In this document: positions 1 through 64,000 of the stretch, in pieces
How the letters are laid out: the number at the start of each line of letters is the position of its first letter
Position numbering within the stretch: the first letter of the stretch is position 1
Virus record (IMG/VR): IMGVR_UViG_3300024503_000485
Span: 155,445-219,444 of that record
DNA: 64,000 bases
Strand: one strand, 5' to 3'
Program-made: the position numbers and the translations under genes
The notes under the pieces: model-generated
Told to the model about the DNA's origin: nothing
Seen by the model: the letters and a program-made list of their open reading frames with translations, nothing else
The model's database searches: none

Positions 1-3000
1 CATTACATAATGTTGGATCGTTAGAACATAAAGTTTCTTACAAGAACGATAACCTTCCTGCGTATCAAAAATATCTTGAAGAAATTAAACCATACAAAAC
101 TTCTATTAGAGAATATACAAGTCGTTATGTAAATCAAGAATCAACAAATACAGATATTTTAGATTTTGATTTACCTCCCGTATATTCCACACGCGATAAT
201 AAAATTGTTCCAGTGAATAATGGATACAATTTATTTGATCAGTATCCATGGAAGTGGTGGTATGACAACAAAGGATTCTCAGTAGTATCTATTGAAGTTT
301 CATATGCAGGTGCAGATTATACATCTGTTCCTACCGTTCTTATTGAGGGCAACGGAACAGGAGCAAAAGCTAAAGCATATATTTCAAATGGTAAAGTTTC
401 TGGTATCACAATGGTTGATATTGGAGAAGGGTATACTGAAACACCAACAATTACGTTAGTTGGTGGCAACGGTTCGTCTTTATTAAAAGCAAAAGCAATT
501 GCAATTTTAGGTCAAACAAAAGCAAGAACATTTAATCTTGGAATTAAGTTTGACAGAATTTCTAAAGAAGGCATTTATAACGCATTTACGCATTCTCAAA
601 CATTTACTGCATCAGGACGTACTGCGGTTTTTGATTTAGCATTTGCGCCAACAAGAGATAAATCGAAAATTACTATTGTTAAAAACAAACAATTAATATT
701 GAATAATGAATATAGTTTATCATTGTTCAAAACATCTACCGATGATTATAAGATCCTAAAAGGTAGATTGATTTTTGTTGACCCGCCAGCTAAAGATGAT
801 GTTATTACAATAACATATGAAAAGAATGATGAATTGTTAGATGCTGTTAACAGAATTAACAAGTATTATTCACCAACTAGCGGAATGATTGGAAATGAAG
901 TTGGACAATTAATGACCGGTATTGATTTTGGCGGAGTTCAAGTTCAAGGAACAACATTTGATGTAACTGGCGGATGGGACGCTCTTCCGTGGTTTACTGA
1001 TAGCTGGGACAGCGTTGACTCTAACGACGATTATTATGTAATTGTTGACGGTAGTACCTCTGGGATTGAACTACCAGAAGCTCCTGTAGAAAATCAAATA
1101 ATTACAATTTATCTACAAAGAGCAGGAACATCTAAACCGATTAGAATTGACGATCCACACTTTGATCATGCCGGCGACTCGGCATTAGTAACAAATTCTA
1201 ATGCTCTTATGCCAACGTTTGTTGGAGATGGTTCTACAAAAATTGTTTCTATTGAAAATTATTTCCAAACATATGCAGGCGATGTATTAATTTTCCGTCC
1301 TGCAGAAAGCGACGGATCTGTTAATATTACAGATACAAACCTTCTCGATTCTAAGATTAGTGGCGGAACATTAGCATCAATGAGCGGTGCATATTCAACT
1401 GCTACAGGAATGACAGCAGAAGAAATTGTAATTAGCGGTGGCGCATTTAATACGCCAGATCATACACCTGCTCCTGAAGAAAATGTACCGGGACAAATAC
1501 TTGATAGTGTTTCTATTAAGGTGTTCCAAACTACAATCAGTGGTGCTGCAACTATTCAAAATAAAGTTGTTATTTCAGATGGAATTACTTCTCGATATGC
1601 CATTGATTTAACTATAATAGAAGAAGCATCAATATTGGTCTATGTAGATAAAATTTCCTATGTTTCATTTGGAGATAGCACAACCAGTTATAGCATAGAT
1701 TTTACAACCAACGAAATTGTGTTTAATACTCCACCTGCGCTAGGCTCTACAATTGAGATCATTGCAATTGGTCGTGGGGGTATTGCATTATTAGATTTCC
1801 AAGAGTTTGTTGCAGATGGCAATACAAGATTGTTCTTAACAAAAGCAGATTATTCTTTAACACAAAATATTTTAGTAACCGTTGACGGTCATCAAGTCGA
1901 CACAGGATTTACTAATAGTACTATTGTTGCTGAAGATACAGGAACAACTATTGAACCTGGAAAAACAATGGTAGAATTTGGATTAACACCAGATGCAAAT
2001 TCAATTATTAAAATCATTTGTTTGGGTTCAACATCAAATGTTGATAGTTCTGGATTGTCTGTAATTCGTGTTAATAAACAAATTTTAACATATGAGGGAT
2101 CAACACGATCTTTTATGCTAGACAAATTTGTAGATCCATCTAGAAGTTCAGCAATTGCGTCTATGGTTGTTTTGTTAAACAATAAAAAATTAAAAGGCCC
2201 AGATACTTATTATAGAATATACGACGGATCAAATAACGAAGTTGAAGTAGGTGTAGATCCAACATCTGTGGTAACATCAGTTGATGTTAGAGTTTATATT
2301 AATAATATATTACAGCCATTTGTTACGGCATATATCTATGACGGCACTACCGGAACCGTGGTTGTTAATACAGAATATCTAGAATTGCAAGATGTTATTA
2401 GAATAGAAATTATTAATAATGCAGAATATTCTGTTACAGATAACATTTTACAAATTTCTGATTTAGTAACCTTAGTAGACGAAGATCAAATAGAAGTAAC
2501 TTGGTTTAGCGAATATCCAACGTTTGACATTGTTTCTGACGTTCATTCAGGAGGAAAAGTTCAATATCAATTGAATAGAGCCCCATTAGATTCTCATTAT
2601 GTATGGGTTTATAAGAATGGCGAGAGACTAGTTCAAGGAAAAGAATTTGTTGTTTCAACACCAAGGAATGTTGTATATCTGAATATTCCTTCTTTGTTAA
2701 CTGACAAAATTGAAATTATGGAATTTGGTAATAATGTTTATAAAACTCCAAGAGCTTTTGAAATGTATAAAGACATGTTTAACGTAACTCATTATAAGCG
2801 TTATGCTATTAATGATGTTCAGTTATCAAAAGAATTAAATTATTACGATACTACTATTGAAGTTAATGATGCTTCGGCTCTTGACGAACCTAATATGTCT
2901 AAAAATATTCCTGGAGTGGTAACAATCAACAAAGAACGCATCGAGTTCTTAACTAAATCCGGAAACGTGTTAGGACAATTAAGAAGAGGAACGTTAGGAT

Positions 3001-3518
3001 CTTCAATCGGTCAAACTTATCCTGCAGGAACCCCAGTAATCAGTGCAGGTGTTGATGACATTATTCCTTATATTGATTCTCAAGAAAAAGAAGAGTTTGT
3101 TAGCGACGGAAGTACATTGTTGATTGGACCATTATCTTTTGTTCCAACAAAATCAACAAGATCTAGCTTTACCAGAAAAACAATTCCAGAAGATTTTGGA
3201 GCCTGCGATCAAGTAGAAATATTTGTTGCAGGCAAAAGATTAAGAAAAGATCAGTTATCTGTTTATAACGAATCTTTAGGATCAGTAAGTCCATCGGCAG
3301 ATGAAATTTTAGAAGCAGAATTTTCTGTAGACGGAGCAACACCTTATATAAGATTAACTAAGCCAGCAACTGAAGGTACACGAATTTTAATAATTAGAAA
3401 AGTTGGTAGATTATGGTACGAGAGAGCTGAAACTACAGCAAGTAGAGGTATTACGCTGCTTGATAACAATACAGCTATTGCTCGTTTCATTGATCAAAAG
3501 CCAACGGAATTGCCATAA
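1..3518 (+). CDS. C-terminal part of a giant virion structural protein (baseplate wedge/hub-like); 5' end lies outside the window
   Basis: The frame is open from base 3 (LHNVGSLEHKVSYKNDNLPAYQKYLEEIKPYKTSIREY...), so the 213 GTG is not the real start. It has a GxGYT..PTI module, repeated (G/S/A)DG(S/N)T beta modules, and lies upstream of tail-fibre genes. Confidence 0.75.
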   Translation, partial: LHNVGSLEHKVSYKNDNLPAYQKYLEEIKPYKTSIREYTSRYVNQESTNTDILDFDLPPVYSTRDNKIVPVNNGYNLFDQYPWKWWYDNKGFSVVSIEVSYAGADYTSVPTVLIEGNGTGAKAKAYISNGKVSGITMVDIGEGYTETPTITLVGGNGSSLLKAKAIAILGQTKARTFNLGIKFDRISKEGIYNAFTHSQTFTASGRTAVFDLAFAPTRDKSKITIVKNKQLILNNEYSLSLFKTSTDDYKILKGRLIFVDPPAKDDVITITYEKNDELLDAVNRINKYYSPTSGMIGNEVGQLMTGIDFGGVQVQGTTFDVTGGWDALPWFTDSWDSVDSNDDYYVIVDGSTSGIELPEAPVENQIITIYLQRAGTSKPIRIDDPHFDHAGDSALVTNSNALMPTFVGDGSTKIVSIENYFQTYAGDVLIFRPAESDGSVNITDTNLLDSKISGGTLASMSGAYSTATGMTAEEIVISGGAFNTPDHTPAPEENVPGQILDSVSIKVFQTTISGAATIQNKVVISDGITSRYAIDLTIIEEASILVYVDKISYVSFGDSTTSYSIDFTTNEIVFNTPPALGSTIEIIAIGRGGIALLDFQEFVADGNTRLFLTKADYSLTQNILVTVDGHQVDTGFTNSTIVAEDTGTTIEPGKTMVEFGLTPDANSIIKIICLGSTSNVDSSGLSVIRVNKQILTYEGSTRSFMLDKFVDPSRSSAIASMVVLLNNKKLKGPDTYYRIYDGSNNEVEVGVDPTSVVTSVDVRVYINNILQPFVTAYIYDGTTGTVVVNTEYLELQDVIRIEIINNAEYSVTDNILQISDLVTLVDEDQIEVTWFSEYPTFDIVSDVHSGGKVQYQLNRAPLDSHYVWVYKNGERLVQGKEFVVSTPRNVVYLNIPSLLTDKIEIMEFGNNVYKTPRAFEMYKDMFNVTHYKRYAINDVQLSKELNYYDTTIEVNDASALDEPNMSKNIPGVVTINKERIEFLTKSGNVLGQLRRGTLGSSIGQTYPAGTPVISAGVDDIIPYIDSQEKEEFVSDGSTLLIGPLSFVPTKSTRSSFTRKTIPEDFGACDQVEIFVAGKRLRKDQLSVYNESLGSVSPSADEILEAEFSVDGATPYIRLTKPATEGTRILIIRKVGRLWYERAETTASRGITLLDNNTAIARFIDQKPTELP

Positions 3519-3524
3519 TAAATA
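3518..3524 (+). promoter_or_regulatory. T4-like late promoter candidate (ATAAATA)
   Basis: TAAATA core in the short intergenic gap; the same core recurs before many structural genes. Confidence 0.5.
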
Positions 3525-3528
3525 ACAT

Positions 3529-4197
3529 ATGGAGATAAAAGAGTCTAAAATGCCACAAGATCAAAACACAAATAGCAAGGTAACCGAACAAAAACCCAAC
3601 GAAACGGGCGGGTTTCACTTCGAAGGTCATATTAAAATATTTGATCCGCAGACCAAAGAGGTTTTTGTGGATAAGAGAAACGCCATTCACTATGAAAATA
3701 TGTCAGTAGCAATGGTAAACAGCCTTTCAAATCAAGGGCTAGGAACAATATATCAAATGGCTTTTGGAACAGGAGGAACAATTGTTGATCCTACAGGGCT
3801 TATTTCGTATTTGACCCCAAATACCGTTGGTGTTAATTCTAGCTTGTATAATCAAACTTATCAGAAAATTGTTGACCAAAACGCTTCTGAAAACACCGAC
3901 CCTGTTCGAAATAAAATGGAAATTCGACATGTAAGCGGAGCAACATATTCAGATATTGTTGTTAGTTGTTTACTTGATTACGGAGAGCCCGACGGTCAAG
4001 AAGCATTTGATAATAGTCAAGATATGAGCGGAAATTTTGTGTTTGACGAGCTTGGGCTAAAAAGTTATGATCCAAACGGTAACGGAAAACTATTAACTCA
4101 TGTAATTTTCCACCCAGTGCAAAAATCATTGAATAGATTATTGCAAGTTGATTATACAATTCGAGTTCAAAGTTTAACTGGATATAATGAGGTTTAA
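3529..4197 (+). CDS. Baseplate-associated structural protein (putative)
   Basis: 222-aa ORF between the giant structural protein and the fibres; FDELGL and HVIFHPVQKSLNR segments; the start may be ATG 3550. Confidence 0.55.
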   Translation: MEIKESKMPQDQNTNSKVTEQKPNETGGFHFEGHIKIFDPQTKEVFVDKRNAIHYENMSVAMVNSLSNQGLGTIYQMAFGTGGTIVDPTGLISYLTPNTVGVNSSLYNQTYQKIVDQNASENTDPVRNKMEIRHVSGATYSDIVVSCLLDYGEPDGQEAFDNSQDMSGNFVFDELGLKSYDPNGNGKLLTHVIFHPVQKSLNRLLQVDYTIRVQSLTGYNEV

Positions 4198-4199
4198 TC

Positions 4200-6287
4200 A
4201 TGCCGTATAGCGTAAATTACACAGATAAAAATACAAAATCGCCAATTACGGTATATGACAATACTTCAAGTACCGATACAACATTAACATTTCCCGGACG
4301 AAATGTTACAGGCTACGGCCAGATTATTGCAGAAAATTTTCTCCACCTATTAGAAAATTTTGCTAGCCCCACCGAACCAGTTAATCCAGTTGAAGGGCAA
4401 TTGTGGTATGAAAGTGAAACTGGTACACTGATGATCTTTGACAACACCAGTTGGAAAGCAGCAGGCAGTATTCAGAAAAGCCCAACACAACCATCTGTTA
4501 GTGCAGACAAGGTTGGAGAGATCTGGGTCGACACCGTTAAACAACAATTATATGTTTGGTCAGGTGAAACATGGGTGTTGGTTGGTCCTCAATTCAGTAC
4601 AACTAGCGGTTTAAGAACTGGACCAATTGTTGACATTATTGACGACTCGGACAACACAGCTCGTAAAATTATTAAATTTTTAGTAGATGAAACGCCAATT
4701 GCTATTATTAGCGAAGATAGTTTTACTCCTAAAATTAGTATTCCTGGTTTTATCGATATTAAATCAGGAATTAATTTAACAACCGTTGCATCGGGCGACG
4801 GTAATTATGCTCCAAAATTGTACGGAACTGCTCAAGCAGCAGATGCATTGATTGTTAATGATGTAGAAGTTGTTGCTTCAAAGTTTTTAAGATCTGATAT
4901 TACTAATACAACTGAATATGGAATTAACGTTAAAAGTAATAGCGGTATTACATTAGGAGTTGACAGCGGATTTAGAATTTCATCTTCTGCAACATCGGCA
5001 AAAATTTATAATGCCAATCCTGGAAGTAGTATTGATTTACAAGTTAATAGAAACGGTAGTCAATCAACAATTTTAAGAGTTATTGATAATAAGATTGGTA
5101 TTAATATTGAAACTCCTCAGCGTGAACTTGACGTAGGTGGCGATATTGGTGTTAGCGGTGATGTTATTATCACAAGCACAGATCCAAGTACAAATTTTAA
5201 TAACGGATCTTTGAGAACAGCAGGCGGAGCCGCAGTTACAAAAAATTTAATTGTTGGAACAGAATTAGAAGTTGGCGGAACAACTACTATTAAAAATCTT
5301 CTTCCAAAGACAACTGAAACATATAGTTTAGGTGCAGATCCTACAACCGGCGGAAAACGTTGGGATACGGTTTACGCTAAAACTATCAAAGCAGATTTCT
5401 TAAAGGGTGTGTTAGACGGTGACGTTGCAGGTAATGCTAGAACAGCCACTAATTTAAGAACGGTTACTAGTTTTCAAATTAAAGGCGACGTAACATCTCA
5501 GGTTATTAATTTTGACGGTTCTGTTGGCGGAAGTATTAAAGAGTTTACAACAACATTAACTTCAAACATTATTGAAGGAAAAGAATTTCCTTTTCCAAAT
5601 GTATCAAAATCAGACGATTTGGTTTTAGTTTTTAGATCTGGTACAGGTCTAATAAAAGAATCAAGGGATGTATTTGTTGGTGACCTTGGAATTCCAATTG
5701 GCGGAATTTTACCGTACGCAGGCATCGATATTCCAGACGGATTTTTATTATGTGACGGATCAGAGGTTGAAAAATCAAAATATAGTAAACTATACGATGC
5801 TATTGGTAACACATATGGTTTGCCAACTAGGGGTGTAAACACTTTTGTATTGCCGGATCTACGTGGTAGATTCCCCCTAGGTCGAGATAATATGGATAAT
5901 TATGGCACCGTTCCTGAAGAAAACGGCGGCTTCATTGACGCAGGTGGCGGCAACATTGATCGTGTTGCAGGTACAGAAGCAGATACATTAGGTGCCGGTG
6001 CAGGAGATGCTGAAAGCGTATTAGAAGTTAGAAATCTGCCTGAACATGAACATAATTTAAAACCGCCTGGAGTTGATAGACAATTTGCTGTTGTTAGAGT
6101 TGATTCGGCGGTCGTTCCGGGAACTTCTCCTGGTTCAGGACTAGGACCAACAGCAGCTGGTCAAGCTCAGTATCTTAATACATCCGGAGGTATCAAAACA
6201 AGTGCTACTTTAGCAACCCCGTTTAGTATTATGAATCCGTTCTTGACTATTAACTATATCATAAGATCTGGTCCACCAGCATTCTAA
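4200..6287 (+). CDS. Tail fibre / short-fibre protein with C-terminal phage tail-collar domain
   Basis: IPIGGILPYAG..GFLLCDGSEV..LYDAIG..PDLRGRFPLG collar signature; N-terminal GYG..ENF..LLENFA..GQLWY domain shared with the next three genes. Confidence 0.85.
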   Translation: MPYSVNYTDKNTKSPITVYDNTSSTDTTLTFPGRNVTGYGQIIAENFLHLLENFASPTEPVNPVEGQLWYESETGTLMIFDNTSWKAAGSIQKSPTQPSVSADKVGEIWVDTVKQQLYVWSGETWVLVGPQFSTTSGLRTGPIVDIIDDSDNTARKIIKFLVDETPIAIISEDSFTPKISIPGFIDIKSGINLTTVASGDGNYAPKLYGTAQAADALIVNDVEVVASKFLRSDITNTTEYGINVKSNSGITLGVDSGFRISSSATSAKIYNANPGSSIDLQVNRNGSQSTILRVIDNKIGINIETPQRELDVGGDIGVSGDVIITSTDPSTNFNNGSLRTAGGAAVTKNLIVGTELEVGGTTTIKNLLPKTTETYSLGADPTTGGKRWDTVYAKTIKADFLKGVLDGDVAGNARTATNLRTVTSFQIKGDVTSQVINFDGSVGGSIKEFTTTLTSNIIEGKEFPFPNVSKSDDLVLVFRSGTGLIKESRDVFVGDLGIPIGGILPYAGIDIPDGFLLCDGSEVEKSKYSKLYDAIGNTYGLPTRGVNTFVLPDLRGRFPLGRDNMDNYGTVPEENGGFIDAGGGNIDRVAGTEADTLGAGAGDAESVLEVRNLPEHEHNLKPPGVDRQFAVVRVDSAVVPGTSPGSGLGPTAAGQAQYLNTSGGIKTSATLATPFSIMNPFLTINYIIRSGPPAF

Positions 6288-6302
6288 TATTGGAAATAAG
6301 AC

Positions 6303-8132
6303 ATGTCATACACAATAAACAAAACTGATGGAAGTATTTTAGCAACGGTTGCCGACGGTCAAGTCGATCAACTATCTTCTGATATTACATTAATTGGAAA
6401 AAACTACAGCGGATTTGGCGAAGCATTAAACGAAAACTTTGTTAAGATGCTAGAAAATTTTGCTGATACAGGTGAACCAGAAAGACCTATCCGAGGACAA
6501 ATATGGTTTGATGTAAGCGAATTAAAATTAAAAGTTTACAACGGGACTCAATTTCAACCAGTAAGTTCGGCAACAATATCAAACACACAACCTTCAACAT
6601 TAGGTACAGGCGATTTATGGTTTAATGACACTGACAAACAATTATTTTTCTATGATGGAACAAATACAATATTGTTAGGACCGTCATACTCTCAAAGTCA
6701 AGGTCTTAGCGGACTTAAAGTAGCAAGTATACTTGATTCATTAAATCAAACTCGTGTTATAACATATCTATACACCAACGGTGTGTTGTTAGGAATATTT
6801 TCAAAAGATAGTTTTACTCCTAAAATTGCTATTCCGGGGTTTTCCGGAGACATTGGTCCAGGATTTAATGCTGGTACATTAACAAATTTAAAATTTAATG
6901 TTACATCTAGTAACGCCGATAAACTTGGAAACCAACCAGCTTCGAAATATTTAAGACAAGATACTGATAACATTATTGACGGACAATTAACAATTACCTC
7001 AAATAGAGGTTTGTTAGTTGGTGATGCACAGCAAGGACAATTTGTTGTTGTAGATGGTGATGTTGAGTTTCGTAACGATGCAGAAAATAAAAACATTTCT
7101 GTAAAAGTAAAACGAGGTGCTGCGGTTGATAGTGTTTTATCTGTAGACACAATTAATCAAACACTAAACATTTATAAAGATAATCCCGGCAGTGAAACAT
7201 TCATTGGTGGAAATTTAGTAGTTGCTGGCGATTTTACAATTCAAGGCGATACTACAACAATTAATACTTCAACAATTAATGTTGAAGATAAAAATATTGA
7301 ATTAGCAAAAACAGATACTCCAACAGACGCTTATGCAGATGGCGGCGGTATTATTTTAAAAGGCGCTAGCGATCATGAATTTTTATGGACACAGGCAAGC
7401 ACAGCATGGAATAGTACCGAACATATAAATTTAGCCACAGGAAAAGCATTTAAGATTAACGGTGTTGAAGTTATTACAGCAACATCATTAGGTCCTGGAA
7501 TTACTAGTATCCCTGGTGTTACATCTTTTGGTACACAAACTTTATTAACGGTTGGTCCAGAACTTCCGCCTGGTTCAGGTAATCCTCCAACACCTTACCT
7601 ACGCCTTGAAGATAATAGAATTGCAACCGTTCAGACTAATCAGGATCTTGAATTAGCCCCAGACGGAACAGGAAATGTTAGTTTAATTAACTATCCTAGA
7701 ATTACAGGATTGAACGATCCTATCGATCAACAAGATGCAGCAACAAAAGAATATGTTGATAATACAATAGAAACAAGAAGTTTAGTTTTTAGCATGGATA
7801 TTTCAGATGCTATTTCTAATTCTGGTATTGCAGCATACTTAACGTTAGTTGCGCCACCGGCAGATTTTAGAGACGGCACGGTAGCACGAATTTTATGTAC
7901 ATCGTTATCAAACGGTTCATCAAGTTTAAACATTAATACATACTTAAATTCACTTCCAACAACTGAATTTATTACACCAGATGCTCCAAGTTCTTTAGTT
8001 CCAGGCGGAACAGCGTTTGGAGTTACAGGCGTTTCTTTTTCAACAGCAACGGTTCCTGCTCCTGTAGTGTCGGTATTTAGAATTGTAAAAACATTCCAGC
8101 TAGTTGCTGGCAACTGGACGTTTGTATCATAA
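6303..8132 (+). CDS. Tail fibre-like protein (paralog 2)
   Basis: Shared N-terminal GKNYSGFGE..NENF..LENFA..GQIWFD domain; G/T/S-rich; QDAATKEYVD trimeric stalk-like motif. Confidence 0.75.
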   Translation: MSYTINKTDGSILATVADGQVDQLSSDITLIGKNYSGFGEALNENFVKMLENFADTGEPERPIRGQIWFDVSELKLKVYNGTQFQPVSSATISNTQPSTLGTGDLWFNDTDKQLFFYDGTNTILLGPSYSQSQGLSGLKVASILDSLNQTRVITYLYTNGVLLGIFSKDSFTPKIAIPGFSGDIGPGFNAGTLTNLKFNVTSSNADKLGNQPASKYLRQDTDNIIDGQLTITSNRGLLVGDAQQGQFVVVDGDVEFRNDAENKNISVKVKRGAAVDSVLSVDTINQTLNIYKDNPGSETFIGGNLVVAGDFTIQGDTTTINTSTINVEDKNIELAKTDTPTDAYADGGGIILKGASDHEFLWTQASTAWNSTEHINLATGKAFKINGVEVITATSLGPGITSIPGVTSFGTQTLLTVGPELPPGSGNPPTPYLRLEDNRIATVQTNQDLELAPDGTGNVSLINYPRITGLNDPIDQQDAATKEYVDNTIETRSLVFSMDISDAISNSGIAAYLTLVAPPADFRDGTVARILCTSLSNGSSSLNINTYLNSLPTTEFITPDAPSSLVPGGTAFGVTGVSFSTATVPAPVVSVFRIVKTFQLVAGNWTFVS

Positions 8133-8152
8133 TGAATAAGGAGCGAAATTAA

Positions 8153-10276
8153 ATGCCATACGTTATAAACCGATACAACGGTACACAATTAGTTGTCTTA
8201 GAAGACGGCACATTAGATACAACAACTAGTTTAGGTTTACTAGGTAGAAATTACTCCGGCTACGGTGAAGTTCAAAATGAAAACTTTCTATTTTTATTAG
8301 AAAATTTTGCAAATGGTGCTGCACCAATTAGACCTCTTAGCGGGCAATTATGGTACAATAGTACAACCAGCACTTTAAACATTTATGATGGTGCATCGTG
8401 GAAGTCGGCTTCAGCCGCTGATGTAAGCACATCAGAACCTCCAACAGGAACAGGTTCTTTTTGGTTCAATCCAGACACAAATCAACTTTTTGTGTATGAC
8501 GGAGCAGAATGGAAATTAGTTGGCCCAGAAGCTGTTGACGGATTCCCTGGCACCAAAATGGAATCTACAACCTTATATGATACAAGTAATTTGGCCCATG
8601 CTGTAATTTTAATGAAAGTAAACAACATTGTTCAAGGTATTGTATCAAAGACATTTTTTACTATTCGTTCGTCAGATTCTATTTCTGGATTTTCAACTAT
8701 AGTTCCAGGATTAAACATTTCTTCTCTAGTAGTTATTAAAGGAAATGTTGAAGGAAATTCAACAACTGCTTCTAGGTTGCAAACATCAAGAACAATTAAT
8801 GGTGTAGTATTTGATGGCGGATCTGATGTAACAATTAAATCTGCAACCACTAACAAATTAATTAAAGGTACATATCTTACAGGTGCCGATTTTGATGGTA
8901 GCGTAACAAGAACATGGGCCGTTGATGCATCGTCAACTAATGATATTGGAAAAGTTGTTGCTAGAGATAGTTCTGGAAACTTCTCAGCAGGAACAATCAC
9001 AGCTAATTTAATAGGAAATGTGGTAGGTAATGTTAGTGTTGCTACCGGATCAAGCTCATTTAATAGAGTAATTGCTAATGAATTTATTGGTGCATCGTTG
9101 TCTGGAAATGCATTTTCAGCCACACAATTAGAAACAACAAGAAAAATTAACGGCGTTAATTTTAACGGTACATCTGATATTACAATAACATCTGCGGCAA
9201 GCACGTTAACCGGTGATACATTAGCATCAAACGTAGTAACTTCATTTTTAACCAGCGTTGGAACATTAAATTCATTAGAAGTTAGTGATGCCGGTATTAC
9301 ACTTGGCAGCAACACTTTAAAATTATATTATGATGCTGATGTTACATTACCAGTAATCTCAGCAACTAGTTACGGTGAATTAGTTTTTAGAGTTAACGAC
9401 ACAAGCGTTCCGTCAGAATTAGCTGAAGTTTCGTTAGTATCCGGACAGGTTGCCGCTGGACTAGGAGCCGATACCAAAGCAATGCTTGCTCCAAGAGTAA
9501 CTGGCGGTGCAAATTTAGGATCTAGTGCTTATAGATATAATAAAGTATATTCAAATTATATTAATGCACCAATAGTTAATACAGAAACAATTAATACAAC
9601 AGCCGAAACAAACAGCGTAACCGTATCAAGTGACCTTATAATTCAAGGCAATTTAGTTGTAAACGGCATTACAACAACAATTAATTCAACTGATGTTATG
9701 GTCCATGACCTAACATTTACGGTTGCAAAAGACGTAGAAAGTCCTATCAATGCAGACGGTGCAGGATTTATAGTTGGTGGAGCAAATGCTAGATTAGTTT
9801 ATAGCGCCACTGGAGATAAGTGGACTATTAATAAACGTTTAGATGCAGGAACTAACGATATTATTACCACTGGATTATTCCAAGGAACAGCTACTTCTGC
9901 TAGATATGCTGACTTAGCTGAAAATTACATTGCTGATGCGGCATACGAACCTGGTACCGTATTAGAATTTGGTGGTTCTGCAGAAGTTAGAATAGCTGAA
10001 GATGCAACTACTCGTGTAGCAGGAGTTGTATCTACAGATCCTGCTTATTTGATGAATTCTCATTGTACTGGGCAATATGTAGTTGCCCTAGCATTACAGG
10101 GTCGAGTTCCGTGTAAAGTACGAGGCAAAATTTCTAAGGGCGATATGCTAATCAGCGGTGGTAGCGGGTATGCAAGACCGTGTACAACCCCGCAAATTGG
10201 TACTATTATTGGTAAAGCCTTAGAAGATTTTGAAGGGATTGAGGGCATTATTGAAGTTGCTGTGGGCAGGATCTAA
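8153..10276 (+). CDS. Tail fibre protein with C-terminal autocleaving intramolecular chaperone (peptidase G2-like)
   Basis: Shared N-terminal domain; repeated RTINGV.FDG..DITI; C-terminal ARYADLAE..GVVSTDPAYLMN..ALQGRVPCKV; AAGGAG RBS. Confidence 0.8.
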   Translation: MPYVINRYNGTQLVVLEDGTLDTTTSLGLLGRNYSGYGEVQNENFLFLLENFANGAAPIRPLSGQLWYNSTTSTLNIYDGASWKSASAADVSTSEPPTGTGSFWFNPDTNQLFVYDGAEWKLVGPEAVDGFPGTKMESTTLYDTSNLAHAVILMKVNNIVQGIVSKTFFTIRSSDSISGFSTIVPGLNISSLVVIKGNVEGNSTTASRLQTSRTINGVVFDGGSDVTIKSATTNKLIKGTYLTGADFDGSVTRTWAVDASSTNDIGKVVARDSSGNFSAGTITANLIGNVVGNVSVATGSSSFNRVIANEFIGASLSGNAFSATQLETTRKINGVNFNGTSDITITSAASTLTGDTLASNVVTSFLTSVGTLNSLEVSDAGITLGSNTLKLYYDADVTLPVISATSYGELVFRVNDTSVPSELAEVSLVSGQVAAGLGADTKAMLAPRVTGGANLGSSAYRYNKVYSNYINAPIVNTETINTTAETNSVTVSSDLIIQGNLVVNGITTTINSTDVMVHDLTFTVAKDVESPINADGAGFIVGGANARLVYSATGDKWTINKRLDAGTNDIITTGLFQGTATSARYADLAENYIADAAYEPGTVLEFGGSAEVRIAEDATTRVAGVVSTDPAYLMNSHCTGQYVVALALQGRVPCKVRGKISKGDMLISGGSGYARPCTTPQIGTIIGKALEDFEGIEGIIEVAVGRI

Positions 10277-10287
10277 AAAAGGGTTCA

Positions 10288-10295
10288 GATAAATA
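10288..10295 (+). promoter_or_regulatory. T4-like late promoter candidate (GATAAATA)
   Basis: Intergenic, followed by a GGAG RBS and ATG 10319. Confidence 0.6.
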
Positions 10296-10318
10296 ATAAT
10301 AGTTTATGGAGCAGGGTA

Positions 10319-12145
10319 ATGGCATACCAAGTTGATAATTTTAACGGAACGTTTTTAGTATCTGTAGAAGATGGTACGATTGATACAACTACGGATTTAC
10401 GTTTCGTAGGTAAGAACTACGCCGGTTATGGCGAAGTACAAAACGAGAATTTTTTACATCTTTTACAGAATTTTTCTAATACATCGGCTCCGCCCAAGGC
10501 AATCACCGGACAAATTTGGTATGATAGCTCTACTAAAAAGTTAAAATTTTACGACGGCTCTCGATTTAAAGTTGCCAGCGGTGCTGAAGTTAGCGCAAGT
10601 GCTCCAACTGGATTAGCTAAGGGTGATTTTTGGTTTGACGAAAGTGCAAATCAACTATACACATGGAGCGGAACAGAGTATGTTTTAATTGGACCAGCAG
10701 CCGCTCCGGAATTTGGTACTTCAGCAGCAGTAGGTCAAGTAGTACAAGACAACACCGGCGGCCCACAAACTATTGTTAAATTAGTTTCAGGTGGCGACAC
10801 AATTGCTATTGCAAGTAAAACAGATTTTGTTTTAGGATCAGTTAATCCTATTACCGGATTTAGCAGAATTAAAAAGGGTATTACTTTAGTCAACACTGAT
10901 AGTTTAACTGGAGTAACTACTGCATCATCGCAATATTACTTCTGGGGTACAGCAAGTAACTCGTTAAAATTAAACGGAATTGCAGCAGATCAGTTTTTAA
11001 CCAAAGGTGATTTAAGATTTACAGAACAAATTGCTTTTCCTGATGCAGGAATTACCGTAGGCGATAGCGATGACTTACTAGTATTTGTTGAAACACAAGA
11101 TCCTTTTTACAATGAAGTTGGTGGTAATCCGTTAAGAGACGAAGATCAAGTTGTTATTGAACAAGCTATTGCAGGACAACCAATTACTTTTAGAATTCGT
11201 GTAAACGAAACAACTAAATCAAACGTATTAAAAGTTAAATCTAGCGGAGTATATCCAGGCTCAGATGGTAATTTATATCTTGGATCAGCATCAAAACGTT
11301 GGGGACAAATTTATTCTACAGATATTTACGGTGCATTAACTGGTAACGTTACAGGAAATACAACAGGTACACACATCGGTGCAGTATATGCCAGTGACGA
11401 AACTGAAGCCTTTGACCCAGAAACTAAAACATTTTATGGAACATTAGGTACTCCAAGTCAGCGTAGTTTAGTTTACGGAGATTTAGTAGGTGAAGTAACA
11501 GGATCAGCCCAAACTGCAAGTAAATTGGGATCTTATAGTCCAAGTATTTCAACATCTCCTGATACCGTAGTAGTTAGAGATTCCGAAGGAAATATTTACG
11601 GTACAACCTTTCAAGGAACTGCTTTACTTGCAGACCGTTTAAAAATTGATAATTTAGCAGTTGATACAGATGCAACTTATAGAACAGCTAAAACTACAGC
11701 GGTTGCAAATTCAATTGCAGCACGTGATGGTAGCGGAAACTTATCAGCAGTTTTATTTGATGGTACAGCAACCGCAGCTCGATATGCTGACCTAGCAGAA
11801 AAATACTTAACAGATAAAGAATACGAGCCTGGCACGGTTGTTTCTGTTTGCGAACATGGCGACCACGAAGTAGAAGCCTGTCAGTGGGGACAACGTGCTA
11901 TTGGTGTAGTAAGTACAAATCCAGCGTTTATGATGAATAAAGATCTAGAAGGCGGAACATATATTGCTCTTAAAGGTCGCGTTCCAGTTAAAGTAACAGG
12001 CGCAGTTAAAAAAGGACAACGCCTAATAGCAGGAAATGATGGAACAGCAGTAGCTGGAGTCCCACATGCAAATGATGTATTTGCTATTGCATTAGAAACA
12101 AACAACGAAACTTCTGTTAAATTAATAGAAGCGGTTATATTATAA
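10319..12145 (+). CDS. Tail fibre protein with C-terminal autocleaving chaperone (paralog 4)
   Basis: Shared N-terminal domain; C-terminal ARYADLAE..GVVSTNPAFMMN..ALKGRVPVKV. Confidence 0.8.
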   Translation: MAYQVDNFNGTFLVSVEDGTIDTTTDLRFVGKNYAGYGEVQNENFLHLLQNFSNTSAPPKAITGQIWYDSSTKKLKFYDGSRFKVASGAEVSASAPTGLAKGDFWFDESANQLYTWSGTEYVLIGPAAAPEFGTSAAVGQVVQDNTGGPQTIVKLVSGGDTIAIASKTDFVLGSVNPITGFSRIKKGITLVNTDSLTGVTTASSQYYFWGTASNSLKLNGIAADQFLTKGDLRFTEQIAFPDAGITVGDSDDLLVFVETQDPFYNEVGGNPLRDEDQVVIEQAIAGQPITFRIRVNETTKSNVLKVKSSGVYPGSDGNLYLGSASKRWGQIYSTDIYGALTGNVTGNTTGTHIGAVYASDETEAFDPETKTFYGTLGTPSQRSLVYGDLVGEVTGSAQTASKLGSYSPSISTSPDTVVVRDSEGNIYGTTFQGTALLADRLKIDNLAVDTDATYRTAKTTAVANSIAARDGSGNLSAVLFDGTATAARYADLAEKYLTDKEYEPGTVVSVCEHGDHEVEACQWGQRAIGVVSTNPAFMMNKDLEGGTYIALKGRVPVKVTGAVKKGQRLIAGNDGTAVAGVPHANDVFAIALETNNETSVKLIEAVIL

Positions 12146-12154
12146 GGATTAAAA

Positions 12155-13057
12155 ATGGCAGGCGTTGGAACACAGATTCTTGCATCAGATTATAATAATA
12201 TTCGAGACAAGATAATTGAGGTAATGGGTACCGGTGCCGGAACTTACGGGTACGGACAAGTAATTGCTAGCACAGCAGTAGTTCAAGAAAAAGTAACCAA
12301 AGCTCAGTGGGATTATCTTCGATTTGATATTGTTAACGCTAGATTACATCAAACTGGCACACTCCCAACAATTAGAGAAATTCAAACAACTGATCCAATA
12401 CGTTACGATGCTGATCATCCAAATTATCAGTATAATACTATTGCTGAACAAGCAAGAACTGATAGATTTTCAATTGGAGCAGGACAATTTCATACATTAG
12501 CAGCAGGGGATGTTTCTAGATCCTCGGCATGGGCTAATAGCGTGTCGTCAAATGTAGTTGTTGATTTTGGAACGGTTGACCAGTGTAGGTTCTTTTTTAA
12601 TTCTGGCGGAAAAATTCGATTATATTCTTCAAGAACTGGCGGATCCTCTACTGCTCAAAATGCTGCCTGGACTAGCCTACTTAGCGCAGTAGGTTCACGA
12701 GATTTTTCAGTAAGTTCGTCCGGAGTGTCTTTTTATCAATTGACAAATAGTTACCAAACATTCTATACATCTACATCGTCATCACCGTATGCATCAAATA
12801 GATATACAATTGATGTAAAGTGTAATGTTGCTGATAATTCTGGCGGAACAACTAATCAATTAACATTTAGAATTACTTGGCTTGATTCATATACTGATCC
12901 AAGTCCTGGAAATCCTCCTCCACCGGGCGATAGTGTTGACGGAACATTAACATTAACTATCGAAGAAATTAAAGCTTCGGGAACCCTGTTACCTTCTGGT
13001 TCTTTTACAATCACAAGTCCAACAAGTTATTCAATATCTGCAATTGCAGGCTCGTAA
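12155..13057 (+). CDS. Virion structural protein (paralog of 13086-13991)
   Basis: DYNNIR..GYGQ..QWD.LRFD..RFFFNSGGKIR..SSSPY..DSYTDP blocks shared with the next gene; S/T/G-rich. Confidence 0.65.
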   Translation: MAGVGTQILASDYNNIRDKIIEVMGTGAGTYGYGQVIASTAVVQEKVTKAQWDYLRFDIVNARLHQTGTLPTIREIQTTDPIRYDADHPNYQYNTIAEQARTDRFSIGAGQFHTLAAGDVSRSSAWANSVSSNVVVDFGTVDQCRFFFNSGGKIRLYSSRTGGSSTAQNAAWTSLLSAVGSRDFSVSSSGVSFYQLTNSYQTFYTSTSSSPYASNRYTIDVKCNVADNSGGTTNQLTFRITWLDSYTDPSPGNPPPPGDSVDGTLTLTIEEIKASGTLLPSGSFTITSPTSYSISAIAGS

Positions 13058-13085
13058 TTGTTTAAATACCTAACGGAGGAATTTA

Positions 13086-13991
13086 ATGGCGGCCTATGAT
13101 TATATTAGCGTACCGGATTATAACAATATTAGAAATAAAATTTCTGGAGTAATGTCTACCGGGTCAGCCACACTTGGATACGGGCAGGCCTTACAATCTT
13201 CGTTGGTTGCAACTGGCGATGCTGTTACAAAGACACAATGGGATAATTTAAGATTTGATGTAGTTAATGCAATAGTGCATCAATCAGGTTCAGTTCCAAC
13301 AATAACTACAATTAACGAAGGCGAATTACTTAGATATGCAGCTGATCAGCCAAATTATCAATATAGCACATTAGCATCGTTAGCAGAAACAAATCGTTTT
13401 GATTTAGGAACAGGTCAGTATGTTACTGAAGCAGGAACATCAAGATCTAACTCTGTTTCTTTTAGTGGCGAGGTAGCAAGTACCTGTACAATATCATTTA
13501 CAAGTGCTGATCAAGCAAGATATTTTTTTAATTCTGGCGGAAAAATAAGATTTACTTCAGCATTTACTCAAGGTGCTTCTCCTACACAACAAGATAATTC
13601 TTGGAACACTACTTTATCTGCAACATCTGCAAGTCCTGCTGTGTTTGGGGGTAATTCTCCCGCAGTTAATTTTTATACTTTAACCAATTCTTATCAAACA
13701 TTTTATCAACTTTCATCATCATCTCCATATTCATCTAATAGATGGCAAATAGATGTATTATGTAATATTGGTAATAATAATTCAGGCGGCGCAACATCTA
13801 TAACTTTTAGATCTAGATGGATTGACGGATATACTGATCCCGGATTTCCTCCCCCTGGAGATGCAGTTAACGGAACAATGTCCTGGACCATAACCCATGT
13901 TAGAGCGTCCGGAGCTTTATATCCAAATTTAACACCTCAGAGTTTTAATGCTCCTTCTCCTGCTTATGCTGCACCTAGCACCATAGCATAA
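13086..13991 (+). CDS. Virion structural protein (paralog of 12155-13057)
   Basis: Same conserved blocks; GGAGGA RBS; TTAAATA at 13062-13068. Confidence 0.65.
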   Translation: MAAYDYISVPDYNNIRNKISGVMSTGSATLGYGQALQSSLVATGDAVTKTQWDNLRFDVVNAIVHQSGSVPTITTINEGELLRYAADQPNYQYSTLASLAETNRFDLGTGQYVTEAGTSRSNSVSFSGEVASTCTISFTSADQARYFFNSGGKIRFTSAFTQGASPTQQDNSWNTTLSATSASPAVFGGNSPAVNFYTLTNSYQTFYQLSSSSPYSSNRWQIDVLCNIGNNNSGGATSITFRSRWIDGYTDPGFPPPGDAVNGTMSWTITHVRASGALYPNLTPQSFNAPSPAYAAPSTIA

Positions 13992-14014
13992 TTTTTCACC
14001 CCATCTATACCCCA

Positions 14015-14022
14015 CATAAATA
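14015..14022 (+). promoter_or_regulatory. T4-like late promoter candidate (CATAAATA) heading the GT/radical SAM operon
   Basis: Intergenic TAAATA core, GGAG RBS, ATG 14050; downstream ORFs overlap or abut continuously to 26653. Confidence 0.6.
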
Positions 14023-14049
14023 ATATACTCATATTATTAGGGAGTATGT

Positions 14050-14400
14050 ATGGAATCTTTATTAACAAAAGCCTTAGAGTTTTCAAACTATAAGCAATCT
14101 CTAGCCATTCAACGCAAAGCGTTAAAAGAAAAAGTTGATGCAAAATTAACTTTTGGATTCAATGGCGGTATTTTTAAAATTAACAGAGAATTAATTAATT
14201 TTGTTCAATTTTTAATTGATCAAGATAGATCTACAGATGTAGTTCTTATCGACGCAAACGACAATCCTGTTTTAGTTAATGATTTGTCAAAATTCAAAGA
14301 TGAAATTTTTGACAGATACTTTACAGCGACCAACGAATATTATCAAGAATACGAAGTGATTAAAAAAGCTCGTTCTGTAGAAGCATTGGTGGATCTATGA
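14050..14400 (+). CDS. Hypothetical protein
   Basis: 116-aa ORF with GGGAG RBS and ATGA overlap with the next gene. Confidence 0.7.
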   Translation: MESLLTKALEFSNYKQSLAIQRKALKEKVDAKLTFGFNGGIFKINRELINFVQFLIDQDRSTDVVLIDANDNPVLVNDLSKFKDEIFDRYFTATNEYYQEYEVIKKARSVEALVDL

Positions 14401-15257
14401 AAAAAGGCGGCCTAATTTTTGCTCATAATAGCAGAGAAGTTGACTATGCTTTATTGGCAGTGATTTCTGGTGGCCTTGCAAAAAAGAATCTTGAAATTCC
14501 GTTTACTTTAGTAACAGATGATGCTACAATTGAATGGATGAAGACTTCAAATATTTGGGATAAAGCAAATGACGTTTTTGAAAACATTATTTCTACCCCA
14601 CGTCCAGAAACTCTGAACACAAGACGTTTAAATGACGGTAACGAATCGAAAACAATTCCTTTCATTAATGCCGATAGAGCATCGGTATGGGATCTAACAC
14701 CATATGATAGAACACTTCTTCTAGATAGCGATTATTTGATTTTTTCTAACGCCCTGAATAATTATTGGGATATTGATGAAAGTATTTTAATATCAAAATC
14801 TATGAATGATATTAGAGGTGATCGAATTGGTTTCTTAGATAAACATGTATCTGAAACAGGAGTTCATTTGTTTTGGGCTACCGCTGTCATTTTTACAAAA
14901 AACGAGGAAAGCAAAACATTTTTTGAATATGTAAAACATATTCGAAACAACTACGAACAATACGGTGACATTTACAGATTTAATCCTCATCAGTATAGAA
15001 ACGATATTTCTTTCAGCGTTGCAAAACATTTCTTAGAAGGTTTTACAACAGATACTTCAAATGCTTTACCGTCATTATTAACTACAACTGATAAAGATAT
15101 GTTAGCCGATGTTAAGGGAAATAAATTATACTTCCTAATAAATGATCCTTTAAATCAAGAAGCATTTACAGCATGTTCTATTAATAATACCGATGTTCAT
15201 GTAATGAATAAACAAAGCATTGTTAGAAATAAAGATAAATTGTTGGAGTTAATATGA
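14397..15257 (+). CDS. GT-A fold glycosyltransferase (GT8-like)
   Basis: TPYDRTLLLDSDYL DxD motif, WATAVIF, RND, C-terminal HVMNK. Confidence 0.7.
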   Translation: MKKGGLIFAHNSREVDYALLAVISGGLAKKNLEIPFTLVTDDATIEWMKTSNIWDKANDVFENIISTPRPETLNTRRLNDGNESKTIPFINADRASVWDLTPYDRTLLLDSDYLIFSNALNNYWDIDESILISKSMNDIRGDRIGFLDKHVSETGVHLFWATAVIFTKNEESKTFFEYVKHIRNNYEQYGDIYRFNPHQYRNDISFSVAKHFLEGFTTDTSNALPSLLTTTDKDMLADVKGNKLYFLINDPLNQEAFTACSINNTDVHVMNKQSIVRNKDKLLELI

Positions 15258-16093
15258 CATTTGGATATTTAATTGTAGTTGCCAAACACGAAACAATTGA
15301 CTACACAAAATTAGCCTATTCTTTGGCATTAAGTATTAAAAATACACAGAAGTGGGGTTATAATAATGTAGCTTTAGTTACAGATGATGTTTCTGCTGTA
15401 GAACAATTAAAAAGTCCTTGGGTATTTGATAAAGTAATTCCTTGGAACAAAGAAAAGGGATGGGACGGTCGATCATGGATGGATCATTTAACACCTTGGG
15501 ATAACACAATATGTTTAGATGCTGACATGTTGTTTACAAGAGATGTTAGTCATTGGGCAGAATATTTTATTAATAACTCAGAATTGTATGTAGCAAACAA
15601 AGCATTTACATACAGAGGAGAAGTTATTACAGGCGATTTTTATAGAAAAGCATTTGTAAAAAATAATTTGCCTAATTTATATTCTTTCTATACGTTCTTT
15701 AAGAAAGATAGCGAACTAGCAAAAGAATTTTTTACCTTAGCAAGACATATTATAAAAAATCCTAACGAATTTAAAAATACTTTCTTTCCAGATTTTAAAC
15801 CTAAAGTAATTGGAACCGATGAAGCATTTGCATTATCATCTAAAATTTTAGATATTACTGATCAAATTGCATATGATTTAGATTTTCCTAAAATTGTTCA
15901 CATGAAGCCAATGATTCAAAATTGGCCATGGCCGTCAGATAGATACACAGATCATGTAGGATTTTATTTCAATGTAAACAACGAACTTAAGATTGGAAAT
16001 TATAGACAATATGATGTAGTTCATTATGTTGAAAAAGAATTGATTACAGATGAAATTATCAGCATACAGGAAGAGAAATTATGGCAGAAATAA
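15254..16093 (+). CDS. GT-A fold glycosyltransferase (GT8-like), paralog
   Basis: TPWDNTICLDADML DxD motif, GTDEAF, VHMKP, VHYVEK. Confidence 0.7.
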   Translation: MTFGYLIVVAKHETIDYTKLAYSLALSIKNTQKWGYNNVALVTDDVSAVEQLKSPWVFDKVIPWNKEKGWDGRSWMDHLTPWDNTICLDADMLFTRDVSHWAEYFINNSELYVANKAFTYRGEVITGDFYRKAFVKNNLPNLYSFYTFFKKDSELAKEFFTLARHIIKNPNEFKNTFFPDFKPKVIGTDEAFALSSKILDITDQIAYDLDFPKIVHMKPMIQNWPWPSDRYTDHVGFYFNVNNELKIGNYRQYDVVHYVEKELITDEIISIQEEKLWQK

Positions 16094-16677
16094 TAGACTT
16101 TGACGAATGGTTAGCAAATTATAAACCGCCAGAAGTAAAATTTTACGCTGCATTTGATCCTAATACAGGCGATGTAACAGGAGTGTATCCGTCACACGCT
16201 CTAACAGATCAAAAAAATGTTGTAGAAATTGATCAAGAAACAGCACAATTAATTAATGAAGGCGCATTAAAATTAAATTCGTGTTTTGTTGATATTAGCT
16301 CAGGCAAATTTGAAATTGCAGAAATAAGAAGTCTTATAAAGATAGACGATGTGCTCCATAGGATTGTTGATAAAAAATGGTCTGATGTAGAAGACCCCGA
16401 TGTAATTGTTTCCTATGTAGAAGGAACAGACAAATTAGTTTTTGACCTTTCTCCTAAGTATAGAGAATTAAAAAGAAAGATTCACTGGGACGGAAGTACC
16501 GAGCTTTGTTTTTTTATTACAGAATATAACGATCCAAATATTGTTAGATTTATAGTAAAATTTAGTATCAGTGATTTAACAGAAAAACAAATTTCACTAA
16601 CCGGTTTACCTTTAGAAGGTAGATTTAGTGTTTACACAAGAAGATTATTCCCCAAATACGTGATCGAGACAAAATGA
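16081..16677 (+). CDS. Hypothetical protein
   Basis: 198-aa ORF overlapping both neighbours. Confidence 0.65.
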   Translation: MAEIIDFDEWLANYKPPEVKFYAAFDPNTGDVTGVYPSHALTDQKNVVEIDQETAQLINEGALKLNSCFVDISSGKFEIAEIRSLIKIDDVLHRIVDKKWSDVEDPDVIVSYVEGTDKLVFDLSPKYRELKRKIHWDGSTELCFFITEYNDPNIVRFIVKFSISDLTEKQISLTGLPLEGRFSVYTRRLFPKYVIETK

Positions 16678-17585
16678 AAGTTATTGAATTTGATGTTGTA
16701 TTTTTAAGTTATGATGAACCTAATGCAGACTTGCATTATGCGGACCTGTGTAATAAAGTACCTTGGGCAAAACGTATTCACGGTGTTAAAGGTTCAGACC
16801 ATGCACATAAAGCCGCAGCAGAAAGTAGTGACACTGATTGGTTTGTTACCGTCGATGCTGACAATATTGTAGATCCAAGATTTTTTAATCTCGATTTAAA
16901 AATGGATGATCCAAAGATACAGGTCTATGGATGGTGTGGCCGCAACGTTATCAATGGACTACGATATGGTAATGGTGGTTTAAAAATCTGGAAAAAAGAT
17001 TTTGTTCTTAACATGAAAACACATGAAAATTCTGATAGCGATAGAGGACAAGTTGATTTTTGCTGGGAAGATGGATACAAAAACTTTCCTTTAAGTTTTA
17101 GTGATAGCATTATTACAGGAAGTCCATTTCAAGCATGGAGAGCAGGATTCCGTGAAGGTGTTAAAATGACGTTGCTCGACGGAGTCAAAGTTCCTCCGGC
17201 TGAAATACAAGAACGCATTTGGTGGCATAACATTCATAGACTGCGTATGTGGTCTACGGTAGGCGCTCACGAAGAAAACGGTCTATATGCTGTATACGGT
17301 GCTAGACTAGGAACATGGATGGCTAATTGCACAGACTGGAATTATATAGAAGTTAGAGATTTTGAAATTCTTAGAGGAATCTGGAATCAATATGGACGTC
17401 CCTACGAAGAAGTAAACGGTGAAGGATTAGTTGATGCAACAAAGGACCTAGGTGAAAAAATTAAAGTTGGTTTAGGTTTGCACTGGCCTTATTTAGATCC
17501 TAACCAAAGCAAGTACACACTAGATTTATATAATGAAACTATGAATTTAAACGATACTTATTTTAGAATGCCCGAAAATGTATGA
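16674..17585 (+). CDS. GT-A-like glycosyltransferase
   Basis: DVVFLSYDEPNA..RIHGVKG..AH..WFVTVDADN..YGNGGLK..AWRAGFREGVK. Confidence 0.65.
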   Translation: MKVIEFDVVFLSYDEPNADLHYADLCNKVPWAKRIHGVKGSDHAHKAAAESSDTDWFVTVDADNIVDPRFFNLDLKMDDPKIQVYGWCGRNVINGLRYGNGGLKIWKKDFVLNMKTHENSDSDRGQVDFCWEDGYKNFPLSFSDSIITGSPFQAWRAGFREGVKMTLLDGVKVPPAEIQERIWWHNIHRLRMWSTVGAHEENGLYAVYGARLGTWMANCTDWNYIEVRDFEILRGIWNQYGRPYEEVNGEGLVDATKDLGEKIKVGLGLHWPYLDPNQSKYTLDLYNETMNLNDTYFRMPENV

Positions 17586-19845
17586 TATTTTTTATGTTTC
17601 AAAAAATTCCATTAACGACTATAACTGGAACTCAGTCAAGTCAAAATATCCCACAGCTAGAAAATTTGAAAACATAAATTCTTTTGATCAATTAAAAAAA
17701 CAAGCATTTACTAAAATGTTTTGGGTTGTGTGGGACGACCTTACCTTATTAGACAATCTTAATTTAAACACATACAGAGCTACCCAGTGGGACGATATGT
17801 ATGTTCATGTATTTAAAAATAGTGATCATTACGACGGAGTTTGTTTATTTCCTAAGTCAGTTACAATTTCTCAAAGAGAATTTGATAATCGGTTTTTTAC
17901 AGATAAAAAAGAAATAGATATTGTTGCTAGTATTCCACTAGGATATGATAAATTTAATATTACAACTTACGATGATTATCTAAACGCTGTTGAACAATCA
18001 AGTACAGACATGTTTTGGGCAATTTGGCCTGATGTAAATGTCAAAGAAGATTTTAAATTTAATTATAAAGTTCCTAAGCATAATTCTAATATTGTTCATA
18101 TTTTTAAAAATGGAGAATTTTTTGACGGCATTTGCTTATTTCCAAAAAATGTAAAAGTTTCTAAGAGAGAATTTTATCATAGATTTTTTGCAGAAAAAAA
18201 AGAAATAGATATTGTTGCTAGTATTCCAAAACAATACAACATCTATTCTCCTAAAACATTTGATGAGTATAAACAAATTACAGACGATATGTTTTGGATT
18301 GTGTGGCCTGAGGTAAAAATTATTAACAATGAAATTTTTGATTTATATTTTAGCCATCACAATACCTATGACAGAAGAGAAAATCATGTTTTTAAAAATT
18401 TGTGTAATTACGACGAATCTTACCTAAGCGGAATTTTGTTATGCAGCAAATTTAAACCTTTAACACAAGAAGAGTTTGATAAACAATATCCTACTGATAA
18501 AAAAGAATATAATATAATCGCTAGTAAATTTCAATATCCTATATATACAATCACATCTTACGAGCAATATTTAGATATATGTAAAACTGAATCTCAAAAT
18601 ATGTTTTGGTGTGTATGGCCAGAAATTAAAATATTAGATGATAAACTATTTGATTTGTATTTTGATCCAAATAGTGGGGCATTTGATTATGATAGAAAAG
18701 AAAATCATGTTTTTAAAAATTTATGTAACGACAAAGAATCTTTTCTAAACGGTGTAGTATTATTTTCTAAAGAAAAAATCATATCTAAAAAAGAATTTAA
18801 TAGAAGATTTTTAATTGATAAAAAAGAACATAATTTTGTAGCAAGTCGTTATGCGTATCCTGTTTACAATATTGATACTTATGACGATTACAAACAAATT
18901 ATAGACACCGAATCTCAACCTTTATTCTGGGCAATTTGGCCTGAAATAGAAATTATTGATTCTGAAATTTTTAATTTATATTTTGAACCTAATAATGGCG
19001 TATATGATTATGATAGAAATATCAATCATGTATTTCAGCATAAATTTAGAAACGAATTAACATATAACGGATTGATGTTAATGTCTACATCAACGCCAGT
19101 TAGTCCTAAAGAAATTGATTTTAGGTTTTTAATTAATAAAAAACAATATGAACAAGTTGTTTCTAAGCATAAAGACTATGATATAATATTTGTAAGTTAT
19201 AACGAACCTAATGCTGAAGAAAATTATAATAAACTAATTAACAAATTTCCAAGAGCTAAACGAGTACATGGTGTTAAAGGTATTCATCAAGCGCATATAA
19301 AGGCAGCTGAACTTGCCACAACAGACATGTTCTGGGTTGTTGATGCCGATGCACATATAATAGATGATTTTAATTTTAATCATCAGGCAACGCGATACGA
19401 AAAAGATGTTGTTCATGTGTGGAGAAGTAAAAATCCAATAAATGATTTAATATATGGTTATGGTGGAGTAAAACTATTACCAAGAAAATTAACATTAGAT
19501 ATGGATGTAAATACAGCCGACATGACAACATCGATTAGTAAAAAATTTAAAGCAATGCCGGAAGTCAGTAATATATCTGCATTCAATACAGATCCTTTTA
19601 ATACTTGGAAATCGGCATTTAGAGAATGTGTAAAACTTTCTAGTAGAACAATTGCTGGACAAGTTGATGAGGAAACACAAAAGAGATTAGACATATGGTG
19701 TTCTGTAGCAAAAGACAAATTTGCTAATGATGCACTTAGCGGTGCAATTGCAGGACGTAAGTACGGAGAAGAAAATAAAAACAATCCAGAAGCCCTTGCA
19801 AAAATTAATGATTTTGATTGGTTAAAAACACAATATGGAATTTAA
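17578..19845 (+). CDS. Repeat protein: five degenerate GT-like units plus a C-terminal intact GT-A-like domain
   Basis: About 100-aa repeats with FWxxW(D/P)(D/E)..HVFKN..G..LF..EF..R....KKE; the last domain has MFWVVDAD and resembles 16674-17585. Confidence 0.7.
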   Translation: MYDIFYVSKNSINDYNWNSVKSKYPTARKFENINSFDQLKKQAFTKMFWVVWDDLTLLDNLNLNTYRATQWDDMYVHVFKNSDHYDGVCLFPKSVTISQREFDNRFFTDKKEIDIVASIPLGYDKFNITTYDDYLNAVEQSSTDMFWAIWPDVNVKEDFKFNYKVPKHNSNIVHIFKNGEFFDGICLFPKNVKVSKREFYHRFFAEKKEIDIVASIPKQYNIYSPKTFDEYKQITDDMFWIVWPEVKIINNEIFDLYFSHHNTYDRRENHVFKNLCNYDESYLSGILLCSKFKPLTQEEFDKQYPTDKKEYNIIASKFQYPIYTITSYEQYLDICKTESQNMFWCVWPEIKILDDKLFDLYFDPNSGAFDYDRKENHVFKNLCNDKESFLNGVVLFSKEKIISKKEFNRRFLIDKKEHNFVASRYAYPVYNIDTYDDYKQIIDTESQPLFWAIWPEIEIIDSEIFNLYFEPNNGVYDYDRNINHVFQHKFRNELTYNGLMLMSTSTPVSPKEIDFRFLINKKQYEQVVSKHKDYDIIFVSYNEPNAEENYNKLINKFPRAKRVHGVKGIHQAHIKAAELATTDMFWVVDADAHIIDDFNFNHQATRYEKDVVHVWRSKNPINDLIYGYGGVKLLPRKLTLDMDVNTADMTTSISKKFKAMPEVSNISAFNTDPFNTWKSAFRECVKLSSRTIAGQVDEETQKRLDIWCSVAKDKFANDALSGAIAGRKYGEENKNNPEALAKINDFDWLKTQYGI
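17905..18228 (+). repeat. Intragenic direct repeat, 33 nt identical (17905-17937 and 18196-18228)
   Basis: aaaaaagaaatagatattgttgctagtattcca occurs twice, 291 nt (97 codons) apart; a second 24-nt pair lies at 18378-18401 and 18699-18722. Confidence 0.9.
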
Positions 19846-21253
19846 TAGAAATATAAAAGGTAATGAACTTAGAAAGATTGATGGAAAATATCAGTCTCGA
19901 TATCTATTAGATGCAGAATTTGTTCATAAGGAATTAAACGAAGTAAGTCCAAGTTTTTGTTTGGCCAAATGGTTTAATGTTAGTATACACATTCCGTCTG
20001 GAAGAACACATAGTTGTTATCATCCTAGAAGTCATGCAATTCCATTAGATGAAGTAAAGATCGATGTTAGTGCATTGCATAATACAAAATATAAAAAATC
20101 TCAACGTGCATTGATGTTACAGGGTATACGACCTAAAGAATGCGAATTTTGTTGGCAAATTGAAGATAGCGGAAACCAACTAAGCGATCGAGCATATCGA
20201 AGCAAAGATGTATGGGAACCAGGGTTAATTGATGAAGCATTAGAGCTTGGTTACGAGGGAAATGCTAAACCAAGATATGTTGAAGTAAATTTTAATCAAG
20301 CATGTAATTTTAAATGTAGTTATTGTAGCCCTCATCTTAGCACAGCATGGTATGATGAAATTAAAAAAGAAGGCCCGTACCTTTTAACTGACCGTGTGCA
20401 TAATGATATTCTATGGATTCAAAACGAATCACCAATCGACAATAGTCCTGAAAATCCTTATGTAAAAGCATTCTGGGAATGGCTTCCAGAAATTTATCCA
20501 ACCTTACAAACATTCCGCATGACTGGCGGAGAACCGCTTATGGATAAAAATACCTTTAGGATGTTTGAATATGTAAAAAATAATCCTAAAAGTGATCTTC
20601 ATTTAAGTATTACAAGTAATTGCTGTCCTCCAAAAGACCAATGGTCAAAATTTATGTCTAGTTTAAAAGAAATTACAGATGCAGAGGCTGTTGATCATTT
20701 TATGTTATTTTGTAGTTTAGATAGTTGGGGTAAGCAAGCAGAATATATACGTAATGGAATGGATTTTGAAATGTTAAAGGCAAACGTCACTGACTATCTT
20801 GCAAATAGTCAGAAACATTCACTTACTTTTATCATAACATTTAATGCTTTGAGTTATACTCGTATTGTTGAATATTTGCAGAACATTATTAAATTGAGAA
20901 GAAAATTTAGTAAACGTAGACAACTAATTTGGTTTGATATCCCTCCGCTCCATGATCCAGATTTTTTAAATCCCAAAGTAATGCCAGAAATGGTAACAGA
21001 ACTTAAATTGGCATTAAAATATATGTTAGAAAATAAAGAAGGTCGTGGTAATCAGTTTATGGGATTTAGCGACTTTGAAGTGAGTAAAGTTCGAAGATTA
21101 ATTGATTGGATTGAATCAGATACAGGATTTGACAAAGATAAAGCTATGAAAAATTTTTATGAATTTTTCTCAGAACACGATAGAAGACGAAATACAAATT
21201 TTTTAAATACATTTCCTGAACTAACAGATTTTTGGAATAGGTGTAAAGAATAA
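19835..21253 (+). CDS. Radical SAM protein with N-terminal Cys-rich (twitch/SPASM-like) domain
   Basis: CNFKCSYC, TGGEP; N-terminal C..SCYH..CEFC. Confidence 0.9.
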   Translation: MEFNRNIKGNELRKIDGKYQSRYLLDAEFVHKELNEVSPSFCLAKWFNVSIHIPSGRTHSCYHPRSHAIPLDEVKIDVSALHNTKYKKSQRALMLQGIRPKECEFCWQIEDSGNQLSDRAYRSKDVWEPGLIDEALELGYEGNAKPRYVEVNFNQACNFKCSYCSPHLSTAWYDEIKKEGPYLLTDRVHNDILWIQNESPIDNSPENPYVKAFWEWLPEIYPTLQTFRMTGGEPLMDKNTFRMFEYVKNNPKSDLHLSITSNCCPPKDQWSKFMSSLKEITDAEAVDHFMLFCSLDSWGKQAEYIRNGMDFEMLKANVTDYLANSQKHSLTFIITFNALSYTRIVEYLQNIIKLRRKFSKRRQLIWFDIPPLHDPDFLNPKVMPEMVTELKLALKYMLENKEGRGNQFMGFSDFEVSKVRRLIDWIESDTGFDKDKAMKNFYEFFSEHDRRRNTNFLNTFPELTDFWNRCKE

Positions 21254-22620
21254 TGGATGATAGAGTAAATTATATTAAAGGTGTTAGAGATCGTTTAAAC
21301 AAAATAGGTCCAGGTTTTTGTGCAATGAAATGGTTGCATCAAACTTTGTATCTTCACACCGGTGATAACCATAGTTGTTACCATCCTCGTCCTCATCACA
21401 TTCCATTAGATGAAATTAAAATAGATGCAAGTGCTTTACACAATACTAAATGGAAAAAACAACAACGTAAAAAAATGTTAGAAGGTGAAAGACCAGAAGA
21501 ATGTTATTATTGTTGGAATATTGAAGACTTGCCGGGAGAGCATATAAGTGATCGAATGATTCATAGTTCTAGCGATTTTTCAGAACCTTACATAGAAAAA
21601 TTAGCAGAATTACCATGGGACGCTCCGGTAAACCCACGCTATCTAGAAGTAAGTTTTGGTAACGGATGCAACTATCGCTGTGGTTATTGTTGCCCACAGG
21701 CTAGTACTATGTGGATGGAAGAGATCAAGAAACACGGTAATTATGATTTAACTTATAATCAATATGGTATTGAGTTTTTAAAAAATGGAACATATTATGG
21801 GCCTAAAGATGAAAACCCTTACATCGAAGCATTCTGGAAGTGGTGGCCAAGTTTACGTAATGATTTACATACTTTACGTATTACAGGCGGTGAACCATTA
21901 ATGAATCCTGGTGCTATGCAGTTTTTTGATTTACTAGAAGATGAGCCAGCTCCCCATTTAGAGATTACACTTAATAGTAATCTTGGAGTAACTTTTGATC
22001 GAGTTGATCGATTAATAGCTCGAGTAAAAAGTTTAATAGAACAGAAAAAAATTAGAAAGTTTAGTTTCTTTACTAGCATTGATAGCTGGGGAGAACAAGC
22101 AGAATATATGCGTACAGGATTAAAATGTGATCACTGGGAACGCAATATGAAAGAAGTAATTAAAGCCGGTGCAACGGTAAATCTAATGTGTACTTATAAC
22201 GTATTATGTGTAACTAATTTTCAAAAGTTATTACACAAAGTTATCGAATGGAGAAAAGAATACGGCAAGGAAGCTGTATCTTTTGATACACCATATTTAA
22301 AAGAACCGCCACACTGGATGATTAATATTTTGCCTGAAGAATTTATTAAACATCAAGAAGACACTTTAAAATTTATTGAAGATAATATGGATTGGTTTAC
22401 AGGCGTCGAATACGAAAAGTTTAAACGTGTAACAGATTACATGAAAGAAAATCCAGTTAGCGATTTAAAAATTCTTCAAGGAAGAAGAGATTTTTATAGT
22501 TTCTTTTCTGAAAATGATAGAAGATTAGGAACTAATTTATTAGAGGTTTTTCCAGAGTATAGTAACTTTTATAACTTATGTAAAAACATTTACGAAAATT
22601 ATGATAACAGAAACAAATAA
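21253..22620 (+). CDS. Radical SAM protein, close paralog of the preceding gene
   Basis: CNYRCGYC, TGGEP; N-terminal C..SCYH..CYYC; shared IPLDE.KID.SALHNTK and QAEY.R.G. Confidence 0.9.
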   Translation: MDDRVNYIKGVRDRLNKIGPGFCAMKWLHQTLYLHTGDNHSCYHPRPHHIPLDEIKIDASALHNTKWKKQQRKKMLEGERPEECYYCWNIEDLPGEHISDRMIHSSSDFSEPYIEKLAELPWDAPVNPRYLEVSFGNGCNYRCGYCCPQASTMWMEEIKKHGNYDLTYNQYGIEFLKNGTYYGPKDENPYIEAFWKWWPSLRNDLHTLRITGGEPLMNPGAMQFFDLLEDEPAPHLEITLNSNLGVTFDRVDRLIARVKSLIEQKKIRKFSFFTSIDSWGEQAEYMRTGLKCDHWERNMKEVIKAGATVNLMCTYNVLCVTNFQKLLHKVIEWRKEYGKEAVSFDTPYLKEPPHWMINILPEEFIKHQEDTLKFIEDNMDWFTGVEYEKFKRVTDYMKENPVSDLKILQGRRDFYSFFSENDRRLGTNLLEVFPEYSNFYNLCKNIYENYDNRNK

Positions 22621-23824
22621 AAATTCTTGGTGTGTTAATGCGTTCCATGGAATGAGCGCAAATAACAACGGAAGTTCTAAAATGTGTTGTATGATTATTG
22701 AAGAATACAACAGAATGAAAGAATTACAACCAATTTATTTTGTAGACAAAATGTCTATCGAACAAAATTTTAATAATCCTGTAGCAATACAAATTCGAAA
22801 AGATTTAGAAAACGGAATAAGAAATTATGCCTGCAAAAATTGTTGGGAAGAAGAAAATGCTGGACGTAAAAGTAAGCGTCTTCGAGATAATGAAATATAT
22901 TTTAGATCGATAGAAAGGGGAGAAAAACCATTTACCGGTCTTGCTAAGTTTGAATTAAATCTAGGAAATAATTGTAACATAAAGTGTAGAACCTGTGCTC
23001 CTCAGATTAGTTCAACATGGATGAAAGAAGATTACGATCTGCATCATTCAAAAATTTCTTATAAAGAATATGCAGAAATGATGAGAGTGTTTCATCAGAG
23101 CTACGACGACGAAAGTGTTTTCTGGGAAGATTTAAAAAATAATTTAGTCAATATTAGACAATTTGATTTTTATGGCGGCGAACCGTTTTTAAGTAAAAAG
23201 ATGTGGGAAATTCTAAGTATATGTGTTGACAAAGGATATGCTAAAGATATTGAATTGCATTATAATACTAACGGTACAACTTGGCCAGAAGATAAAATTT
23301 CTATGTTTAAACATTTTAAAGGTGTTAATTTATCTTTTAGTATTGACGGTATAGAAGAACAATTTGAATATATGAGATTTCCAGCAAAATGGAATGAAGT
23401 ATTAGAAAATATGAATAAGGCAAAAGAGCTTGCTAATAGTTTAAAAACTCTTAAAATTAGTTGGTGCATTACTTTAAGTACACTGAACATATATGACTTA
23501 CCTAAAACAATAAATTTTTATTACGATCATTTTTCTAGTTTTGGTTTTTATCTAAATTTAGTTCACGGACCCCGACATTATAATATTTCAACTCTCCCAA
23601 CAGATATTAAAGAAAAAATTATTCAACATATTAATGATGTTGTGCCTAAGACGCAGAATCAAGCATGGATGTATCTAGATGGCATTTTAAATTTTATAAA
23701 AAACGGACACTACGAGCCTTCAAGTTTTACTTCTCTAAAGGAAGTAACAAAAAAACACGATCAATATCGAGGACAAGAATTTAATAAAGTTTTTCCTGAC
23801 TATTCAAAAATTATAGGTATGTAA
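22601..23824 (+). CDS. Radical SAM protein with N-terminal Cys-rich domain
   Basis: CNIKCRTC, YGGEP, YNTNGT, SIDG; N-terminal C..MCC..CKNC. Confidence 0.9.
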   Translation: MITETNKNSWCVNAFHGMSANNNGSSKMCCMIIEEYNRMKELQPIYFVDKMSIEQNFNNPVAIQIRKDLENGIRNYACKNCWEEENAGRKSKRLRDNEIYFRSIERGEKPFTGLAKFELNLGNNCNIKCRTCAPQISSTWMKEDYDLHHSKISYKEYAEMMRVFHQSYDDESVFWEDLKNNLVNIRQFDFYGGEPFLSKKMWEILSICVDKGYAKDIELHYNTNGTTWPEDKISMFKHFKGVNLSFSIDGIEEQFEYMRFPAKWNEVLENMNKAKELANSLKTLKISWCITLSTLNIYDLPKTINFYYDHFSSFGFYLNLVHGPRHYNISTLPTDIKEKIIQHINDVVPKTQNQAWMYLDGILNFIKNGHYEPSSFTSLKEVTKKHDQYRGQEFNKVFPDYSKIIGM

Positions 23825-23826
23825 AA

Positions 23827-25092
23827 ATGAGTTTTTGGAATTTTAATGAATTAATACAAGTACATATTGAACTTACAAATCATTGTAATGCTGCTTGTCC
23901 TATGTGCGTAAGATTTTATAATTCTTCAGAGTTAATTAGACCAGATTTAAATTTAAGTCAAATTTCTTTAGAAGATTTTAAAAAATGGTTCCCTCAAGAA
24001 GTATTAGATAGAGTTAAACTTTGGTTATTCTGTGGCGTTCATGGAGATCCGTGTATGGCTAAAGATTTTTATGAAATATGCGAGTACATCATTAATAATA
24101 GTCCTGGGGTCATAGCTGTGCATACAAATGGCGGCATGAGAAATCCTGAATGGTGGGCAAAATTAGGTAATCTTTTTGCAAAAGGAAAAGCATCAAATCA
24201 ATATAGGCTTACTTTTTCCATTGACGGGTTAGAAGATACAAATCACATTTATCGAAGAAACGTTAAATGGGATAAACTTATAGCAAATGCACAAGCATTT
24301 ATTGATGCGGGTGGGAGAGCTCTTTGGGACTTTTTAATTTTTAAACACAACGAGCATCAACTAGATACTGCAAAAAAATTATCTGAGGATATGGGATTTA
24401 CTGAATTTGTTCCTAAAAAAGCATTAGGCGTTGATAATGGAACAGAATTAATATATATGGTAGCTCTTAATAAAGAAGGACAATTAGATTACTATATTGA
24501 AGCTCCTACAAATCCCAAAAATAGAAATTTAGAAAATCCAACAGGAATCCAACCTTTAAAATTTTATCCTTTTTCAAAAGATGATTATAATAAGATGAAA
24601 GAAAATTCAGAATTTAAAAATTCTTATTATAAAAGAACAGAAGAAATTGTTGATATAATAGCAAGTTCTAAATATGACGAACACGACTCGTGTAATATTA
24701 AGTGTAAATCGCATATTGATGATGGGTATAAACGTGGAAAAGAAATTTTTGTCGATAGTGCTGGTAACGTTATGCCTTGTTGTTATATTGGAACACATTT
24801 AAATGGAATTTATTCTGATCCTCCAAGTATGCAACTTGTTCGTAATTTAAATAATTATGGACCAGAAAAACTTAATTTAAATAACCATTCTTTAGAAGAA
24901 ATTTTATCAGCGGAGCATTTAGATAGATTATATGCAGACACATGGGATAAAACAACAAAAGAAGGAAAACTTGTTTATTGTTCTAAAACCTGCGGAACAT
25001 TTTCATCTATAGATAAAATTTTTACACATGAAATTGTTTTAAAAAATAGAAAAAAAAGATATTTAGAATCACAAAAACCAAATGAAAGTTGA
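23827..25092 (+). CDS. Radical SAM protein with C-terminal twitch/SPASM domain
   Basis: CNAACPMC, CGVHGDP, HTNGG, FSIDG; C-terminal IKC..GNVMPCC..CSKTC. Confidence 0.9.
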   Translation: MSFWNFNELIQVHIELTNHCNAACPMCVRFYNSSELIRPDLNLSQISLEDFKKWFPQEVLDRVKLWLFCGVHGDPCMAKDFYEICEYIINNSPGVIAVHTNGGMRNPEWWAKLGNLFAKGKASNQYRLTFSIDGLEDTNHIYRRNVKWDKLIANAQAFIDAGGRALWDFLIFKHNEHQLDTAKKLSEDMGFTEFVPKKALGVDNGTELIYMVALNKEGQLDYYIEAPTNPKNRNLENPTGIQPLKFYPFSKDDYNKMKENSEFKNSYYKRTEEIVDIIASSKYDEHDSCNIKCKSHIDDGYKRGKEIFVDSAGNVMPCCYIGTHLNGIYSDPPSMQLVRNLNNYGPEKLNLNNHSLEEILSAEHLDRLYADTWDKTTKEGKLVYCSKTCGTFSSIDKIFTHEIVLKNRKKRYLESQKPNES

Positions 25093-26653
25093 TGTATTAT
25101 ACTCCGGACAATTAAGATATGCTGAGGCATGTTCTCGACAAAAAGAATTTTTTAAAAATACTGAGTGTCGAAATGTTTTTAGTTTATTAGACATCGTACA
25201 AGATTCTCATGCAAAAATGGCATTACGATCTTCCTACATGTTTGATGCTGACAAAGATTTTCGATATGCTTTAAATTATATTACAGAACAATTGAATCCA
25301 GAGGTCACTGCTGTATATTCAAAATATCAAATTTCTGAATGGTTTCAAAATGCATATGGGGAAATAGATACCTATAAAGTCTATTATATTCAACACTTAT
25401 ATACATTCATCGAAGGATTAAAACAAACTAAAAATGATGTTGTTGTTTCAATAACAACAGATTTAATATTAGAAGGAGATTTAAATTCTTTTCTTATTGG
25501 AGTAGATTTAGAAACTCCTCAGGTTTATTGTCATTATAAAAATTTATTAATTCCGCATGTTATTATTTTAAACAATAAGGCAAGAGAAATAATTCTTAAT
25601 AAAAGCAGTGAGTTTTTATCTACATTTTTTACAACAAATCCTCCAGAAACTTGGTTCAAGGCTGAAACACTTTGGGAAAAACTTTTTGAATATTGTGGAA
25701 TAAAAATTAAAATATTAAAGACAATACATCAATGTAAGGTAAGACCCACAATGGTTATTACAGATTTAAAAAAATCTATTAATCAATTGAGTATTATGTT
25801 TGAAAATTGGAGAAAGTATAAAGATACCGCAAGTAAACAATCTAAATTTAAATTTGATAAAAAATTAATATCAAGGATTGTTGCTTATGGATGTAGTTAT
25901 ACAGCAGGAGATGAATTTTTAGATACTTTATATCGAGCCGATGCGGAAGAAATTAAAAAACGAAACATTAGAGAATGGTTTGATCTTAAAGTTAATTTTG
26001 ATAAAAATTTAATTGCAACCATTAATGAAAAACAAAGAAATATGGCTTGGCCTGCAATCTTAGCAAATAGATTATCGATGTTAATTGATAATAGAGCTAA
26101 AGCAGGAAATTCATTAGCAAATATAGTTTGGCAAATTGAAAAAGATTTTGCCAACGGAGATATTACTGAAAAAGATTTAATAATTGTTGGATTAACATCA
26201 TACGAAAGAAATATATATTTTTCACATAAAGAACCAGTTTCGGTTCTGATGCATATGAGAGAAAATTTTCCAAAACAATTTCAAAAGTATCAAGGACCAA
26301 TTGCGGATTTTAATAATTCTATGTTTATGTATTATTTTTATTACTTGTGTCTTTCACGACTAATACAATTATCATCAAACCATTTAAAAGGAAGATTGTT
26401 AATTGTTCCGTGTATTAACGACGACAATTATAAAAATTTTGATCCTGTGTTAGAAAAATACTTTCAAACAGATATTTTAAATTTTAGAGATGAATGTTTA
26501 AACAGCGAGTATTTTATTACTGATAAAAATCTTTATGATTTTGTTGAACTGCAAGAGGATGATATTCATGCTGGTGGCCATCCAAAACAAATCGTGCATG
26601 AAAGATTTGTTGACCACTTACTAGAGATTTTTCCAACTAAAGAAATTTCTTAG
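25082..26653 (+). CDS. Two-domain protein: GT-like N-terminal region plus C-terminal SGNH/GDSL-like domain
   Basis: N-terminal VLYSGQLR; C-terminal AYGCSYT..WP..NRAKAGNS..GGHP. Confidence 0.55.
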   Translation: MKVDVLYSGQLRYAEACSRQKEFFKNTECRNVFSLLDIVQDSHAKMALRSSYMFDADKDFRYALNYITEQLNPEVTAVYSKYQISEWFQNAYGEIDTYKVYYIQHLYTFIEGLKQTKNDVVVSITTDLILEGDLNSFLIGVDLETPQVYCHYKNLLIPHVIILNNKAREIILNKSSEFLSTFFTTNPPETWFKAETLWEKLFEYCGIKIKILKTIHQCKVRPTMVITDLKKSINQLSIMFENWRKYKDTASKQSKFKFDKKLISRIVAYGCSYTAGDEFLDTLYRADAEEIKKRNIREWFDLKVNFDKNLIATINEKQRNMAWPAILANRLSMLIDNRAKAGNSLANIVWQIEKDFANGDITEKDLIIVGLTSYERNIYFSHKEPVSVLMHMRENFPKQFQKYQGPIADFNNSMFMYYFYYLCLSRLIQLSSNHLKGRLLIVPCINDDNYKNFDPVLEKYFQTDILNFRDECLNSEYFITDKNLYDFVELQEDDIHAGGHPKQIVHERFVDHLLEIFPTKEIS

Positions 26654-26942
26654 TTTCGTCTGAAATGTCTTGTTTAAGACGTTCTACATCAACTTCAAAA
26701 TCTATTTTTTTAATAGTGTCGTGATATTCTTGCATTGTTTCTAATAGCTTATCGGCAACTTCTTCTGCATCAGAAACAGACAATAACTCTGCAACTTCTA
26801 TTTTCCAAACTCTGCCATTATCAAATTCTAATTTAATAGCATTAAGATAAGCGACCGGCATGGTGTTCATATACATATCCTCGAACACCTCCGGCCACTC
26901 TTTGATTAGATGCTTTGGTGGTTTAAAGAGACGCTTAGGCAC
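26637..26942 (-). CDS. Hypothetical protein
   Basis: 101-aa ORF; converges with and overlaps the + strand operon end. Confidence 0.65.
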   Translation of the reverse strand: MPKRLFKPPKHLIKEWPEVFEDMYMNTMPVAYLNAIKLEFDNGRVWKIEVAELLSVSDAEEVADKLLETMQEYHDTIKKIDFEVDVERLKQDISDETKKFL

Positions 26943-27585
26943 TTGCTTCTTCTTTAGCCTTAGTAGTCTTTTTAACTGGTGGATCTAATTCATCTGCTTG
27001 TTTACGTAGTCTTGCAGCTTCTTTATACATAGCATCTGCTTGACTGCGATAACTTTTAGCAAGGTCTTTATCAGTTAATGCTTCTGTAGTTGATGCTTGT
27101 GCTCTTACTGGAGCAGGAACATCTGGATCTACATTAGGAACAGCTTCTGATTTTTGTTGTTTCTTTTTAAAATCTTGATCTCTTGCTGGTGCGCCGGAAA
27201 CAAGATTTGATAATTCGTCAACGGTGCAATTTTTTTGTTCTGCGATAAGAACATTTAATTCAGACAACACAATATTGGTGCTAGACGTTGGAGTCATAAT
27301 AACCATATCAGTTGCAACTTTTTGTAATCTTCCGTCTGCTTGCATAGCTTGAAGCATAGGACGACCATCTGGAAACAATCGAGTATGCATGATTTCGCCA
27401 AACTCATTTACCTCTTGCCCCTGGTCGCTTTCAAGCAATCCCATCAGAGCATCGTGATAGGAATCAGTTAAGTTTGCTGTTCCTACTACAAGAGCTGATC
27501 CTGAATCGCCCGGTATTGTTCTAAATACGGTGATTACTTTCGCTCCAGTATTTTTCATTCTTCCGATGTGCTTGATTTGTCTCAT
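26935..27585 (-). CDS. Hypothetical protein
   Basis: 216-aa ORF, AAGGA RBS. Confidence 0.7.
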   Translation of the reverse strand: MRQIKHIGRMKNTGAKVITVFRTIPGDSGSALVVGTANLTDSYHDALMGLLESDQGQEVNEFGEIMHTRLFPDGRPMLQAMQADGRLQKVATDMVIMTPTSSTNIVLSELNVLIAEQKNCTVDELSNLVSGAPARDQDFKKKQQKSEAVPNVDPDVPAPVRAQASTTEALTDKDLAKSYRSQADAMYKEAARLRKQADELDPPVKKTTKAKEEASA

Positions 27586-27587
27586 GA

Positions 27588-27818
27588 TTATTGTTCCTTT
27601 TTGCTAACAGAATCTAAAAATGTTGAAAGTCTATTATAAACTTTACCAACTGCTTCTAGTTCGTTTGCTTTAAATGCTCCACGTTGGCTAGCAACGTCGA
27701 TAATGCTTTTTAGTGCTGTAAGGTCACTAACGTTTAAATCTGCAGAGTTTGCGGCCGGAGCTTCTGGAGCAGAAGCAGCTGGAGCAGTAGTTTGCAAATC
27801 TTTGTTTTCTTCAGTCAT
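27588..27818 (-). CDS. Hypothetical protein
   Basis: 76-aa ORF, AAGGAG RBS. Confidence 0.7.
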   Translation of the reverse strand: MTEENKDLQTTAPAASAPEAPAANSADLNVSDLTALKSIIDVASQRGAFKANELEAVGKVYNRLSTFLDSVSKKEQ

Positions 27819-27820
27819 TG

Positions 27821-28090
27821 TTATCTCCTTAATTTTGTACAGGCTAATGCAAAGAATGTCATTTCTTTTTCATCTTCAAATCCAACATACGTTGAAGTTT
27901 TTAGATTTCCGTTCTCATCAAAAGACGGTATTTGTTTAATACAATATCTTCCTTTTAATTTAGAACGAATCCAATCATCTAATTCGTTATTATAAACATC
28001 TCTTTCGCTTAATTTCATTTTTAAAAAATGTGGCGGAATCCTAGTAAGTTTTCTAGTGTTCAAAACGTCTAACGGATTAAGATCATTCAT
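27821..28090 (-). CDS. Hypothetical protein
   Basis: 89-aa ORF directly downstream of tandem promoters. Confidence 0.65.
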   Translation of the reverse strand: MNDLNPLDVLNTRKLTRIPPHFLKMKLSERDVYNNELDDWIRSKLKGRYCIKQIPSFDENGNLKTSTYVGFEDEKEMTFFALACTKLRR

Positions 28091-28096
28091 ACGTGA

Positions 28097-28104
28097 TATT
28101 TATA
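28097..28104 (-). promoter_or_regulatory. T4-type late promoter TATAAATA
   Basis: Exact T4 gp55 late consensus, intergenic. Confidence 0.7.
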
Positions 28105-28119
28105 GTAGTAGTTTATAAT

Positions 28120-28148
28120 ATTATACAGAATTGAAATGAAAATTTCAA
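28120..28148 (-). promoter_or_regulatory. Sigma70-type promoter TTGAAA-N17-TATAAT
   Basis: -35 at 28143-28148, -10 at 28120-28125, with TG just upstream of the -10. Confidence 0.7.
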
Positions 28149-28537
28149 TCTGCGTTTAATCGTTTGCTCATAGCTTTTGAATATCCCATTTTCATAACAT
28201 CGCCGGAAAATAGATAAAGTTCAAATGCTGCTTTTTCGGATAACACCGATAACGTATGTTTTTCAAGATACCACGGGGCATGAATAAAGTTATCTAACCA
28301 AACTAGTATTTGGGGTGTTATTTTAATTTCTTTGGGAATTTTTATACTATAGGTCTTTATGTCTGCTTCTTCTTGAATAAATCTAAGACCTTCTTCTGTG
28401 AGGCGTAGTCCGCCTTCGTTTTTTGTGCGCAAGTTGTACCACCAACTTGTTTTTAATTGATCAAATGTGCGGTCGTCTACTTCTTTATTTGCCGCTTTCA
28501 AGAACACCGCAGTATAGGTATTCTTGGTATAAGTCAT
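28145..28537 (-). CDS. Hypothetical protein
   Basis: 130-aa ORF overlapping the upstream gene. Confidence 0.65.
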   Translation of the reverse strand: MTYTKNTYTAVFLKAANKEVDDRTFDQLKTSWWYNLRTKNEGGLRLTEEGLRFIQEEADIKTYSIKIPKEIKITPQILVWLDNFIHAPWYLEKHTLSVLSEKAAFELYLFSGDVMKMGYSKAMSKRLNAD

Positions 28538-28818
28538 TTTATCGGTTCACCTTGTGTTAATTTATATACTGCAAAATCTGTTGTTTTAAAAAGTTTGTTT
28601 AATTTTTTTGCTAGATTGTGTGCATGGCCTGGATTTGAAAAACTAACCTTTTTGTATTTTGGTCCAGGATAGCTAGCCAACAGGCTTCCGCTCTTTAAAT
28701 TAAAAGGCTGGCCTTTGTAGAATACTGCCCATATAGCTTCACTTTCAAGAATCTGTTCAACCTTGTAGTTTTCTTTATTGGCATATTCGAGTATTATCTT
28801 CGGTTTTGGTCTACTCAT
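28534..28818 (-). CDS. Hypothetical protein (basic)
   Basis: 94-aa ORF with AGGAA RBS. Confidence 0.7.
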   Translation of the reverse strand: MSRPKPKIILEYANKENYKVEQILESEAIWAVFYKGQPFNLKSGSLLASYPGPKYKKVSFSNPGHAHNLAKKLNKLFKTTDFAVYKLTQGEPIK

Positions 28819-28856
28819 TATATACGTGTTCCTAATTAACCACGTATATATTTATC
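28819..28856 (-). promoter_or_regulatory. RBS-enclosing hairpin with overlapping late promoter
   Basis: Perfect 10-bp inverted repeat TATATACGTG/CACGTATATA (28819-28828 and 28841-28850); the 12-nt loop holds AGGAA; GATAAATA at 28849-28856. Confidence 0.7.
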
Positions 28857-28860
28857 ACCT

Positions 28861-29109
28861 TTAGAACGTTCCGCCGTCAAACTTTACATCGATTTGAGTG
28901 GTTGATTCTTTAATTTCTTTCAATAAATCGCGAATTTCGGCAACCGTAGAACCTAATTTAGTCGTTATAATAGCTAGTTCTTGTACTAGCTCTTTTCCTT
29001 CTTGAATAGATATACGTATATCTTTCTGTTGACTTTTTTCTGCTACATTTAATCGTTGAATAAGCCTTTCAACACTAGGTAATTTATCTGGTATATTATT
29101 TGCTGACAT
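28861..29109 (-). CDS. Hypothetical coiled-coil protein
   Basis: 82-aa ORF. Confidence 0.6.
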   Translation of the reverse strand: MSANNIPDKLPSVERLIQRLNVAEKSQQKDIRISIQEGKELVQELAIITTKLGSTVAEIRDLLKEIKESTTQIDVKFDGGTF

Positions 29110-29572
29110 TTGATAATACCTGTTTCATTTCCATTTCTGTTTTAAATGGACCTTTAAAATCATATCTTTGTAAAGTAATCATTTTTGGACAAAATGATTT
29201 TACCCAACCTTTATCGAAACGGATGACATAGTATCCGGCACAATATAAACTTTTACTATCTTTACTTTTTGTGAACAACGGTAGTTTACGTTTGATGTCG
29301 AACATAGCATTATGAGGTTCAACACTAGTTGAATAGCCATGAACTTCATTTGGTAATGAACCATTGGCTTCTTTAACAATTTTAGCAACAAAGAAATCTT
29401 TGCCAAATTGTTTCGTCAGGCTTTCTTTATTATCATAAATTTTAATACCTGTTTCATTACTAAGTACAAATCGCTCGTCTTCAATCTTTCGAAGAGTTGC
29501 AAATTTTTCTCCGTCCTTTTCAACAATCCAAAATTTATCTTTAATGATTGGTTTAGCGTGTATCTCTGTCAT
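29096..29572 (-). CDS. Hypothetical protein
   Basis: Start placed at MTEIHAK, which has a GGGAG RBS; the track start at 29659 overlaps the upstream gene. Confidence 0.65.
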   Translation of the reverse strand: MTEIHAKPIIKDKFWIVEKDGEKFATLRKIEDERFVLSNETGIKIYDNKESLTKQFGKDFFVAKIVKEANGSLPNEVHGYSTSVEPHNAMFDIKRKLPLFTKSKDSKSLYCAGYYVIRFDKGWVKSFCPKMITLQRYDFKGPFKTEMEMKQVLSNVSK

Positions 29573-29615
29573 GTGATTCTCCCAACATGTTGCTGACTTG
29601 TTTTCACAAGTATTT

Positions 29616-30626
29616 TCATACTGACAAAACTCTAGTTTCATCATAGTTGTATCTAGCATTTAATGGCTCCGCATAAGATTGTGCCTGCTCTGCAATTTTT
29701 TTCAAATCGTAGAGATGACAAAATTTCATTAATCTAATTCCAACTTGATTAACATTTTTGTTAGCAGTTGTAGCAGTATTAATTGTTTCTACAATAATTT
29801 TTTTAATTTCTTCTGGTTGATAAGACAAATCGATTAGTCGCCGATTTCTCTCATAGTCTTCCAAAACTCTGTGTTCTTTGCCTTCGTGGTCAGTCCATCT
29901 CTGAAGCATGAGATTGTTCCACGCAAATCCTTTGGTTTTACGATCTTCGAACGCTTCAGCAAGACCCACTTTTTTGCTTGTGCCTTTAGTACGCACACCT
30001 GGATACGCTGAGAAGACATTATCACTGGTATCACCACGCATACATTTTTCAAATAGTTGCCATTCTGGATTGGGTGCTGCTTTAGCTTCTTTAGTTTTTT
30101 TGTCAACAATGGGCTTACCTTTGTCATCAAAATACCCCTCATGTGTAATAGTCATTTCCATTACACCGTTATATTGTTTCACATTGGGTGCAATAAGTTG
30201 TGCAAAATCGGTATCTGTAGAAATAATAACATGGTTATCATCTGGATGATTTTGAATCCAGCCTGCAATTAAATCATCTGCTTCTAATTGCGGATGATGC
30301 ATAACGGTGCAATTTGTTTTATCTTTAATGAATTCTTTAAAGGTATCAAATGCTTCCCAAAATAGTGTATCTTCTTCTTGTTCTTTTTCGCTGTGTGCCG
30401 CACGAGCTTCTGCACGATTTCTTTTGTAGGGGGCGTAAAAATCTTTGCGCCAGCTACGACCTTCTAAGCAGAAAATAACGTGACTGCCGTTAAACTGCTG
30501 CCAGGCTTTACGAATTGAATTTAAAGTTATATGAAAAGCCATGCCAAGTTTAATATCAGCATCGCCGTTGATCACATGCCGTGCGCGAAAAAAAGTATTC
30601 GCAGTATCAACTAAAATGTAGGTCAT
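29616..30626 (-). CDS. rnh: 5'-3' exonuclease / flap endonuclease (T4 RNase H-like)
   Basis: ILVDTAN, SWRKDFYAPYKRNR, LEADDLIA, STDTDFAQL, GDTSDNV motifs. Confidence 0.9.
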   Translation of the reverse strand: MTYILVDTANTFFRARHVINGDADIKLGMAFHITLNSIRKAWQQFNGSHVIFCLEGRSWRKDFYAPYKRNRAEARAAHSEKEQEEDTLFWEAFDTFKEFIKDKTNCTVMHHPQLEADDLIAGWIQNHPDDNHVIISTDTDFAQLIAPNVKQYNGVMEMTITHEGYFDDKGKPIVDKKTKEAKAAPNPEWQLFEKCMRGDTSDNVFSAYPGVRTKGTSKKVGLAEAFEDRKTKGFAWNNLMLQRWTDHEGKEHRVLEDYERNRRLIDLSYQPEEIKKIIVETINTATTANKNVNQVGIRLMKFCHLYDLKKIAEQAQSYAEPLNARYNYDETRVLSV

Positions 30627-31060
30627 TTATTATTTCTTTTTACACTCTGTATGTCCAAAGTCCCTGTTTGTAAAGGACCACCGTAATCACCGTCAACAAC
30701 AACATTAGCACATAGTTCACGGAACCAACGATCGACAATTTCTTCGTCCAAATCACCGTCAGCACCATAACCTTCTTGCTTTAATTGTAGCACAAAATGT
30801 TCATTCCAGTCAAGTTCAAAAAAACCGTTACGAACATTGTCTTTGTTTATATGTGTATTTAACACGCCTACCCATGGTTCTTTCTTTCGAGTAGCACGAT
30901 CTTTTGGACTCAATTTAGCCAATTCTTGTTCTTGAGCAATTTCTTTTAGGCTATTTTCGGCTTCTTCTTTTAATTTGTTAGCCTGTTCAAGTGCTAATCT
31001 TGCTTCTTCAATGTTGGCTTCGATTTTATCTAAACCAAATAATTTTTTAATAAATTTCAT
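30623..31060 (-). CDS. Hypothetical protein
   Basis: Start MKFIKK is coupled to the queE stop (TAATG). Confidence 0.65.
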   Translation of the reverse strand: MKFIKKLFGLDKIEANIEEARLALEQANKLKEEAENSLKEIAQEQELAKLSPKDRATRKKEPWVGVLNTHINKDNVRNGFFELDWNEHFVLQLKQEGYGADGDLDEEIVDRWFRELCANVVVDGDYGGPLQTGTLDIQSVKRNNK

Positions 31061-31923
31061 TAAGTTCCCCACTCATTTTTAAATAATGGTACTTGTAGTC
31101 TATCACTATAGCGCAAGCCATTTTTCATCGCTAGTTCAGCGACCCTACGATTATTAAGAGTATAAACAGACTCCACCCCACCAACTGGCATAAGATATAC
31201 GGGTCCTGTAAACCCTTCGGCTCTGTAAATGTCTGCTGTTTCAATTGCTTCTTCTGCATCTTCTTCTGTCGCTACTACAAACTTAAGGTAAGTGTAGCCA
31301 ACCTCCTCATATTCACATACAATGTCTGGACGAATAGCTTCACTGCGTTCTTCACCGGAACAACTTAGTTTAGCACTTACACTAAATGTAATTTCTTTAT
31401 TATATTCTGGATGCGGCATCAACCATTCGATAGAAAGAAATTCTTTAAACTCTGGCGTTAGTTTTTGAGTACCATTAGTTTCAAAGGTAATCTCTTTTAA
31501 ACCAGCCATCTTAGGATGGCGCAACAGATCTGGATAAGCACGTTGCCAACCTAGTAACGGCTCGCCGCCTGTAATGACCAAGTGTTCGTCCTGCCACTGA
31601 TTAAATGGAAGGATTTCGCAGATACGTTCTGCAATACCATCTGTTGTAAGCATAGGACTAAGATCTTTAAAACGAGGATCCCAACTAGCGTAACTATCAC
31701 AGCCTGTGCTAACAAGCGGAAGTTCTTCGTATTTTGTATAAGGTTTTCTTTCGTGCTGGATAGCAATATCTTCAACTTCTGCACTTAGTTCGCCCTTTGG
31801 CATACCAAAGCCTGCACATTTAAAGTTACAACCAAATGTACGTAAGAAAACAGAAGGCACACCCATAAAGCGTCCTTCACCTTGAATGCTATAAAATAGC
31901 TCTGCGATTTTAATTTTGCTCAT
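31060..31923 (-). CDS. queE: 7-carboxy-7-deazaguanine synthase (radical SAM)
   Basis: ELFYSIQGEG..GVPSVFLRTFGCNFKC...GCDS, VITGGEP, FETNGT, SVSAKL, YLMP, RLQV signature. Confidence 0.88.
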   Translation of the reverse strand: MSKIKIAELFYSIQGEGRFMGVPSVFLRTFGCNFKCAGFGMPKGELSAEVEDIAIQHERKPYTKYEELPLVSTGCDSYASWDPRFKDLSPMLTTDGIAERICEILPFNQWQDEHLVITGGEPLLGWQRAYPDLLRHPKMAGLKEITFETNGTQKLTPEFKEFLSIEWLMPHPEYNKEITFSVSAKLSCSGEERSEAIRPDIVCEYEEVGYTYLKFVVATEEDAEEAIETADIYRAEGFTGPVYLMPVGGVESVYTLNNRRVAELAMKNGLRYSDRLQVPLFKNEWGT

Positions 31924-32101
31924 TGTTTATTATACCTTTATATATGAAATTTGTCAAGTCCTCTTTGACCAAACTCCATGTTCCGTCTTTATTATCAATC
32001 CAATTTATAGTATCGCCTTCTTTCCAACCCATCTCATTTAGTAAATCTTGAGGCAATGGTAATATTCCATCTTCGTTAATCGTTAATGTCCAACTTTTCA
32101 A
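31910..32101 (-). CDS. AbrB/MazE-like small DNA-binding protein
   Basis: DGILPLPQDLLNEMGWKEGDTINW pattern; TTG start. Confidence 0.6.
   Translation of the reverse strand: MKSWTLTINEDGILPLPQDLLNEMGWKEGDTINWIDNKDGTWSLVKEDLTNFIYKGIINNEQN
31929..31957 (-). promoter_or_regulatory. Consensus sigma70 promoter TTGACA-N17-TATAAT for queE (probably leaderless mRNA)
   Basis: -35 at 31952-31957, -10 at 31929-31934; only 5 nt separate the -10 from the ATG. Confidence 0.8.
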
Positions 32102-32594
32102 CTTTTACTCCGGATTTTTCAAGAAATTTAATTCCATCATCATTACGATAAGATTCGCGATAGAAAACACTATTAATCCCGCTTTGATAAATGAGTTTGG
32201 CACAATCAAGGCAAGGACTATGAGTAACAAACATAGTAGCATTCGCACCAGACTCAGTACTTTTAGCCAATTTGGCAATTGCATTTGTTTCTGCATGTAA
32301 TACCTCGGGTTTAGTTTTTAATCCAAAATGAACGTTACATCCTGCTTCTTCATTCCATTCTTCGTATGGATATTTAGAAAGAAATTCGTCGGGACTCAGC
32401 CATCCGCCTGCTCCGGTGTCATAATCTCTATATTCGCAGTTATTTTCCCAACCAGCCGGCATACCATTATAGCCAATACTGATAATTCTATCATCTTTGA
32501 CTACAATAGCACCAACATGTAATCTTTGTGCATGACTAAGCTCGGAGAATAATTGAGCGGCCTTCATGTATGCGCTCTTCATTTTTTCTTTCAT
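32076..32594 (-). CDS. dCMP deaminase
   Basis: VGAIVV..SIGYNG, HAETNAI, SPCLDC zinc motifs. Confidence 0.9.
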   Translation of the reverse strand: MKEKMKSAYMKAAQLFSELSHAQRLHVGAIVVKDDRIISIGYNGMPAGWENNCEYRDYDTGAGGWLSPDEFLSKYPYEEWNEEAGCNVHFGLKTKPEVLHAETNAIAKLAKSTESGANATMFVTHSPCLDCAKLIYQSGINSVFYRESYRNDDGIKFLEKSGVKVEKLDIND

Positions 32595-32787
32595 TTCTAT
32601 CCCTTTGTTCTTGCTTCCAATGATCGTATCTTAATTTTCTACACGCATCTCGAACTTCTGCAGGAATATCTGGATGCCATTCGGCCATGCCGCAGTCGTA
32701 TACTCGTTGTCGAGGAAAATCTAATAATACAAGAATTCCAAGGCCAACTATTATTATTAATGCTGCAACAATTTTATCAAATTTCAT
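32536..32787 (-). CDS. Small membrane-anchored protein
   Basis: N-terminal hydrophobic helix; YDCGMAEWHPDIP..C. Confidence 0.55.
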   Translation of the reverse strand: MKFDKIVAALIIIVGLGILVLLDFPRQRVYDCGMAEWHPDIPAEVRDACRKLRYDHWKQEQRDRNERKNEERIHEGRSIILRA

Positions 32788-32978
32788 AAAGCGTGACTTA
32801 CTAAAATTTTACACATTAGAGCATCGTGTTCATTTTTAAAAAAGAATTTCATACATTCTTCGCTTACTTCTGTTGTGTATCGACCGCCGGGTAGTCCAAA
32901 GTGTTCGAGAACACTAGCACAGGTTCCACTCCACCAAACATCACCTTGATTACGCCACGGTATAGTAATAACATTCAT
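32784..32978 (-). CDS. Hypothetical protein
   Basis: 64-aa ORF with ATGA overlaps on both sides. Confidence 0.6.
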   Translation of the reverse strand: MNVITIPWRNQGDVWWSGTCASVLEHFGLPGGRYTTEVSEECMKFFFKNEHDALMCKILVSHAL

Positions 32979-33169
32979 TCTGGTAATGGATTAAATCGTT
33001 GAAGAAAACTTTCAATGTAACAACTCCATTCCTGACATTCTGCTATATTAGGATTGCAGTTATCTAATCGATAATACACCCAAGTATGATCATCGATTTC
33101 GGTTACACTAATAACACGAAATTTTTTTCTATCATTATAGGTACCCCAAAGTGTTCCTGCTTTAACCAT
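32975..33169 (-). CDS. Hypothetical protein
   Basis: 64-aa ORF overlapping its neighbours. Confidence 0.6.
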   Translation of the reverse strand: MVKAGTLWGTYNDRKKFRVISVTEIDDHTWVYYRLDNCNPNIAECQEWSCYIESFLQRFNPLPE

Positions 33170-33749
33170 ATTCTTTGTTCCTTAAAAATTGTGACAGCAA
33201 TTCAAAAATAACTTTATTTCCTTTTTCAGTATAATGATTAATTAAACCTCTTTCCGAACTCCAAAGTCTACTAAAATCAAAATGATTTTTTTCTATTGAT
33301 AGTTTTTTTAAAATTTCAATATGAGATAAACTTATATAAGGAATTGTTATTATACTATTAATTTCTTTTCTTAACAACCGATAAACATCTAATTGATACT
33401 CGTCGTCGTAGTGATATTTGAACCATCCTTGAGCAGTTTTTAAATTACCATCAAACAAAGAAAAATTTTCGTTTATGTCGGTTAAAATTAAATCACAATC
33501 TTTATGAAATCCAGTTTTATGAATTGGATGATTTGGAGTATGTATTCTACTAGGACTGGTATGACTAACAATTATACAATCATACAGGTGTTGGTTAATA
33601 GTTTCAATTTGTTTATATATTTTGTATTCGCCTACGCCAGCTTGAGCTACATTTGTAACTTCGTGTTCTTTAGCCAATAAATCAACCCAACCAATAGAGG
33701 CATTTGGCCACTTAGCGGCAAAACTATCACCGGCAATTAAAATTCTCAT
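33162..33749 (-). CDS. SGNH/GDSL-like hydrolase or acyltransferase
   Basis: LIAGDSF, NVAQAGVG, C-terminal NHY. Confidence 0.7.
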   Translation of the reverse strand: MRILIAGDSFAAKWPNASIGWVDLLAKEHEVTNVAQAGVGEYKIYKQIETINQHLYDCIIVSHTSPSRIHTPNHPIHKTGFHKDCDLILTDINENFSLFDGNLKTAQGWFKYHYDDEYQLDVYRLLRKEINSIITIPYISLSHIEILKKLSIEKNHFDFSRLWSSERGLINHYTEKGNKVIFELLSQFLRNKEYG

Positions 33750-34564
33750 AGTGCTTTCAACCAGGGTAGATATTTAGTAGCAATGAGAGTGTGATAATCT
33801 TTATTATAATGTTCGTTGTCTTCGATAAAATATTTTGTATGGTCAATATTTTTATCTAAAAAGAATTTTTCAACGGTCTTAGGTGCTAATGTTGTAGCTT
33901 TTAATTGTCCGTAGTAGTTATAAACATCGGGAAATTTCAATCTTTCTGTAAAATTAAAAAGATATAATTTAGCATTGTTTTCAAAACAAATTCTATCCCA
34001 GGCAAAGATTTGTAAACCAAAATCTCTTTTTTCTAAAAAAGAGTTTAATTCAAAAAATAATTTAACCTGCATATAAGTATTTTTTCTTAGATCAGGTTCT
34101 AATAATCCTTTCTCAGCAGATAAATTCATACCGGGAAATTTTGAATAATCGTCGTATGTGGGTTTATTGAATAATTGAAGTTTGTCTTTAACTACCGTAT
34201 TGTCAACGTATCTAGAAATTAAAGAATTATCACTATCACATTTTAATTTAAAATGATCTACAGGAATAACATCGTCGGATAATTCATTATCAAATCCTAT
34301 TGTAAAACGATTTAAAGGTGCTACACATAGAAATACTTCATCAATGTCGTTATATTCTTCAAACATCGATTTTAACCAGTCTGTATACACACGATTGTTT
34401 ACACCTGCCATTGCATATATAGCCGCAGGTTTGTTTAGTTCGGACGAATAAATTTCTCCGTAATTATTTTCATTCCAGTAAGAAAAACTTCCTGGACCAA
34501 TTTTTCCAGGAATACTATGGTATCCACAAGTATGACTATCTCCAATAAACAACGATCTTGACAT
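33746..34564 (-). CDS. SGNH/GDSL-like hydrolase or acyltransferase
   Basis: FIGDSHT, YAMAGVNN, DNEHY (DxxH); TAATG-coupled start. Confidence 0.7.
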   Translation of the reverse strand: MSRSLFIGDSHTCGYHSIPGKIGPGSFSYWNENNYGEIYSSELNKPAAIYAMAGVNNRVYTDWLKSMFEEYNDIDEVFLCVAPLNRFTIGFDNELSDDVIPVDHFKLKCDSDNSLISRYVDNTVVKDKLQLFNKPTYDDYSKFPGMNLSAEKGLLEPDLRKNTYMQVKLFFELNSFLEKRDFGLQIFAWDRICFENNAKLYLFNFTERLKFPDVYNYYGQLKATTLAPKTVEKFFLDKNIDHTKYFIEDNEHYNKDYHTLIATKYLPWLKAL

Positions 34565-34956
34565 TACCACTTCCTATAATTACCTCGTTCTGGAATAACG
34601 TGTCTAACCCCACCAGTGGGATCTTCCATATCGCCTGTTCGTCTTGGAATTAAATGTACATGAGGCCACGGAACCGTTTGTCCTGCTGATTGGCCATAGT
34701 TAAGACCAATATTAAACCCATCCCATTCTCCGGTGCCTACACGTTTAATTCCATCTTTAACTGCATCTTCAAAACAATCCATTAGCACATCAATAGTATT
34801 GTATTTAGGCACAAAAAGAAGATGGCCATCAGTAACAGGATACTTATCTCTAAATACTCTAACATGATAGTCTTCCTCTACAAGTTCGGTCCACGGTGCT
34901 TTTGAATCTTCAATAAAATCAGGCTCCGACGGAAATACTTTATGTTCGTGTTTCAT
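34564..34956 (-). CDS. HIT family nucleotide hydrolase
   Basis: DKYPVTDGHLL, GFNIGLN.GQSAGQTVPWPHVHLIPR. Confidence 0.9.
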   Translation of the reverse strand: MKHEHKVFPSEPDFIEDSKAPWTELVEEDYHVRVFRDKYPVTDGHLLFVPKYNTIDVLMDCFEDAVKDGIKRVGTGEWDGFNIGLNYGQSAGQTVPWPHVHLIPRRTGDMEDPTGGVRHVIPERGNYRKW

Positions 34957-35540
34957 TTTGACCACCACTCTTCCCAAGGAAAATCAACCCATACATCCTC
35001 TTCTGCTTTGTTAATTTCCATGCCAACAAAATCCATTTTTACATTACACTTACTAGCAAGATTATCAACTAAAACAGCAAATTTAACATTTTCGTTCCAA
35101 ACTTCGTTCCACGAGTCGTCTCCTGGAAAACAACTAGAGCGCCAATCATCCATAATCCAATTAAAGGTAGCGCCACTATCGTTTATATCGTCTACAATTA
35201 AAATATTTTTGTAAGTAGCCCCGTCTTCTAACAAACCACTAGCTACATCTAAAATACTTCCAATGTCGTTAGCATCGTCAATTATACGATCCTTAGTTGG
35301 AGGACCAAGTGCATCTTCTGCCATCCACATATTGCTTTCTCCACCGCTGCCATCTCTTAAACTAACATTTAAAGTCCACATTGGTACATTAAGATAATGA
35401 CTCAACAATACAGCGGGAATAAGGCCACCGCGAGTTAGGCCAACAATATAATCTGGCTTCCAATATCCTGTTGCAATATTTCTTCCAATTTTTGAAACCA
35501 ACCCTGTCATTTCATGCTGGTTGATTATGAGCTTTTTCAT
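34953..35540 (-). CDS. Type I phosphoribosyltransferase (Gpt/Hpt-like)
   Basis: GLTRGGLIPA, ILIVDDINDSGAT PRPP-binding loop, WVDFPWE. Confidence 0.88.
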   Translation of the reverse strand: MKKLIINQHEMTGLVSKIGRNIATGYWKPDYIVGLTRGGLIPAVLLSHYLNVPMWTLNVSLRDGSGGESNMWMAEDALGPPTKDRIIDDANDIGSILDVASGLLEDGATYKNILIVDDINDSGATFNWIMDDWRSSCFPGDDSWNEVWNENVKFAVLVDNLASKCNVKMDFVGMEINKAEEDVWVDFPWEEWWSK

Positions 35541-35958
35541 ATCTCTCCTTTAGATACTCTTCATGTTGTATCCATTTACCGTTAACATCAAAACCCCAAT
35601 CGCGTTGTTTAGGACCAGGCATAAAAATAGTCCAGCACTCAACACCTGGTTCTAATTCAACACGATGAAAGCTATTAGCACTACAAGTTCTAAAATGACC
35701 AGGACCTCTCCAGAATCTTCCTTCTGGAGTAGTTTCCCAGTAACCACCTTTGAGAATTAGTGTAGCATAAGGCCAAGGATGATCGTGTAAATCGTCCGGA
35801 TCACCTTTTAAGAATTTGTGTAAAAAGATATTAAATGGAAAACGATCTCTATCTTTTAGAAAAAGATAGTAACGTTCTAAATATGGTTCGTTTACTTCTC
35901 GATCCATAACGATACGTTTACGACCCATACCTTCTAAAAGATTAAGAAACCATTTCAT
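35512..35958 (-). CDS. Cupin-fold protein
   Basis: HDHPW..LKGGYWE..HRVEL..WTIF; ATGA-coupled start MKWFLN. Confidence 0.7.
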   Translation of the reverse strand: MKWFLNLLEGMGRKRIVMDREVNEPYLERYYLFLKDRDRFPFNIFLHKFLKGDPDDLHDHPWPYATLILKGGYWETTPEGRFWRGPGHFRTCSANSFHRVELEPGVECWTIFMPGPKQRDWGFDVNGKWIQHEEYLKERYEKAHNQPA

Positions 35959-36170
35959 GTGCGATCCTTTAACCATGCGTCTACTTTTGCTTCTGCTTCT
36001 TCTTGTGTAACAGCATAAGCATAGATCCAAAAACAATCATCTTTACCTTTGATATCAAAAGGAACACTACCGTTAAACAGGATTCCTTCTTCTAACATAC
36101 GTTTTACTTCAAATTTCTTTAAATTTCTTGCACGATTAATTAAATCGTTAGCCATGTCTACTGAATTCAT
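35955..36170 (-). CDS. Hypothetical protein
   Basis: 71-aa ORF with ATGA overlaps. Confidence 0.6.
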   Translation of the reverse strand: MNSVDMANDLINRARNLKKFEVKRMLEEGILFNGSVPFDIKGKDDCFWIYAYAVTQEEAEAKVDAWLKDRT

Positions 36171-36913
36171 CTTGGGGCAAACTCCTGTTGTAGTTTAATG
36201 TTATCAAAGAATTCTTTCTTTGTACCAGGATCATCTTTAAACGCACCTTTGAGTACGGTGGTCTGTGTAAGACTAGAATGTGCCATAATACCACGATTCT
36301 CACAGCATCCGTGTACTGCTTGAATATAAACGCCTAGGTCTCTAGCTTCTGTGGCTTTTTCGATCTCCCGAGCAATGTCATTAGCAAGTTCCTCCTGGAG
36401 AGTACCACGTCGGGCACACCACTGGGCGATTCTTGTGTATTTGCTGAGTCCGATGAGCTTTTGGGCAGCAATAATACCAATATAAGCAACGCCAGTAACG
36501 GGTTGGTGATGATGGCTACACATACTGCGAAGCTCGCTACGAACAACCAACATACCTTCGTAACGGTCCTCCGAGTCATTTGGAAACGCTGTTGCTGATG
36601 GTTTTGGGTCATATCTTCCTGCCATTATTTCGTTAAAATACATCTTAGCAAGGCGACGTGCTGTGCCTTTACTATTAGGATCGTTTTCACGATCAATTAG
36701 CAACCGATCAAGCACTAGTTCAAATGCCTCTGTTGCTTCGTCAATTAGTCGTTCTTTATCGCCTTCGTGTAAAAAGTCGCTGATATTATCGCCAGCCCAA
36801 AAGCGTTTGCCCTCACGTTTCATTTTAAAACGAAGATGATCGCCTAAGTATGCTTCTTCGTAACCACCGTTCCCTGCCATTGCGTCCAGGGCTGTTTCTT
36901 TTTTATCTGTCAA
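36167..36913 (-). CDS. folE: GTP cyclohydrolase I
   Basis: TARRLAKMY, SMCSHHHQP, GLSKYTR, LQEEL, HGCCENRG; TTG start with GGAG RBS. Confidence 0.93.
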   Translation of the reverse strand: MTDKKETALDAMAGNGGYEEAYLGDHLRFKMKREGKRFWAGDNISDFLHEGDKERLIDEATEAFELVLDRLLIDRENDPNSKGTARRLAKMYFNEIMAGRYDPKPSATAFPNDSEDRYEGMLVVRSELRSMCSHHHQPVTGVAYIGIIAAQKLIGLSKYTRIAQWCARRGTLQEELANDIAREIEKATEARDLGVYIQAVHGCCENRGIMAHSSLTQTTVLKGAFKDDPGTKKEFFDNIKLQQEFAPR

Positions 36914-36952
36914 TTAAATTTCTCCGAGTTAATGTCGTGGATGACATATTAG

Positions 36953-38014
36953 TTATTTTAACATATCTAATAGGTTATCGCAACTAAAATAGTTTTCTTT
37001 TAGTTTTGTTACTTGTTTATTTAGGCGAGGTAGATAAGATTTATAATTTTCCATATAGTGAATAACTCGATCTACAACAGCACTTCTGTATTTTTTATAG
37101 CTGTCAAATGATTCTGTCCATTCGCTAGGATATTTGAAATCCTCCATTGACATTTCGCTGTAACTTAAACGATCTGGAACCATAGGTATTGCATCAACAA
37201 TTGCACCTTCATACCAACTAATACCTAGTGTTTCTTGCAGGTTAGCACTAAACACAAGTTTAGCTTCTCCTAAGAAATTATGATATTCGTTTTTGGTTAG
37301 TTGGCGTTCTTGACAAACAACAAATTCATACTGCGGTAACTGCTCTTTAAGATCATTAAAAATGTCAACTTGTTTTTCAGGAGCAATACGATGAGGAAAA
37401 AGGATTAGATCTTTTTTAGCCATTCCTTTATATTGCAATAAAGTATCTTCCATATACTCCATTGGCCAACCAGTACGAGTCATTTTATAATAATTTTCTG
37501 GTCCGTACATACCGCCAAACAAATTCTTATTAAACATTTCGATATGAAATTGAGTAGCAAAGTAGTTGTGGTCGAACGCATGAAAGAAACTTTTCTCAGC
37601 GTGTCTAACCCAGGGAGCATCGCCGATGAGTCTGCCTAGAAAGTCTTGAGGATCGTATGACCCAGCATGCCATAAGCCATGTGTGGTTACTGGAATGTTC
37701 AATAACTCACTCATGTACTTTAAATTTATGATACCAGGATGCCAAGCATCAGTAAACAAAAAGTGATCGCCGGGATGAACGGCTCCGTTACAAAATAAAC
37801 GCCCCATCTGCTCAACTTGGCTAGACTTATAGATATTAGTCCCGCCAAAATTAAGAAAGGCGCCAGGAGTAGTGGCACTAGGAATGTCCGTAGGACCAGA
37901 TATAATTTGAACATTGTGACCTGCCTTTCGAAGAAGTGAAGGTAAATGGGTTTTCCACTCGCCTGTATAGCGAGTTTCTACTGCTTCAAGGTCAACGAGG
38001 AAAACCCTTGCCAT
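36953..38014 (-). CDS. GT-B (GT4-like, retaining) glycosyltransferase within the 7-deazaguanine cluster
   Basis: FPHRIAPEK and FSANLQETLGISWYEG (E-x7-E) motifs; start reassigned to MARVFLV. Confidence 0.75.
   Translation of the reverse strand: MARVFLVDLEAVETRYTGEWKTHLPSLLRKAGHNVQIISGPTDIPSATTPGAFLNFGGTNIYKSSQVEQMGRLFCNGAVHPGDHFLFTDAWHPGIINLKYMSELLNIPVTTHGLWHAGSYDPQDFLGRLIGDAPWVRHAEKSFFHAFDHNYFATQFHIEMFNKNLFGGMYGPENYYKMTRTGWPMEYMEDTLLQYKGMAKKDLILFPHRIAPEKQVDIFNDLKEQLPQYEFVVCQERQLTKNEYHNFLGEAKLVFSANLQETLGISWYEGAIVDAIPMVPDRLSYSEMSMEDFKYPSEWTESFDSYKKYRSAVVDRVIHYMENYKSYLPRLNKQVTKLKENYFSCDNLLDMLK
36955..36983 (-). promoter_or_regulatory. Sigma70-type promoter TTGCGA-N17-TAAAAT upstream of folE
   Basis: Correct spacing; lies in the 3' end of the GT gene. 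Confidence 0.5.
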
Positions 38015-38015
38015 A

Positions 38016-38276
38016 TTAACGACCCCTGCGATCGTAATTTCGATTGTCGTAGTTACGACCTTCGAATCTTGGTTTATTTCCTTGGTAAGGTCGACGTGGT
38101 CGCTTACTTGCCAAGTATGCACCATAATTAGGTGCATCTTTACGATACAACTCCGCTGGATCAAAATTGCGAAGTTCGAAGCGACACCAGTCGTAGTATG
38201 CTTCTAGATCATCCCAAACTTTTACAACGTCCGGGCGGTTTTCAAAATAGGAATAATCCTTATAATTACGAGCCAT
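38016..38276 (-). CDS. Hypothetical protein with Arg-rich C-terminus
   Basis: 86-aa ORF, AAGGA RBS. Confidence 0.65.
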   Translation of the reverse strand: MARNYKDYSYFENRPDVVKVWDDLEAYYDWCRFELRNFDPAELYRKDAPNYGAYLASKRPRRPYQGNKPRFEGRNYDNRNYDRRGR

Positions 38277-38288
38277 TATAGCTTTCCT

Positions 38289-38678
38289 TTAGTACTTGAT
38301 GAAACTACCATTTTCTCCGTCTTCGGAGACCTCAATCCAAACCTCACGGTCGGGATACTTTTTGCTAATCATGTCATATAAATCATCTGACATCATTTCG
38401 CAACTTTTAAAATCTAAACTCAGTGTAGCATCTGCGTAGAGATTTTGCAACCAACGTTTAAATTGAATAAACTCAATATCGCGGTCATTGTGAGTAACAC
38501 CAATCCATACCTTAAAATGGAAGATATGTCGATGTGGATAGCCTAGGAAACTTACATCATATTCATCACCTGTTGCTAGGTTAGGATCTGTAAGTGCTGC
38601 GGGATATTTGTGCATACCTTCTTTTTGAAAGGTAACCCAAATCATTTTGTTAGGACGAATGTCTTGTTTGATAATCAT
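38289..38678 (-). CDS. QueD-like T-fold protein, DpdL-type (LxxxHRHxF)
   Basis: FLGYPHRHIFHF, DRDIEF, SCEM, VSEDGENG; lacks the canonical QueD CxxxHGH; ATGA-coupled start MIIKQ. Confidence 0.75.
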   Translation of the reverse strand: MIIKQDIRPNKMIWVTFQKEGMHKYPAALTDPNLATGDEYDVSFLGYPHRHIFHFKVWIGVTHNDRDIEFIQFKRWLQNLYADATLSLDFKSCEMMSDDLYDMISKKYPDREVWIEVSEDGENGSFIKY

Positions 38679-38890
38679 ATTTGCATCAAGCCGTCGCACA
38701 GCTCTTTAATTTCATCTCTGGTCATATTAAAGTTATAGATACTTGAAGTATCAACTTTACCTTGTTTATTTAGGCTTTCTTGCACAAAGTCTAAACTAAT
38801 AAGACCTTTTGGAGCAATACATTCGTTTGCTACAACCTTTAAACGAAAGCCGGGATTTTCATGTACAACAAATTCTTTTTTAACTCTCAT
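38675..38890 (-). CDS. Hypothetical protein
   Basis: 71-aa ORF with ATGA overlaps. Confidence 0.6.
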   Translation of the reverse strand: MRVKKEFVVHENPGFRLKVVANECIAPKGLISLDFVQESLNKQGKVDTSSIYNFNMTRDEIKELCDGLMQI

Positions 38891-39267
38891 CTTTGCAAAG
38901 CCTCCATCATAATAATTTTTGCTAAACGATCACCTAAATCTTCTGCTTCTGTAATAACATGCATAGTATTTTGATTACGATCTCTATTACGATCATAACT
39001 ACGAGTTTCTACAACGTATCCACCACTTGCTTTATAAATCTGTAGTCGCATACCTTCGGAAGATAGTTTATCTTCTTCAACATAGATACCACGATCTGCT
39101 TCGATATCGTCTTGATGGTCCATTAACCAGTTGCGAAAACGTTGTTTTAAAGTTAGTTTCATTTCTTTCTTTCTTGCCTTTTTAATTTTATTCAATCCGT
39201 AACCAGGTGTTCTTGCGATTGACTTTTGGCCAATGGCGTAGCCTGCTGATACTTGTCCAGTACTCAT
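38887..39267 (-). CDS. Hypothetical protein
   Basis: 126-aa ORF with ATGA overlaps. Confidence 0.6.
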   Translation of the reverse strand: MSTGQVSAGYAIGQKSIARTPGYGLNKIKKARKKEMKLTLKQRFRNWLMDHQDDIEADRGIYVEEDKLSSEGMRLQIYKASGGYVVETRSYDRNRDRNQNTMHVITEAEDLGDRLAKIIMMEALQR

Positions 39268-39797
39268 TTAATAATTTCATCCTTGCCATATTGATCCCAA
39301 TCTGTGAAGCGATCTCTTCCCAGAAGGTCCTGTAGGTTATGACACCATACCCCAGGATTAGTTGCTGAAAAATCTTTGTCGTCGATTTTAAGAGTGGCGT
39401 TATAACCTAGTTGATTAATATAAGGTAATTTTACACTGATCTGCGGAATAAATCTACGTTTTTCGGTAAGACCGCTTTCAAGCAATCCTTCCGTTTCGCT
39501 GACATCAAAATCAAGAGTACACCAGAAACCGTCTTCGGCGTCTAAGCATACATAGATCATATCTTCCCAAGGACGCCAGGTTTCAACATCATTGACGCCG
39601 TTAGTTTTAAAACTTTGGTTAGCACCAAAATAGATATGTTTGCAGTCGTTATTACGAGCAAGTTCCATAATAACATATGGATCATGAACGCCTACAACAA
39701 AAAGAGTTTTCATTCCAAAGGCAGGAGTCTTTTCAATTTCGACTCCTGTAAAGAAGGTGATGTTGTTTTCAACACCAGTGGAGTAATCACGTTTCAT
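39264..39797 (-). CDS. Hypothetical enzyme-like protein of the deazaguanine cluster
   Basis: 177 aa, globular; GVEIEKTP, HIYFGANQSF, KIDD..NPGVWCH. Confidence 0.65.
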   Translation of the reverse strand: MKRDYSTGVENNITFFTGVEIEKTPAFGMKTLFVVGVHDPYVIMELARNNDCKHIYFGANQSFKTNGVNDVETWRPWEDMIYVCLDAEDGFWCTLDFDVSETEGLLESGLTEKRRFIPQISVKLPYINQLGYNATLKIDDKDFSATNPGVWCHNLQDLLGRDRFTDWDQYGKDEIIK

Positions 39798-39952
39798 TTT
39801 TTAAAAAGATTTTTAATTGACGTAAGTAAATTATAATATCTTGCTTTGTAATTGTCAACAAGAATTTGGTTAACCACAGATTGATGAGGACATCTTCCTT
39901 GATTCCAAGTACAATTTGGTTGAACGTCTTCTTTACAATATGTACATTTCAT
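39794..39952 (-). CDS. Small Cys-rich (possible zinc-binding) protein, 52 aa, not in the ORF track
   Basis: MKCTYCKEDVQPNCTWNQGRCPHQSVVNQILVDNYKARYYNLLTSIKNLFKK; ATGA overlaps at both ends. Confidence 0.65.
   Translation of the reverse strand: MKCTYCKEDVQPNCTWNQGRCPHQSVVNQILVDNYKARYYNLLTSIKNLFKK
39830..39858 (-). promoter_or_regulatory. Consensus sigma70 promoter TTGACA-N17-TATAAT
   Basis: -35 at 39853-39858, -10 at 39830-39835; perfect match. Confidence 0.8.
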
Positions 39953-40131
39953 TCTTCTAGACCTGCTTGTTTAGCCTGCAATAAAACAATTTCATCTTTT
40001 AAAAATAATCTTTGTTTTTTTAATTCTTCTAGTCTTAAGTCTTCAAATAGCCCATTTTTTTCTAGCGTGTCGATTTGTTTATTCAACACTCGATGTGCTT
40101 CTTCTAAATGTTTAATTCTATTTTCGTACAT
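39949..40131 (-). CDS. DUF465/YdcH-like small coiled-coil protein
   Basis: HLEEAHRVLNKQI..LKKQRLFLKDEI; AAGGAG RBS. Confidence 0.65.
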   Translation of the reverse strand: MYENRIKHLEEAHRVLNKQIDTLEKNGLFEDLRLEELKKQRLFLKDEIVLLQAKQAGLEE

Positions 40132-40140
40132 AAAAACTCC

Positions 40141-41691
40141 TTATTCAACTTTAAGATTATCTAATGCTTCGTCTTCTCTATCATCAGTCCAAGAAGTTTC
40201 ATCTTCTGATTCTTCATAGAACAATGTATCTGCAATGTTAGTAACACCGCCACGTAGTCGAGCACCTTCTAAGTTCTGTAAGAAACCAAGTCGTTCAGCT
40301 TCTGCAATCATAGTAAATGCTTCATCTTTAGTTTTAAGAGCAAACAATTCTTCAACAAACTGATTAAAGTACAAAATATTACGAGGTACCCATTCCGAAC
40401 GTTCATCGCTCTTATCGTTGTCTTTTACTTTACGCCAGTGTCTCCAATCTGGTTTGTAACTAGCGTATTCAATATCTGCAAGATTGTTTGCACGTTGAAC
40501 AGCACGAATATGACATTCAACATTATGACCCATCATTAGAGCATAAGCAAAACTATCCCAACTAGTTTTACCTTCCTTGCCAATCTTGTTTAACATTCCT
40601 GGAGCATAGTGGCAGATATCCGCGACCGTAAGTCTCCTACCAAAATCGGACTCGAAAGGAAAAGGTATATCGTGCCGTCCGGCAAGACCCTTATTGTCCG
40701 GGGCTTTATCCATGATAACACTGAATCGCTTATTGGTATGTTGGGCGTTAGTATATACCAATCCGTGAGCTGTTGCGATGAAAGGTGAAGCGCAGTCAAA
40801 GGAAATTGTGAAGTTTTCATTTACGTGTTTTCTAATTTGACGTTGAATGCTTGTTAAGTAACAAGCCCAATCCAGCTGTGCGGTACCCAAGAAGTGCATC
40901 CAATCCTTGCCTTCTAGCATACCATCAAAACGCATAGTGATTAGTCTGCGTAGTGTAATAGGCATTTTGCACATATTAGCACCACCCATAGCCCAACCTT
41001 CTGCGGCTTTGTCTCCATACTTGTTTGTATCGGAATATTCTTTTACACCCTGGTACCACGCTTCTGCGTTTTCCCAGTTGCTACCTTGTAAAACATTTAA
41101 TAGCTTAGTGCCGCCTTCTTTGGCACCTAAACGATTTTGAATAAAGTATTCGTTATTAAAACGAGTCTTTTCTAAACAATCTTCAAACGATTTTAATCCT
41201 GTCTTTGGGCTGTGAATGTGATCACAAGCCCATGTCGGAACGTCTAGCATCATTGACCAATCAGCAGTTACGTCTAACCAAGTTAAAATCTTTTCGCGAG
41301 TTTTATTTGCTTCAGTACCTTCAAAGTTTTGCCAGTCAAACTTAATAACACCTTTACCGATCTGATAACCGCCTGAATCTCCTAAGATCATTGTCTTTGA
41401 ACGATCACGCTGTTGAATCATAGATTCTTGCGTCATAGACTTAGTAATGTCTAATTGAGCATGACCCGCTGAATACAAGGCAAATTTATAATAAAAATAT
41501 CCTTGTTCGGGATTTAAAAAATTCATACCTTCAATACCGCGATCAAAGTCTTTAGGAATGCGGTCATCTGGAATAAATTTTTCTAAACGTTGTTTTGCAA
41601 CGTATGTAGAATAGAAAGAACTAATAGCTGGTAAGTATACCGCATAGTCCTTTTGTAGTGGTGTTAAATCAACTGGTGGTTGTTTCTTCAT
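40141..41691 (-). CDS. dpdA: TGT-fold guanine transglycosylase, DpdA-type (DNA 7-deazaguanine insertion)
   Basis: GDSGGYQ, MLDVP, VLQG, GWAMGG, HFLG, SFDC catalytic/substrate motifs in order; no CxCxxC zinc site of tRNA Tgt; clustered with folE and queE. Confidence 0.8.
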   Translation of the reverse strand: MKKQPPVDLTPLQKDYAVYLPAISSFYSTYVAKQRLEKFIPDDRIPKDFDRGIEGMNFLNPEQGYFYYKFALYSAGHAQLDITKSMTQESMIQQRDRSKTMILGDSGGYQIGKGVIKFDWQNFEGTEANKTREKILTWLDVTADWSMMLDVPTWACDHIHSPKTGLKSFEDCLEKTRFNNEYFIQNRLGAKEGGTKLLNVLQGSNWENAEAWYQGVKEYSDTNKYGDKAAEGWAMGGANMCKMPITLRRLITMRFDGMLEGKDWMHFLGTAQLDWACYLTSIQRQIRKHVNENFTISFDCASPFIATAHGLVYTNAQHTNKRFSVIMDKAPDNKGLAGRHDIPFPFESDFGRRLTVADICHYAPGMLNKIGKEGKTSWDSFAYALMMGHNVECHIRAVQRANNLADIEYASYKPDWRHWRKVKDNDKSDERSEWVPRNILYFNQFVEELFALKTKDEAFTMIAEAERLGFLQNLEGARLRGGVTNIADTLFYEESEDETSWTDDREDEALDNLKVE

Positions 41692-42040
41692 TTTCTCTCG
41701 CTAGTATTGATGTAAGTTCTAATCTTGTCTTTGCCTGTTCTAGTTGGTCTAATGCTATACGGACTGCTTTATTAGTTGTGGCCAACTTGTACCATTCTTC
41801 TTCCTGCTTCATACGTTTAATAGCCCAGTCAATGGCCTTTTCTGCTTCATTATTTAGGCCTACGTTTGCAGATCCTGCATAAATTTTCATCCAAGAATTG
41901 CCATCAAACACTTCCATATCGGAACCGTTTAATCTCAACATGCCTTGTGAAGGATTATTATGATTCATTGACACATAGGGAAGCGAACTTCCCCCTGCGG
42001 CATACATATGTTTGCTGGAACTATTAACGTTATTAATCAT
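41669..42040 (-). CDS. Hypothetical protein
   Basis: 123-aa ORF overlapping its neighbours. Confidence 0.6.
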   Translation of the reverse strand: MINNVNSSSKHMYAAGGSSLPYVSMNHNNPSQGMLRLNGSDMEVFDGNSWMKIYAGSANVGLNNEAEKAIDWAIKRMKQEEEWYKLATTNKAVRIALDQLEQAKTRLELTSILARENEETTTS

Positions 42041-42777
42041 TAGGCCGCCTGTGCTGGAATAATGTATTTGTATGTTGCCAAACCGCTGTCTAGAGTAATC
42101 TGGATAGCACCTTCGTTACTCAAACTCATCTTAGTGTTGTTAACATCGGCAATCTTAAGAATGCTCAAGATTGGTAGCACTGGCCAAGTCCAACCGCGAT
42201 CCAGTTTACCCGCAACGTTTTGTGCAAAAATAAACTCACCGCCGTGTGTGCTTGCATCACCAAAGATAAACTTTAAGTTACCGCCATCTGTCTTTGCTAA
42301 GAATGTTGGGTGTTCGTTGTTAGCACCTGCTTGGAAGTTGAAACGCTGTACTGCGGCAACACTTGGTTCTAGTTCAACATCCCACTTAACACCACGAAAC
42401 TTAACGGTTTTCATCTTTTCGTTAATAATTTCTTGATTCATAAAGCGATAATCATTACGGAAGTCACCGTCTTTATTTTCAAAGTGAATTCCTACCGGAA
42501 TAGTTTCACCATTTCTTTCAGCAGTTGTAATAGTGATTTTAGCATCATCTTTATATTCTGAACCGTCTAATAGGTATTTGAGTTTATTAAGTTGAGGCAT
42601 GCCAAAAACACCAACCATATCTGGGTATGGATTAGAAGTTTCTGCTTCCATAATAACAGAACGATCGTCTGCCATTGAATTAATTGTAGTCTTTTCTTCT
42701 GTACCTGTTACTTTAACGGTAGTTAAAAAACCTAGATTTTGCGTATGTGATACGATGTCTTGTAAAATATCTTTCAT
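42040..42777 (-). CDS. DNA polymerase sliding clamp (gp45-like, putative)
   Basis: 245 aa, alternating beta/alpha pattern, directly downstream of the polymerase; clamp loader present in the window. Confidence 0.55.
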   Translation of the reverse strand: MKDILQDIVSHTQNLGFLTTVKVTGTEEKTTINSMADDRSVIMEAETSNPYPDMVGVFGMPQLNKLKYLLDGSEYKDDAKITITTAERNGETIPVGIHFENKDGDFRNDYRFMNQEIINEKMKTVKFRGVKWDVELEPSVAAVQRFNFQAGANNEHPTFLAKTDGGNLKFIFGDASTHGGEFIFAQNVAGKLDRGWTWPVLPILSILKIADVNNTKMSLSNEGAIQITLDSGLATYKYIIPAQAA

Positions 42778-42802
42778 TTAGAGAGTCTCCATGTATATTA
42801 AG

Positions 42803-42831
42803 ATTATATTTAGATTTTGAGAAAAAATCAA
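42803..42831 (-). promoter_or_regulatory. Sigma70-type promoter TTGATT-N17-TATAAT with overlapping CTAAATA late-type motif
   Basis: Intergenic; -35 at 42826-42831, -10 at 42803-42808; GGAG RBS follows. Confidence 0.7.
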
Positions 42832-42839
42832 CCCTGAAA

Positions 42840-45509
42840 TCATTCAAAATCAAACAATTTGTTAAATGTATTGTCACTTCTAGTTTGACTGATGTCCCAT
42901 TCTAGTACTCCAATTAAGTTTTCTAGTTTTTCATCAATCACGGTAGTTTCCATAGTTGCATCATCGAATGGTAAATCTTTAAACCATTGTGGCAAACGTA
43001 GTTCGTCTACTGGATAAGCTACTGAGGTATATGCCATCGGATTATCTTTGATTTTACAAACAATGACTTTTGCGCCATCAACGATGTTCATTGAGTATTT
43101 GTCGTCAAACATTCTCTTGAGAGTATTCCAATTAAGACTAGCACGAACGTGTCCGGGCATATTAGCCTTACCTTGTTTCTTTTCTTTGGCAGCATATTCT
43201 GTAATGTTGTTGGCTCGCTTAGGTGAACCCTTCTCCCAACCAGGTCGAGTCTTAAACTCTGTTCTAAAATCTGTGATGTATTCTAGAACTTCTTCTTTAC
43301 TATGACCAGTTAAGACCATTTCAAGAACTTTGCTTAGGAAGTCTTGGATAACAACCGGGGTATCTGACCGCTTGAGGTCAAGCCCCATAGCTTTAATCTT
43401 GCCTGGCTTTCCTTCGACATCTGTACGTTTTCCTTCTTTGTCGTAGTAGAGGACGGCATATCGTTTCTTTGTAATGAATAGTCCTTTGGAAGCAACAATC
43501 TCGCGACCTGCTTTGATGACCTCTCCTCGATTTTTTGGGCAGTGGAAGACATCGGACATAAATTTTGCAAAGGTTCCATTTACTTCTTCTCCTATGGTAT
43601 CATAAAGTTCAATTACATTTTCACGAGACCACGGTATGGTCCCTTTCTCAATGTCCTTCTTCAGCGTAGTGTATGCTGAGAAGTAACAAGAGTCTGTGTC
43701 ACCGTAGATAATAGCTTTACCTACATGGTTAAATTCGCCTGTGATAATTTCGTTTACTTTACTTGCCATATGTTTGGCAATTTGTCTACCAGTAAGAGTT
43801 GTGGATTGACCAATTCTGTTATCAAAGAATCTACATCCAGGATTAAGAATAGCACCGTATAATGAGTTTAAGTTAATCTTTTTAACTAATTGACGTTTGT
43901 CCCAGTATTCTTCTTCAATCTTATTACCTGCTTGAATACATTCTTTTAGTTTGGCCTGCATTTCTTTACGTTCTGAATACCATCTCTTAAGCAGTCCTGG
44001 AATAATACCTTCTTTTTCGTAGGTAAAGATAGTTCCATTTGCAGAGATCATCCACGGTTGATTACTTTCAAAAATTAAATCGTAAATTTGTGCTCCGCTA
44101 AGAGTATCACTACCGCCGCCTTCCCAGTCAATGGTAATTTCACGACCTACTTCTTTTTCCATTACAGAAGTATATTCTAAAGAACCAAAAATACCTTCCC
44201 ATGCTGCCGCAAATGATTTGCCTTTAGCCATCTCTGCTTCAATGTATGCTTTAGTTCCATCTGGACGTAGTTGACCAACAATGGTCTCTGGTCCCATGTT
44301 CAAAGCCCTAATAGCAGAAGGATAAAGACTATTAATATCAAGAGAACCAATCCACTCATGTATACCTTTCTTAGGATATGCAACATAAGCACCAGCGGCC
44401 TGTGTGTCTGCTCCAGCTTCTCGTTGTACACGGTTAGGAACAATCATGCCTCGTCTGTGTGCTTCATTAATAATTGCTTGTTCTGTAACAGCAACAGCAC
44501 CCATAGTTGTTTGAATAAGAACCGTATTTTCATGTGCAATGGTGTTAGCAAGATCGATAAATTTTAATTTTTTATCTAACTTATCTAACAATGCACAATC
44601 TTGTCGGTTATACTCAATAAACTTTCGAAAATCGTTATTGTAAAGTTGATCAAGTGTTCCTTCGTAAACGGTCTTAGACTCGCCTACTTCCATTTCCCCG
44701 ATCGCGTCCAGTCTGTATGTATGTCTTTCTTCGTATGTGTACTTTCTGTATAGTTCCAACGAGTCAACGTGAACACGCCCAACCAAGTCATAGGTAACAG
44801 CAGTTTTGCCAAACTTTTCATATTCTCTCTTTTTTGGATATTGATTCCATAAACAGAATCGACGAGTATCTTCTTTGCTTAGGACTTTGATTACACGATT
44901 AACGGTATATGGAATATCAAAACCTTCCGAGTTCCAACCACTTAATACATCTGCTTCTTCAATAAGGGTTAAAAATGTATCTAACATGTCTGCTTCATTT
45001 TCAAAGAGCATAGTGTTAGGAAATTCTGCAACAGCCTTCTCAGCTTCTTCCATATTCATAGTTTTTGGAGGAATAGCCAAACAGACCATAGTTTCCATCC
45101 ATTGTAGATGAACGGCAATGGCAGTAATTGGCATGAATGCATCGTCGGGTGATGCATAGCCACGCTCTGGGTCAAAGTCTACCTCAATATCAAAAAATGC
45201 TACATTTAATTTTGGAGCATCAATATTTAGATAATGATCTTCTAAACAGCGATAGATTGGGTTAATGTCAGATTCGTAAAGTTTTTTGTTTGAATGAATT
45301 GCAAGTTCTTTGCGAAGTTCTTTTACATTCTTGCAACTTACACGACTTAGGGGCTCGCCCTTGATTGATTGAAATTTACCTTTTGGATCAAGGTAATAAA
45401 AAAGGTGTTTGGCGGCATAATCTTTATAGTGCCTTTGACCTTTGTCATCACGTTCAACGACACGAATTGTGTCGTTTTCGCGATCATAGAATGCGTCAAC
45501 GTAGCTCAT
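42840..45509 (-). CDS. Family B DNA polymerase (gp43-like)
   Basis: FDIEVD, GWNSEGFD and YNRQD exonuclease motifs; SLDINSLYPS, KKINLNSLYG, YGDTDS, KKRY; start MSYVDA after AAGGAG. Confidence 0.97.
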   Translation of the reverse strand: MSYVDAFYDRENDTIRVVERDDKGQRHYKDYAAKHLFYYLDPKGKFQSIKGEPLSRVSCKNVKELRKELAIHSNKKLYESDINPIYRCLEDHYLNIDAPKLNVAFFDIEVDFDPERGYASPDDAFMPITAIAVHLQWMETMVCLAIPPKTMNMEEAEKAVAEFPNTMLFENEADMLDTFLTLIEEADVLSGWNSEGFDIPYTVNRVIKVLSKEDTRRFCLWNQYPKKREYEKFGKTAVTYDLVGRVHVDSLELYRKYTYEERHTYRLDAIGEMEVGESKTVYEGTLDQLYNNDFRKFIEYNRQDCALLDKLDKKLKFIDLANTIAHENTVLIQTTMGAVAVTEQAIINEAHRRGMIVPNRVQREAGADTQAAGAYVAYPKKGIHEWIGSLDINSLYPSAIRALNMGPETIVGQLRPDGTKAYIEAEMAKGKSFAAAWEGIFGSLEYTSVMEKEVGREITIDWEGGGSDTLSGAQIYDLIFESNQPWMISANGTIFTYEKEGIIPGLLKRWYSERKEMQAKLKECIQAGNKIEEEYWDKRQLVKKINLNSLYGAILNPGCRFFDNRIGQSTTLTGRQIAKHMASKVNEIITGEFNHVGKAIIYGDTDSCYFSAYTTLKKDIEKGTIPWSRENVIELYDTIGEEVNGTFAKFMSDVFHCPKNRGEVIKAGREIVASKGLFITKKRYAVLYYDKEGKRTDVEGKPGKIKAMGLDLKRSDTPVVIQDFLSKVLEMVLTGHSKEEVLEYITDFRTEFKTRPGWEKGSPKRANNITEYAAKEKKQGKANMPGHVRASLNWNTLKRMFDDKYSMNIVDGAKVIVCKIKDNPMAYTSVAYPVDELRLPQWFKDLPFDDATMETTVIDEKLENLIGVLEWDISQTRSDNTFNKLFDFE

Positions 45510-45518
45510 TTTTTCTCC

Positions 45519-45538
45519 TTGCAATTTTTGGCTTGCAA
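45519..45538 (-). promoter_or_regulatory. Hairpin abutting the polymerase Shine-Dalgarno (possible autogenous operator)
   Basis: TTGCAA-GCCAAAAA-TTGCAA immediately 5' of GGAG. Confidence 0.5.
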
Positions 45539-45585
45539 ATACCTAAAGTGCGGATTCTGGCCACGCCTACCATCTAAACTTATAT

Positions 45586-45876
45586 TTAATTACTTAGCAT
45601 TCTAATTAAACCTATGCTATCTATAGTGGTTAGCAAGATGTAATTAGCCAGCATACCAAATGATTTCCTAGTCCAAGCAGCCCAAGCGTACATAGCACAA
45701 CCAGTGATCCAAATAGGATAAAGTACCAAGAGAGGTGGGTTAGGGACCGTAAGGGCCATTGTGATACTACACCCAATACTAATAGCCCAAGCAAGAAGCT
45801 CGACAATAAAGCGGCTACGGTAACTCCTAAAATCATCTTTGATCCACTCTATGGTTGAATTAAAGTATTCTATCAT
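45586..45876 (-). CDS. Small multi-pass membrane protein
   Basis: Three hydrophobic segments. Confidence 0.6.
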   Translation of the reverse strand: MIEYFNSTIEWIKDDFRSYRSRFIVELLAWAISIGCSITMALTVPNPPLLVLYPIWITGCAMYAWAAWTRKSFGMLANYILLTTIDSIGLIRMLSN

Positions 45877-46133
45877 TCTGGTAAACGTTTAGTAACGCCA
45901 AGGATCATTTCAACTTCGTCCCATTCAGTTTCGTGATCTTTCCAATTATCTTTATGTGCAATCTTGATTGCTTTATTGATCCAGCTTGGTTTGATTTGCA
46001 GCTCTTCTGCTACGGCTTTAACGGTTTCTTTTAGGCCTTCTTGGAGATCTTCAATTTCACGAAGTACATTTCCGCCTTCATTGATAAGTCTCTCAAGTTT
46101 GGCTTTTTCTTCTGCACCATACATTTTTGCCAT
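45873..46133 (-). CDS. Small helical dsDNA-binding protein (T4 DsbA/GapR-like, putative)
   Basis: AKLERLINE..EIEDLQEGLKETVKAVAEE..INKAIKIAHK; start MAKMYG after AGGAG. Confidence 0.55.
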   Translation of the reverse strand: MAKMYGAEEKAKLERLINEGGNVLREIEDLQEGLKETVKAVAEELQIKPSWINKAIKIAHKDNWKDHETEWDEVEMILGVTKRLPE

Positions 46134-46158
46134 AGTATTCTCCTGTGTATAAAAGTAT

Positions 46159-46187
46159 ATTATATAGCCAACAAAAAAGCCAGTCAA
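46159..46187 (-). promoter_or_regulatory. Sigma70 promoter TTGACT-N17-TATAAT (replication operon)
   Basis: -35 at 46182-46187 lies inside the terminator hairpin; -10 at 46159-46164. Confidence 0.75.
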
Positions 46188-46207
46188 CTCAGGACTGGCT
46201 TTTGTTT
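46173..46207 (-). terminator. Rho-independent terminator (potentially bidirectional)
   Basis: AAAAGCCAGTC/GACTGGCTTTT stem, 7-nt loop, T-runs on both strands. Confidence 0.8.
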
Positions 46208-46221
46208 ACCTTTTGGTAAAA

Positions 46222-47019
46222 TTACTTTTGTGCTTCGGATAACACATCATACATTTCAAATACACCGCCCATTCTTTCATATACTAGCCCGGCATATAGA
46301 TCTGCTTTCATTCCTTCACCTAGTTTAGATTTAGCAACACGCTCAGCCCAGGCAAATAATTCTTTGTCTTTTGGATCAATTTGTTGTTGACCGCCGCTTT
46401 CTTGTACTAGTTTTACCATGTCTTTGAAAGATAGTTTTGTTTCAACTGATTCTGCAACTACTTTCTTAGAAGTTTTTACAGATTCGTTTTTCTTACCAAA
46501 GTATTTTGCTTGTTTAGCACTCATACCTTTCTTGCCATCTTTCTTGTCGCCGCCTTTCTTTTTATCTTTAGCAGCTTTCTTCATTGGTTCTTTTTTGTCA
46601 CCGTCACCGTCGATGTCTGCAAAATCTGGCTTACCCTTTGCAGCTTCAACCATCTTACTAAATTTAGACTTGAACTCAGGATCAATAGACTCGTCTTTCT
46701 TTTTCTTATCTTCTTTTTCAGCTTGTTTTCCACTATAGCGATCACCCGCTGTATGTTTCAAACCAGTTTTAGTTTTTTCTGCTGTACCGCCACTAGCTGT
46801 TTTTTTCTTGTCGCCTACTTTAGCATCGGCATCAAAAACTTCATCCATCTTTTCATCAGCTTTTTTCTTAGCTTCTGCAATATATGATGAAGTACCTGCT
46901 AGCACACGTAATTGTGCATCTTCGTTAAGCTGAACAGCTTTTGGTAATTCTGGAGCTTTTGGTAGATCAACTTGATCGTTTAAGCTATGAATTTTAGTAA
47001 GTAATGATTTGAAGTCCAT
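46222..47019 (-). CDS. Lys/Glu-rich prohead core or internal head protein (putative)
   Basis: Many hydrophobic-x-E sites (LNE, IAE, VAE, VQE, LSE); KPDFADIDGDGDKKEPMKKA; GATAAATA at 47058-47065. Confidence 0.55.
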   Translation of the reverse strand: MDFKSLLTKIHSLNDQVDLPKAPELPKAVQLNEDAQLRVLAGTSSYIAEAKKKADEKMDEVFDADAKVGDKKKTASGGTAEKTKTGLKHTAGDRYSGKQAEKEDKKKKDESIDPEFKSKFSKMVEAAKGKPDFADIDGDGDKKEPMKKAAKDKKKGGDKKDGKKGMSAKQAKYFGKKNESVKTSKKVVAESVETKLSFKDMVKLVQESGGQQQIDPKDKELFAWAERVAKSKLGEGMKADLYAGLVYERMGGVFEMYDVLSEAQK

Positions 47020-47060
47020 GTTTGAGTCCTTGTATCCTGTATAAAGATCCTATAATATAT

Positions 47061-47318
47061 TTATCTTTTTATGGCAGAGCCGCCACCGAAGATATTAGTT
47101 TTCATATCTAGGGCATTTTTAGCTGTACCGTCCTTATTTTTTGCTTGTTTTACTTTAGGAACTGCTGGTGCTTTTGTACCAGATTTGCCTGGGCTACCTG
47201 TGTAGCTTTTATTTCCACGATCTTTTCCTATAGCAATATGAGGGCTAACAACCGTGCCGATATTAGCCGATGATGTTGCTCCTGCTGTAGCTGATTCTAA
47301 AATATCACGTATTTTCAT
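47061..47318 (-). CDS. Small basic internal-head protein candidate
   Basis: N-terminus MKIRDILE-S; AATAAATA at 47326-47333. Confidence 0.55.
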   Translation of the reverse strand: MKIRDILESATAGATSSANIGTVVSPHIAIGKDRGNKSYTGSPGKSGTKAPAVPKVKQAKNKDGTAKNALDMKTNIFGGGSAIKR

Positions 47319-47324
47319 AATATA

Positions 47325-47525
47325 TTATTTATTCTTTCCGCTTTTCATATTTGCACACCAGTGATACATTTTAGATTTCTCACCCGATGCATTTTTTGCA
47401 CGTTTGCGTAGATCAGTAACTGAACCAGAACAACTAGCCCCTGAACGTTTTACTCTTCCGGGGCGGCTTTTTCCTTTAACTTTTCCGTCAGCAAAGTTTT
47501 CTATAACAAACTCTTTAGCTCTCAT
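47325..47525 (-). CDS. Small basic internal-head protein candidate
   Basis: N-terminus MRAKEFVIE-N, resembling the T4 IPIII capsid-targeting leader. Confidence 0.6.
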   Translation of the reverse strand: MRAKEFVIENFADGKVKGKSRPGRVKRSGASCSGSVTDLRKRAKNASGEKSKMYHWCANMKSGKNK

Positions 47526-48691
47526 CTCATTGCTACCTGGAAAGCCTGATGCTTTTCTTTTCTAGAGTCTAAATGTTTAAGCCCGGGATTGATAGTTTTA
47601 GTAACCGCTTTAGTATCTTTAAAACTATCAATTTTTGGTGCTACTCTATTTTTCCAATACCAAACTGCTACTTTAGCAGCAATTTCTGGTTTTTCTACAA
47701 GTTCGGGTTTTTGCTCTAACGGCAATCCTAATGCTTGGCCTGCTTTCTTATAATTGTCTCGACCTGTCAGCTGTATGTATCCGCGACCTTTATATTTTGC
47801 TCCGTCTCCAACATTTTTATTACCCAATGCTTTTGCTTTTTTAGGAGCATATTTAGGATCATATTTTCGAAAGTCTAATGATCCGCCTATTTCTTTCATG
47901 TGTTTAAAATCTAAAGTTTCGTGAGCGCATTGTGCTAAAAACGCTGTAAGCTCGTGACCTACTATACCTGCTTTTTCAGCAGCCTTTTTTAAGTAGACTT
48001 CGTGGGGATTACCGGTTACGCTTTTTGCAATATCTTTTTTAGATACCTGTTGAATAACATCCGGTTTAGAATGTTTAGCATTAGCATCACTAGGAGCACC
48101 GAATGCCATTGCAGTTCCTAGTGCCCCGGCTGCTGCCCAGTCCTTCCATCCCTCGTCAACTTCTCCCTTAGCAGCAGTTTTTAATGCAGAAAAGACTTTA
48201 GATAAACTATCTTCGTCTGCTTGATACTTAATAGCAATACCGCCCGCTTGTTGCCAAGCACGAATGTTTACACCGTAATCGTCAATAAGAATATTAGGAG
48301 TACCGTCAGCATTTTTTGCATATTTGTATTTTTCGTGTTCGAATATAATTTTGTCAGCAGGAACATGAATATGTTTTTTCAGCCATTCACGTTTACCTCT
48401 AATGCTTCCTTCTTTATCAAAGTTTAATGGGCTGCTTAAAATATTATAACCACCTGCATAATCAACTACTATGCTTAAAAGTTTATTAGCAGTAGAAAAT
48501 GCCGGAAGGTCACGAAATAATTCATAGGCATTAGAGTCTTTAAAAAATGTTTCCCATTGATCTTTTGTCATTTTATTGTAGTGCTCTACATCATGTAAAC
48601 CTCCTACATGATTAAAAAGATCAGCAAGGACTCCGTCCATATCAACATAGACTTTCATTCCTTTGGGTAAACTAAACTCTTCTGCTCTCAT
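47522..48691 (-). CDS. Fusion: HAD 5'(3')-nucleotidase (NT5C-like) plus GH19 lysozyme/chitinase
   Basis: VYVDMDGVLAD, ILSSP, K, LIDD; then VDE-GWKDWAAAGALG linker; then FLAQCAHET, YKGRGYIQLTGRDNY, TINPG. Confidence 0.85.
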   Translation of the reverse strand: MRAEEFSLPKGMKVYVDMDGVLADLFNHVGGLHDVEHYNKMTKDQWETFFKDSNAYELFRDLPAFSTANKLLSIVVDYAGGYNILSSPLNFDKEGSIRGKREWLKKHIHVPADKIIFEHEKYKYAKNADGTPNILIDDYGVNIRAWQQAGGIAIKYQADEDSLSKVFSALKTAAKGEVDEGWKDWAAAGALGTAMAFGAPSDANAKHSKPDVIQQVSKKDIAKSVTGNPHEVYLKKAAEKAGIVGHELTAFLAQCAHETLDFKHMKEIGGSLDFRKYDPKYAPKKAKALGNKNVGDGAKYKGRGYIQLTGRDNYKKAGQALGLPLEQKPELVEKPEIAAKVAVWYWKNRVAPKIDSFKDTKAVTKTINPGLKHLDSRKEKHQAFQVAMR

Positions 48692-48762
48692 ACTGGACTA
48701 TATGGATTTAGAGGACGATCCCATTCGCCTTCTTGTGGTGGATAAACAGGATACTCGTTCAT
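48688..48762 (-). CDS. 24-aa Pro/Tyr-rich peptide, not in the ORF track
   Basis: [24 protein letters not shown]; exactly fills the gap with ATGA overlaps at both ends. Confidence 0.6.
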
Positions 48763-49082
48763 ACTGCAAAACTACTTCCACAACCGCAGGTTGTTACTGC
48801 ATTAGGATTTTTGATAGTAAAACTTGATCCCATTAATTCTTCTTTATAATCTATCTCTGCACCGTGTAGATATTGCATACTCATTGCGTCAACTAATACT
48901 TTCCATGCACCGCAATCAAATTCAAAGTCATCTTCGTTTTGTTCGTCGTCAAAGGTAAAGCCGTAACTAAATCCACTACATCCGCCACCTTGTACAAAGG
49001 TACGAAGTTTTAAATTAGGGTTTCCCTCTTCAGAAAGCAAATCTTGAATTTTTATTTTTGCTGATGGTGATATTGTAATCAT
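48759..49082 (-). CDS. erpA: A-type Fe-S cluster carrier (ErpA/IscA/HesB family)
   Basis: [43 protein letters not shown]. Confidence 0.9.
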
Positions 49083-49083
49083 T

Positions 49084-49287
49084 TTATTTTCCTACAGGTT
49101 TTTCTCCGGTTAGATAAGGAAGACTGAACCATAATTGAAACCATTCCGGAGTACCTGGTTTAATATTATGTTGTTTCATAAGTTCGCCTTTTTCGTTTCC
49201 AGTAATACTTATGTTGCTGCCGTCGTAAGGTTGATAACCTTTAAATTCGGTAATACCTGCAAGACGTTTTAGTTCAGATAAATCCAT
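49084..49287 (-). CDS. Small internal-head protein candidate
   Basis: Start [14 protein letters not shown] is coupled by TAATG; [13 protein letters not shown]. Confidence 0.6.
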
Positions 49288-49913
49288 TATGCTGTGGCTG
49301 GTTCGCCTGTACGAGAAACTTCCCATTTCTTGCCAGTCTGTTCAGTTTTCTTACGGCACATGTCTTGCAATCTACGAAGCTGAGCCATTTCTCTGTGATC
49401 GTCTGCGTATGTTCCTTGACCAGGAAACACTTTCCATTTTTTACCGTTGATATAGATAGCAAAGTTATTTGGTGGTTCGGTGTTGCCCTCGTCCCAATCA
49501 TCTTCTCTATTTCTACGTCCAAATCCGCTTACGCTACTATCGTAATCTCTTTGATAAGCATCACGTCCAAAACCTGATTCTTTCATAGGATCCTTTCCTG
49601 CCTGTACTTTTTTATACCATGAAATTAATTCAGCATCACTAGCAAGTTCAAGATAGTTTATTTCCCAGTCCATCTTTTTAGCTAAGAATTGAATAATTTG
49701 TTGTCTTTTAGATCTATCTAATAAACCTTCTGTTACTTCTGCTGGTTTTTTATGTTTTTCATATCCTTGTTTTTGTGCCTTCTTCATATCTTTATGAGCA
49801 CCGGCACCTGAGATAACACTTTGTGCAGCATGAGCTACAGGGTTTCTAGGTTTGACATTATACACTTTTGCTCTTCGGCTTTTCTTATGTTCTAATATAT
49901 CAGATATTTTCAT
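49287..49913 (-). CDS. Modular internal-head protein candidate
   Basis: MKISDILE leader; internal VTE-G and MKE-S junctions separate short modules. Confidence 0.6.
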   Translation of the reverse strand: MKISDILEHKKSRRAKVYNVKPRNPVAHAAQSVISGAGAHKDMKKAQKQGYEKHKKPAEVTEGLLDRSKRQQIIQFLAKKMDWEINYLELASDAELISWYKKVQAGKDPMKESGFGRDAYQRDYDSSVSGFGRRNREDDWDEGNTEPPNNFAIYINGKKWKVFPGQGTYADDHREMAQLRRLQDMCRKKTEQTGKKWEVSRTGEPATA

Positions 49914-52900
49914 GATGATCTCTTTTGTTTAGGACCCTTACGAGTTTTCCATTTTTTATCAGTGGAACACCAATAGCGTCCATATCCTTCTTTTACTTCT
50001 TTCTTTTTAGGATAACCGTGTTTTATTTCTAGTTGATAACCCTGTAATCCTTGTTTATCTAAAACCTTACTAATAAATTCTTCGGCTTCTTTCGCAGAAG
50101 AAAATTTATCACCTAAATTATATTTCCTCATTTCGCCATCGATCATTACATAGGCAATAGTAATAGGTTTGACTGGTTCTTCTGCCGCCTGTGCCGGACT
50201 TGCTAATAAATTAGCAGCAGCTAAAGCTGCGCCTGCCGTTTTACTTTTCCAACCTTCTTCAACGCTATCAATCATTGGATCAATACCGCGACTTCGGATT
50301 CCACCTTTTCTTCTTACTTTAGCAAGTTCTTCTAAGGCATGACGAATTTGTTCTACATTCATTTTAAGTTCGTCAAATTGTTTGGCCATGTTTTGCCATT
50401 CGTATGGACTAGCATTGTCTACTCTGCTAGCAAGATCTTTAATTTGTCCAGCTGCTCTCATCATTCTATATTTTAACTTCGCTGGGTTGGCTTTGTCATG
50501 GCTATGAATCATAGGATTCATTGGTTCGGAAGGATCCATTTCAATCGGTGCTTCAGATATGCTTTCTTGAATACCCATGCCCTTGCGTGTGAAATCCATT
50601 AATTTCATAATCCAATCTTTCCCTAATTTTTGAACATCAAAACCTTGAGACCATAATGCAAATTGCTGTTCTGGAGTAGCATTAGGATCTTTTAAAATGT
50701 TACGTAATTTAGTAAAACTCATTCCAGTTCCGCCAGTTTCGGCAGCTCTTGGTGTAACTTCTACATCAAATTTAACATGTTCAAATCCTGGATATTTAGG
50801 ATTCTTCATCCTTTTAGATAAATGCTCCATCCATTTTTTAAATCCTTCATATCGATCTTCGCCAACCATAACAATGATATGATCGTATGGAGGAGGATTA
50901 CTTGATGTTACTAATTCTTTTTCAATTTTTTTCATAACTAATCCACCTTCTTGGATCAGCTGGAACATGGCCTTCTTTTCTGGATATAATTTTTGCCATG
51001 TTTGTAATTTAACAGAAGCTGGAATAGGATCGTCTGGTCCCACGGCACTACTAATATAAACATAAGGATCAGCATTTAACTGAGACGCTTTGTTTAAAAC
51101 AAAATCTACAAGTTGTTGATGTCCAATGTGCCCAACAAAACTTCCTGCGGTAACGACAGCAGTTTTGCCCGATCTTCCATCGCCTGTTGCTCCAGGAGGT
51201 CTTGCAGATTTAATTGCTGCGTTTTTTGCAGAAATAATATCTTTTTGTTCTTGACTAGTAATTTTAACAGGACCATTCTTTGTGTTAAGAATAATGCCTT
51301 CATAATCTTTGCCTAACTTATCCTTTCCTATAATATCTGGATGTTGGATGATAAATTTTGCTAGATATTCTTTGACAGGCTGCAATGCTTCGGTAGCTTC
51401 TTTTTTAAGATCTCTTTTACCGCTATTAACTAACGATCGTAATGTTTCAAGATTTTCAATGGGAGGCAATGCCCCAGTTACATCTAAACTGCCGTTAGTA
51501 GTTAACGAGTTGTCAATGAACATTGTTGTTCCAATGCGACCAATTTTTCTCAATGCAGAGATGTATTTGTCGCTATTTGGATGTTGTTCGCCAGTTGAGC
51601 TTTTTTCAGCAAACAATGGCACAAGTGCTAGAGTAACACCTTCGGGCAACTTGTCATAATGTATGCCAACAAATTTTAATTTACCATCTTCTGTTTCAGT
51701 AGCAAATGGTAGATATAAAACTTCACAATGAATTTTTACATCATTGAGAGCGGTATTACCTAATTTTTGATCAACGTTAGCAATGACATGCATCATCTCG
51801 TCGTATAGATCATCAAATAACTTAGCCCTAGCTTTTACATCTGGAGCGGCTTGTCTTTCTTCAGCATGTTTGCTGAATGTACCAGGTTCAAACTTAGGAC
51901 CACTACGACTAGTTTCCATATATGGTTTGCCAGATTTATCTTTACCAAACCTAGCACCAAACCCGTCTACTTTAACGGTCATTGGAACATTGTGTAATTC
52001 AAATTTTCCTGTTGCTGAATTTTTTAATTCGTCTAATAAATTTAAAAAATCAGAATCCTTCATTTTTTCTAAATGAACAATTCCTTTTCTTTTACTTTGT
52101 ACTACTTCGGCTTCGTTAATACTTTCGGATACTTTGTAACTTGCTTTATAATCTTGACGCATTTGTTCAAGATTTTTATGAGGTGTAACGTTTAAAGTTT
52201 TTAATGCATAGTTAAGTGCTGTATTTTTTTCTAAGATATCTCTTTCAGGATCGCCTTTATATAATCCTTGTGCGCCAGGAGCATATAGCTTATCAATAAA
52301 TGCATCAATGACTTTTTCCTTTTCATCCTGAGGAACAACAAGATTCATAATTTCTAATAATCCTGTAAAACTCCATGTCTTAGGAAGAAGTTTTTGTATT
52401 TCTGTTTCTTTAACTCTTTTACCAAATATGTTTTGGAAAATTTTTCCAATATTCTTTTCGTAACCACTTGCTGGCAACGCCCTCATAACAGGAAGACCGT
52501 CAATTTCTAAAGGCTGTCCGGCATCGTCTAATACTGGTTCATATTTAGGACGAAGGCCTCCGCCTTCTTTGCTACTAACAGCAAAAGAAAACATATTGTC
52601 TGTTGTTGGAACATCTTGTTCAACTCTAGCTTTACCTCGGCCAACCATTTTTCTTAATAAAAAATCTTGGCTTGTTAATCGTGTAAATGATTGAATTAGA
52701 TACTTGTGAAATACACCTTTGATACCTTGGCTTAAATCTTCCCAGCTACTGCTATGACTAAATCCTGCCCAATCAGTGGGTTCGTCTTTTTCATAATCTA
52801 CAAATTCAAGATCAATCTGTACCTTAATAGGAGGATCAGTTAACTCCCACATTGTACTATATTGTTCGTTGCCTTTACTAAATCCAATTAATTTTCCATT

Positions 52901-53311
52901 GCCAACAACTTTACCTGTTGAGGATTGTAAAAATTGAACAAGTTCTCCTGCATATTCTTTATTAATTTGTGTATCTATATCGCCAACTTTAGGTTTAATA
53001 CGTTCAAACTCGTCGTCGGGTAAGTCAGTATTAAAAAAATGTAAACTAGATCCGCTTAAGAATTTTTTACTTGCTAAAACTTTTTTATTCCAAAGTTCGT
53101 GACCAACTGATGCAGTAAAACTAGAATTAATTCCGTTTAATAATTTGTCTAATATTGGAACAATATAAGAACGCTTGTGAACTTTAAGATCAATTTGCTG
53201 AGCTTGATGGTCACCGGTATCTCCTTGCCAGCCAGGGCTTTGAGTCGAAAGGTTTCCACCTTCTATAAGAGGTAAATTATTTCTCTTGTAGAATAATTCT
53301 AAAAGTTTCAT
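49910..53311 (-). CDS. 1133-aa multidomain protein: Pol-beta-type nucleotidyltransferase, ligase-like KxDG domain, HxGH cytidyltransferase-like domain and small C-terminal modules
   Basis: GSS..GDID..QID; TVKVDG..EGIIL..PVK; GSFVGHIGH; junctions at LIE-G, INE-A, ISE-A, VEE-G, VKE-G. Confidence 0.7.
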   Translation of the reverse strand: MKLLELFYKRNNLPLIEGGNLSTQSPGWQGDTGDHQAQQIDLKVHKRSYIVPILDKLLNGINSSFTASVGHELWNKKVLASKKFLSGSSLHFFNTDLPDDEFERIKPKVGDIDTQINKEYAGELVQFLQSSTGKVVGNGKLIGFSKGNEQYSTMWELTDPPIKVQIDLEFVDYEKDEPTDWAGFSHSSSWEDLSQGIKGVFHKYLIQSFTRLTSQDFLLRKMVGRGKARVEQDVPTTDNMFSFAVSSKEGGGLRPKYEPVLDDAGQPLEIDGLPVMRALPASGYEKNIGKIFQNIFGKRVKETEIQKLLPKTWSFTGLLEIMNLVVPQDEKEKVIDAFIDKLYAPGAQGLYKGDPERDILEKNTALNYALKTLNVTPHKNLEQMRQDYKASYKVSESINEAEVVQSKRKGIVHLEKMKDSDFLNLLDELKNSATGKFELHNVPMTVKVDGFGARFGKDKSGKPYMETSRSGPKFEPGTFSKHAEERQAAPDVKARAKLFDDLYDEMMHVIANVDQKLGNTALNDVKIHCEVLYLPFATETEDGKLKFVGIHYDKLPEGVTLALVPLFAEKSSTGEQHPNSDKYISALRKIGRIGTTMFIDNSLTTNGSLDVTGALPPIENLETLRSLVNSGKRDLKKEATEALQPVKEYLAKFIIQHPDIIGKDKLGKDYEGIILNTKNGPVKITSQEQKDIISAKNAAIKSARPPGATGDGRSGKTAVVTAGSFVGHIGHQQLVDFVLNKASQLNADPYVYISSAVGPDDPIPASVKLQTWQKLYPEKKAMFQLIQEGGLVMKKIEKELVTSSNPPPYDHIIVMVGEDRYEGFKKWMEHLSKRMKNPKYPGFEHVKFDVEVTPRAAETGGTGMSFTKLRNILKDPNATPEQQFALWSQGFDVQKLGKDWIMKLMDFTRKGMGIQESISEAPIEMDPSEPMNPMIHSHDKANPAKLKYRMMRAAGQIKDLASRVDNASPYEWQNMAKQFDELKMNVEQIRHALEELAKVRRKGGIRSRGIDPMIDSVEEGWKSKTAGAALAAANLLASPAQAAEEPVKPITIAYVMIDGEMRKYNLGDKFSSAKEAEEFISKVLDKQGLQGYQLEIKHGYPKKKEVKEGYGRYWCSTDKKWKTRKGPKQKRSS

Positions 53312-53658
53312 TAGTCTTCCTGTTTATAGTCGCCGTTCTCGATATGCTTTTCTTGTTCAGTAGCAATCATTTTTGCTAGTTCAACAATTTTGCTTTCAGG
53401 AAACTTTTCATTGGCATCTTCAATATCAAACATTTCACAATAATTTTCTAAACAACTTCTTAAAGGTTTAATGTAAATTGTGAAAGCCTTTGGATGTCCT
53501 GCATGTTTTTCGTGGCGCTTTACCGCAGGAAAGAAATATTTTGTTAATAATTCTGTATTATTATCAATATAAAATTTTAAATCGTCAATCCAATCAATGT
53601 CAGCTTGCTCGTCATCTTTTGGAGCTCCTATAGCCGACCACATTTCTTTTAATAACAT
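53311..53658 (-). CDS. Hypothetical protein (MLLKE leader)
   Basis: 115-aa ORF coupled by TAATG overlaps. Confidence 0.6.
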   Translation of the reverse strand: MLLKEMWSAIGAPKDDEQADIDWIDDLKFYIDNNTELLTKYFFPAVKRHEKHAGHPKAFTIYIKPLRSCLENYCEMFDIEDANEKFPESKIVELAKMIATEQEKHIENGDYKQED

Positions 53659-54059
53659 TATTTCTGCTCCGGTGGATTATATTCTACATGCTCTGCGGCA
53701 GAATTTAAATGATCATTGGCAAGGGTAATATAACTACTAACCCATCCTGGTAATTCATCACCTTCTCGGATACTATTAAAAAGAATCTTGGCGTTTTTTG
53801 CAATTTGAACTAATTCTGCTTTAGCCATGCTTGCTTCGTGATCTGTGGATTCTCTTATCCCTTTAGATCTAGCTTCTTTTTCTAAGTCTAATTTACGTTG
53901 CTGTACTGCTTTTGCAAGATCAGGCTCTTTCATAACAACAGGATCAGTTTCAAGATCGTGTAGGGCCTTCTTTTTAGCTTCGTAATCACCCTTAGGGTCT
54001 GCTGAATTTAATTCTGTTTCAAATAAAGAAACTTCAAGTTTAGTGATAATATCTTTCAT
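53658..54059 (-). CDS. Internal-head protein candidate
   Basis: Likely start MKDIITKLEVSLFE; IRE-S junction before DHEASMAKAEL..LPGWVSSYITLA; GATAAATA at 54085-54092. Confidence 0.55.
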   Translation of the reverse strand: MKDIITKLEVSLFETELNSADPKGDYEAKKKALHDLETDPVVMKEPDLAKAVQQRKLDLEKEARSKGIRESTDHEASMAKAELVQIAKNAKILFNSIREGDELPGWVSSYITLANDHLNSAAEHVEYNPPEQK

Positions 54060-54084
54060 AGTATGGTTCCGTAAGGACATACTA

Positions 54085-54092
54085 TATTTATC
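54085..54092 (-). promoter_or_regulatory. Late promoter candidate (GATAAATA) heading the 54059-46222 cluster
   Basis: Intergenic TAAATA core. Confidence 0.6.
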
Positions 54093-54104
54093 TTATTTTA
54101 AATG

Positions 54105-54473
54105 TTAGAAGTTATAGTGAATTGACTGGATAGTACCGTCTTCTAATACGTGACCGGCACGAATCCAGACGAAATTACCAGTAAAATTAACGCTTTGAGA
54201 CACTACAGGGTTATCTGGATTTGTAATTAGCGTACTATCGTCGCCTAATGTAGTTCCATCAATGTCAAACCAATCTGATTCGCTAGGATCTAATGCTAAA
54301 GACCCTTGCAATTTAATAGTTCCAACAAACGAATCAACTCTATAAACTGCTGTATGCAGCGAATTATTTAGGCTATGATACCCAGCACCGATACCCTTTT
54401 CAGTATATGTAAAATCTGGAGTTGCCGATTCAGTTGAATAATTTTCTAGTAAAACAATGATTTCAGTGGACAT
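54105..54473 (-). CDS. Hypothetical beta-rich (probably virion) protein
   Basis: FVGTIKLQGSL..WFDI..NFTGNFVWIRA; GCTAAATA just upstream. Confidence 0.55.
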   Translation of the reverse strand: MSTEIIVLLENYSTESATPDFTYTEKGIGAGYHSLNNSLHTAVYRVDSFVGTIKLQGSLALDPSESDWFDIDGTTLGDDSTLITNPDNPVVSQSVNFTGNFVWIRAGHVLEDGTIQSIHYNF

Positions 54474-54476
54474 CTC

Positions 54477-55163
54477 TTATTTAGCTAAAATTTGATAGTC
54501 GTAAACCCTACCCACAACTTCACCATTTCGCAATTGCATCATGAATAGAGTTTTTTCGTCCTCTACAAGTACGTATCGACGGTCCCAATTATAATCGGTC
54601 TTTATAAACCAACTTTTAACTGCGGTTGACATTCGTATCTTTTCCCCTTGAGTTTCAATCCAAGAAACAAAACTTTCTTTTGCTTCTTTATTTCCTTTTA
54701 ACTTATGGGGAAGAAGATATACTTTGTAGTTATATCTATTATGAGGTAATTTTTTAGCAAAAATCGAATTTGAATTTGTTTGTTCTTGTTCTTGCCCAGG
54801 AAATGGTTCAAATACATGTCTTACATAATCTTTAAATTCTAAAGCAAGATTTTTACAAAATGTAGCATCGTTAGTGTATATGTCGATATATCTACTTTCA
54901 ATTCTTTTAGTAAATTCAACATTTTTATTTTTTTCTAAAAATGTAACTAGTTCTAAGATTTGATCTTTGTTACTAAATGCTTGTTTTCTGCTGTCAAAAT
55001 AATAATGTCGATCTTGTTCTTCTGGGTTTAAACAGAATTCTCTAATCTCATCATATGTTTTTGTGCGTAACAAAGATACCCCCTTGATCAAGACGGTAAC
55101 TTTGTATAACCACTTATTGTAAAACTTTTGACCTGTATACTTTACATCATACGGTTTCTTCAT
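54477..55163 (-). CDS. Hypothetical protein
   Basis: 228-aa ORF, GGAGG RBS. Confidence 0.65.
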   Translation of the reverse strand: MKKPYDVKYTGQKFYNKWLYKVTVLIKGVSLLRTKTYDEIREFCLNPEEQDRHYYFDSRKQAFSNKDQILELVTFLEKNKNVEFTKRIESRYIDIYTNDATFCKNLALEFKDYVRHVFEPFPGQEQEQTNSNSIFAKKLPHNRYNYKVYLLPHKLKGNKEAKESFVSWIETQGEKIRMSTAVKSWFIKTDYNWDRRYVLVEDEKTLFMMQLRNGEVVGRVYDYQILAK

Positions 55164-57459
55164 TGGATTCCTCCAAGTTTAACCCTCGCTTCAATGCCTT
55201 TTTCTGTTCTTTGGTTAAAATAGGACTAATTTCAAATTTTAGATCGTCATTCTCAATGCTAACATCAACTCGTCCGCCGTTTTGTAATTCTCCAAATAGG
55301 ACTTTACGGCTCAAAGGAGATTTGAGTTTATTATCAATTAAACGAGCCAACGGTCTTGCGCCCATCTTTTTATCGTAACCTCTTTCAGCTAACCATTTAA
55401 CTGATTCGGAATCAACAACAATCTCAATGCCTTTATCTTTAAGTTGATCGTTAAGTTCTTTAACAAACTTTTTAACAATTTGACCAACGGTAACCATTGA
55501 AAGATTTGAAAACTTAATAATAGCATCTAAACGATTACGGAACTCCGGAGCAAAGAATTTCTTAACTGCCTTGTCGTCCTCGTCGTCCTTGCTTAAGTCA
55601 CCAAAACCTATGGTATTTTTTTCGTTGTCTGCTGCCCCTAAATTACTGGTCATAATTAAAATAGTGTTGCGACCGTCTGCTTGTTTTCCATTACTTCCAG
55701 TTACAAATCCGTTATCCATAAATTGTAACAAGATGTTTGACACATCGGGATGTGCTTTTTCAATTTCATCTAAAAGCAATACAGCATTTGGGTGTTCTTG
55801 TAGTTTGGTAATCAACTGACCTGCGTTATCTTCGTATCCAACATAACCAGGAGGTGCACCAATTAATCGAGCAACGCTATGTTTTTCTTGATATTCACTC
55901 ATATCAAAACGAATTAATTGCATACCCATTTTATCTGCTAACGCTCTTGCAGTTTCTGTTTTACCTGTACCAGTTGGACCTAAAAATAGAAAACTGCCAA
56001 TGGGTTTATTAGGATTTTTCATACCTGCTTGAGAAACAAAAATCTTATCAAGAAGATTATCAACTGCTGTATCTTGTCCATAAACAGATGCCTTCATGGA
56101 ACCTTCTAGGTCAGATAAGTTCTTACTTTCTTTTTGTGCTACCATTTCTAGCGGCATATTAACCATTTTACTAAGTTCGTATGTAACCTGTTCAATATCT
56201 ACCAGTTGTTCAATGCCTTCCATGCCGTCTTCGTCTTTTACTTTATAACGAGCACAAGCACAATCGATAATGTCAATTGCTTTGTCTGGTAATTTTTTAT
56301 CAGACATATACTTCATAGAAAGTTTAACTGATTGCTCAATTGCACCGTCAGTAATTTTAACGTTGTGATGTTTTTCGTAGTATTTCTTAATACCTTTAAT
56401 AATTTTAACTGCAAGTTCTGGCGTTGGCTCGTCAACCGTAACACGTTGGAATCGACGCATTAGAGCACGATCTTTTTCAAAATGTTTACGATAATCTTCC
56501 CACGTAGTTGATGCTACAAGTTTAATAACACCTTTAGTAAGGATTGGCTTCAACATATTGGCCATATCATTTGAACTTTGATTAGCAGCACCGGCACCTT
56601 GCATCATGTGTGCTTCGTCAATGAATAAAATAATCTTGCCTTTCTTTTCTAAAGCACCTAACACAGCTTTTACACGTTCTTCAAAATCTCCACGATACTT
56701 ACTACCAGCTAGCAATGCTGAAATATCTAAACTATAGACCTGATGGTCTTGAATAAACTTAGGTACTTTCTTTTCAAAGATCTTGCGAGCAAGACCTTCT
56801 ACAATAGCAGTCTTACCGACTCCGGGTTCACCTACCAGTAAAACATTACATTTGTTTCTGCGAGCAAGAACAAGTTGTACCTTTTCAAGCTCGTCGTCTC
56901 TACCAATAACAGGATCAATTTTACGTTGTTTTGCTTGTAGGCTTAGGTTAGTACAAAAAGTATTAATAATTCGTTCCATCTGACTAGGGTTTGTAACTGC
57001 GGTTTCTTGGCTTGATTCTTCTTCATTATTAACCATTTCTTGGAAATAATTAATAAATTTTTCTTTTGTTAAGCCGCCTTTGTTTAAAAAATAAAATGCA
57101 AAACTATTTTTTTCATTTAAGATGCTAACAATAACATCTGCAACTTCAATACGTTGACGCCCACTAAACAAAACTTGAGTAAAACATCTATTGAGCACAC
57201 GTTCTACAGCATGAGTTTTTCTTGGTTTTTCGCATTCTGGATTTTTAATATCGCTAAGATTATTTTTAATATAATGATCTAGATTTGTTTTAATAAAATT
57301 AGCATCAGCACCGAAGTCGGTGATCATCTTAAATGAATCAGCATCATCCATTATACCAAGAAGCAAATGTTCAATGGTAATATATTCGTGATCAAGGCTT
57401 TTTGCCATATTCATCGAATTTTCAAAAATTTGTTGTAGACTTTGACTTGGTTCAATCAT
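55147..57459 (-). CDS. clpA: ClpA-like AAA+ unfoldase
   Basis: Clp N-domain (HEYITIEHLL), DPVIGRDDE, GEPGVGKT, FIDEAH, GPTGTGKT, LLDEIEKAH, IGF loop, GARPL; no ClpB middle domain. Confidence 0.92.
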   Translation of the reverse strand: MIEPSQSLQQIFENSMNMAKSLDHEYITIEHLLLGIMDDADSFKMITDFGADANFIKTNLDHYIKNNLSDIKNPECEKPRKTHAVERVLNRCFTQVLFSGRQRIEVADVIVSILNEKNSFAFYFLNKGGLTKEKFINYFQEMVNNEEESSQETAVTNPSQMERIINTFCTNLSLQAKQRKIDPVIGRDDELEKVQLVLARRNKCNVLLVGEPGVGKTAIVEGLARKIFEKKVPKFIQDHQVYSLDISALLAGSKYRGDFEERVKAVLGALEKKGKIILFIDEAHMMQGAGAANQSSNDMANMLKPILTKGVIKLVASTTWEDYRKHFEKDRALMRRFQRVTVDEPTPELAVKIIKGIKKYYEKHHNVKITDGAIEQSVKLSMKYMSDKKLPDKAIDIIDCACARYKVKDEDGMEGIEQLVDIEQVTYELSKMVNMPLEMVAQKESKNLSDLEGSMKASVYGQDTAVDNLLDKIFVSQAGMKNPNKPIGSFLFLGPTGTGKTETARALADKMGMQLIRFDMSEYQEKHSVARLIGAPPGYVGYEDNAGQLITKLQEHPNAVLLLDEIEKAHPDVSNILLQFMDNGFVTGSNGKQADGRNTILIMTSNLGAADNEKNTIGFGDLSKDDEDDKAVKKFFAPEFRNRLDAIIKFSNLSMVTVGQIVKKFVKELNDQLKDKGIEIVVDSESVKWLAERGYDKKMGARPLARLIDNKLKSPLSRKVLFGELQNGGRVDVSIENDDLKFEISPILTKEQKKALKRGLNLEESNEETV

Positions 57460-58304
57460 TATTCGACTCCGTCTCTTAGTTGTTGTACTTTATGTATTTG
57501 ATTAGCTGATAGGTTACGTGGAATATTGACATTAATTTTAATTAATAACGGCCCACGTATTTTTGAACGCATATTTGGCAAACCTTCTCCTTTGCAACTT
57601 AGTATTGTATTTGATTGTGTTCCTGCTGGAACACTGACACTAATATTTTTTCCTGAGATAGTAGGAACATCTATTGTTGTTCCTAATATAGCATCCCAGA
57701 CAGAAATATTATGTTCAAAGATTAAAGAATCGCCTTCTCTAATAAATGTTGGATGTTTTCGAATATAAAGATTAACAATCAAATCTCCTGCCGGGACATC
57801 TCGTAGGGTTGTGTCGCCCATACCTTCATATCGAATTTGTTGGCCGTGATCTACGCCTGCAGGAATTGAAATATTAATTAATTTTCTTTGCCCGCCGGGT
57901 ATAGTAATTTCAGCATTTAAATCTTTGCCTTTTAAAACTTCTTCTAAGGAAAGTTCTACGTTAATGTTAACAGATCTATTTCTTCGCATTGGCCTACGTC
58001 CAAATCCAAACTGCGAAAAAATATCGTCCATGCCCGGCATGCCGCCACCGAAGTGAAATTCAAATGGGCCTTGGTTGTAAAATCCGCCGCCCATTCCTGG
58101 TTGTGCATTAGGATCTCCGCCCATATCAATAATCCGTTTTTTATCAGGATCGCTTAATGCTTCGTAGGCAGTAGATATTTCTTTAAATTTATTTTGGTCA
58201 CCTCCACGATCGGGATGATGCTTCATCGCAAGTTTGCGATAAGCCTTTTTAATCTCGTCGTCAGATGCACCTCTTTGTAAACCTAGTGTTGAGTAATAAT
58301 CCAT
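57459..58304 (-). CDS. dnaJ: DnaJ-family co-chaperone (class B/CbpA-like, no zinc finger)
   Basis: MDYYSTLG..KKAYRKLAMKHHPDRGG, G/F-rich linker, C-terminal domain; start reassigned to MDYY. Confidence 0.9.
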   Translation of the reverse strand: MDYYSTLGLQRGASDDEIKKAYRKLAMKHHPDRGGDQNKFKEISTAYEALSDPDKKRIIDMGGDPNAQPGMGGGFYNQGPFEFHFGGGMPGMDDIFSQFGFGRRPMRRNRSVNINVELSLEEVLKGKDLNAEITIPGGQRKLINISIPAGVDHGQQIRYEGMGDTTLRDVPAGDLIVNLYIRKHPTFIREGDSLIFEHNISVWDAILGTTIDVPTISGKNISVSVPAGTQSNTILSCKGEGLPNMRSKIRGPLLIKINVNIPRNLSANQIHKVQQLRDGVE

Positions 58305-58310
58305 AATACT

Positions 58311-58339
58311 ATTATACAATAAAAAAAGGACCACGTCAA
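58311..58339 (-). promoter_or_regulatory. Sigma70 promoter TTGACG-N17-TATAAT (dnaJ-clpA; probably leaderless)
   Basis: -35 at 58334-58339 lies in the terminator loop; -10 at 58311-58316; 6 nt to the ATG. Confidence 0.75.
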
Positions 58340-58350
58340 GTAGTCCTTTT
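58320..58350 (-). terminator. Rho-independent terminator after the lysis cassette
   Basis: GGACTAC-TTGAC-GTGGTCC hairpin followed by a T-run on the - strand. Confidence 0.7.
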
Positions 58351-58377
58351 ATTTAATTAAGATTTACTGAGCTCAAA

Positions 58378-58584
58378 TTATTTTTTATCTGGCTTTGTTC
58401 CTTCAACCTTAGTTCCTTCTTTCTTTTCGTGTTTTTTCATAGTTTTGCATTTTTCAACTTCTTTACCTGTTTTGGCATCAGTAGTTTTAATACAAACCTT
58501 TTCTGCTTTTGCAGGAGCATCGGCTGCAAATGCAGGGGAAGAAACTGCTAATGCAAGACCTGCTACAAAAATAATGTGTTTCAT
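58378..58584 (-). CDS. Small secreted Lys-rich protein
   Basis: Sec signal MKHIIFVAGLALAVSSPAFA; two Cys; AAGGAG RBS. Confidence 0.7.
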   Translation of the reverse strand: MKHIIFVAGLALAVSSPAFAADAPAKAEKVCIKTTDAKTGKEVEKCKTMKKHEKKEGTKVEGTKPDKK

Positions 58585-58593
58585 ACTATCTCC

Positions 58594-59115
58594 TTAAATT
58601 TCTGGTTGATCAGGTTGAACCGGCATTGGTTTACCTGTACTGCTCATCATCGGTGCAGCTGGTGCCCCAAATGTTGCTGGCTTAGATACGCCTCCAAAGC
58701 TGCTTCCGCTAAAGCTACTTGGGGAGCTTGGTGCTCCGAAACCTGGCGTAGTCGCTGCTGGGAAACTGCTTGGTGCTGCCGTAGCAGGGCCAAATGTTGA
58801 AGGGTTACTTGTTGCCATTGGTTGTGCGCCACCATTGTTTGCTCCATTTAGTTTTTCTTGTGTGCGACCAAATGCCGCGATACCTAATACTGCACCCATT
58901 GCGATATGGAATAAACCAGCACCTTGTAAGGTTAATGGATTCCATTGTGTAATAGGACTATGTGTTAGAGTTTGTAACAAACTCCATAAGATTGGAAATA
59001 CAACCATGTCCATCATGCAGACAACCATATACATCCAACCCATCATTGGACGCCATTTAGCATTCATCCAATCTTCTTTTTTCTTTTCACTTTCGCTCTT
59101 TACTTCTTCAGTCAT
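58594..59115 (-). CDS. Holin-like membrane protein
   Basis: WRPMMGWMY, two hydrophobic helices, FGRTQEK, Pro/Ser-rich tail; in the lysis cassette. Confidence 0.6.
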   Translation of the reverse strand: MTEEVKSESEKKKEDWMNAKWRPMMGWMYMVVCMMDMVVFPILWSLLQTLTHSPITQWNPLTLQGAGLFHIAMGAVLGIAAFGRTQEKLNGANNGGAQPMATSNPSTFGPATAAPSSFPAATTPGFGAPSSPSSFSGSSFGGVSKPATFGAPAAPMMSSTGKPMPVQPDQPEI

Positions 59116-59134
59116 TGTCCGCTCCTAATTTATT

Positions 59135-59698
59135 TTAGAACCAAAGGAATAAACCATTTAGGCTCAATAATACTCCGGCGCCCGCTACTACAAAGCTGCC
59201 CCAGAACATTGCCATGCTAACTGCAAGAATACTTGCAGATAATACAACAATAGCTAATTGATACGCTGTTGAAGCATAACCAATCCATGGGCTAGACTTT
59301 TTAGCAATTTCACGCTCGTGTTCCATGGCCTTTGCTTTAACAGCAAGTTCTTTCTTGTCTTCATCCATGCGTTCTTTTTCAGCCATGAACGCTGCTTTAA
59401 GTTTTGGATCAGCGGTTGTCTTAGCGGCAATCTCGTAGCTAACTCCACGACCTGCTTTGGCTTGATATTGTGCCCATGTATTGTTAGCACCTAGTGTATT
59501 GTTTAATACCGTGCTAGATAATTTGCCACTATACCATGCGTTAACCGCTAATAATAATGCAAATACAGAAATAACCATACCTGCTTTGTCTTTTAGTTTT
59601 GCTTCACGCTCGCTGCGTGATCCCACTGGAGGCTTTGGTGCGTCCGGATCTTTGGGTTGCTTGTTAACTAAATTTAACACTGAATCAATTAATGCCAT
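59135..59698 (-). CDS. DUF4337-like membrane protein
   Basis: TM helix, NNTWAQYQAK, coiled coil, QLAIVVLSA and a further TM. Confidence 0.6.
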   Translation of the reverse strand: MALIDSVLNLVNKQPKDPDAPKPPVGSRSEREAKLKDKAGMVISVFALLLAVNAWYSGKLSSTVLNNTLGANNTWAQYQAKAGRGVSYEIAAKTTADPKLKAAFMAEKERMDEDKKELAVKAKAMEHEREIAKKSSPWIGYASTAYQLAIVVLSASILAVSMAMFWGSFVVAGAGVLLSLNGLFLWF

Positions 59699-59722
59699 TC
59701 ATCGCTCCTTTAAATACTAACT

Positions 59723-59989
59723 TTATTTAAGTGTTTCCCAAATTTTTTGTTGCCCTTTGTACCATGAAATCCAATTATCAACCTGTGCTTTGCAATCGTA
59801 ATATTCCTTGTAGTTGTCTGCTACAACTTCAACAATGGCGCTAAGTTTGTCATTTTTAGGATCTACGGTTTTTAGATCGGGACAAGCTTCTAATAATTCT
59901 TTAGGAACCTCGGGCCATTTAGGAATTACAGGAGCAGTTGAACATCCTGCTAATAAAGTTACTGCTAATAAAAGTGCTAATTTTTTCAT
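59723..59989 (-). CDS. Outer-membrane spanin (lipoprotein)
   Basis: Lipobox LLAG-C, Pro-rich, CPDL..NY..YYDC; overlaps the i-spanin gene. Confidence 0.8.
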   Translation of the reverse strand: MKKLALLLAVTLLAGCSTAPVIPKWPEVPKELLEACPDLKTVDPKNDKLSAIVEVVADNYKEYYDCKAQVDNWISWYKGQQKIWETLK

Positions 59990-60450
59990 TTTTTAGCCTC
60001 TGGATTAGTTGCAGCTTTATTAACTAACTCGTTTACTCGAGGGTCTATTTTGCATTCTGCATTGATAATTTTTTCAACTTCTTGAATTTGTGTTTTAACC
60101 GTATTGTAGTATTCAACACGAACTTTTTGTTTCTTTTTCTTTTCTTCACTTAATTGTTTATTAAGGTCTGAACTAGCACGTTCTGCCTGTGCAACTTTAT
60201 CTTCTGCTTCTTTTACCTTAGCTCTCCATTCTGCTTCAGTATCGTAGCCACCTTTAAAATAAACCCCAGCAACTAATAATACAACACTGACAATTTGTAA
60301 AAGTAAATGATACGGTGCTAGTGCAGGGAACCAACGTACAATTCTATGTAATAAAAAGAAACTTAAAAATGTACCAATGGCACCTGCTAGTAATACTAGG
60401 TGTACAGCATAAATTAGTACAGCATCCGGTACCCACGCTAGCATCCACAT
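59986..60450 (-). CDS. Inner-membrane spanin
   Basis: N-terminal TM helices, coiled coil, C-terminal Cys; between endolysin and lipoprotein. Confidence 0.75.
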   Translation of the reverse strand: MWMLAWVPDAVLIYAVHLVLLAGAIGTFLSFFLLHRIVRWFPALAPYHLLLQIVSVVLLVAGVYFKGGYDTEAEWRAKVKEAEDKVAQAERASSDLNKQLSEEKKKKQKVRVEYYNTVKTQIQEVEKIINAECKIDPRVNELVNKAATNPEAKK

Positions 60451-60453
60451 AAG

Positions 60454-61089
60454 TTATGCTCCAAAAACGTGTAATGCGTGATTATAATGTTTGATACGAT
60501 CTTCTAAACCAATAGTACCACCGTTGATACGCTTGGTTAATGTTAGGATGTCACCTTTGTCTGCCCATTGATTTAGGTTGTTTGTTTCCCAGAACCAGCA
60601 AGCTGATTGCACAGCACCTTCGAATGTCTGTAGGTATTCTGCCGCTTCCTCTACAGGAATATCTAAACTGGCAGCAAACCAGGTATAATTTTCTTTACCT
60701 GTTAATTGAATTAGTCCGCGACCGCAGTAACGATAACCGTCGCCAGAGTCTTCTGGACCGTTACCCATACGATTTGCATAAATGCGATTTGCTATAGCTT
60801 CTTGCTTGTTAGGTAAACTAGCATAGTGATTAGCTGTTGCATCGTCTGTAAAATACTTAGGAAAAATCTTACGTAGACTAGGTGCTTTATAATTTAAGTT
60901 TTCTTTTAATACACGAAATCCACCTGATTCGTGTGCGCATTGTGCCATAAAAGCTGCTACACGTTGGGGGGTGTTAATTTCATAATCTGGTAAAATTTCA
61001 TTTAATGCTTCGTACCAATGATCAATATATGGATTACCTTTGATGATATCTGCTACTTGATCTCTAGTAAAGTTAAATGTGAAGCTCAT
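60454..61089 (-). CDS. Endolysin, glycoside hydrolase family 19
   Basis: AAFMAQCAHESGGF..ENLNY..YANRMGNG..GRGLIQLTGKENY..TKRINGG. Confidence 0.92.
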   Translation of the reverse strand: MSFTFNFTRDQVADIIKGNPYIDHWYEALNEILPDYEINTPQRVAAFMAQCAHESGGFRVLKENLNYKAPSLRKIFPKYFTDDATANHYASLPNKQEAIANRIYANRMGNGPEDSGDGYRYCGRGLIQLTGKENYTWFAASLDIPVEEAAEYLQTFEGAVQSACWFWETNNLNQWADKGDILTLTKRINGGTIGLEDRIKHYNHALHVFGA

Positions 61090-61829
61090 TGTTCGATCCT
61101 TTTCAATAACATAGAACGATTACCGTTGTTAAAAATAAAATTTTCTCCAACCTTATTAATGCTGTAATCGCCTAAAACTTTTGTAAGCCAGAAAATTTCA
61201 CTAGTTGCTTTTTCGTCAACAACATATGCACCTTCTGTTGCTTCTAAAATAGATTCTGGAGTATCGTCTTTAATAATTTCTAGTTGTACCTTAACATCAA
61301 ACGGTTTGTGAATTGTTATCACGTTGTTGTTTAGAGTTAAGTTATCCATTAATGTTTTTGTAAAAAAACGCTTTACATCTTCAGTTCTAACCTGGCCCAT
61401 GTGTTCTTCGTAGGCACGTGAATCACCGGGAATAATTTTTCTCAATGTTTCTTCGTTAACTTCGTGAACATCGGAACTTCTGTGATATTTAAATTTAAAA
61501 TCATCTACGCCGGTTAATTTTTTAACTCCGTAACATAATTCTTTAATTTGTTCTGCTAGCTTAGGGCTTCGGTTTAATTCTACAAATACTGAATATTCAC
61601 CTTTTTCGTTTTCGCCTGAACTAACGTCAGCGTCTAAAACAAAATGATAACCCTTTTCAATGAATTCCATTAGGTCACGTGCAGGAGATCGATCTTTGAC
61701 CTGAAAGCTAACAACACAAACATCTTTGTCCTCTCCCATCTTAGATTTGTATGTGTCAACTTCAAAAAGTGAATATACTAAATCTTTAAGGTCGTTGGTT
61801 CTTAAACCTTCGTTAAGTTGCTTATGCAT
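61086..61829 (-). CDS. Hypothetical late protein
   Basis: 247 aa; N-terminal LNE-G. Confidence 0.65.
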   Translation of the reverse strand: MHKQLNEGLRTNDLKDLVYSLFEVDTYKSKMGEDKDVCVVSFQVKDRSPARDLMEFIEKGYHFVLDADVSSGENEKGEYSVFVELNRSPKLAEQIKELCYGVKKLTGVDDFKFKYHRSSDVHEVNEETLRKIIPGDSRAYEEHMGQVRTEDVKRFFTKTLMDNLTLNNNVITIHKPFDVKVQLEIIKDDTPESILEATEGAYVVDEKATSEIFWLTKVLGDYSINKVGENFIFNNGNRSMLLKRIEQ

Positions 61830-62340
61830 TTGTCATATCCTGTACAGCTTCTTCGCTGGCATCTGGCGCTGCTGCTGCTGCACCATATTGATTAACAACA
61901 TCTTCTATTTTGTTGCTATCTAAATTTCTATGGCCTCGATCTACGTCAGCCATTAATTTTTTAGGCATAGTAATACGAACTAACCAGACATCTTCGTGAT
62001 CAATTTTGCCTTTCTTTGTACCAGGGCGAATATCATCTGGTTTTTTAATTTTTCTTACTTTAGCAAGTCGTGTTTCACCAAACTCAACTTTACAACCGTA
62101 TTCTATTAAACGTAGACCGCCCTTAGGTTCAGGCATTTGTTTTTTAGGCCACATAAAAGTGCATTCTACAAAGTAACGACTTTCATTAGGACCAGCAACA
62201 AGCTCTCCGTCAATCCAGTTATCGAAAACATAGATATCTAGCTCATCAACAACACGCTCAAAATCTTTAAGTAATTTTAAGCTATTATTGCTGCCGTAAA
62301 TGTTTTCGATGTTATTAATAATATCTTTTAAATCGACCAT
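61822..62340 (-). CDS. Hypothetical late protein
   Basis: 172 aa; GGGAG RBS; GATAAATA at 62355-62362. Confidence 0.7.
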   Translation of the reverse strand: MVDLKDIINNIENIYGSNNSLKLLKDFERVVDELDIYVFDNWIDGELVAGPNESRYFVECTFMWPKKQMPEPKGGLRLIEYGCKVEFGETRLAKVRKIKKPDDIRPGTKKGKIDHEDVWLVRITMPKKLMADVDRGHRNLDSNKIEDVVNQYGAAAAAPDASEEAVQDMTNA

Positions 62341-62415
62341 AATATCTCCCTTTGTATTTATCGCGAAAATTTAATCATTACATATATCTTTTTGTCGCAG
62401 ATGTTAAATATCTTT

Positions 62416-62458
62416 GTGTTCGGCCGACGGACACTACGGTAGGGTCCGTGCCTAACAC
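62416..62458 (+). promoter_or_regulatory. GC-rich structured 5' leader upstream of phoH
   Basis: GTGTT/AACAC, GGC/GCC and ACGGAC/GTCCGT helices capped by a C-UACG-G loop; between GTTAAATA (62403-62410) and the AGGAGG RBS. Confidence 0.55.
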
Positions 62459-62481
62459 CTAAAAAGGAGGGCTAACCTTAT

Positions 62482-63222
62482 ATGAAGCGAAAAAGAGCGC
62501 AAGTTCAGCAAAAAGAGCAGTATGACCCACGTTTTCAAAGCAACGTAATAAATATTGATCATAGATTAAACGAGAAGCGTAAGCGAGTTCAAATCTATCC
62601 CAAGAATTTAAGTCAAGAGACTTATCTACTAAAACTTAACGATCCCAACAAAATGATAATTTTTGCCATCGGGCCTGCGGGCACGGGTAAAACCATGCTG
62701 GGCGTTCAGTGGGCAATTGATCAGTTAAAGTACGGTTCTGCAGACAAGATCATTATTACTCGACCTGCTGTAAGTGTTGACGAGCAACACGGATTCTTGC
62801 CCGGGGATCTAAATCAAAAAATGGAACCCTGGACCAAGCCTATTTTTGATGTTTTCGCTGAAAACTTTAATGCTAGAGAAATTGAAAACTTTGTACGTGA
62901 GGGGGTGATTGAAACTAGTCCTCTAGCATATATGCGCGGCAGAACTTTTAAAAATGCGGTCATCATAGCAGATGAAATGCAAAACGCCACACCGTCACAG
63001 ATGAAAATGCTGTTGACTAGATTAGGACAAGGAAGCAAAATGGTTGTAACTGGGGACTTACAACAAGCAGACCGTCCATCAAACAACGGCTTATTAGAGT
63101 TTTTAAAGTTATATAACGACTTTAAAAATCATAGATATGTGGACATTGTTCACTTTGACATACAAGATGTAGAACGCCACGAGGCGGTAAAGGAGATACT
63201 ATCGATCTACGGTGACTCTTGA
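62482..63222 (+). CDS. phoH: PhoH-family ATPase
   Basis: GPAGTGKT, TRPAV, GFLPGDL, YMRGRTF, DEMQN, LTRLG, GDLQQ. Confidence 0.95.
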   Translation: MKRKRAQVQQKEQYDPRFQSNVINIDHRLNEKRKRVQIYPKNLSQETYLLKLNDPNKMIIFAIGPAGTGKTMLGVQWAIDQLKYGSADKIIITRPAVSVDEQHGFLPGDLNQKMEPWTKPIFDVFAENFNAREIENFVREGVIETSPLAYMRGRTFKNAVIIADEMQNATPSQMKMLLTRLGQGSKMVVTGDLQQADRPSNNGLLEFLKLYNDFKNHRYVDIVHFDIQDVERHEAVKEILSIYGDS

Positions 63223-63461
63223 TCATTAGGAAGATGGGGGGTCAATTGATCCCCTATCGTTCTTTTATAAAATTCTAGCATGTCCTCATAACCGGCCTCT
63301 GGATTGAGACCATTTTTGATACACTTTCTTTCTTTAAAGTCTAAGATGACTTTAGCGGTTTGAATGTGTCTCATTTTTAATGCATTTTTAAATTCTGTAA
63401 TTTCGTCATGCCTACCATTTGGTTTTAGATAGTAGGTAACAATCATATATCGGCTGCTCAT
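63207..63461 (-). CDS. Hypothetical protein
   Basis: 84-aa ORF, ATGA-coupled to the clamp loader stop. Confidence 0.6.
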   Translation of the reverse strand: MSSRYMIVTYYLKPNGRHDEITEFKNALKMRHIQTAKVILDFKERKCIKNGLNPEAGYEDMLEFYKRTIGDQLTPHLPNDQESP

Positions 63462-64000
63462 AGTCTACCCAATTTAATTAATGTCGCTGAAAGATTAATT
63501 TCTGGATCGATAATTAATGCATGATCAACTAACCCTTGTTTAATAATCAAGATTGCTTTATCTTGATTTTCTTCTGATCCAAAGATTTCGACGTTATTAT
63601 ACAACCATGTATATACTTCTTCCATTTCTTCTGCACGTAGTTTTCCACATAACATTTTACGTGCTTCATTAATTTTTCCAGCCTTAAACAAGGTAACCAT
63701 ATCAAACTTCCAGTCTGCTTCGCCTTGATCGCCTTTGTTAGGAGCAGCTAGTTTGCCTTCATTAACATTTTGTTGTACTAGATTAATACACTTACGAAGG
63801 TCTGGATAAGTTACCTTTACGTAATTATCCAAGGTGTCAAGATCAAAGTCCACACCTTCATCGACGAGGATAGTAGCCACACGAGCAGTAAACTCTGTAA
63901 TATCAGTACGTTCGACGTGGAAGCCTTGACACCGCGAATGTATAGCAGGAATAATACGATTGGGATAGTTACAAGTAAGAATGAAGCGAGCTGTTGCATG
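63458..64000 (-). CDS. Clamp loader AAA+ subunit (gp44/RFC-like), 5'-truncated by the window edge
   Basis: Frame open from 64000: RFILTCNYPNRIIPAIHSRCQ (SRC motif), YPDLRKCIN, DPEINL. Confidence 0.9.
   Translation of the reverse strand, partial: HATARFILTCNYPNRIIPAIHSRCQGFHVERTDITEFTARVATILVDEGVDFDLDTLDNYVKVTYPDLRKCINLVQQNVNEGKLAAPNKGDQGEADWKFDMVTLFKAGKINEARKMLCGKLRAEEMEEVYTWLYNNVEIFGSEENQDKAILIIKQGLVDHALIIDPEINLSATLIKLGRL

What the first reader, a model, noticed from the sequence alone, without database searches (positions are those of the whole stretch)
38289..38678. The only T-fold pterin enzyme is the LxxxHRHxF (DpdL-type) variant, not canonical QueD
Seen: LGYPHRHIF replaces the QueD CxxxHGH motif, and no canonical QueD is in the window. 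From memory, and to be verified, this motif marks DpdL, the QueD paralog proposed to decarboxylate CDG to unsubstituted 7-deazaguanine. Inference: either it doubles as QueD, or the phage uses a host or distal QueD and this protein performs a downstream step.
Basis: partly seen in the sequence, partly recalled or inferred. Interest (0 to 1): 0.65.

Follow-up and report, generated by a model that had tools for sequence, protein, structure and literature searches.

The report
Phage DpdL, a QueD-derived paralog
This small phage gene is a new member of the already described DpdL family, a QueD-like enzyme proposed but not proven to make plain 7-deazaguanine for phage DNA, and the "missing" ordinary QueD gene lies about 30 kb past the end of the sequenced fragment.

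Summary
Window 38289-38678 (-) encodes a 129-aa protein carrying LGYPHRHIF. No canonical QueD (PF01242) is found in the window or in the whole 219-kb contig.

The DpdL assignment is supported:
- It is homologous to the founding DpdL of Cellulophaga phage phiST (33% identity) and to ACP17 DpdL (55%).
- It has the published LxxxHRHxF signature.
- It folds as a beta-beta-alpha-alpha-beta-beta T-fold whose nearest solved structures are E. coli QueD and PTPS.
- In a tree it separates from phage QueDs with 100/99 support.

The idea that it doubles as QueD is not supported. All nine complete DpdL phages examined also encode a PF01242 QueD and none encodes a QueC above the Pfam cut-off. The contig is a fragment (62% complete) that ends 25 kb upstream of dpdL. 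A metagenome contig 100% identical to the last 11.5 kb of the window, joined by a 99.97% overlap to a further contig, reaches a 183-aa QueD with CRHLHGH about 30.5 kb past the window end.

The title is inexact, because FolE (36167-36913) is by textbook knowledge also a T-fold pterin enzyme.

dpdL sits in a cluster with a DpdA-like transglycosylase, a GT4-like glycosyltransferase, FolE, a purine-PRTase-like gene and QueE. CDG decarboxylation remains an untested proposal. Verdict: a new member of a known kind, of modest interest.

The parts
38289..38678 (-). dpdL: a 129-aa QueD-derived T-fold protein and proposed 7-carboxy-7-deazaguanine decarboxylase
   Evidence: ORF found. It matches phrog_17812 (unknown function, E = 2e-31) but gives no Pfam or NCBIfam QueD hit. 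tblastn finds phiST CGPG_00067, ACP17, Phosso and PA5oct. The AF2 model has pLDDT 89.9. Foldseek's top hits are E. coli QueD 4ntk/3qn9, TM 0.64-0.70. It falls in the DpdL clade with 100/99 support.
38520..38546 (-). Codons for LGYPHRHIF (residues 45-53), the DpdL signature that replaces the QueD CxxxHGH motif
   Evidence: Read directly from the sequence. L45, H49, H51 and F53 are invariant in alignment A1. In the model, H49 and H51 open strand beta2 and H23 closes strand beta1.
40141..41691 (-). DpdA-like DNA/tRNA-guanine transglycosylase homolog, 516 aa, with a DSGG motif at residues 105-108
   Evidence: It is 42% identical to PA5oct QCG76197. It links weakly to ACP17 ASD50403, to the X1 protein annotated 'queuine tRNA-ribosyltransferase' and to BUCT-ZZ01. 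A profile of the family hits PDB TGT chains at the DSGGFQ motif, but only at E = 0.3-0.9. ESM Atlas neighbours include PF01702 TGT clusters at score 0.94. There is no direct Pfam hit.
39264..39797 (-). Conserved 177-aa protein of unknown function lying between dpdA and dpdL
   Evidence: It is a homolog of ACP17 ASD50402, which lies next to that phage's dpdA (30% identity, E = 1e-9 to 1e-13). No Pfam or PHROG hit.
36953..38014 (-). GT4-like (GT-B fold) glycosyltransferase homolog, 353 aa
   Evidence: It is a homolog of ACP17 ASD50404, PA5oct QCG76198 and the Phosso protein annotated 'glycosyltransferase'. hhalign gives 99.96% probability against the X1, BCSR5 and BUCT-ZZ01 neighbours of dpdL. 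The AF2 model has pLDDT 79. Foldseek's top hits are BshA, MshA and glycogen synthase, all at probability 1.0.
36167..36913 (-). FolE, GTP cyclohydrolase I: the first step of the pathway, and by textbook knowledge itself a T-fold enzyme
   Evidence: PF01227 E = 1e-38. NCBIfam FolE E = 1e-37, below the curated cut-off.
34953..35540 (-). Purine phosphoribosyltransferase-like protein, 195 aa
   Evidence: PF00156 E = 1.5e-10. Weak NCBIfam matches to xanthine and hypoxanthine-guanine PRTases. A PRTase also sits in the dpdL clusters of PA5oct and BUCT-ZZ01.
31060..31923 (-). QueE-like radical SAM enzyme (CDG synthase), 287 aa
   Evidence: phrog_2076 'QueE-like' E = 1e-52. It matches several NCBIfam QueE models at E = 1e-10 to 1e-12, all below their cut-offs.

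Best explanation
The ORF is an ortholog of DpdL, a diverged paralog of QueD (6-carboxytetrahydropterin synthase).

What it keeps and what it has lost. It keeps the T-fold, the three histidines placed where PTPS/QueD bind zinc (H23, H49, H51) and the C-terminal glutamates (E94, E119). It has lost the catalytic cysteine, which is replaced by L45.

Where it acts. It does not replace QueD. The phage has an ordinary QueD about 56 kb upstream of dpdL, beyond the end of this contig fragment.

Inferred pathway:
1. FolE converts GTP to H2NTP.
2. The distal QueD makes CPH4.
3. QueE makes 7-carboxy-7-deazaguanine (CDG).
4. With no QueC to carry CDG on to preQ0, DpdL acts on CDG. The likeliest reaction is a metal-assisted non-oxidative decarboxylation to 7-deazaguanine.
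5. The neighbouring DpdA-like transglycosylase exchanges that base for guanine in phage DNA, protecting it from restriction.

Shown here: family membership, fold, gene context, and the location of QueD. Inferred: the substrate, the decarboxylation chemistry and the final DNA base.
For: - Homology to the founding DpdLs: phiST CGPG_00067 at E = 7e-8 and ACP17 at E = 5e-36.
- The published definition of the motif and of the proposed function.
- Family-invariant residues G21, H23, P26, A28, L45, H49, H51, F53, H63, R66, E69, F70, S92, C93, E94 and E119.
- An AF2 T-fold model at pLDDT 89.9, with E. coli QueD as the top PDB neighbour and the remaining strong hits QueD or PTPS chains.
- DpdL and QueD split at 100/99 support in the tree, and cross-HMM scores are 7 bits or less.
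- 9 of 9 complete DpdL phages carry a PF01242 QueD, and 0 of 9 carry a QueC above the cut-off.
- The contig has no QueC.
- The window is collinear with contig G001, whose QueD lies 26 kb past the point corresponding to the window end.
- Contig Ga0255154_1000061 is 100.00% identical to window 52482-64000. It overlaps L119 at 99.97% over 10.6 kb, and L119 carries a 183-aa PF01242 protein with CRHLHGH.
- FolE, QueE and a DpdA-like gene flank dpdL.
- phiST, which has DpdL, has all of its G replaced by dDG.
- PA5oct, whose DpdL is 56% identical, resists restriction enzymes whose sites contain G.
Against: - No enzymatic activity has ever been shown for any DpdL. The authors found no dDG when dpdL and dpdA from phiST or ACP17 were expressed in E. 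coli.
- In this clade dpdL always travels with a GT4-like glycosyltransferase, and often with a PRTase, both absent from phiST. The end product here may therefore not be plain dDG.
- PA5oct and Ahp1 have HFH rather than HRH, so the Arg is not essential to the family.
- The QueD link rests on overlapping metagenome contigs from other samples, not on one molecule. Two PTPS types (CxxxHGH and CxxxHGY) occupy that site in strains that are at least 99.9% identical in the overlap.
- Sequence-only links to QueD are weak here: hhalign 40-46% probability over the C-terminal half, and PDB profile E = 0.55.
Confidence: 0.6

Rival explanations
1. DpdL doubles as the phage's QueD, making CPH4 from H2NTP, so that no other QueD is needed.
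For: It has the QueD-like fold and the three histidines. No PF01242 gene is present in the window or the contig.
Against: - The catalytic Cys is replaced by Leu in every member, and QueD is reported inactive without that Cys.
- Every complete DpdL phage also carries a canonical PTPS/QueD.
- The same strain's neighbouring DNA carries one about 30.5 kb past the window end.
- The contig is only 62% complete.
Confidence: 0.03
2. DpdL catalyses a step other than simple CDG decarboxylation. It would work with the co-inherited GT4-like glycosyltransferase and DSGG-type DpdA (and in some phages a PRTase) to build a more elaborate 7-deazaguanine derivative, or it would act on dCDG already in DNA or on a nucleotide.
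For: - The GT4-like gene and this DpdA subtype co-occur in exactly the same 7 of 10 DpdL genomes, and both are missing from phiST, the only phage with dDG confirmed by mass spectrometry.
- The GT-B fold is confirmed.
- A PRTase recurs in three of the clusters.
- Heterologous dpdL plus dpdA gave no dDG, and the authors suggest other enzymes may be required.
- PA5oct is hit by nucleases that sense hypermodified DNA.
Against: - DpdL is conserved across both contexts, with the same invariant residues, which argues for one shared reaction.
- No glycosylated deazaguanine is reported in the one study of natural phage deazaguanines read here.
- Plain 7-deazaguanine offers no obvious sugar acceptor (inference).
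- The GT could serve an unrelated purpose.
Confidence: 0.25
3. DpdL is a non-catalytic T-fold protein, for example a carrier that binds CDG or 7-deazaguanine and hands it to DpdA, or a regulator of the pathway.
For: The catalytic Cys is lost. No activity was detected heterologously.
Against: The putative metal-binding histidines are strictly conserved, together with a new invariant polar set: H63, R66, E69, S92-C93-E94 and E119. That pattern is typical of an active site. In addition, a decarboxylase is chemically required in phiST to get from CDG to dDG, and no other candidate was found.
Confidence: 0.08

Closest known systems
DpdL (Cellulophaga phage phiST CGPG_00067 and Acidovorax phage ACP17 ASD50405; Cui, Hutinet et al., NAR 2023, PMC10516641)
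   Same: It has the same family signature L-x3-H-(R)-H-x-F, the same invariant His, Glu and Cys positions, the same size (115-130 aa) and a QueD-like T-fold. The context is also the same: FolE, QueE, a DpdA and a separate QueD, with no QueC.
   Different: It is only 33% identical to the phiST protein. It belongs to a PA5oct/Phosso-like jumbo-phage lineage that is very abundant in metagenomes. It is paired with a DSGG-type DpdA and a GT4-like protein rather than the DpdA3 of phiST. Its QueD lies about 56 kb away instead of adjacent.
QueD, 6-carboxy-5,6,7,8-tetrahydropterin synthase (E. coli QueD 4NTK/3QN9; Pfam PF01242 PTPS)
   Same: It shares the T-fold topology, and QueD is its best structural match (TM 0.64-0.70). 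Histidines sit at the end of beta1 and the start of beta2. The C-terminal '...E...' helix start and the '...E(T/D)...' strand align by hhalign.
   Different: It gives no PF01242 or TIGR03367 hit. The catalytic Cys is replaced by Leu, HGH by HRH, and the loop between helix 1 and helix 2 is shorter. It forms a separate clade at 100/99 support, and it coexists with a true QueD in every genome examined.
Tubercidin and toyocamycin deazapurine pathways of Streptomyces (from memory, not tested here)
   Same: They also start from FolE, a QueD homolog and a QueE homolog to reach CDG. They use a phosphoribosyltransferase on the deazapurine base, and tubercidin biosynthesis needs a decarboxylation of the 7-carboxyl group.
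   Different: As I recall, the decarboxylase there is UbiD-like and acts on a nucleotide, not a T-fold protein. The products are free nucleoside antibiotics, not DNA bases.

Membership tests
DpdL | Sequence homology to the founding members (phiST CGPG_00067, ACP17 DpdL) | tested here: met
   tblastn gives phiST 33% identity over 92% of the query, E = 7e-8, and the match falls exactly on CGPG_00067. ACP17 gives 55%, E = 5e-36. The family HMM scores 208 bits on this ORF and on nothing else in the contig.
DpdL | Signature LxxxHRHxF in place of the QueD CxxxHGH motif | tested here: met
   LGYPHRHIF at residues 45-53. L, H, H and F are invariant in 10 phage sequences. 239 of 240 metagenome homologs carry the motif.
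DpdL | QueD-like T-fold | tested here: met
   AF2 pLDDT 89.9 with beta-beta-alpha-alpha-beta-beta topology. The strong Foldseek PDB hits are QueD or PTPS chains at probability 1.0.
DpdL | Genome context: FolE, QueD, QueE and a DpdA present, QueC absent | tested here: met
   FolE, QueE and a DpdA-like gene lie within 8 kb. No QueC is found in the 219-kb contig or in 5 related contigs. QueD is not on the contig, but lies about 30.5 kb past its end on overlapping contigs of the same strain. Caveat: the genome is incomplete.
DpdL | Decarboxylation of CDG to 7-deazaguanine, and dDG in virion DNA | not testable with these tools
   This needs biochemistry or LC-MS. It is not yet shown for any family member.
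QueD / PTPS (PF01242) | Match to the family HMMs (PF01242, TIGR03367) | tested here: not met
   No Pfam family at E<=1. No QueD model among NCBIfam hits. No PF01242 match in the contig. A phage-QueD HMM scores 7 bits or less on DpdL sequences.
QueD / PTPS (PF01242) | CxxxHGH with the catalytic cysteine | tested here: not met
   Leu45 occupies the position four residues before the first His. By contrast, the strain's distal PTPS has CRHLHGH.
QueD / PTPS (PF01242) | Three zinc-binding histidines on strands beta1 and beta2 | tested here: inconclusive
   H23, H49 and H51 are invariant and lie at the end of beta1 and the start of beta2 in the model. No residue-level superposition or metal prediction was available.

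The most novel reading that the evidence does not exclude
In this very abundant PA5oct/Phosso-like jumbo-phage lineage, DpdL may be one part of a conserved four-gene module: a DSGG-type DpdA, a 177-aa protein, DpdL and a GT4-like glycosyltransferase, often joined by a purine PRTase. That module could make a guanine replacement more elaborate than plain 7-deazaguanine, for example a glycosylated or otherwise extended deazapurine. DpdL's true reaction there might differ from the proposed decarboxylation.
Probability: 0.2. Interest if true: 0.75.

Novelty: new member of a known kind. Interest (0 to 1): 0.3.

Why it matters
The result settles a small annotation question. A dpdL gene without a nearby queD does not mean DpdL substitutes for QueD. 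In large phages queD is often tens to hundreds of kb away, and fragmentary contigs can simply miss it.

It also shows that the still-uncharacterised DpdL family is very common in environmental phages, with more than 8000 clusters at 90% identity.

Finally, it identifies a culturable and genetically tractable relative, Pseudomonas phage PA5oct, in which the same gene module could be used to test the proposed CDG decarboxylase and the role of the co-inherited glycosyltransferase.

Tried and rejected
- Megablast of the 5-kb neighbourhood against GenBank phages gave no match.
- A single-sequence PDB search found nothing meaningful.
- A DpdL profile against PDB gave only a marginal hit to P. horikoshii PTPS 2dj6, E = 0.55.
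- hhalign of shallow DpdL and phage-QueD profiles reached only 40-46% probability over the C-terminal half, and global mode mis-aligned the N-terminus. I therefore relied on structure for the fold assignment.
- The search for related loci with phiST or Ahp1 DpdL as single queries found nothing in IMG/VR.
- The supplementary tables of the NAR paper are not held, so the authors' own list of DpdL phages could not be checked.
The word search and the literature had already identified the family.
- A 197-aa 'QueC (faint)' gene found past the window end was examined and rejected as a true QueC. Only its last 50 residues match, and NCBIfam QueC scores 22.6 bits against a cut-off of 150. It is absent from related contigs.
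- I could not show that one single contig holds both the window's genes and QueD. The look-up of the QueD protein listed other contigs. The link therefore rests on a 100% overlap and a 99.97% overlap.

Full report
**1. The observation**

The minus-strand ORF at 38289-38678 encodes 129 aa. Its ATG overlaps the TGA of the upstream 71-aa ORF in an ATGA at 38675-38678, a common arrangement for co-translated phage genes. Residues 45-53 read LGYPHRHIF, encoded at 38520-38546.

Pfam gives no family at E<=1. NCBIfam gives nothing relevant. PHROGs places it in phrog_17812, function unknown (E = 2e-31).

The window is the last 64 kb of a 219,444-bp IMG/VR contig that CheckV rates 62% complete. PF01242 (PTPS/QueD), PF06508 (QueC) and PF01702 (TGT) all find nothing in the whole contig. 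tblastn with 12 phage QueDs gives only short chance-level matches (best E = 0.035), and an unfiltered hmmsearch with a phage-QueD HMM gives nothing better than E = 0.5.

So the statement "LGYPHRHIF is present and no canonical QueD is in the window" is correct. The title's "only T-fold pterin enzyme" is not. FolE (36167-36913, PF01227 E = 1e-38) is by textbook knowledge also a T-fold enzyme acting on a pterin precursor.

**2. What the protein is**

tblastn against GenBank phages finds 28 records. The best are Sinorhizobium jumbo phage Phosso (72%), Rhizobium phage RHph_I1_18 (58%), Acidovorax phage ACP17 (55%) and the PA5oct group of Pseudomonas jumbo phages (56%). More distant hits are Cellulophaga phage phiST and its relatives (33%, E = 7e-8).

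The phiST match falls exactly on CGPG_00067. The NAR 2023 paper (PMC10516641) names CGPG_00067 as DpdL, describes it as a QueD paralog in which CxxxHGH has become LxxxHRHxF, and proposes it as the CDG decarboxylase that yields 7-deazaguanine. The authors also tested the ACP17 gene.

An alignment of ten phage DpdLs has these invariant residues: G21, H23, P26, A28, L45, H49, H51, F53, I59, V61, H63, R66, E69, F70, S92, C93, E94 and E119. PA5oct and Ahp1 carry HFH rather than HRH.

The family is very large in metagenomes. Both word searches hit the 8000-candidate ceiling. 239 of the 240 retrieved proteins carry LxxxHRHxF.

**3. Fold and relation to QueD**

Sequence methods barely connect DpdL to QueD with the shallow profiles available:
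- A profile search of PDB gives only P. horikoshii PTPS at E = 0.55, although it does align HGH with HRH.
- hhalign against 12 phage QueDs gives 40-46% probability over the C-terminal half.

An AlphaFold2 model built on 32 homologs is confident (pLDDT 89.9). It has the beta-beta-alpha-alpha-beta-beta order of a T-fold. H23 sits at the end of strand 1, H49 and H51 open strand 2, C93-E94 open helix 2, and E119 closes strand 3.

Foldseek against the PDB returns E. coli QueD (4ntk, 3qn9, 4ntm) first, at TM 0.64-0.70 and probability 1.0. PTPS from Pyrococcus, Pseudomonas and human follow, and other T-fold enzymes rank lower.

A maximum-likelihood tree of 22 DpdLs and 12 phage QueDs splits the two groups on one long branch with 100/99 support, with the window protein on the DpdL side. 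Long branches mean the internal order is unreliable.

That is not what is seen.

**4. Where QueD is**

All nine complete DpdL phages examined carry a PF01242 gene above the Pfam cut-off. These are ACP17, Phosso, RHph_I1_18, PA5oct, Ahp1, phiST, X1, BCSR5 and BUCT-ZZ01. The distance from dpdL ranges from about 0.1 kb (BCSR5) to 55 kb (PA5oct), 98 kb (X1) and 222 kb (Phosso). None has a QueC above the cut-off.

Five long IMG/VR contigs of the window's own lineage have DpdLs 85-93% identical to it. Four of them carry a PTPS 48-56 kb upstream of dpdL. In the fifth, the contig ends before that point.

The window is collinear with one of these contigs, G001. Window 28.5-64.0 kb maps onto G001 136.2-97.4 kb, and the G001 PTPS at 70.8 kb lies 26 kb beyond the point that corresponds to the window end.

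I then walked outward by exact-protein look-ups:
- Contig Ga0255154_1000061 is 100.00% identical to window 52482-64000 and runs 25.9 kb further.
- Its far end overlaps contig k141_472523 (locus L119) at 99.97% over 10.6 kb.
- L119 carries a 183-aa PF01242 protein with the canonical CRHLHGH motif, 4.4-5.0 kb further on.

This puts QueD about 30.3-30.9 kb past the window end, roughly 56 kb upstream of dpdL. The intervening DNA holds clamp-loader genes, large tail-fibre or baseplate genes, a B12-binding radical SAM gene, a TauD-like gene and UvdE.

A strain variant (L120) that is 99.97% identical in the overlap has a different PTPS with CASVHGY at the same site. I cannot say which type this exact strain carries.

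Conclusion: the missing QueD is an effect of contig truncation, not of biology. Many contigs of this phage break at the same place as the window (L108 and L109).

**5. Surroundings**

All of the following genes lie on the minus strand, listed from high to low coordinates.

| Coordinates | Gene or product | Evidence |
|---|---|---|
| 42840-45524 | DNA polymerase | |
| 42040-42777 | Sliding-clamp homolog | |
| 40141-41691 | 516-aa DpdA-like protein | see below |
| 39264-39797 | Conserved 177-aa protein, also next to dpdA in ACP17 | |
| 38289-38678 | dpdL | sections 1-3 |
| 36953-38014 | 353-aa GT4-like protein | see below |
| 36167-36913 | FolE | |
| 35512-36036 | phrog_4786 protein | |
| 34953-35540 | Purine-PRTase-like protein | |
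| 34564-34977 | HIT-family protein | |
| 32076-32594 | dCMP deaminase | |
| 31060-31923 | QueE | |
| 29616-30626 | RNase H | |

The 516-aa protein is most likely the DpdA transglycosylase, although no Pfam model hits it directly:
- It has a DSGG motif.
- It is 42% identical to PA5oct QCG76197.
- It links weakly to ACP17 ASD50403 and to the X1 protein annotated 'queuine tRNA-ribosyltransferase'.
- A family profile hits PDB TGT chains at the catalytic DSGGFQ motif, though only at E = 0.3-0.9.
- ESM Atlas neighbours include PF01702 clusters at score 0.94.

For the 353-aa protein, the model (pLDDT 79) matches GT-B/GT4 glycosyltransferases such as BshA, MshA and glycogen synthase.

**6. Mechanism**

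Shown:
- A QueC-less 7-deazaguanine gene set (FolE, QueD, QueE) with a DpdA-like gene and DpdL.
- DpdL retains the putative metal-binding histidines and the T-fold.
- DpdL lacks the QueD catalytic Cys.

Inferred, following the NAR 2023 proposal:
- CDG made by QueE is decarboxylated by DpdL on a bound metal to give 7-deazaguanine.
- DpdA then swaps that base into DNA.

Support from relatives. In phiST, dG is completely replaced by dDG. PA5oct DNA resists restriction enzymes with G in their sites (PMC12191111).

Against. No DpdL activity has been demonstrated, and heterologous dpdL plus dpdA gave no dDG.

I put membership in DpdL at about 0.95. I put the decarboxylase function at about 0.5-0.6.

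**7. A lead beyond the finding**

The GT4-like protein is homologous to dpdL neighbours in X1, BCSR5 and BUCT-ZZ01 (hhalign 99.96%). Among ten DpdL genomes it co-occurs exactly with the DSGG-type DpdA. Both are present in the window, Phosso, PA5oct, ACP17, X1, BCSR5 and BUCT-ZZ01. Both are undetected in phiST, RHph_I1_18 and Ahp1.

phiST is the only DpdL phage whose DNA has been analysed, so the end product in the GT-bearing group is unknown.

A purine-PRTase-like gene recurs in three of these clusters. It might recycle the guanine released by base exchange back to GMP and GTP, or it might make a deazapurine nucleotide. Both ideas are my inference and are untested.

**8. Verdict**

This is a correctly spotted DpdL ortholog. 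It is a new member of a known but biochemically unproven family. Interest is modest. The open questions are what DpdL really does, and what the co-inherited glycosyltransferase adds.

No read laying, sequencing-run or complex-prediction jobs were needed.

Noticed in passing
window 36953-38014 (-) and 40141-41691 (-): A GT4-like glycosyltransferase and a DSGG-type DpdA-like protein co-occur in exactly the same 7 of 10 DpdL genomes examined. Both are missing from phiST, the only DpdL phage whose DNA was shown to carry dDG. The final base in this clade may therefore differ from plain dDG.
   Followed up: partly
window 34953-35540 (-): A purine phosphoribosyltransferase-like gene sits in the cluster. 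Similar genes lie in the dpdL clusters of PA5oct (QCG76202) and Synechococcus phage BUCT-ZZ01 (annotated XGPRT). It may salvage excised guanine or make a deazapurine nucleotide.
   Followed up: partly
L103:18563-19153 (about 7.0-7.6 kb past the window end): A 197-aa PP-loop protein matches only the last ~50 residues of QueC (Pfam 28 bits; NCBIfam QueC 22.6 bits against a cut-off of 150). It lies on the opposite strand among tail-fibre genes, is absent from related contigs, and is probably an accessory gene rather than a pathway QueC.
   Followed up: partly
L119:14997-15548 versus L120:15153-15737: Strains that are at least 99.9% identical in flanking DNA carry two different PTPS types at the same locus. 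One is a 183-aa CxxxHGH form and the other a 194-aa CxxxHGY form. PA5oct carries one of each type.
   Followed up: partly
window 64000 (contig end): Several independent metagenome contigs of this phage (L108, L109) end within about 100 bases of the window end, inside the clamp-loader gene. Others show an insertion just beyond it, a beta-lactamase/peptidase S11-like gene in L104 and L107. This suggests a strain-variable spot that breaks assemblies.
   Followed up: no
L119:10257-12913: Between the tail genes and QueD lie a 536-aa B12-binding radical SAM gene, a TauD-family dioxygenase and a UvdE endonuclease. Their relation to the modification pathway is unknown.
   Followed up: no
window 33162-34570 (-) and 35512-36036 (-): Two adjacent proteins begin with GDS(F/H) motifs typical of SGNH hydrolases, though neither gave a Pfam hit. 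A phrog_4786 protein (labelled 'cysteine dioxygenase', also no Pfam hit) lies between QueE and FolE. Their functions were not examined.
   Followed up: no
window 38289-38678 (-): The DpdL family has an invariant Ser-Cys-Glu at the start of helix 2 (C93 here). The cysteine lost from the QueD motif may therefore have a functional counterpart elsewhere in the pocket.
   Followed up: no

What the first reader, a model, noticed from the sequence alone, without database searches (positions are those of the whole stretch)
46222..54092. Late cluster of probable capsid-internal (ejected) proteins with shared targeting leaders and Glu cleavage junctions
Seen: consecutive ORFs behind TAAATA motifs begin [66 protein letters not shown] and MKIRDILE. 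Their internal modules are joined at hydrophobic-x-E followed by G/A/S (INE-A, ISE-A, VEE-G, VKE-G, VTE-G, VDE-G, IRE-S). Established: T4 internal proteins carry an N-terminal capsid-targeting leader (IPIII MKTYQEFIAE), which the gp21 prohead protease removes after (I/L)xE. Inference: this is an expandable cargo system in which unrelated domains are strung into polyproteins, packaged, cut apart during head maturation and injected as ready-made effectors.
Basis: partly seen in the sequence, partly recalled or inferred. Interest (0 to 1): 0.82.

Follow-up and report, generated by a model that had tools for sequence, protein, structure and literature searches.

The report
Phage cargo proteins with cleavable leaders
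A late operon of an uncultivated T4-related giant phage encodes proteins built from interchangeable modules, each preceded by a short leader or a Leu/Ile-x-Glu junction of the kind phage T4 uses to load proteins into its head and trim them. This points to an expandable set of pre-packaged proteins, though no experiment has yet shown packaging or cutting.

Summary
The ten minus-strand ORFs from 54080 to 46222 form one translationally coupled unit. It has a T4-late-type ATAAATA motif at three entry points and a strong terminator at its end.

Nine of the ten begin with an amphipathic leader (MRAxEF[IV]xE, MK[IL]x[DE][IL]LE or MxLxELFE). In about 90 related metagenomic loci, 77-80 distinct proteins carry this leader. 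In control T4-like head loci only 3 of 1683 do.

Seven internally placed module families were followed through different fusion partners. They are preceded by Glu in 85 of 86 distinct internal contexts, against a 6.8% background.

The first module of the 1133-aa protein starts either M-GGN, with no leader, or with a 5-20 residue leader ending (L/I/V)-x-E directly before GGN (65 of 68). That is the T4 gp21 cleavage consensus, and both routes give the same mature N-terminus.

AlphaFold models place the leader and the junctions outside the folded domains.

Cargo includes a Pol-beta-like nucleotidyltransferase, a ligase-like module, an HxGH nucleotidyltransferase, a 5'-nucleotidase, a second GH19 muramidase and several small basic proteins.

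Packaging, cleavage and injection remain inferred, and the protease gene was not found in the sequence I could reach. I rate it a new variant of the T4 capsid-targeting system.

The parts
54085..54091 (-). ATAAATA, T4-late-promoter-like motif at the head of the operon
   Evidence: The window holds 10 copies against 36.8 expected. All lie between or at the ends of genes and just upstream of a start, including tail-fibre genes. It is conserved upstream of 19 of 21 homologous first genes.
53658..54059 (-). First gene (133 aa from Met8). It has a 14-residue leader MKDIITKLEVSLFE and two modules joined at IRE|S (residue 77 of the 140-aa ORF).
   Evidence: Homologues start MRDLLSKLDxxxSE, and modules 8-78 and 80-134 occur separately elsewhere. 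Gene callers give 133 aa.
53311..53658 (-). Conserved acidic 115-aa protein with a leader-like N-terminus MLLKEMW
   Evidence: It is present in 32 distinct relatives, always second in the operon. It has no Glu at the position where MxLxELFE leaders end, so cleavage is doubtful.
53261..53311 (-). 17-residue leader of the 1133-aa polyprotein, MKLLELFYKRNNLPLIE
   Evidence: pLDDT is below 60 and the leader lies outside the fold. 65 of 68 extended homologues end (L/I/V)xE directly before GGN, and 21 others start M-GGN.
52112..53260 (-). Module A (aa 18-400), a Pol-beta-superfamily nucleotidyltransferase of a new family. It ends at SE|SINE|A.
   Evidence: AlphaFold pLDDT 93.8, pTM 0.90. Foldseek gives weak but consistent hits to Pol beta, Pol mu, TUTase and PAP. 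G87-S88, D111, D113, D167 and E169 are invariant. 36 shorter homologues end at 389-403.
51176..52111 (-). Module B (aa 401-712), ligase/capping-enzyme-like covalent nucleotidyltransferase
   Evidence: K47-x-D49-G50, E130, E271-G272 and K283 of the module are invariant. This is a motif-based inference: there was no PDB or Pfam hit.
50552..51175 (-). Module C (aa 713-920), HxGH cytidylyl/adenylyl-transferase-like. It ends at QE|SISE|A.
   Evidence: phrog_3041 at 3e-15. In relatives it is a stand-alone gene with its own MxLxELFE leader.
50255..50551 (-). Module D (aa 921-1019), starting APIEMDP and ending VEE|G
   Evidence: It is preceded by Glu in 23 of 24 unrelated contexts. Shorter homologues end at 1012.
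49988..50254 (-). Module E (aa 1020-1108): GWKSK, an Ala/Gly-rich hydrophobic stretch, AQA, then an 80-aa domain. It ends VKE|G.
   Evidence: The same module is found at 90% identity inside an unrelated 215-aa leader-bearing protein.
49913..49987 (-). Module F (aa 1109-1133), a basic tail starting GYGRYWCS
   Evidence: It is preceded by [ILV]xE in all 10 contexts and is attached to many different proteins.
49287..49913 (-). Basic 208-aa protein. Leader MKISDILE, then a DUF7230-like basic module, VTE|G, and two further modules.
   Evidence: Pfam DUF7230 at 2e-5, below the curated cut-off. Homology breaks at residues 60-64 and 107-138.
49084..49287 (-). Small protein starting at Met14 of the 80-aa ORF, leader [14 protein letters not shown]
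   Evidence: Homologues start ME[IL][11 protein letters not shown]|F.
48759..49082 (-). IscA/HesB Fe-S carrier without a leader. It sits inside the operon but is probably not cargo.
   Evidence: Pfam Fe-S_biosyn at 1e-19. It is present in every relative examined.
48152..48691 (-). N-terminal half of the 389-aa protein: leader-like MRAEEF plus a 5'-deoxynucleotidase (NT5C/HAD) domain, ending VDE|G at residue 180
   Evidence: Pfam NT5C at 2e-9. The model is confident for residues 10-175. A leaderless homologue of 70% identity exists in an ordinary T4-like phage.
47525..48151 (-). C-terminal half of the 389-aa protein: GWKDW, an Ala/Gly-rich hydrophobic stretch, an AxA motif, then a GH19 muramidase
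   Evidence: Pfam Glyco_hydro_19 at 9e-13. Residues 179-213 have pLDDT below 50. In about 40 relatives this unit follows N-terminal parts of 10 to 400 aa and is always preceded by Glu.
47325..47525 (-). Basic 66-aa protein (pI 10.5): leader MRAKEFVIE plus the NFADGK module
   Evidence: The NFADGK module is preceded by Glu in 31 of 31 contexts, 15 directly after a leader and 16 internal. pI.
47061..47318 (-). Basic 85-aa protein (pI 10.3), leader MKIRDILE, with its own ATAAATA at 47326-47332
   Evidence: The motif is conserved upstream in 18 of 23 relatives.
46222..47019 (-). Conserved, highly charged 265-aa protein (MDFKSLL...) with ten hxE sites, its own ATAAATA at 47058-47064, last in the operon
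   Evidence: The motif is upstream in 25 of 33 relatives.
46175..46203 (.). Hairpin with an 11-pair stem and T-runs on both sides, the terminator that closes the unit. A sigma-70-like promoter for the next gene overlaps it (46159-46187).

Best explanation
The region is a late operon of a T4-related jumbo phage. It encodes proteins destined for the inside of the prohead.

Proposed steps (none shown experimentally):
1. Each protein starts with an 8-17 residue amphipathic propeptide (M-[KR]-[AIL]-x-[ED]-[FIL]-[IVLF]-x-E and variants). I infer that it works like the T4 capsid-targeting sequence and binds the scaffolding core during head assembly.
2. The head-maturation protease, a T4 gp21 orthologue expected elsewhere in the genome, cuts after Glu in (L/I/V)-x-E.
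3. That removes the leader. It also separates modules that are encoded in tandem in one polypeptide.
4. The products stay in the head with the DNA and are most likely expelled into the next host.

Shown by sequence comparison: the junction is a short universal motif, and modules have been shuffled, fused and split freely among related phages.

Products in this phage:
- a Pol-beta-like nucleotidyltransferase;
- a ligase-like plus HxGH-transferase unit, with no cut site between the two parts;
- a 5'-nucleotidase;
- a GH19 wall hydrolase whose new N-terminus would resemble a signal peptide;
- several small lysine-rich peptides, which could neutralise DNA charge.
For: Lineage and timing:
- The DNA polymerase is 47-51% identical to those of the jumbo phages Phosso and Atu_ph07. 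These belong to group 2.2, which uniformly carries a gp21-type prohead peptidase (PMC7824862).
- ATAAATA is depleted in the window (10 against 36.8 expected). It is found only in front of genes, including tail-fibre genes and three genes of this unit. A terminator closes the unit.

Leader:
- It starts 77-80 distinct proteins in cluster loci against 3 of 1683 in controls.
- Synonymous codon variation shows selection on the peptide.
- The core EF[IV]xE matches T4's EFIAE. In T4, residues 4 and 7 of the leader target the protein and residues 8 and 10 direct processing (PMC9026906).

Junctions:
- 85 of 86 internal and 80 of 82 leader contexts have Glu at P1. [ILVMF]xE occurs in 66 and 78 of them, against backgrounds of 6.8% and 2.0%.
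- The same module occurs directly behind a leader in one phage and behind another module in the next.

Module A:
- 21 representatives start M-GGN. 65 of 68 extended ones have L (39), I (25) or V (1) at P3 and Glu at P1 before an invariant GGN.
- Leaderless versions in Vibrio pv27, Xanthomonas X1 and Stenotrophomonas YB07 lack a late motif upstream. The leader-bearing Campylobacter CP220 version has one.

Structure:
- Leader residues 1-17 and residues 397-400 of module A fall outside the fold.
- So do residues 179-213 of the 389-aa protein.

Context:
- The window has a separate canonical lysis cassette with its own GH19 endolysin. The GH19 here is therefore an extra copy.
- Several products are strongly basic, as T4 internal proteins are.
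Against: - No proteomic, structural or genetic data exist for this phage or any close relative. tblastn of three cluster proteins (the 1133-, 208- and 66-aa proteins) found no close cultured relative.
- The protease gene was not located.
- In the only cultured phage with a leader-bearing homologue (CP220), an 11-band virion gel did not list that protein. That survey was too shallow to count as absence.
- P3 is not hydrophobic in about a quarter of internal junctions, for example EQE|G, TDE|G and DNE|G, where the hydrophobic residue sits at P4.
- Some leaders lack the terminal Glu (MKAKEFIPAS..., MRAEEFSLP).
- Four of five leaderless fused homologues keep the A/B junction site.
- The Glu could formally be the first residue of each module for another reason.
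Confidence: 0.68

Rival explanations
1. The proteins are ordinary cytoplasmic, multi-domain late enzymes that are never packaged or cut. On this reading the shared N-terminus serves expression, folding or another localisation. The Glu before each module is a linker convention inherited with the modules.
For: - Packaging has not been shown.
- Leaderless homologues function as normal genes in other phages.
- Leaderless fused forms keep the junction Glu.
- The B/C boundary has no site.
Against: - It does not explain why unrelated modules all require (L/I/V)-x-E in front of them.
- It does not explain why the leader always ends exactly where leaderless homologues begin.
- It does not explain why the leader resembles the T4 targeting sequence, or why the unit is late. 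Codon data exclude a nucleotide-level signal.
Confidence: 0.14
2. The cluster is a lysis or envelope module. The GH19 proteins would be signal-anchored or SAR-type endolysins, whose internal hydrophobic stretch inserts in the membrane and is released at the AxA site. The small basic proteins would act on the envelope.
For: - The conserved GWKDW, Ala/Gly-rich stretch and AxA in front of the GH19 domain look like a weak signal or SAR segment.
- Some relatives add a LysM domain.
- The unit is expressed late.
Against: - The window already has a complete lysis cassette with a GH19 endolysin, spanin-like genes and a holin-like gene at 58594-61089.
- The hydrophobic stretch lies 10 to 400 residues from the N-terminus, behind acidic leaders and cytoplasmic enzymes.
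- Most proteins of the cluster are nucleotide-handling enzymes with no link to lysis.
Confidence: 0.08
3. The polyproteins are cut at Glu by a protease other than the prohead protease, either host or phage encoded, and the pieces act in the producing cell. This would resemble viral polyprotein processing without encapsidation.
For: - The junction rule demands a Glu-directed cut but does not name the enzyme.
- A ClpA-like ATPase and a DnaJ gene are always immediately upstream.
Against: - The only Glu-directed processing known in this phage lineage is by gp21-type proteases inside the prohead.
- The (L/I)-x-E preference is that of gp21.
- The N-terminal leader would then have no role.
Confidence: 0.06

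Closest known systems
T4 internal proteins IPI, IPII, IPIII (and Alt) with the capsid-targeting sequence, processed by gp21
   Same: - A short N-terminal propeptide shared by otherwise unrelated proteins. T4 has MKTYQEFIAE; here the type is MRAKEFVIE.
- The propeptide ends in (I/L/V)-x-E.
- T4-late-type promoter motifs upstream (timing inferred here, not measured).
- Basic products.
- A variable locus between conserved flanks.
- Cargo includes enzymes that may act on the host, as Alt does.
   Different: - Here many cargo proteins are multi-module polypeptides with internal junction sites, up to 1133 aa in this phage and over 2000 aa in relatives.
- The leader has at least three sequence flavours and lengths of 5-20 residues.
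- The cargo repertoire differs: nucleotidyltransferase, ligase-like, nucleotidase, GH19, GNAT, amidoligase.
- There is no sequence homology to T4 IPs.
- Nothing here has been shown experimentally.
Inner-body and ejection proteins of phiKZ, 201phi2-1 and SPN3US, cut by gp175/gp245
   Same: Giant phages with a gp21-related protease that cuts after Glu at several sites per protein. Large amounts of internal protein are ejected with the DNA (PMC9026906, PMC10052503).
   Different: - Their motif is (S/A/G)-x-E or A-x-E, not (L/I)-x-E.
- Their propeptides are mostly long (111-254 aa) and are degraded.
- No shared short leader and no shuffling of modules has been described for them.
- They are a different phage lineage (group 1, with a phage nucleus and a virion RNA polymerase).
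Polyvalent proteins of phages and conjugative elements (Iyer et al. 2017, PMC5512222)
   Same: Several unrelated conflict-type domains in one polypeptide (lysozyme, GNAT, nucleotidyltransferase, amidoligase), predicted to be packaged and injected, and sometimes processed.
   Different: - Polyvalent proteins are thought to be released by built-in metallopeptidase domains, or to stay intact.
- They have no common N-terminal leader and no universal junction motif.
- Here no protease domain is part of the polypeptides.
T7 gp16 and P22 ejection proteins (internal proteins with wall-degrading or membrane-spanning parts)
   Same: A muralytic domain and a hydrophobic segment carried inside the capsid and expelled at infection.
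   Different: Those are podovirus core proteins without leaders or proteolytic maturation, and they are unrelated in sequence.

Membership tests
T4-type capsid-targeted internal proteins | N-terminal propeptide of about 10-19 residues shared by unrelated proteins of one phage | tested here: met
   Nine of ten ORFs here carry one, as do 77-80 distinct proteins in relatives, against 3 of 1683 in controls.
T4-type capsid-targeted internal proteins | Propeptide ends in the gp21 site (L/I)-x-E | tested here: met
   65 of 68 module-A leaders have L, I or V at P3 and Glu at P1. 78 of 82 leader contexts overall have [ILVMF]xE. Exceptions exist ([19 protein letters not shown]).
T4-type capsid-targeted internal proteins | Genome encodes a gp21-family prohead protease | tested here: inconclusive
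   It is not in the window or in roughly 10-20 kb beyond either end. A local tblastn with T4 gp21 found it only in an unrelated T4-like contig. It is expected from the lineage (PMC7824862).
T4-type capsid-targeted internal proteins | Late transcription together with head genes | tested here: met
   The ATAAATA motif is shared with tail-fibre genes, is conserved in relatives, and the unit has its own terminator. The promoter assignment is by analogy with T4.
T4-type capsid-targeted internal proteins | Physical presence in the head, removal of the leader, ejection with the DNA | not testable with these tools
   It needs virion proteomics. The phage is uncultivated.
T4-type capsid-targeted internal proteins | Sequence homology to IPI, IPII, IPIII or Alt | not tested
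   IP and Alt sequences were not compared. PHROGs and Pfam returned no family annotated as an internal head protein. There was no similarity to T4 gp20-gp24, gp67 or gp68. The resemblance is therefore functional, not by descent of the cargo.
Polyvalent proteins | Two to fifteen unrelated effector domains in one phage polypeptide, in a late or structural context | tested here: met
   The 1133-aa protein has at least five modules. Relatives reach 2135 aa and include Amidoligase_2, NTP_transf_2 and DUF6934.
Polyvalent proteins | Built-in peptidase domain (MPTase or similar) for self-release | tested here: not met
   No peptidase domain was found in any cluster protein or relative scanned.
phiKZ-type processed inner-body proteins | Cleavage motif (S/A/G)-x-E and long degraded propeptides | tested here: not met
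   P3 is L or I, not S, A or G. The leaders are short.
SAR or signal-anchored endolysin (for the GH19 half) | Weakly hydrophobic Gly/Ala-rich segment at the extreme N-terminus of the muralytic domain | tested here: inconclusive
   The segment and an AxA motif are conserved. The segment becomes N-terminal only if the protein is cut at E|GWKDW. In the primary product it is 10-400 residues from the start. No signal-peptide predictor was available.

The most novel reading that the evidence does not exclude
T4-related jumbo phages may use the prohead-protease site as a universal joint. Any domain placed behind (L/I)-x-E in a leader-bearing polypeptide would be packaged, released and delivered, which makes the head a freely reprogrammable injection device. 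In this phage the load would include a ready-made Pol-X-like, ligase-like and nucleotidyltransferase repair set. It would also include a muramidase whose signal-peptide-like N-terminus is unmasked only by the maturation cut, so that it could be re-exported to the periplasm of the newly infected cell.
Probability: 0.25. Interest if true: 0.85.

Novelty: new variant of a known kind. Interest (0 to 1): 0.66.

Why it matters
If true, the T4 capsid-targeting principle is not a peculiarity of three small T-even proteins. It would be a widespread, combinatorial delivery system in environmental giant phages.

- The nucleotidyltransferase family alone has about 1190 representative clusters at 50% identity (E up to 0.001). 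Of the 89 among the best 150 that carry GGN near the N-terminus, 68 have a leader.
- The comparison gives a sequence rule, leader plus (L/I/V)-x-E, for predicting packaged proteins in uncultivated phages.
- It gives a list of candidate first-minute effectors and anti-defence enzymes.
- It offers natural leaders and junctions that could be tried in the T4 protein-packaging vectors already used in the laboratory.

Tried and rejected
- Nucleotide search of the region, and tblastn of the 208-aa and 66-aa proteins, against cultured phages found nothing. No proteome of a close relative is therefore available.
- Looking for the protease:
  - no head genes in the window;
  - stepping out of the window with exact-protein look-ups met a gene of more than 4500 aa on the left, and replication, fibre and baseplate genes on the right, so I stopped;
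  - a scan of viral contigs with a gp21 alignment returned only ordinary T4-like phages;
  - the one fetched locus with gp21, gp22 and gp23 (L082) is a different, smaller phage carrying a leaderless nucleotidase.
- PDB sequence searches for modules A, B and C, and a profile search for module B, found nothing significant.
- There was no similarity of any cluster protein to T4 gp20-24, gp67 or gp68. I therefore dropped the idea that the 265-aa protein is a gp22 homologue.
- I predicted that leaderless fused homologues would have lost the A/B junction site. Four of five keep it.
- RiPP precursors, suggested by the radical-SAM genes in the window, were rejected because the leader-bearing proteins are large enzymes.

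Full report
**What the window is.** The DNA polymerase at 42840-45524 is 47-51% identical to those of the jumbo phages Sinorhizobium Phosso and Agrobacterium Atu_ph07, and about 44% identical to those of a group of ~350-380-kb E. coli jumbo phages (e.g. TH47, Turkey3). The same sequence occurs in a 219-kb IMG/VR contig and in many freshwater metagenome contigs. The plus strand carries tail-fibre genes (213-12145) and four radical-SAM genes. The minus strand carries replication genes, the cluster in question, a ClpA-like ATPase, a DnaJ gene and a lysis cassette. No cultured phage matches the region at nucleotide level.

**Checking the observation.** Ten minus-strand ORFs run from 54080 to 46222.
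- They are joined by ATGA or TAATG overlaps or by gaps of a few bases.
- Two ORFs start further in than the longest reading frame: the first gene at Met8 (133 aa, as gene callers have it) and the 80-aa ORF at Met14.
The window has 10 copies where 36.8 are expected from shuffles.
- Nine of the ten lie directly upstream of a gene start. Three precede tail-fibre or neighbouring late genes (3518, 10289, 14016) and three lie in this cluster (54091, 47332, 47064).
- In related contigs the motif is conserved in front of the homologues of the first gene (19 of 21), the 85-aa gene (18 of 23) and the last gene (25 of 33). It almost never precedes the internal genes (1 of 43).
- An 11-pair hairpin with T-runs at 46175-46203 closes the unit. 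A near-consensus sigma-70 promoter then starts the next gene.

So this is a separate late-type operon with three entry points. Not every ORF sits behind its own motif.

**The leader.** Scans of IMG/VR with the 1133-aa and 389-aa proteins returned 88 loci.
- Among their 2776 distinct ORFs, 80 begin with M[RK]xx[DE][FILVM]xxE. The commonest forms are MRAHEFVTE, MRAHEFITE, MRASEFITE and MRANEFIVE.
- In 80 control loci centred on the head genes of ordinary T4-like phages, 3 of 1683 ORFs match. All three are UvsY.
- Codons vary synonymously. Ala3 uses GCA 24, GCT 14, GCC 8 and GCG 6 times; Glu uses GAA and GAG; Ile uses three codons. Substitutions are conservative (R/K, I/V/L, F/I). Selection therefore acts on the peptide.
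- A second flavour, MxLxELFE, heads the cytidylyltransferase-like genes. Longer forms head the first gene (MRDLLSKLDxxxSE) and the 80-aa gene ([14 protein letters not shown]).
In T4, residues 4 and 7 direct packaging and residues 8 and 10 direct cutting (PMC9026906).
- My own translation of T4 shows the same style at the N-termini of gp24 (MAKINELLRE), gp22 (MLKEQLIAE) and gp21 (MNEPQLLIE).

**The junctions.** The GH19 half of the 389-aa protein shows the pattern most clearly.
- In about 40 distinct relatives it begins GWKDW, then an Ala/Gly-rich stretch and an AxA motif. It follows N-terminal parts of 10 to about 400 residues: a bare leader, a Lys/Arg- and Gly/Tyr-rich module, the NFADGK module, a nucleotidase, a HAD phosphatase or LysM. 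It is always preceded by Glu.
- The NFADGK module, which is the 66-aa protein here, follows a leader in 15 contexts and another module in 16. Glu precedes it in all 31.
- The same holds for GYGRYWCS (10 of 10), GVAGPK (6 of 6), APIEMDP (23 of 24), ASYPGN (3 of 3) and DWQKTNK (2 of 2).
- Over all families, 85 of 86 internal contexts have Glu at P1. [ILVMF]-x-E occurs in 66, and a hydrophobic residue one position further out occurs in 15 more. Background is 6.8% for Glu and 2.0% for the motif.

**Module A, the decisive family.** A search of 1.84 billion representatives with the 1133-aa protein found 1190 relatives.
- Of 89 with GGN near the start, 21 begin M-GGN.
- The other 68 have an extension of 2-20 residues. 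In 65 of these the residue before GGN is Glu, and P3 is Leu (39), Ile (25) or Val (1). The three exceptions have a Met directly before GGN or are misregistered.
- GGN itself is invariant in a 65-sequence alignment.

Both gene forms would therefore give the same mature N-terminus, one through Met removal and the other through a cut after (L/I)-x-E. That motif is the reported gp21 preference, the "LIE" type logo in PMC9026906.

In cultured phages, the leaderless genes of Vibrio pv27, Xanthomonas X1 and Stenotrophomonas YB07 have no late motif upstream. The leader-bearing gene of Campylobacter CP220 (MKLSELMFILE|GGN) has AATAAATA upstream, and CP220 encodes a gp21 homologue.

**Structure.**
- AlphaFold2 with 65 homologues gives module A a pLDDT of 93.8 and pTM of 0.90. 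Residues 1-11 are below 50, residues 12-20 are near 58 and residues 397-400 are below 50.
- The 389-aa protein folds into two confident domains (10-175 and 215-389). They are separated by residues 179-213 at pLDDT below 50, which begin at the VDE|G site.
- Natural ends of shorter homologues project onto the 1133-aa protein at 389-403 (36 cases), 693-711 (7), 916-929 (4) and 1012 (8). hxE sites lie at 396/400, 916/920 and 1019, but none lies near 700. Modules B and C probably stay joined.
- The A/B linker varies greatly in length and sequence among 33 leader-bearing fused forms. It still contains [ILVM]-x-E just before module B in all but one or two.

**What the cargo is.**
- Module A has the G-S...D-x-D...D/E signature. 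Its weak but consistent Foldseek hits are to Pol beta, Pol mu, terminal uridylyltransferases and poly(A) polymerase (best E 4e-3, TM 0.26-0.39). It is a new family of Pol-beta-superfamily nucleotidyltransferase.
- Module B keeps K-x-D-G, a later Glu, E-G and a Lys, in the order of ligase/capping-enzyme motifs I, III, IV and V. This is inference from motifs only.
- Module C is an HxGH nucleotidyltransferase.
- In X1 and YB07 these are three or four adjacent separate genes. The cassette is therefore a functional unit, not a chance string.
- The 389-aa protein joins a 5'-deoxynucleotidase to a GH19 muramidase.
- The window has a separate lysis cassette with its own GH19 endolysin at 60454-61089 and spanin- and holin-like genes next to it. 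The GH19 here is therefore surplus to lysis.
- The 66-, 85- and 208-aa proteins have pI 9.6-10.5.
- Relatives add GNAT, Amidoligase_2, NTP_transf_2, DUF6267, DUF6934 and DUF6321.

**Mechanism, and what is inferred.**
- Shown by sequence: the late-type unit, the shared leader, the Glu junction rule, module shuffling, and sites lying outside folded domains.
- Inferred from T4 and giant-phage precedent: leaders bind the prohead core, a gp21 orthologue cuts after Glu, and the pieces stay with the DNA and enter the next cell.
- More speculative: the cut at E|GWKDW exposes a signal-peptide-like N-terminus on the muramidase and on module E.

**Weak points.**
- The protease gene was not reached. [quoted passage not shown]
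- About a quarter of internal junctions have a polar P3.
- Some leaders lack the Glu.
- Leaderless fused forms keep the A/B site.
- The only relevant virion gel (CP220, 11 bands) does not list the homologue.

**Comparison and novelty.** The system works like the T4 IP and capsid-targeting system and shares the features that could be tested. It is not homologous in cargo. It differs in its polyprotein architecture and in the scale of shuffling.
- phiKZ-type phages also cut head proteins after Glu at several sites, but at (S/A/G)-x-E and without a common short leader.
- Polyvalent proteins share the multi-effector idea but rely on built-in peptidases. None is present here.
- I found no paper describing this leader or junction system, within the limits of four full-text searches.

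I class it as a new variant of a known kind.

Noticed in passing
window 48759-49082 (-): An IscA/HesB-type Fe-S carrier gene without a leader sits in the middle of the cargo operon, and does so in every relative examined. Its role there is unexplained. The window also has four radical-SAM genes that would need Fe-S clusters.
   Followed up: partly
window 54105-58334 (-): A DnaJ gene, a ClpA-like double-AAA ATPase (770 aa, with no ClpP seen) and two small genes always lie immediately upstream of the cargo operon in relatives. They could be a dedicated unfoldase or chaperone for loading the cargo.
   Followed up: no
window 58594-61089 (-): A canonical lysis cassette: a GH19 endolysin (60454-61089), a membrane protein and a lipoprotein that resemble i- and o-spanins (59723-60450), a DUF4337 gene and a holin-like 3-TM protein.
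   Followed up: partly
window 19835-25092 (+): Four consecutive radical-SAM genes follow the tail-fibre genes and several unannotated ORFs. CP220 also has a radical-SAM gene directly upstream of its module-A homologue.
   Followed up: no
window 1-3518 (+), and L091-L093: The ORF entering the window at its left end is the C-terminus of a 4100-4560 aa structural protein.
   Followed up: no
window, whole: ATAAATA is about 3.7-fold depleted (10 copies against 36.8 expected) and, with one exception (62548, inside or just after the start of a plus-strand ORF), is confined to positions directly upstream of gene starts. This fits avoidance of a late-promoter sequence inside genes.
   Followed up: yes
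P0005, P0007, P0010, P0023: Fused A-B-C homologues that start M-GGN or ME-GGN, with no leader, still carry [ILVM]-x-E at the A/B junction. The simple cargo model does not predict this. Another targeting element, or recent loss of the leader, could explain it.
   Followed up: partly
L082 1950-5401 and 9917-10486: An ordinary T4-like phage contig has gp21, gp22 and gp23 homologues. 4.5 kb downstream it has a leaderless nucleotidase 70% identical to the N-terminal half of the 389-aa protein. This is evidence that the domain moved between phage lineages and gained or lost the leader.
   Followed up: partly
window 47525-48151 and 49988-50254 (-): Two modules begin GWK(D/S), then 14-16 Ala/Gly-rich residues and an AxA motif (ANA|K, AQA|A). 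In relatives the motif is usually DAEA|AKK. It resembles a signal-peptidase site that would be usable only after an upstream cut.
   Followed up: partly
L013 and L014 9995-16402: More distant relatives encode 2073-2135 aa versions of the polyprotein. After the A-B-C cassette these add NTP_transf_2, Amidoligase_2 and DUF6934 domains.
   Followed up: partly

Follow-up and report, generated by a model that had tools for sequence, protein, structure and literature searches.

The prohead proteases of phages T4, phiKZ and SPN3US cut on the C-terminal side of Glu, and in Salmonella phage SPN3US this processing removes the propeptide of the ejection protein gp47 at A-x-E sites, leaving a mature N-terminus that is predicted to form a transmembrane helix and has been proposed to contact the host membrane (PMC5694885). 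The T4 capsid-targeting sequence (CTS) reads MKTYQEFIAE (PMC8442874). An initial annotation of the DNA analysed here proposed that cleavage after Glu unmasks internal export signals in two proteins, and was aware of no such mechanism for phage cargo; gp47, with its protease-freed N-terminus, is a partial precedent (PMC5694885). It is, however, a single protein of a phiKZ-like phage whose transmembrane helix is predicted only, and it lacks the AxA site, the conserved junction motif, the wall-hydrolase cargo and the fusion to cytoplasmic enzymes found here. The likeness to the internal and head proteins of T4 lies in a tag of about ten residues (M-basic-x-x-E-F/L-I/V-x-E, seen also in the N-termini of T4 gp24 and gp22 and comparable with MRAxEF[IV]xE here), in a cut C-terminal to Glu past a hydrophobic P3 (made by gp21 in T4, putative here), and in the grouping of otherwise unrelated proteins, with only the tag in common, in a variable locus. 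T4 cargo carries no export signal, whereas here the cut site is joined to a strictly conserved GWK and a signal peptide, and several unrelated domains stand behind one putative targeting and cleavage tag as a polyprotein.

Secreted and SAR endolysins (P1 Lyz, and Lys44 of Oenococcus phage fOg44) are muralytic enzymes that use a Sec-dependent N-terminal signal for lysis, and SAR domains are rich in Gly and Ala. The proteins described below likewise pair muralytic enzymes with a Gly/Ala-rich, putatively Sec-type signal; they differ in that the endolysin signal lies at the true N-terminus, whereas here it is always masked, also precedes non-lytic cargo and occurs alongside a separate holin-type lysis cassette. 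Flavivirus polyproteins also contain internal export signals, and at the capsid-prM junction the signal is flanked by a viral protease site facing the cytosol and, on the far side, a site for host signal peptidase, but this is a eukaryotic RNA virus processed co-translationally at the ER and its junction has no sequence relation to the module. The Bradyrhizobium FbcH cytochrome b/c1 precursor is reportedly a bacterial fusion protein whose two parts are separated at an internal signal peptide. This cellular protein lacks a protease site ahead of the signal, which follows transmembrane helices.

The window (the whole 64-kb stretch analysed) belongs to a freshwater phage with T4-type baseplate genes, whose DNA polymerase has its nearest counterparts in jumbo T4-superfamily phages. 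Translation confirmed the two segments highlighted by the initial annotation, in frame and mid-protein (Table 1). Their 'basic start' amounts to a single Lys, with a net charge of 0 for GWKDW and +2 for GWKSK. As had been claimed, the domains of the two carrier proteins are unrelated, but both proteins have the same style of N-terminal tag and lie in one gene cluster. That no Met directly precedes the segments holds for site 1 (codons gtt gac gag gga tgg, with no in-frame ATG, GTG or TTG nearby) but not for site 2, where an in-frame ATG lies seven codons upstream (PMIDSVEE); this Met is absent in relatives, and no Shine-Dalgarno-like sequence lies at a usable distance from the ATG.

Table 1. 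Features of the two module-bearing proteins and neighbouring tagged genes. Positions are those of the window; arrows mark putative cuts.
Feature	Position	Strand	Basis or remark
389-aa fusion: tag, NT5C nucleotidase domain, masked-signal module, GH19 muramidase domain	47522..48691	(-)	ORF, translation
N-terminal tag MRAEEF of 389-aa protein	48674..48691	(-)	Tag style common to most module-bearing proteins
V178-D179-E180, putative protease site, putative cut after E180	48152..48160	(-)	P3-P1 conservation across modules
Signal-peptide-like segment 1, GWKDWAAAGALGTAMAFGAPSDANA, G181-A205, 25 aa	48077..48151	(-)	Translation; conservation
Putative exported part: linker and GH19 catalytic domain	47525..48076	(-)	Pfam and PHROG endolysin matches
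1133-aa polyprotein-like fusion	49910..53311	(-)	PHROG matches 15-384, 429-571, 713-919 (cytidyltransferase)
N-terminal tag MKLLELF...PLIE, ending L-I-E then G, 1133-aa protein	53261..53311	(-)	
h-x-E sites VSE↓S and INE↓A, junction of first two domains, 1133-aa protein	52112..52132	(-)	PHROG boundaries 384, 429
h-x-E sites IQE↓S and ISE↓A, just past cytidyltransferase-like domain, 1133-aa protein	50552..50572	(-)	
V1017-E1018-E1019, putative protease site, putative cut after E1019	50255..50263	(-)	
Signal-peptide-like segment 2, GWKSKTAGAALAAANLLASPAQA, 23 aa	50186..50254	(-)	Translation; conservation in relatives
91-aa C-terminal cargo of 1133-aa protein	49913..50185	(-)	Alignment
208-aa DUF7230 protein, tag MKISDILE, VTE↓G site (49736-49728), no signal	49287..49913	(-)	
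66-aa basic protein, tag MRAKEFVIE	47325..47525	(-)	
85-aa protein, tag MKIRDILE↓S	47061..47318	(-)	
265-aa Lys/Glu/Asp-rich protein, six h-x-E↓A/S/G sites (e.g. YIAE↓A)	46222..47019	(-)	

In the 389-aa protein, the Pfam matches span residues 14-156 (NT5C) and 246-354 (GH19). Its AlphaFold2 model has two domains predicted with confidence on either side of residues 177-212, whose pLDDT is <50, and the module lies within this linker. Segment 1 consists of GWK, a 14-residue Ala/Gly core and P..ANA; it is kept ahead of GH19 in relatives, and fusions identical or 80%-identical to the 389-aa protein occur on many independent contigs. The phage also has an ordinary lysis cassette (holin, endolysin, spanin-like) with its own signal-less GH19, to which the module-linked GH19 is 30% identical, which makes the tagged GH19 an additional enzyme. 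Segment 2 comprises GWKSK, a 13-residue Ala/Leu core and SPAQA. In Stenotrophomonas and Xanthomonas phages the pieces of the 1133-aa protein are encoded separately, by three genes, and shorter architectures are present in relatives. Its 91-aa cargo contains a strand-strand-helix-strand domain of ~55 aa followed by VKE↓G (49996-49988) and a basic tail; the AlphaFold2 model (mean pLDDT 69) gave no fold match in the PDB.

The two segments are copies of one conserved 'masked export signal' module, and their resemblance is not due to chance. The module runs from an acidic stretch through a hydrophobic residue, D/E and E to G-W-K, a 12-14-residue Ala/Gly core and AxA; within the core, Gly and Ala are abundant and show small-xxx-small spacing. 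A profile search of 1.84 billion representatives matched 174 protein clusters (E<=1e-3), so that the motif, which the initial annotation knew from two proteins, is general, and a lineage of aquatic T4-like jumbo phages uses it. An alignment of 40 distinct related modules shows no variation at E, G, W or K. In a set of 147 modules selected by a filter requiring EGW[KR], P1 is Glu throughout, as the filter itself demanded and as the 40-module alignment also has it; P3 is V/L/I/M/F in 146 and P2 is D/E in 82%. AxA is present in 120 of the 147, mostly 23-25 residues after the module's Gly. The ten residues before the putative cut carry a mean charge of about -3 (net negative in 91%), and the six residues past AxA are neutral on average. 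The module is N-terminal in none of the 141 clusters examined: at least 10 leader residues stand ahead of it in every case, 10 aa being the shortest among full-length proteins, and 25 'minimal' forms have nothing upstream of the module except an acidic tag (charge -1 to -5). The leaders of cargo-only forms are 10-25 aa long, acidic and end in h-x-E. Within the window, GW[KR] occurs only at these two sites (stop-to-stop frames >80 codons, six frames). At the DNA level the two copies show synonymous differences, and 49 DNA versions of the module use all four Gly codons, both Glu codons and both Lys codons; this free synonymous variation shows that the peptide, rather than a DNA repeat, is what selection acts on.

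The domains on the two sides of the module are sharply different. Upstream segments match NT5C, cytidylyltransferase (CTP transferase), sigma70 region 4, dCMP deaminase and GNAT, and the 139 downstream segments include GH19 (32), LysM (7) and Phage_lysozyme (3). By domain assignment, recognisable upstream domains are of cytoplasmic types and downstream ones are overwhelmingly predicted periplasm-acting cell-wall enzymes, as the initial annotation had anticipated. Seven representatives contain two modules, and two proteins, P0026 and P0142, also have internal RRGFLK Tat-type signals directly after IEE and VDE; in P0026 the domain behind this signal is that of the 91-aa cargo. Several such signals in one chain are usable only if the chain is cut.

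Most module carriers open with a tag of ~10 residues, with the consensus M-[RK]-A-x-E-F-[IV]-x-E, and tags also head neighbouring genes. In relatives a GWK module stands at the place equivalent to the VTE↓G site of the DUF7230 protein, and a homologue of the 66-aa basic protein is the N-terminal partner of a module and GH19 fusion in other phages. The 265-aa Lys/Glu/Asp-rich protein, for which family searches (including PHROG) returned no match, is possibly another protease substrate. Sites of the form h-x-E↓G/A that lack a signal are enriched at domain junctions, and those in the window are placed in the same way. GV[AST]E[GA] was observed 55 times against 0.8 expected and [VIL]xEG without a following W ~105 times against ~48, whereas control motifs with K, D or Q at P1 were at their expected count.

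Taken from the sequences, our tentatively favoured reading is that a Glu-specific phage protease, most likely the T4-type prohead protease, cleaves behind the Glu and so uncovers a Sec signal peptide on proteins packaged in the capsid. The proteins would be precursors or polyproteins, made up of the ~10-aa tag, optional cytoplasmic-type domains and an acidic stretch leading to h-D/E-Glu, after which Gly-Trp-Lys would open a Sec-type signal peptide followed by cell-wall-acting or unassigned cargo. Because its signal is internal or led by a net-negative leader, the precursor would be a poor Sec substrate and stay in the cytoplasm; the acidic stretch ahead of the Glu would disfavour export unless removed. 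A protease of the T4 gp21 type, the likeliest candidate, would act on the tagged proteins within the prohead, splitting the fused domains and leaving a normal 23-25-residue signal peptide that begins with GWK. Host Sec (Tat in some relatives) would then export the freed cargo, and signal peptidase I would trim it; if the cut were made in the capsid, export would take place in the next infected cell. We infer the cut itself, the protease identity, capsid packaging and Sec use. Hydrophobic P3, acidic P2 and Glu at P1 fit the Glu-C-terminal specificity of the T4, phiKZ and SPN3US prohead proteases, and without a cut upstream of each signal it is difficult to account for the multi-module proteins and the internal Tat-type signals. 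The unmasking interpretation of the initial annotation is thus partly supported, and suggests what would be an undescribed phage strategy, whereby cell-wall enzymes are held inside until a protease frees their export signal. Several observations count against the favoured reading. Neither the window nor the recovered contigs of the phage revealed a protease gene (head genes lie elsewhere). The tagged genes lie between clpB/dnaJ-like genes and the DNA polymerase gene, behind a sigma-70-like consensus match (58339-58311), a placement that looks early and not late, although matches of this kind are at chance frequency in the region. The invariance of Trp and Lys past the putative cut is not accounted for by known T4-type protease specificity. 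A freshwater GH19 subgroup has Lys-rich first residues past AxA (e.g. AKKKP), and Lys-rich residues at this position hinder Sec export in E. coli. Nor is there an obvious benefit in delivering a wall hydrolase to a cell that has only just been infected.

An unlikely alternative dispenses with the post-Glu cut: the module would be an internal signal peptide or anchor, with the N-terminal domains kept in the cytoplasm, the C-terminal domain translocated by Sec, and host signal peptidase alone splitting the chain after AxA or a membrane tether remaining. The domain asymmetry would then reflect an N-in, C-out topology, AxA is conserved, and internal signal peptides that split bacterial fusions have a precedent in FbcH. 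The strongly acidic N-side flank is contrary to the positive-inside rule, however, and a stable anchor would need a longer and more hydrophobic core than the 12-14 residues of Ala/Gly type present here. Neither the invariant E-G and hydrophobic P3 nor the acidic leader ending in h-x-E on cargo-only forms is given a reason, and two Sec-like modules plus a Tat-type signal could not all be used in one chain.

Rather less probable is the same post-Glu cut made by a non-prohead protease in the cytoplasm of the producing cell, giving timed export from that cell of proteins never packaged. All the evidence for cutting holds equally here, and the cargo would be wall enzymes and other periplasmic factors; the replication-type neighbourhood, the sigma-70-like promoter match and the conserved synteny with adjoining clpA/B-like and dnaJ-like chaperone genes also suit it. 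Yet the N-terminal tags resemble T4 prohead-targeting propeptides, the phage already possesses a holin, endolysin and spanin-like cassette for lysis, and the window showed no protease candidate.

It is more doubtful still that the cut is made in the capsid and that the freed N-terminus is a membrane-inserting anchor fixing ejected proteins to the host inner membrane. SPN3US gp47, for which such a role has been speculated, offers a precedent, and both the small-xxx-small spacing of the Gly/Ala-rich core and the Lys-rich stretch past AxA in the GH19 subgroup suit an anchor, the latter better than a Sec substrate. A core of this length, an AxA at constant distance with Pro or Gly ahead, and relatives with unmistakable Tat-type signals at the same place before the same cargo domain speak for export instead.

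AlphaFold2 models the segment as unstructured, as for a flexible Ala/Gly-rich linker whose likeness stems from chance or shared ancestry without a targeting role, but four residues invariant over 174 clusters despite free synonymous variation, the fixed AxA spacing, the sharp split of flanking domains and the consistently non-N-terminal position make this very improbable. That the downstream parts are separate genes with an internal start or RNA-level separation, the internal position being an annotation artefact, is hardly credible: the ATG at site 2 is its one attraction, against the missing start codon at site 1, the unconserved Met at site 2, the conservation of P3 to P1 as amino acids, and upstream frames that, in a genome of 36% GC, stay open over as many as 1019 codons. 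Metatranscriptome and DNA contigs (RNA-library coverage may include carried-over DNA) are colinear over both junctions and free of joints and indels there, and a strain variant in one RNA-library contig retains segment 2 with Thr replaced by Val.

The two GWK-headed segments, site 1 in a 389-aa protein and site 2 in a 1133-aa protein, are the only occurrences of GW[KR] in the long frames of the window (n = 2). The initial annotation placed both mid-protein with no Met directly ahead. Both are indeed mid-protein, and no in-frame start codon lies in the near neighbourhood of site 1, but site 2 has an in-frame ATG 7 codons upstream; this codon has no Shine-Dalgarno-like sequence at usable spacing and is not kept in relatives. 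In contigs from river samples, of both RNA-library and DNA origin, the two junctions are colinear; on this ground and that of the missing start codon at site 1, internal initiation and RNA-level joining were rejected. AlphaFold2 predicts two confident domains for the 389-aa protein, with residues 177-212 unstructured (pLDDT <50). Its GH19 domain is recognised by PF00182 (49 bits vs a cut-off of 25.5) and by a PHROG endolysin family (6e-42), and was confirmed by a protein atlas query that returned nothing further. A PDB fold search with the 91-aa cargo of the 1133-aa protein gave no significant match. NCBIfam yielded no names. A co-occurring strain is represented at window 50185-50270 by a contig from an RNA library (run X15), in which the site 2 module has Val in place of Thr in the n/h-region and AQA is followed at +1 by Ser in place of Ala; the remaining differences are synonymous and the module is intact.

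Coordinates of the junction-bearing genes and of the lysis genes in the window
Feature	Position	Strand	Basis or content
389-aa ORF	47522..48691	-	order NT5C, ...GEVDE, 25-residue segment, GH19
Site 1 segment, G181-A205, 25 residues	48151-48077	-	translation
1133-aa ORF	49910..53311	-	order ...SVEE, 23-residue segment, 91-aa tail
Site 2 segment, 23 residues	50254-50186	-	translation
Conventional lysis cassette	58594-61089	-	gene content
211-aa GH19 protein without signal	60454-61089	-	lysis cassette
154-aa protein, N-terminal TM segments and coiled coil	59986-60450	-	lysis cassette
88-aa LysC-like gene	lysis cassette	-	called in relatives
DUF4337 membrane protein	59135-59698	-	lysis cassette
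GTA-type holin, 3-TM	58594-59115	-	lysis cassette

The same module recurs widely. Searching IMG/VR with the 389-aa protein found 78 loci in which E-G-W-K-D-[WIVA], an Ala/Gly core and AxA are kept before GH19, and in which the upstream partner varies by phage (NT5C, HAD phosphatase-like, Gly/Tyr-rich or basic segments, or a leader of 12-13 residues alone); the module also precedes cargos other than GH19. In an alignment of 40 distinct modules the E, G, W and K are invariant and their codons vary freely, so the constraint acts on the peptide. Differing synonymous sites likewise rule out a mobile element or repetition at the DNA level. The initial annotation had looked to a motif search and a tally of downstream domains, and this proved productive: a 34-column profile searched against 1.84 billion representative proteins matched 174 clusters at E<=1e-3, in proteins of 73-1646 aa where the module stands nearly anywhere along the chain, and the types recognised by Pfam and PHROG in 139 downstream segments were GH19 (32), LysM (7) and Phage_lysozyme (3), with a few DUFs. 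The PHROG matches of these segments are to endolysins or transglycosylases. Upstream, 109 segments scanned in the same way contained DUF7230, cytidylyltransferase, GNAT, sigma-70 region 4, dCMP deaminase and NT5C domains and no wall-acting domain; two such N-partner segments match PHROGs named 'virion structural protein', which is no more than a hint of presence in virions. A word-index protein search restricted to the module gave three matches only. GenBank phages gave no match to the region by megablast, nor by tblastn to the module alone, the C-terminal 129 aa or a DUF7230-module protein, and no cultured relative was found in these searches.

The anatomy of the junction was counted in 147 modules, picked by a filter requiring EGW[KR], so that the residue before the predicted cut (P1) is Glu in all of them. 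P3 is V, L, I, M or F in 146 of the 147, P2 is D or E in 82%, and the 10 residues preceding the junction have a mean net charge of about -3, being net negative in 91%. Past the junction come G-W-K, mostly D or S, and an Ala/Gly-rich core of 12-14 residues. An A-x-A follows in 120 modules, mostly 23-25 residues from the Gly, and the six residues downstream of it are neutral on average. The length from Gly to AxA and the order of elements are those of a Gram-negative Sec signal peptide. Of the features of a Sec signal peptide, the core (13-14 uncharged Ala/Gly/Leu residues at both window sites, conserved, against the 7-15 or so hydrophobic residues typical of Sec signals) and the small -3/-1 residues (ANA and AQA, each with a Pro ahead as helix breaker) are present, but the net positive n-region at a protein N-terminus is not, as encoded: the module is internal or follows a leader whose charge is -1 to -5. 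GWK with a free amino group would supply a positive start only after the predicted cut. None of 141 representatives has the module at its N-terminus, and leaders in full-length proteins are 10 residues long at the least; 25 'minimal' proteins have nothing but the cargo, the module and, ahead of it, an acidic leader that ends in hydrophobic-x-Glu and has a charge of -1 to -5.

In SAR endolysins, the true N-terminus is a transmembrane domain that is weakly hydrophobic, rich in Gly and Ala and stays uncleaved; the module shares the Gly/Ala-rich core but is never N-terminal, spans only 12-14 residues and has a conserved AxA behind it. A lipoprotein signal is ruled out, there being no Cys, as are prepilin-type and double-glycine leaders, whose motifs differ. 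Neither window site has the RRxFLK of a Tat signal before the core.

Several observations point to polyprotein processing. Seven representatives carry two modules per protein. Two proteins of relatives, P0026 (residues ~858-890; L169:9445) and P0142 (~940-970), have an internal twin-arginine signal (RRGFLK, core and AxA) that starts directly after IEE or VDE, and both carry GWK modules as well; in P0026 the Tat-type signal stands ahead of the small domain which, in the window, comes after the Sec-like module. One chain cannot use several such signals, so a cut would be needed before each. The pattern GV[AST]E[GA] was observed 55 times vs 0.8 expected and [VIL]xEG without a following W about 105 times vs about 48, and control patterns having K, D or Q in the P1 position were at expectation. 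Signal-less hydrophobic-x-Glu sites in the window fall at domain junctions of the 1133-aa protein, whose pieces are separate genes in other T4-like phages, and the DUF7230 protein of the window has VTE|G where its relatives have the full module. The best-supported reading of these sequences is a masked signal released for Sec export by a Glu-specific cut. The acidic leader or the upstream domains would hold the signal inactive, a phage Glu-specific protease would cut at hydrophobic-D/E-E|G, and the freed GWK-headed signal would then direct Sec export and be removed at AxA. For this putative export and removal by LepB, the type of domain downstream of the module is the one indirect indication. 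That the module instead works as an internal signal by itself, with no upstream cut, would agree with the conserved AxA and sits awkwardly with the chains that carry several signals; we consider it unlikely.

A candidate for the protease is suggested by the N-termini of the carriers. Most have M-[RK]-A-x-E-F-[IV]-x-E, or a sequence near to it, at the start; the strict pattern is present in 66 of the 141 representatives, and 107 have [LIVFM]xE inside the first 16 residues, most commonly ending at residue 9. In the window this tag is confined to five adjacent minus-strand genes (47061-53311). It agrees in length and pattern with the T4 capsid-targeting sequence, MKTYQEFIAE (PMC8442874), and with the N-termini of T4 gp24 and gp22, and has the form of a T4-type prohead-protease substrate, a 10-20-aa propeptide ending in hydrophobic-x-Glu. 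Cleavage C-terminal to Glu is common to the prohead proteases of T4, phiKZ and SPN3US (PMC5694885). The T4-like tags make a prohead protease the candidate, and the cargo would hence be capsid-packaged and injected. No Glu-specific protease was found in the window or the contigs reached from it; head genes lie outside the window. To the right of the window, replication genes are followed by a gp10-like baseplate gene, and MCP-based searches led to a different T4-like lineage of ~160 kb, in whose head loci no module was found. The genes gp21, gp22 and gp23 are present in a T4-like contig whose NT5C is 70% identical. The tagged-gene locus looks early, although the T4 late-promoter octamer TATAAATA, markedly depleted in the window (1 vs 9.4 expected from shuffles), carries no timing information, and sigma-70-like matches are at chance frequency. 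Because the protease was not found and the locus looks early, capsid packaging and injection are the least certain step.

Extended in this way, the masked-signal reading becomes a two-cell, protease-gated route, which we advance tentatively as a possibility: pre-secretory proteins would be packaged in capsids, unmasked there and exported in the next host. One capsid-targeting tag would carry a multi-cargo polyprotein into the prohead, where the prohead protease would cut the hydrophobic-x-Glu sites and expose the Sec and Tat signals only inside a capsid devoid of export machinery. After injection, the freed cargos would reach the periplasm via the Sec or Tat system of the next host, and the domains once fused to them (nucleotidase, sigma factor and others) would function in the cytoplasm. 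A cut made in the producing cell by another protease would suit an early locus and leave the capsid-targeting likeness of the tags aside; it seems distinctly unlikely. Somewhat less likely still is that the exposed segment serves as a membrane anchor and not as a cleavable signal, given a hydrophobic core that is followed so often by A-x-A.

The window makes up the final 64 kb of a contig of 219 kb. The DNA polymerase shares 44-51% identity with its counterparts in jumbo T4-superfamily phages (Phosso, Atu_ph07 and ~350-kb Escherichia phages), and T4-type baseplate-wedge and gp10-type genes are present. The separate, normal lysis cassette with its own signal-less GH19 makes the tagged GH19 an additional enzyme. 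A marine relative has its polyprotein in the same slot, flanked by a clpB-like gene and the DNA polymerase gene. The tagged cluster is immediately preceded by genes (window 55147-58334, minus strand) for a 770-aa ClpA/B-like double-AAA chaperone and a complete DnaJ homologue of 291 aa, a synteny also kept in the marine relative (locus L169); these proteins could have a role in precursor handling. Two genes amid the tagged ones (48759-49082, minus strand) lack the tag, namely one for Fe-S assembly of the IscA type (Fe-S_biosyn, 1e-19) and an ORF of 80 aa. At the end of the cluster a strong bidirectional terminator-like hairpin (46159-46203) and a promoter-like site, TTGACT-17-TATAAT, overlap.

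Taken singly, the components are familiar: GH19 enzymes, Sec and Tat signals, CTS-type tags and Glu-specific maturation. Literature searches with the module and tag peptide strings in full text, and on internal signal peptides, phages and polyproteins, gave nothing relevant. We found no description of a strictly conserved junction that couples a cut to a canonical cleavable export signal, nor of the wide spread of such a junction or its joining of cytoplasmic and periplasmic cargos into polyproteins. The initial annotation, which was aware of no such mechanism described for phage cargo, needs qualifying, as prohead processing can expose a hydrophobic N-terminus in the SPN3US ejection protein gp47, a partial precedent (PMC5694885). 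If the masked-signal reading is right, DNA phages would prove to make true polyproteins whose internal export signals are protease-gated, and the two-cell route would make this a general polyprotein strategy among them. To our knowledge, such polyproteins have so far been known from eukaryotic viruses only. The reading would also account for the fusion of unrelated enzymes in these genomes, give a sequence rule for phage proteins of the host periplasm (acidic leader, hydrophobic-D/E-E|GWK, Ala/Gly core, AxA) and turn hundreds of uncharacterised cargo domains into candidate periplasmic host-takeover or exclusion factors. Since the junction is short, strictly conserved and easily mutated, the idea is directly testable.

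Three further features were seen. In one strain, an extra 265-aa Beta-lactamase2/Peptidase_S11-type gene (L084:12672-13469, minus strand) stands beside a cytidylyltransferase gene and is missing from the otherwise syntenic loci L083 and L085. The ORF at window 213-3518 belongs to the terminal part of a gene of 4561 aa that extends leftward beyond window position 1 (L081:1-9990) and matches CBM_5_12 and FG-GAP faintly. Past the tail-fibre block, window 19835-25092 (plus strand) holds four consecutive paralogous radical-SAM-like genes (472, 455, 407 and 421 aa).
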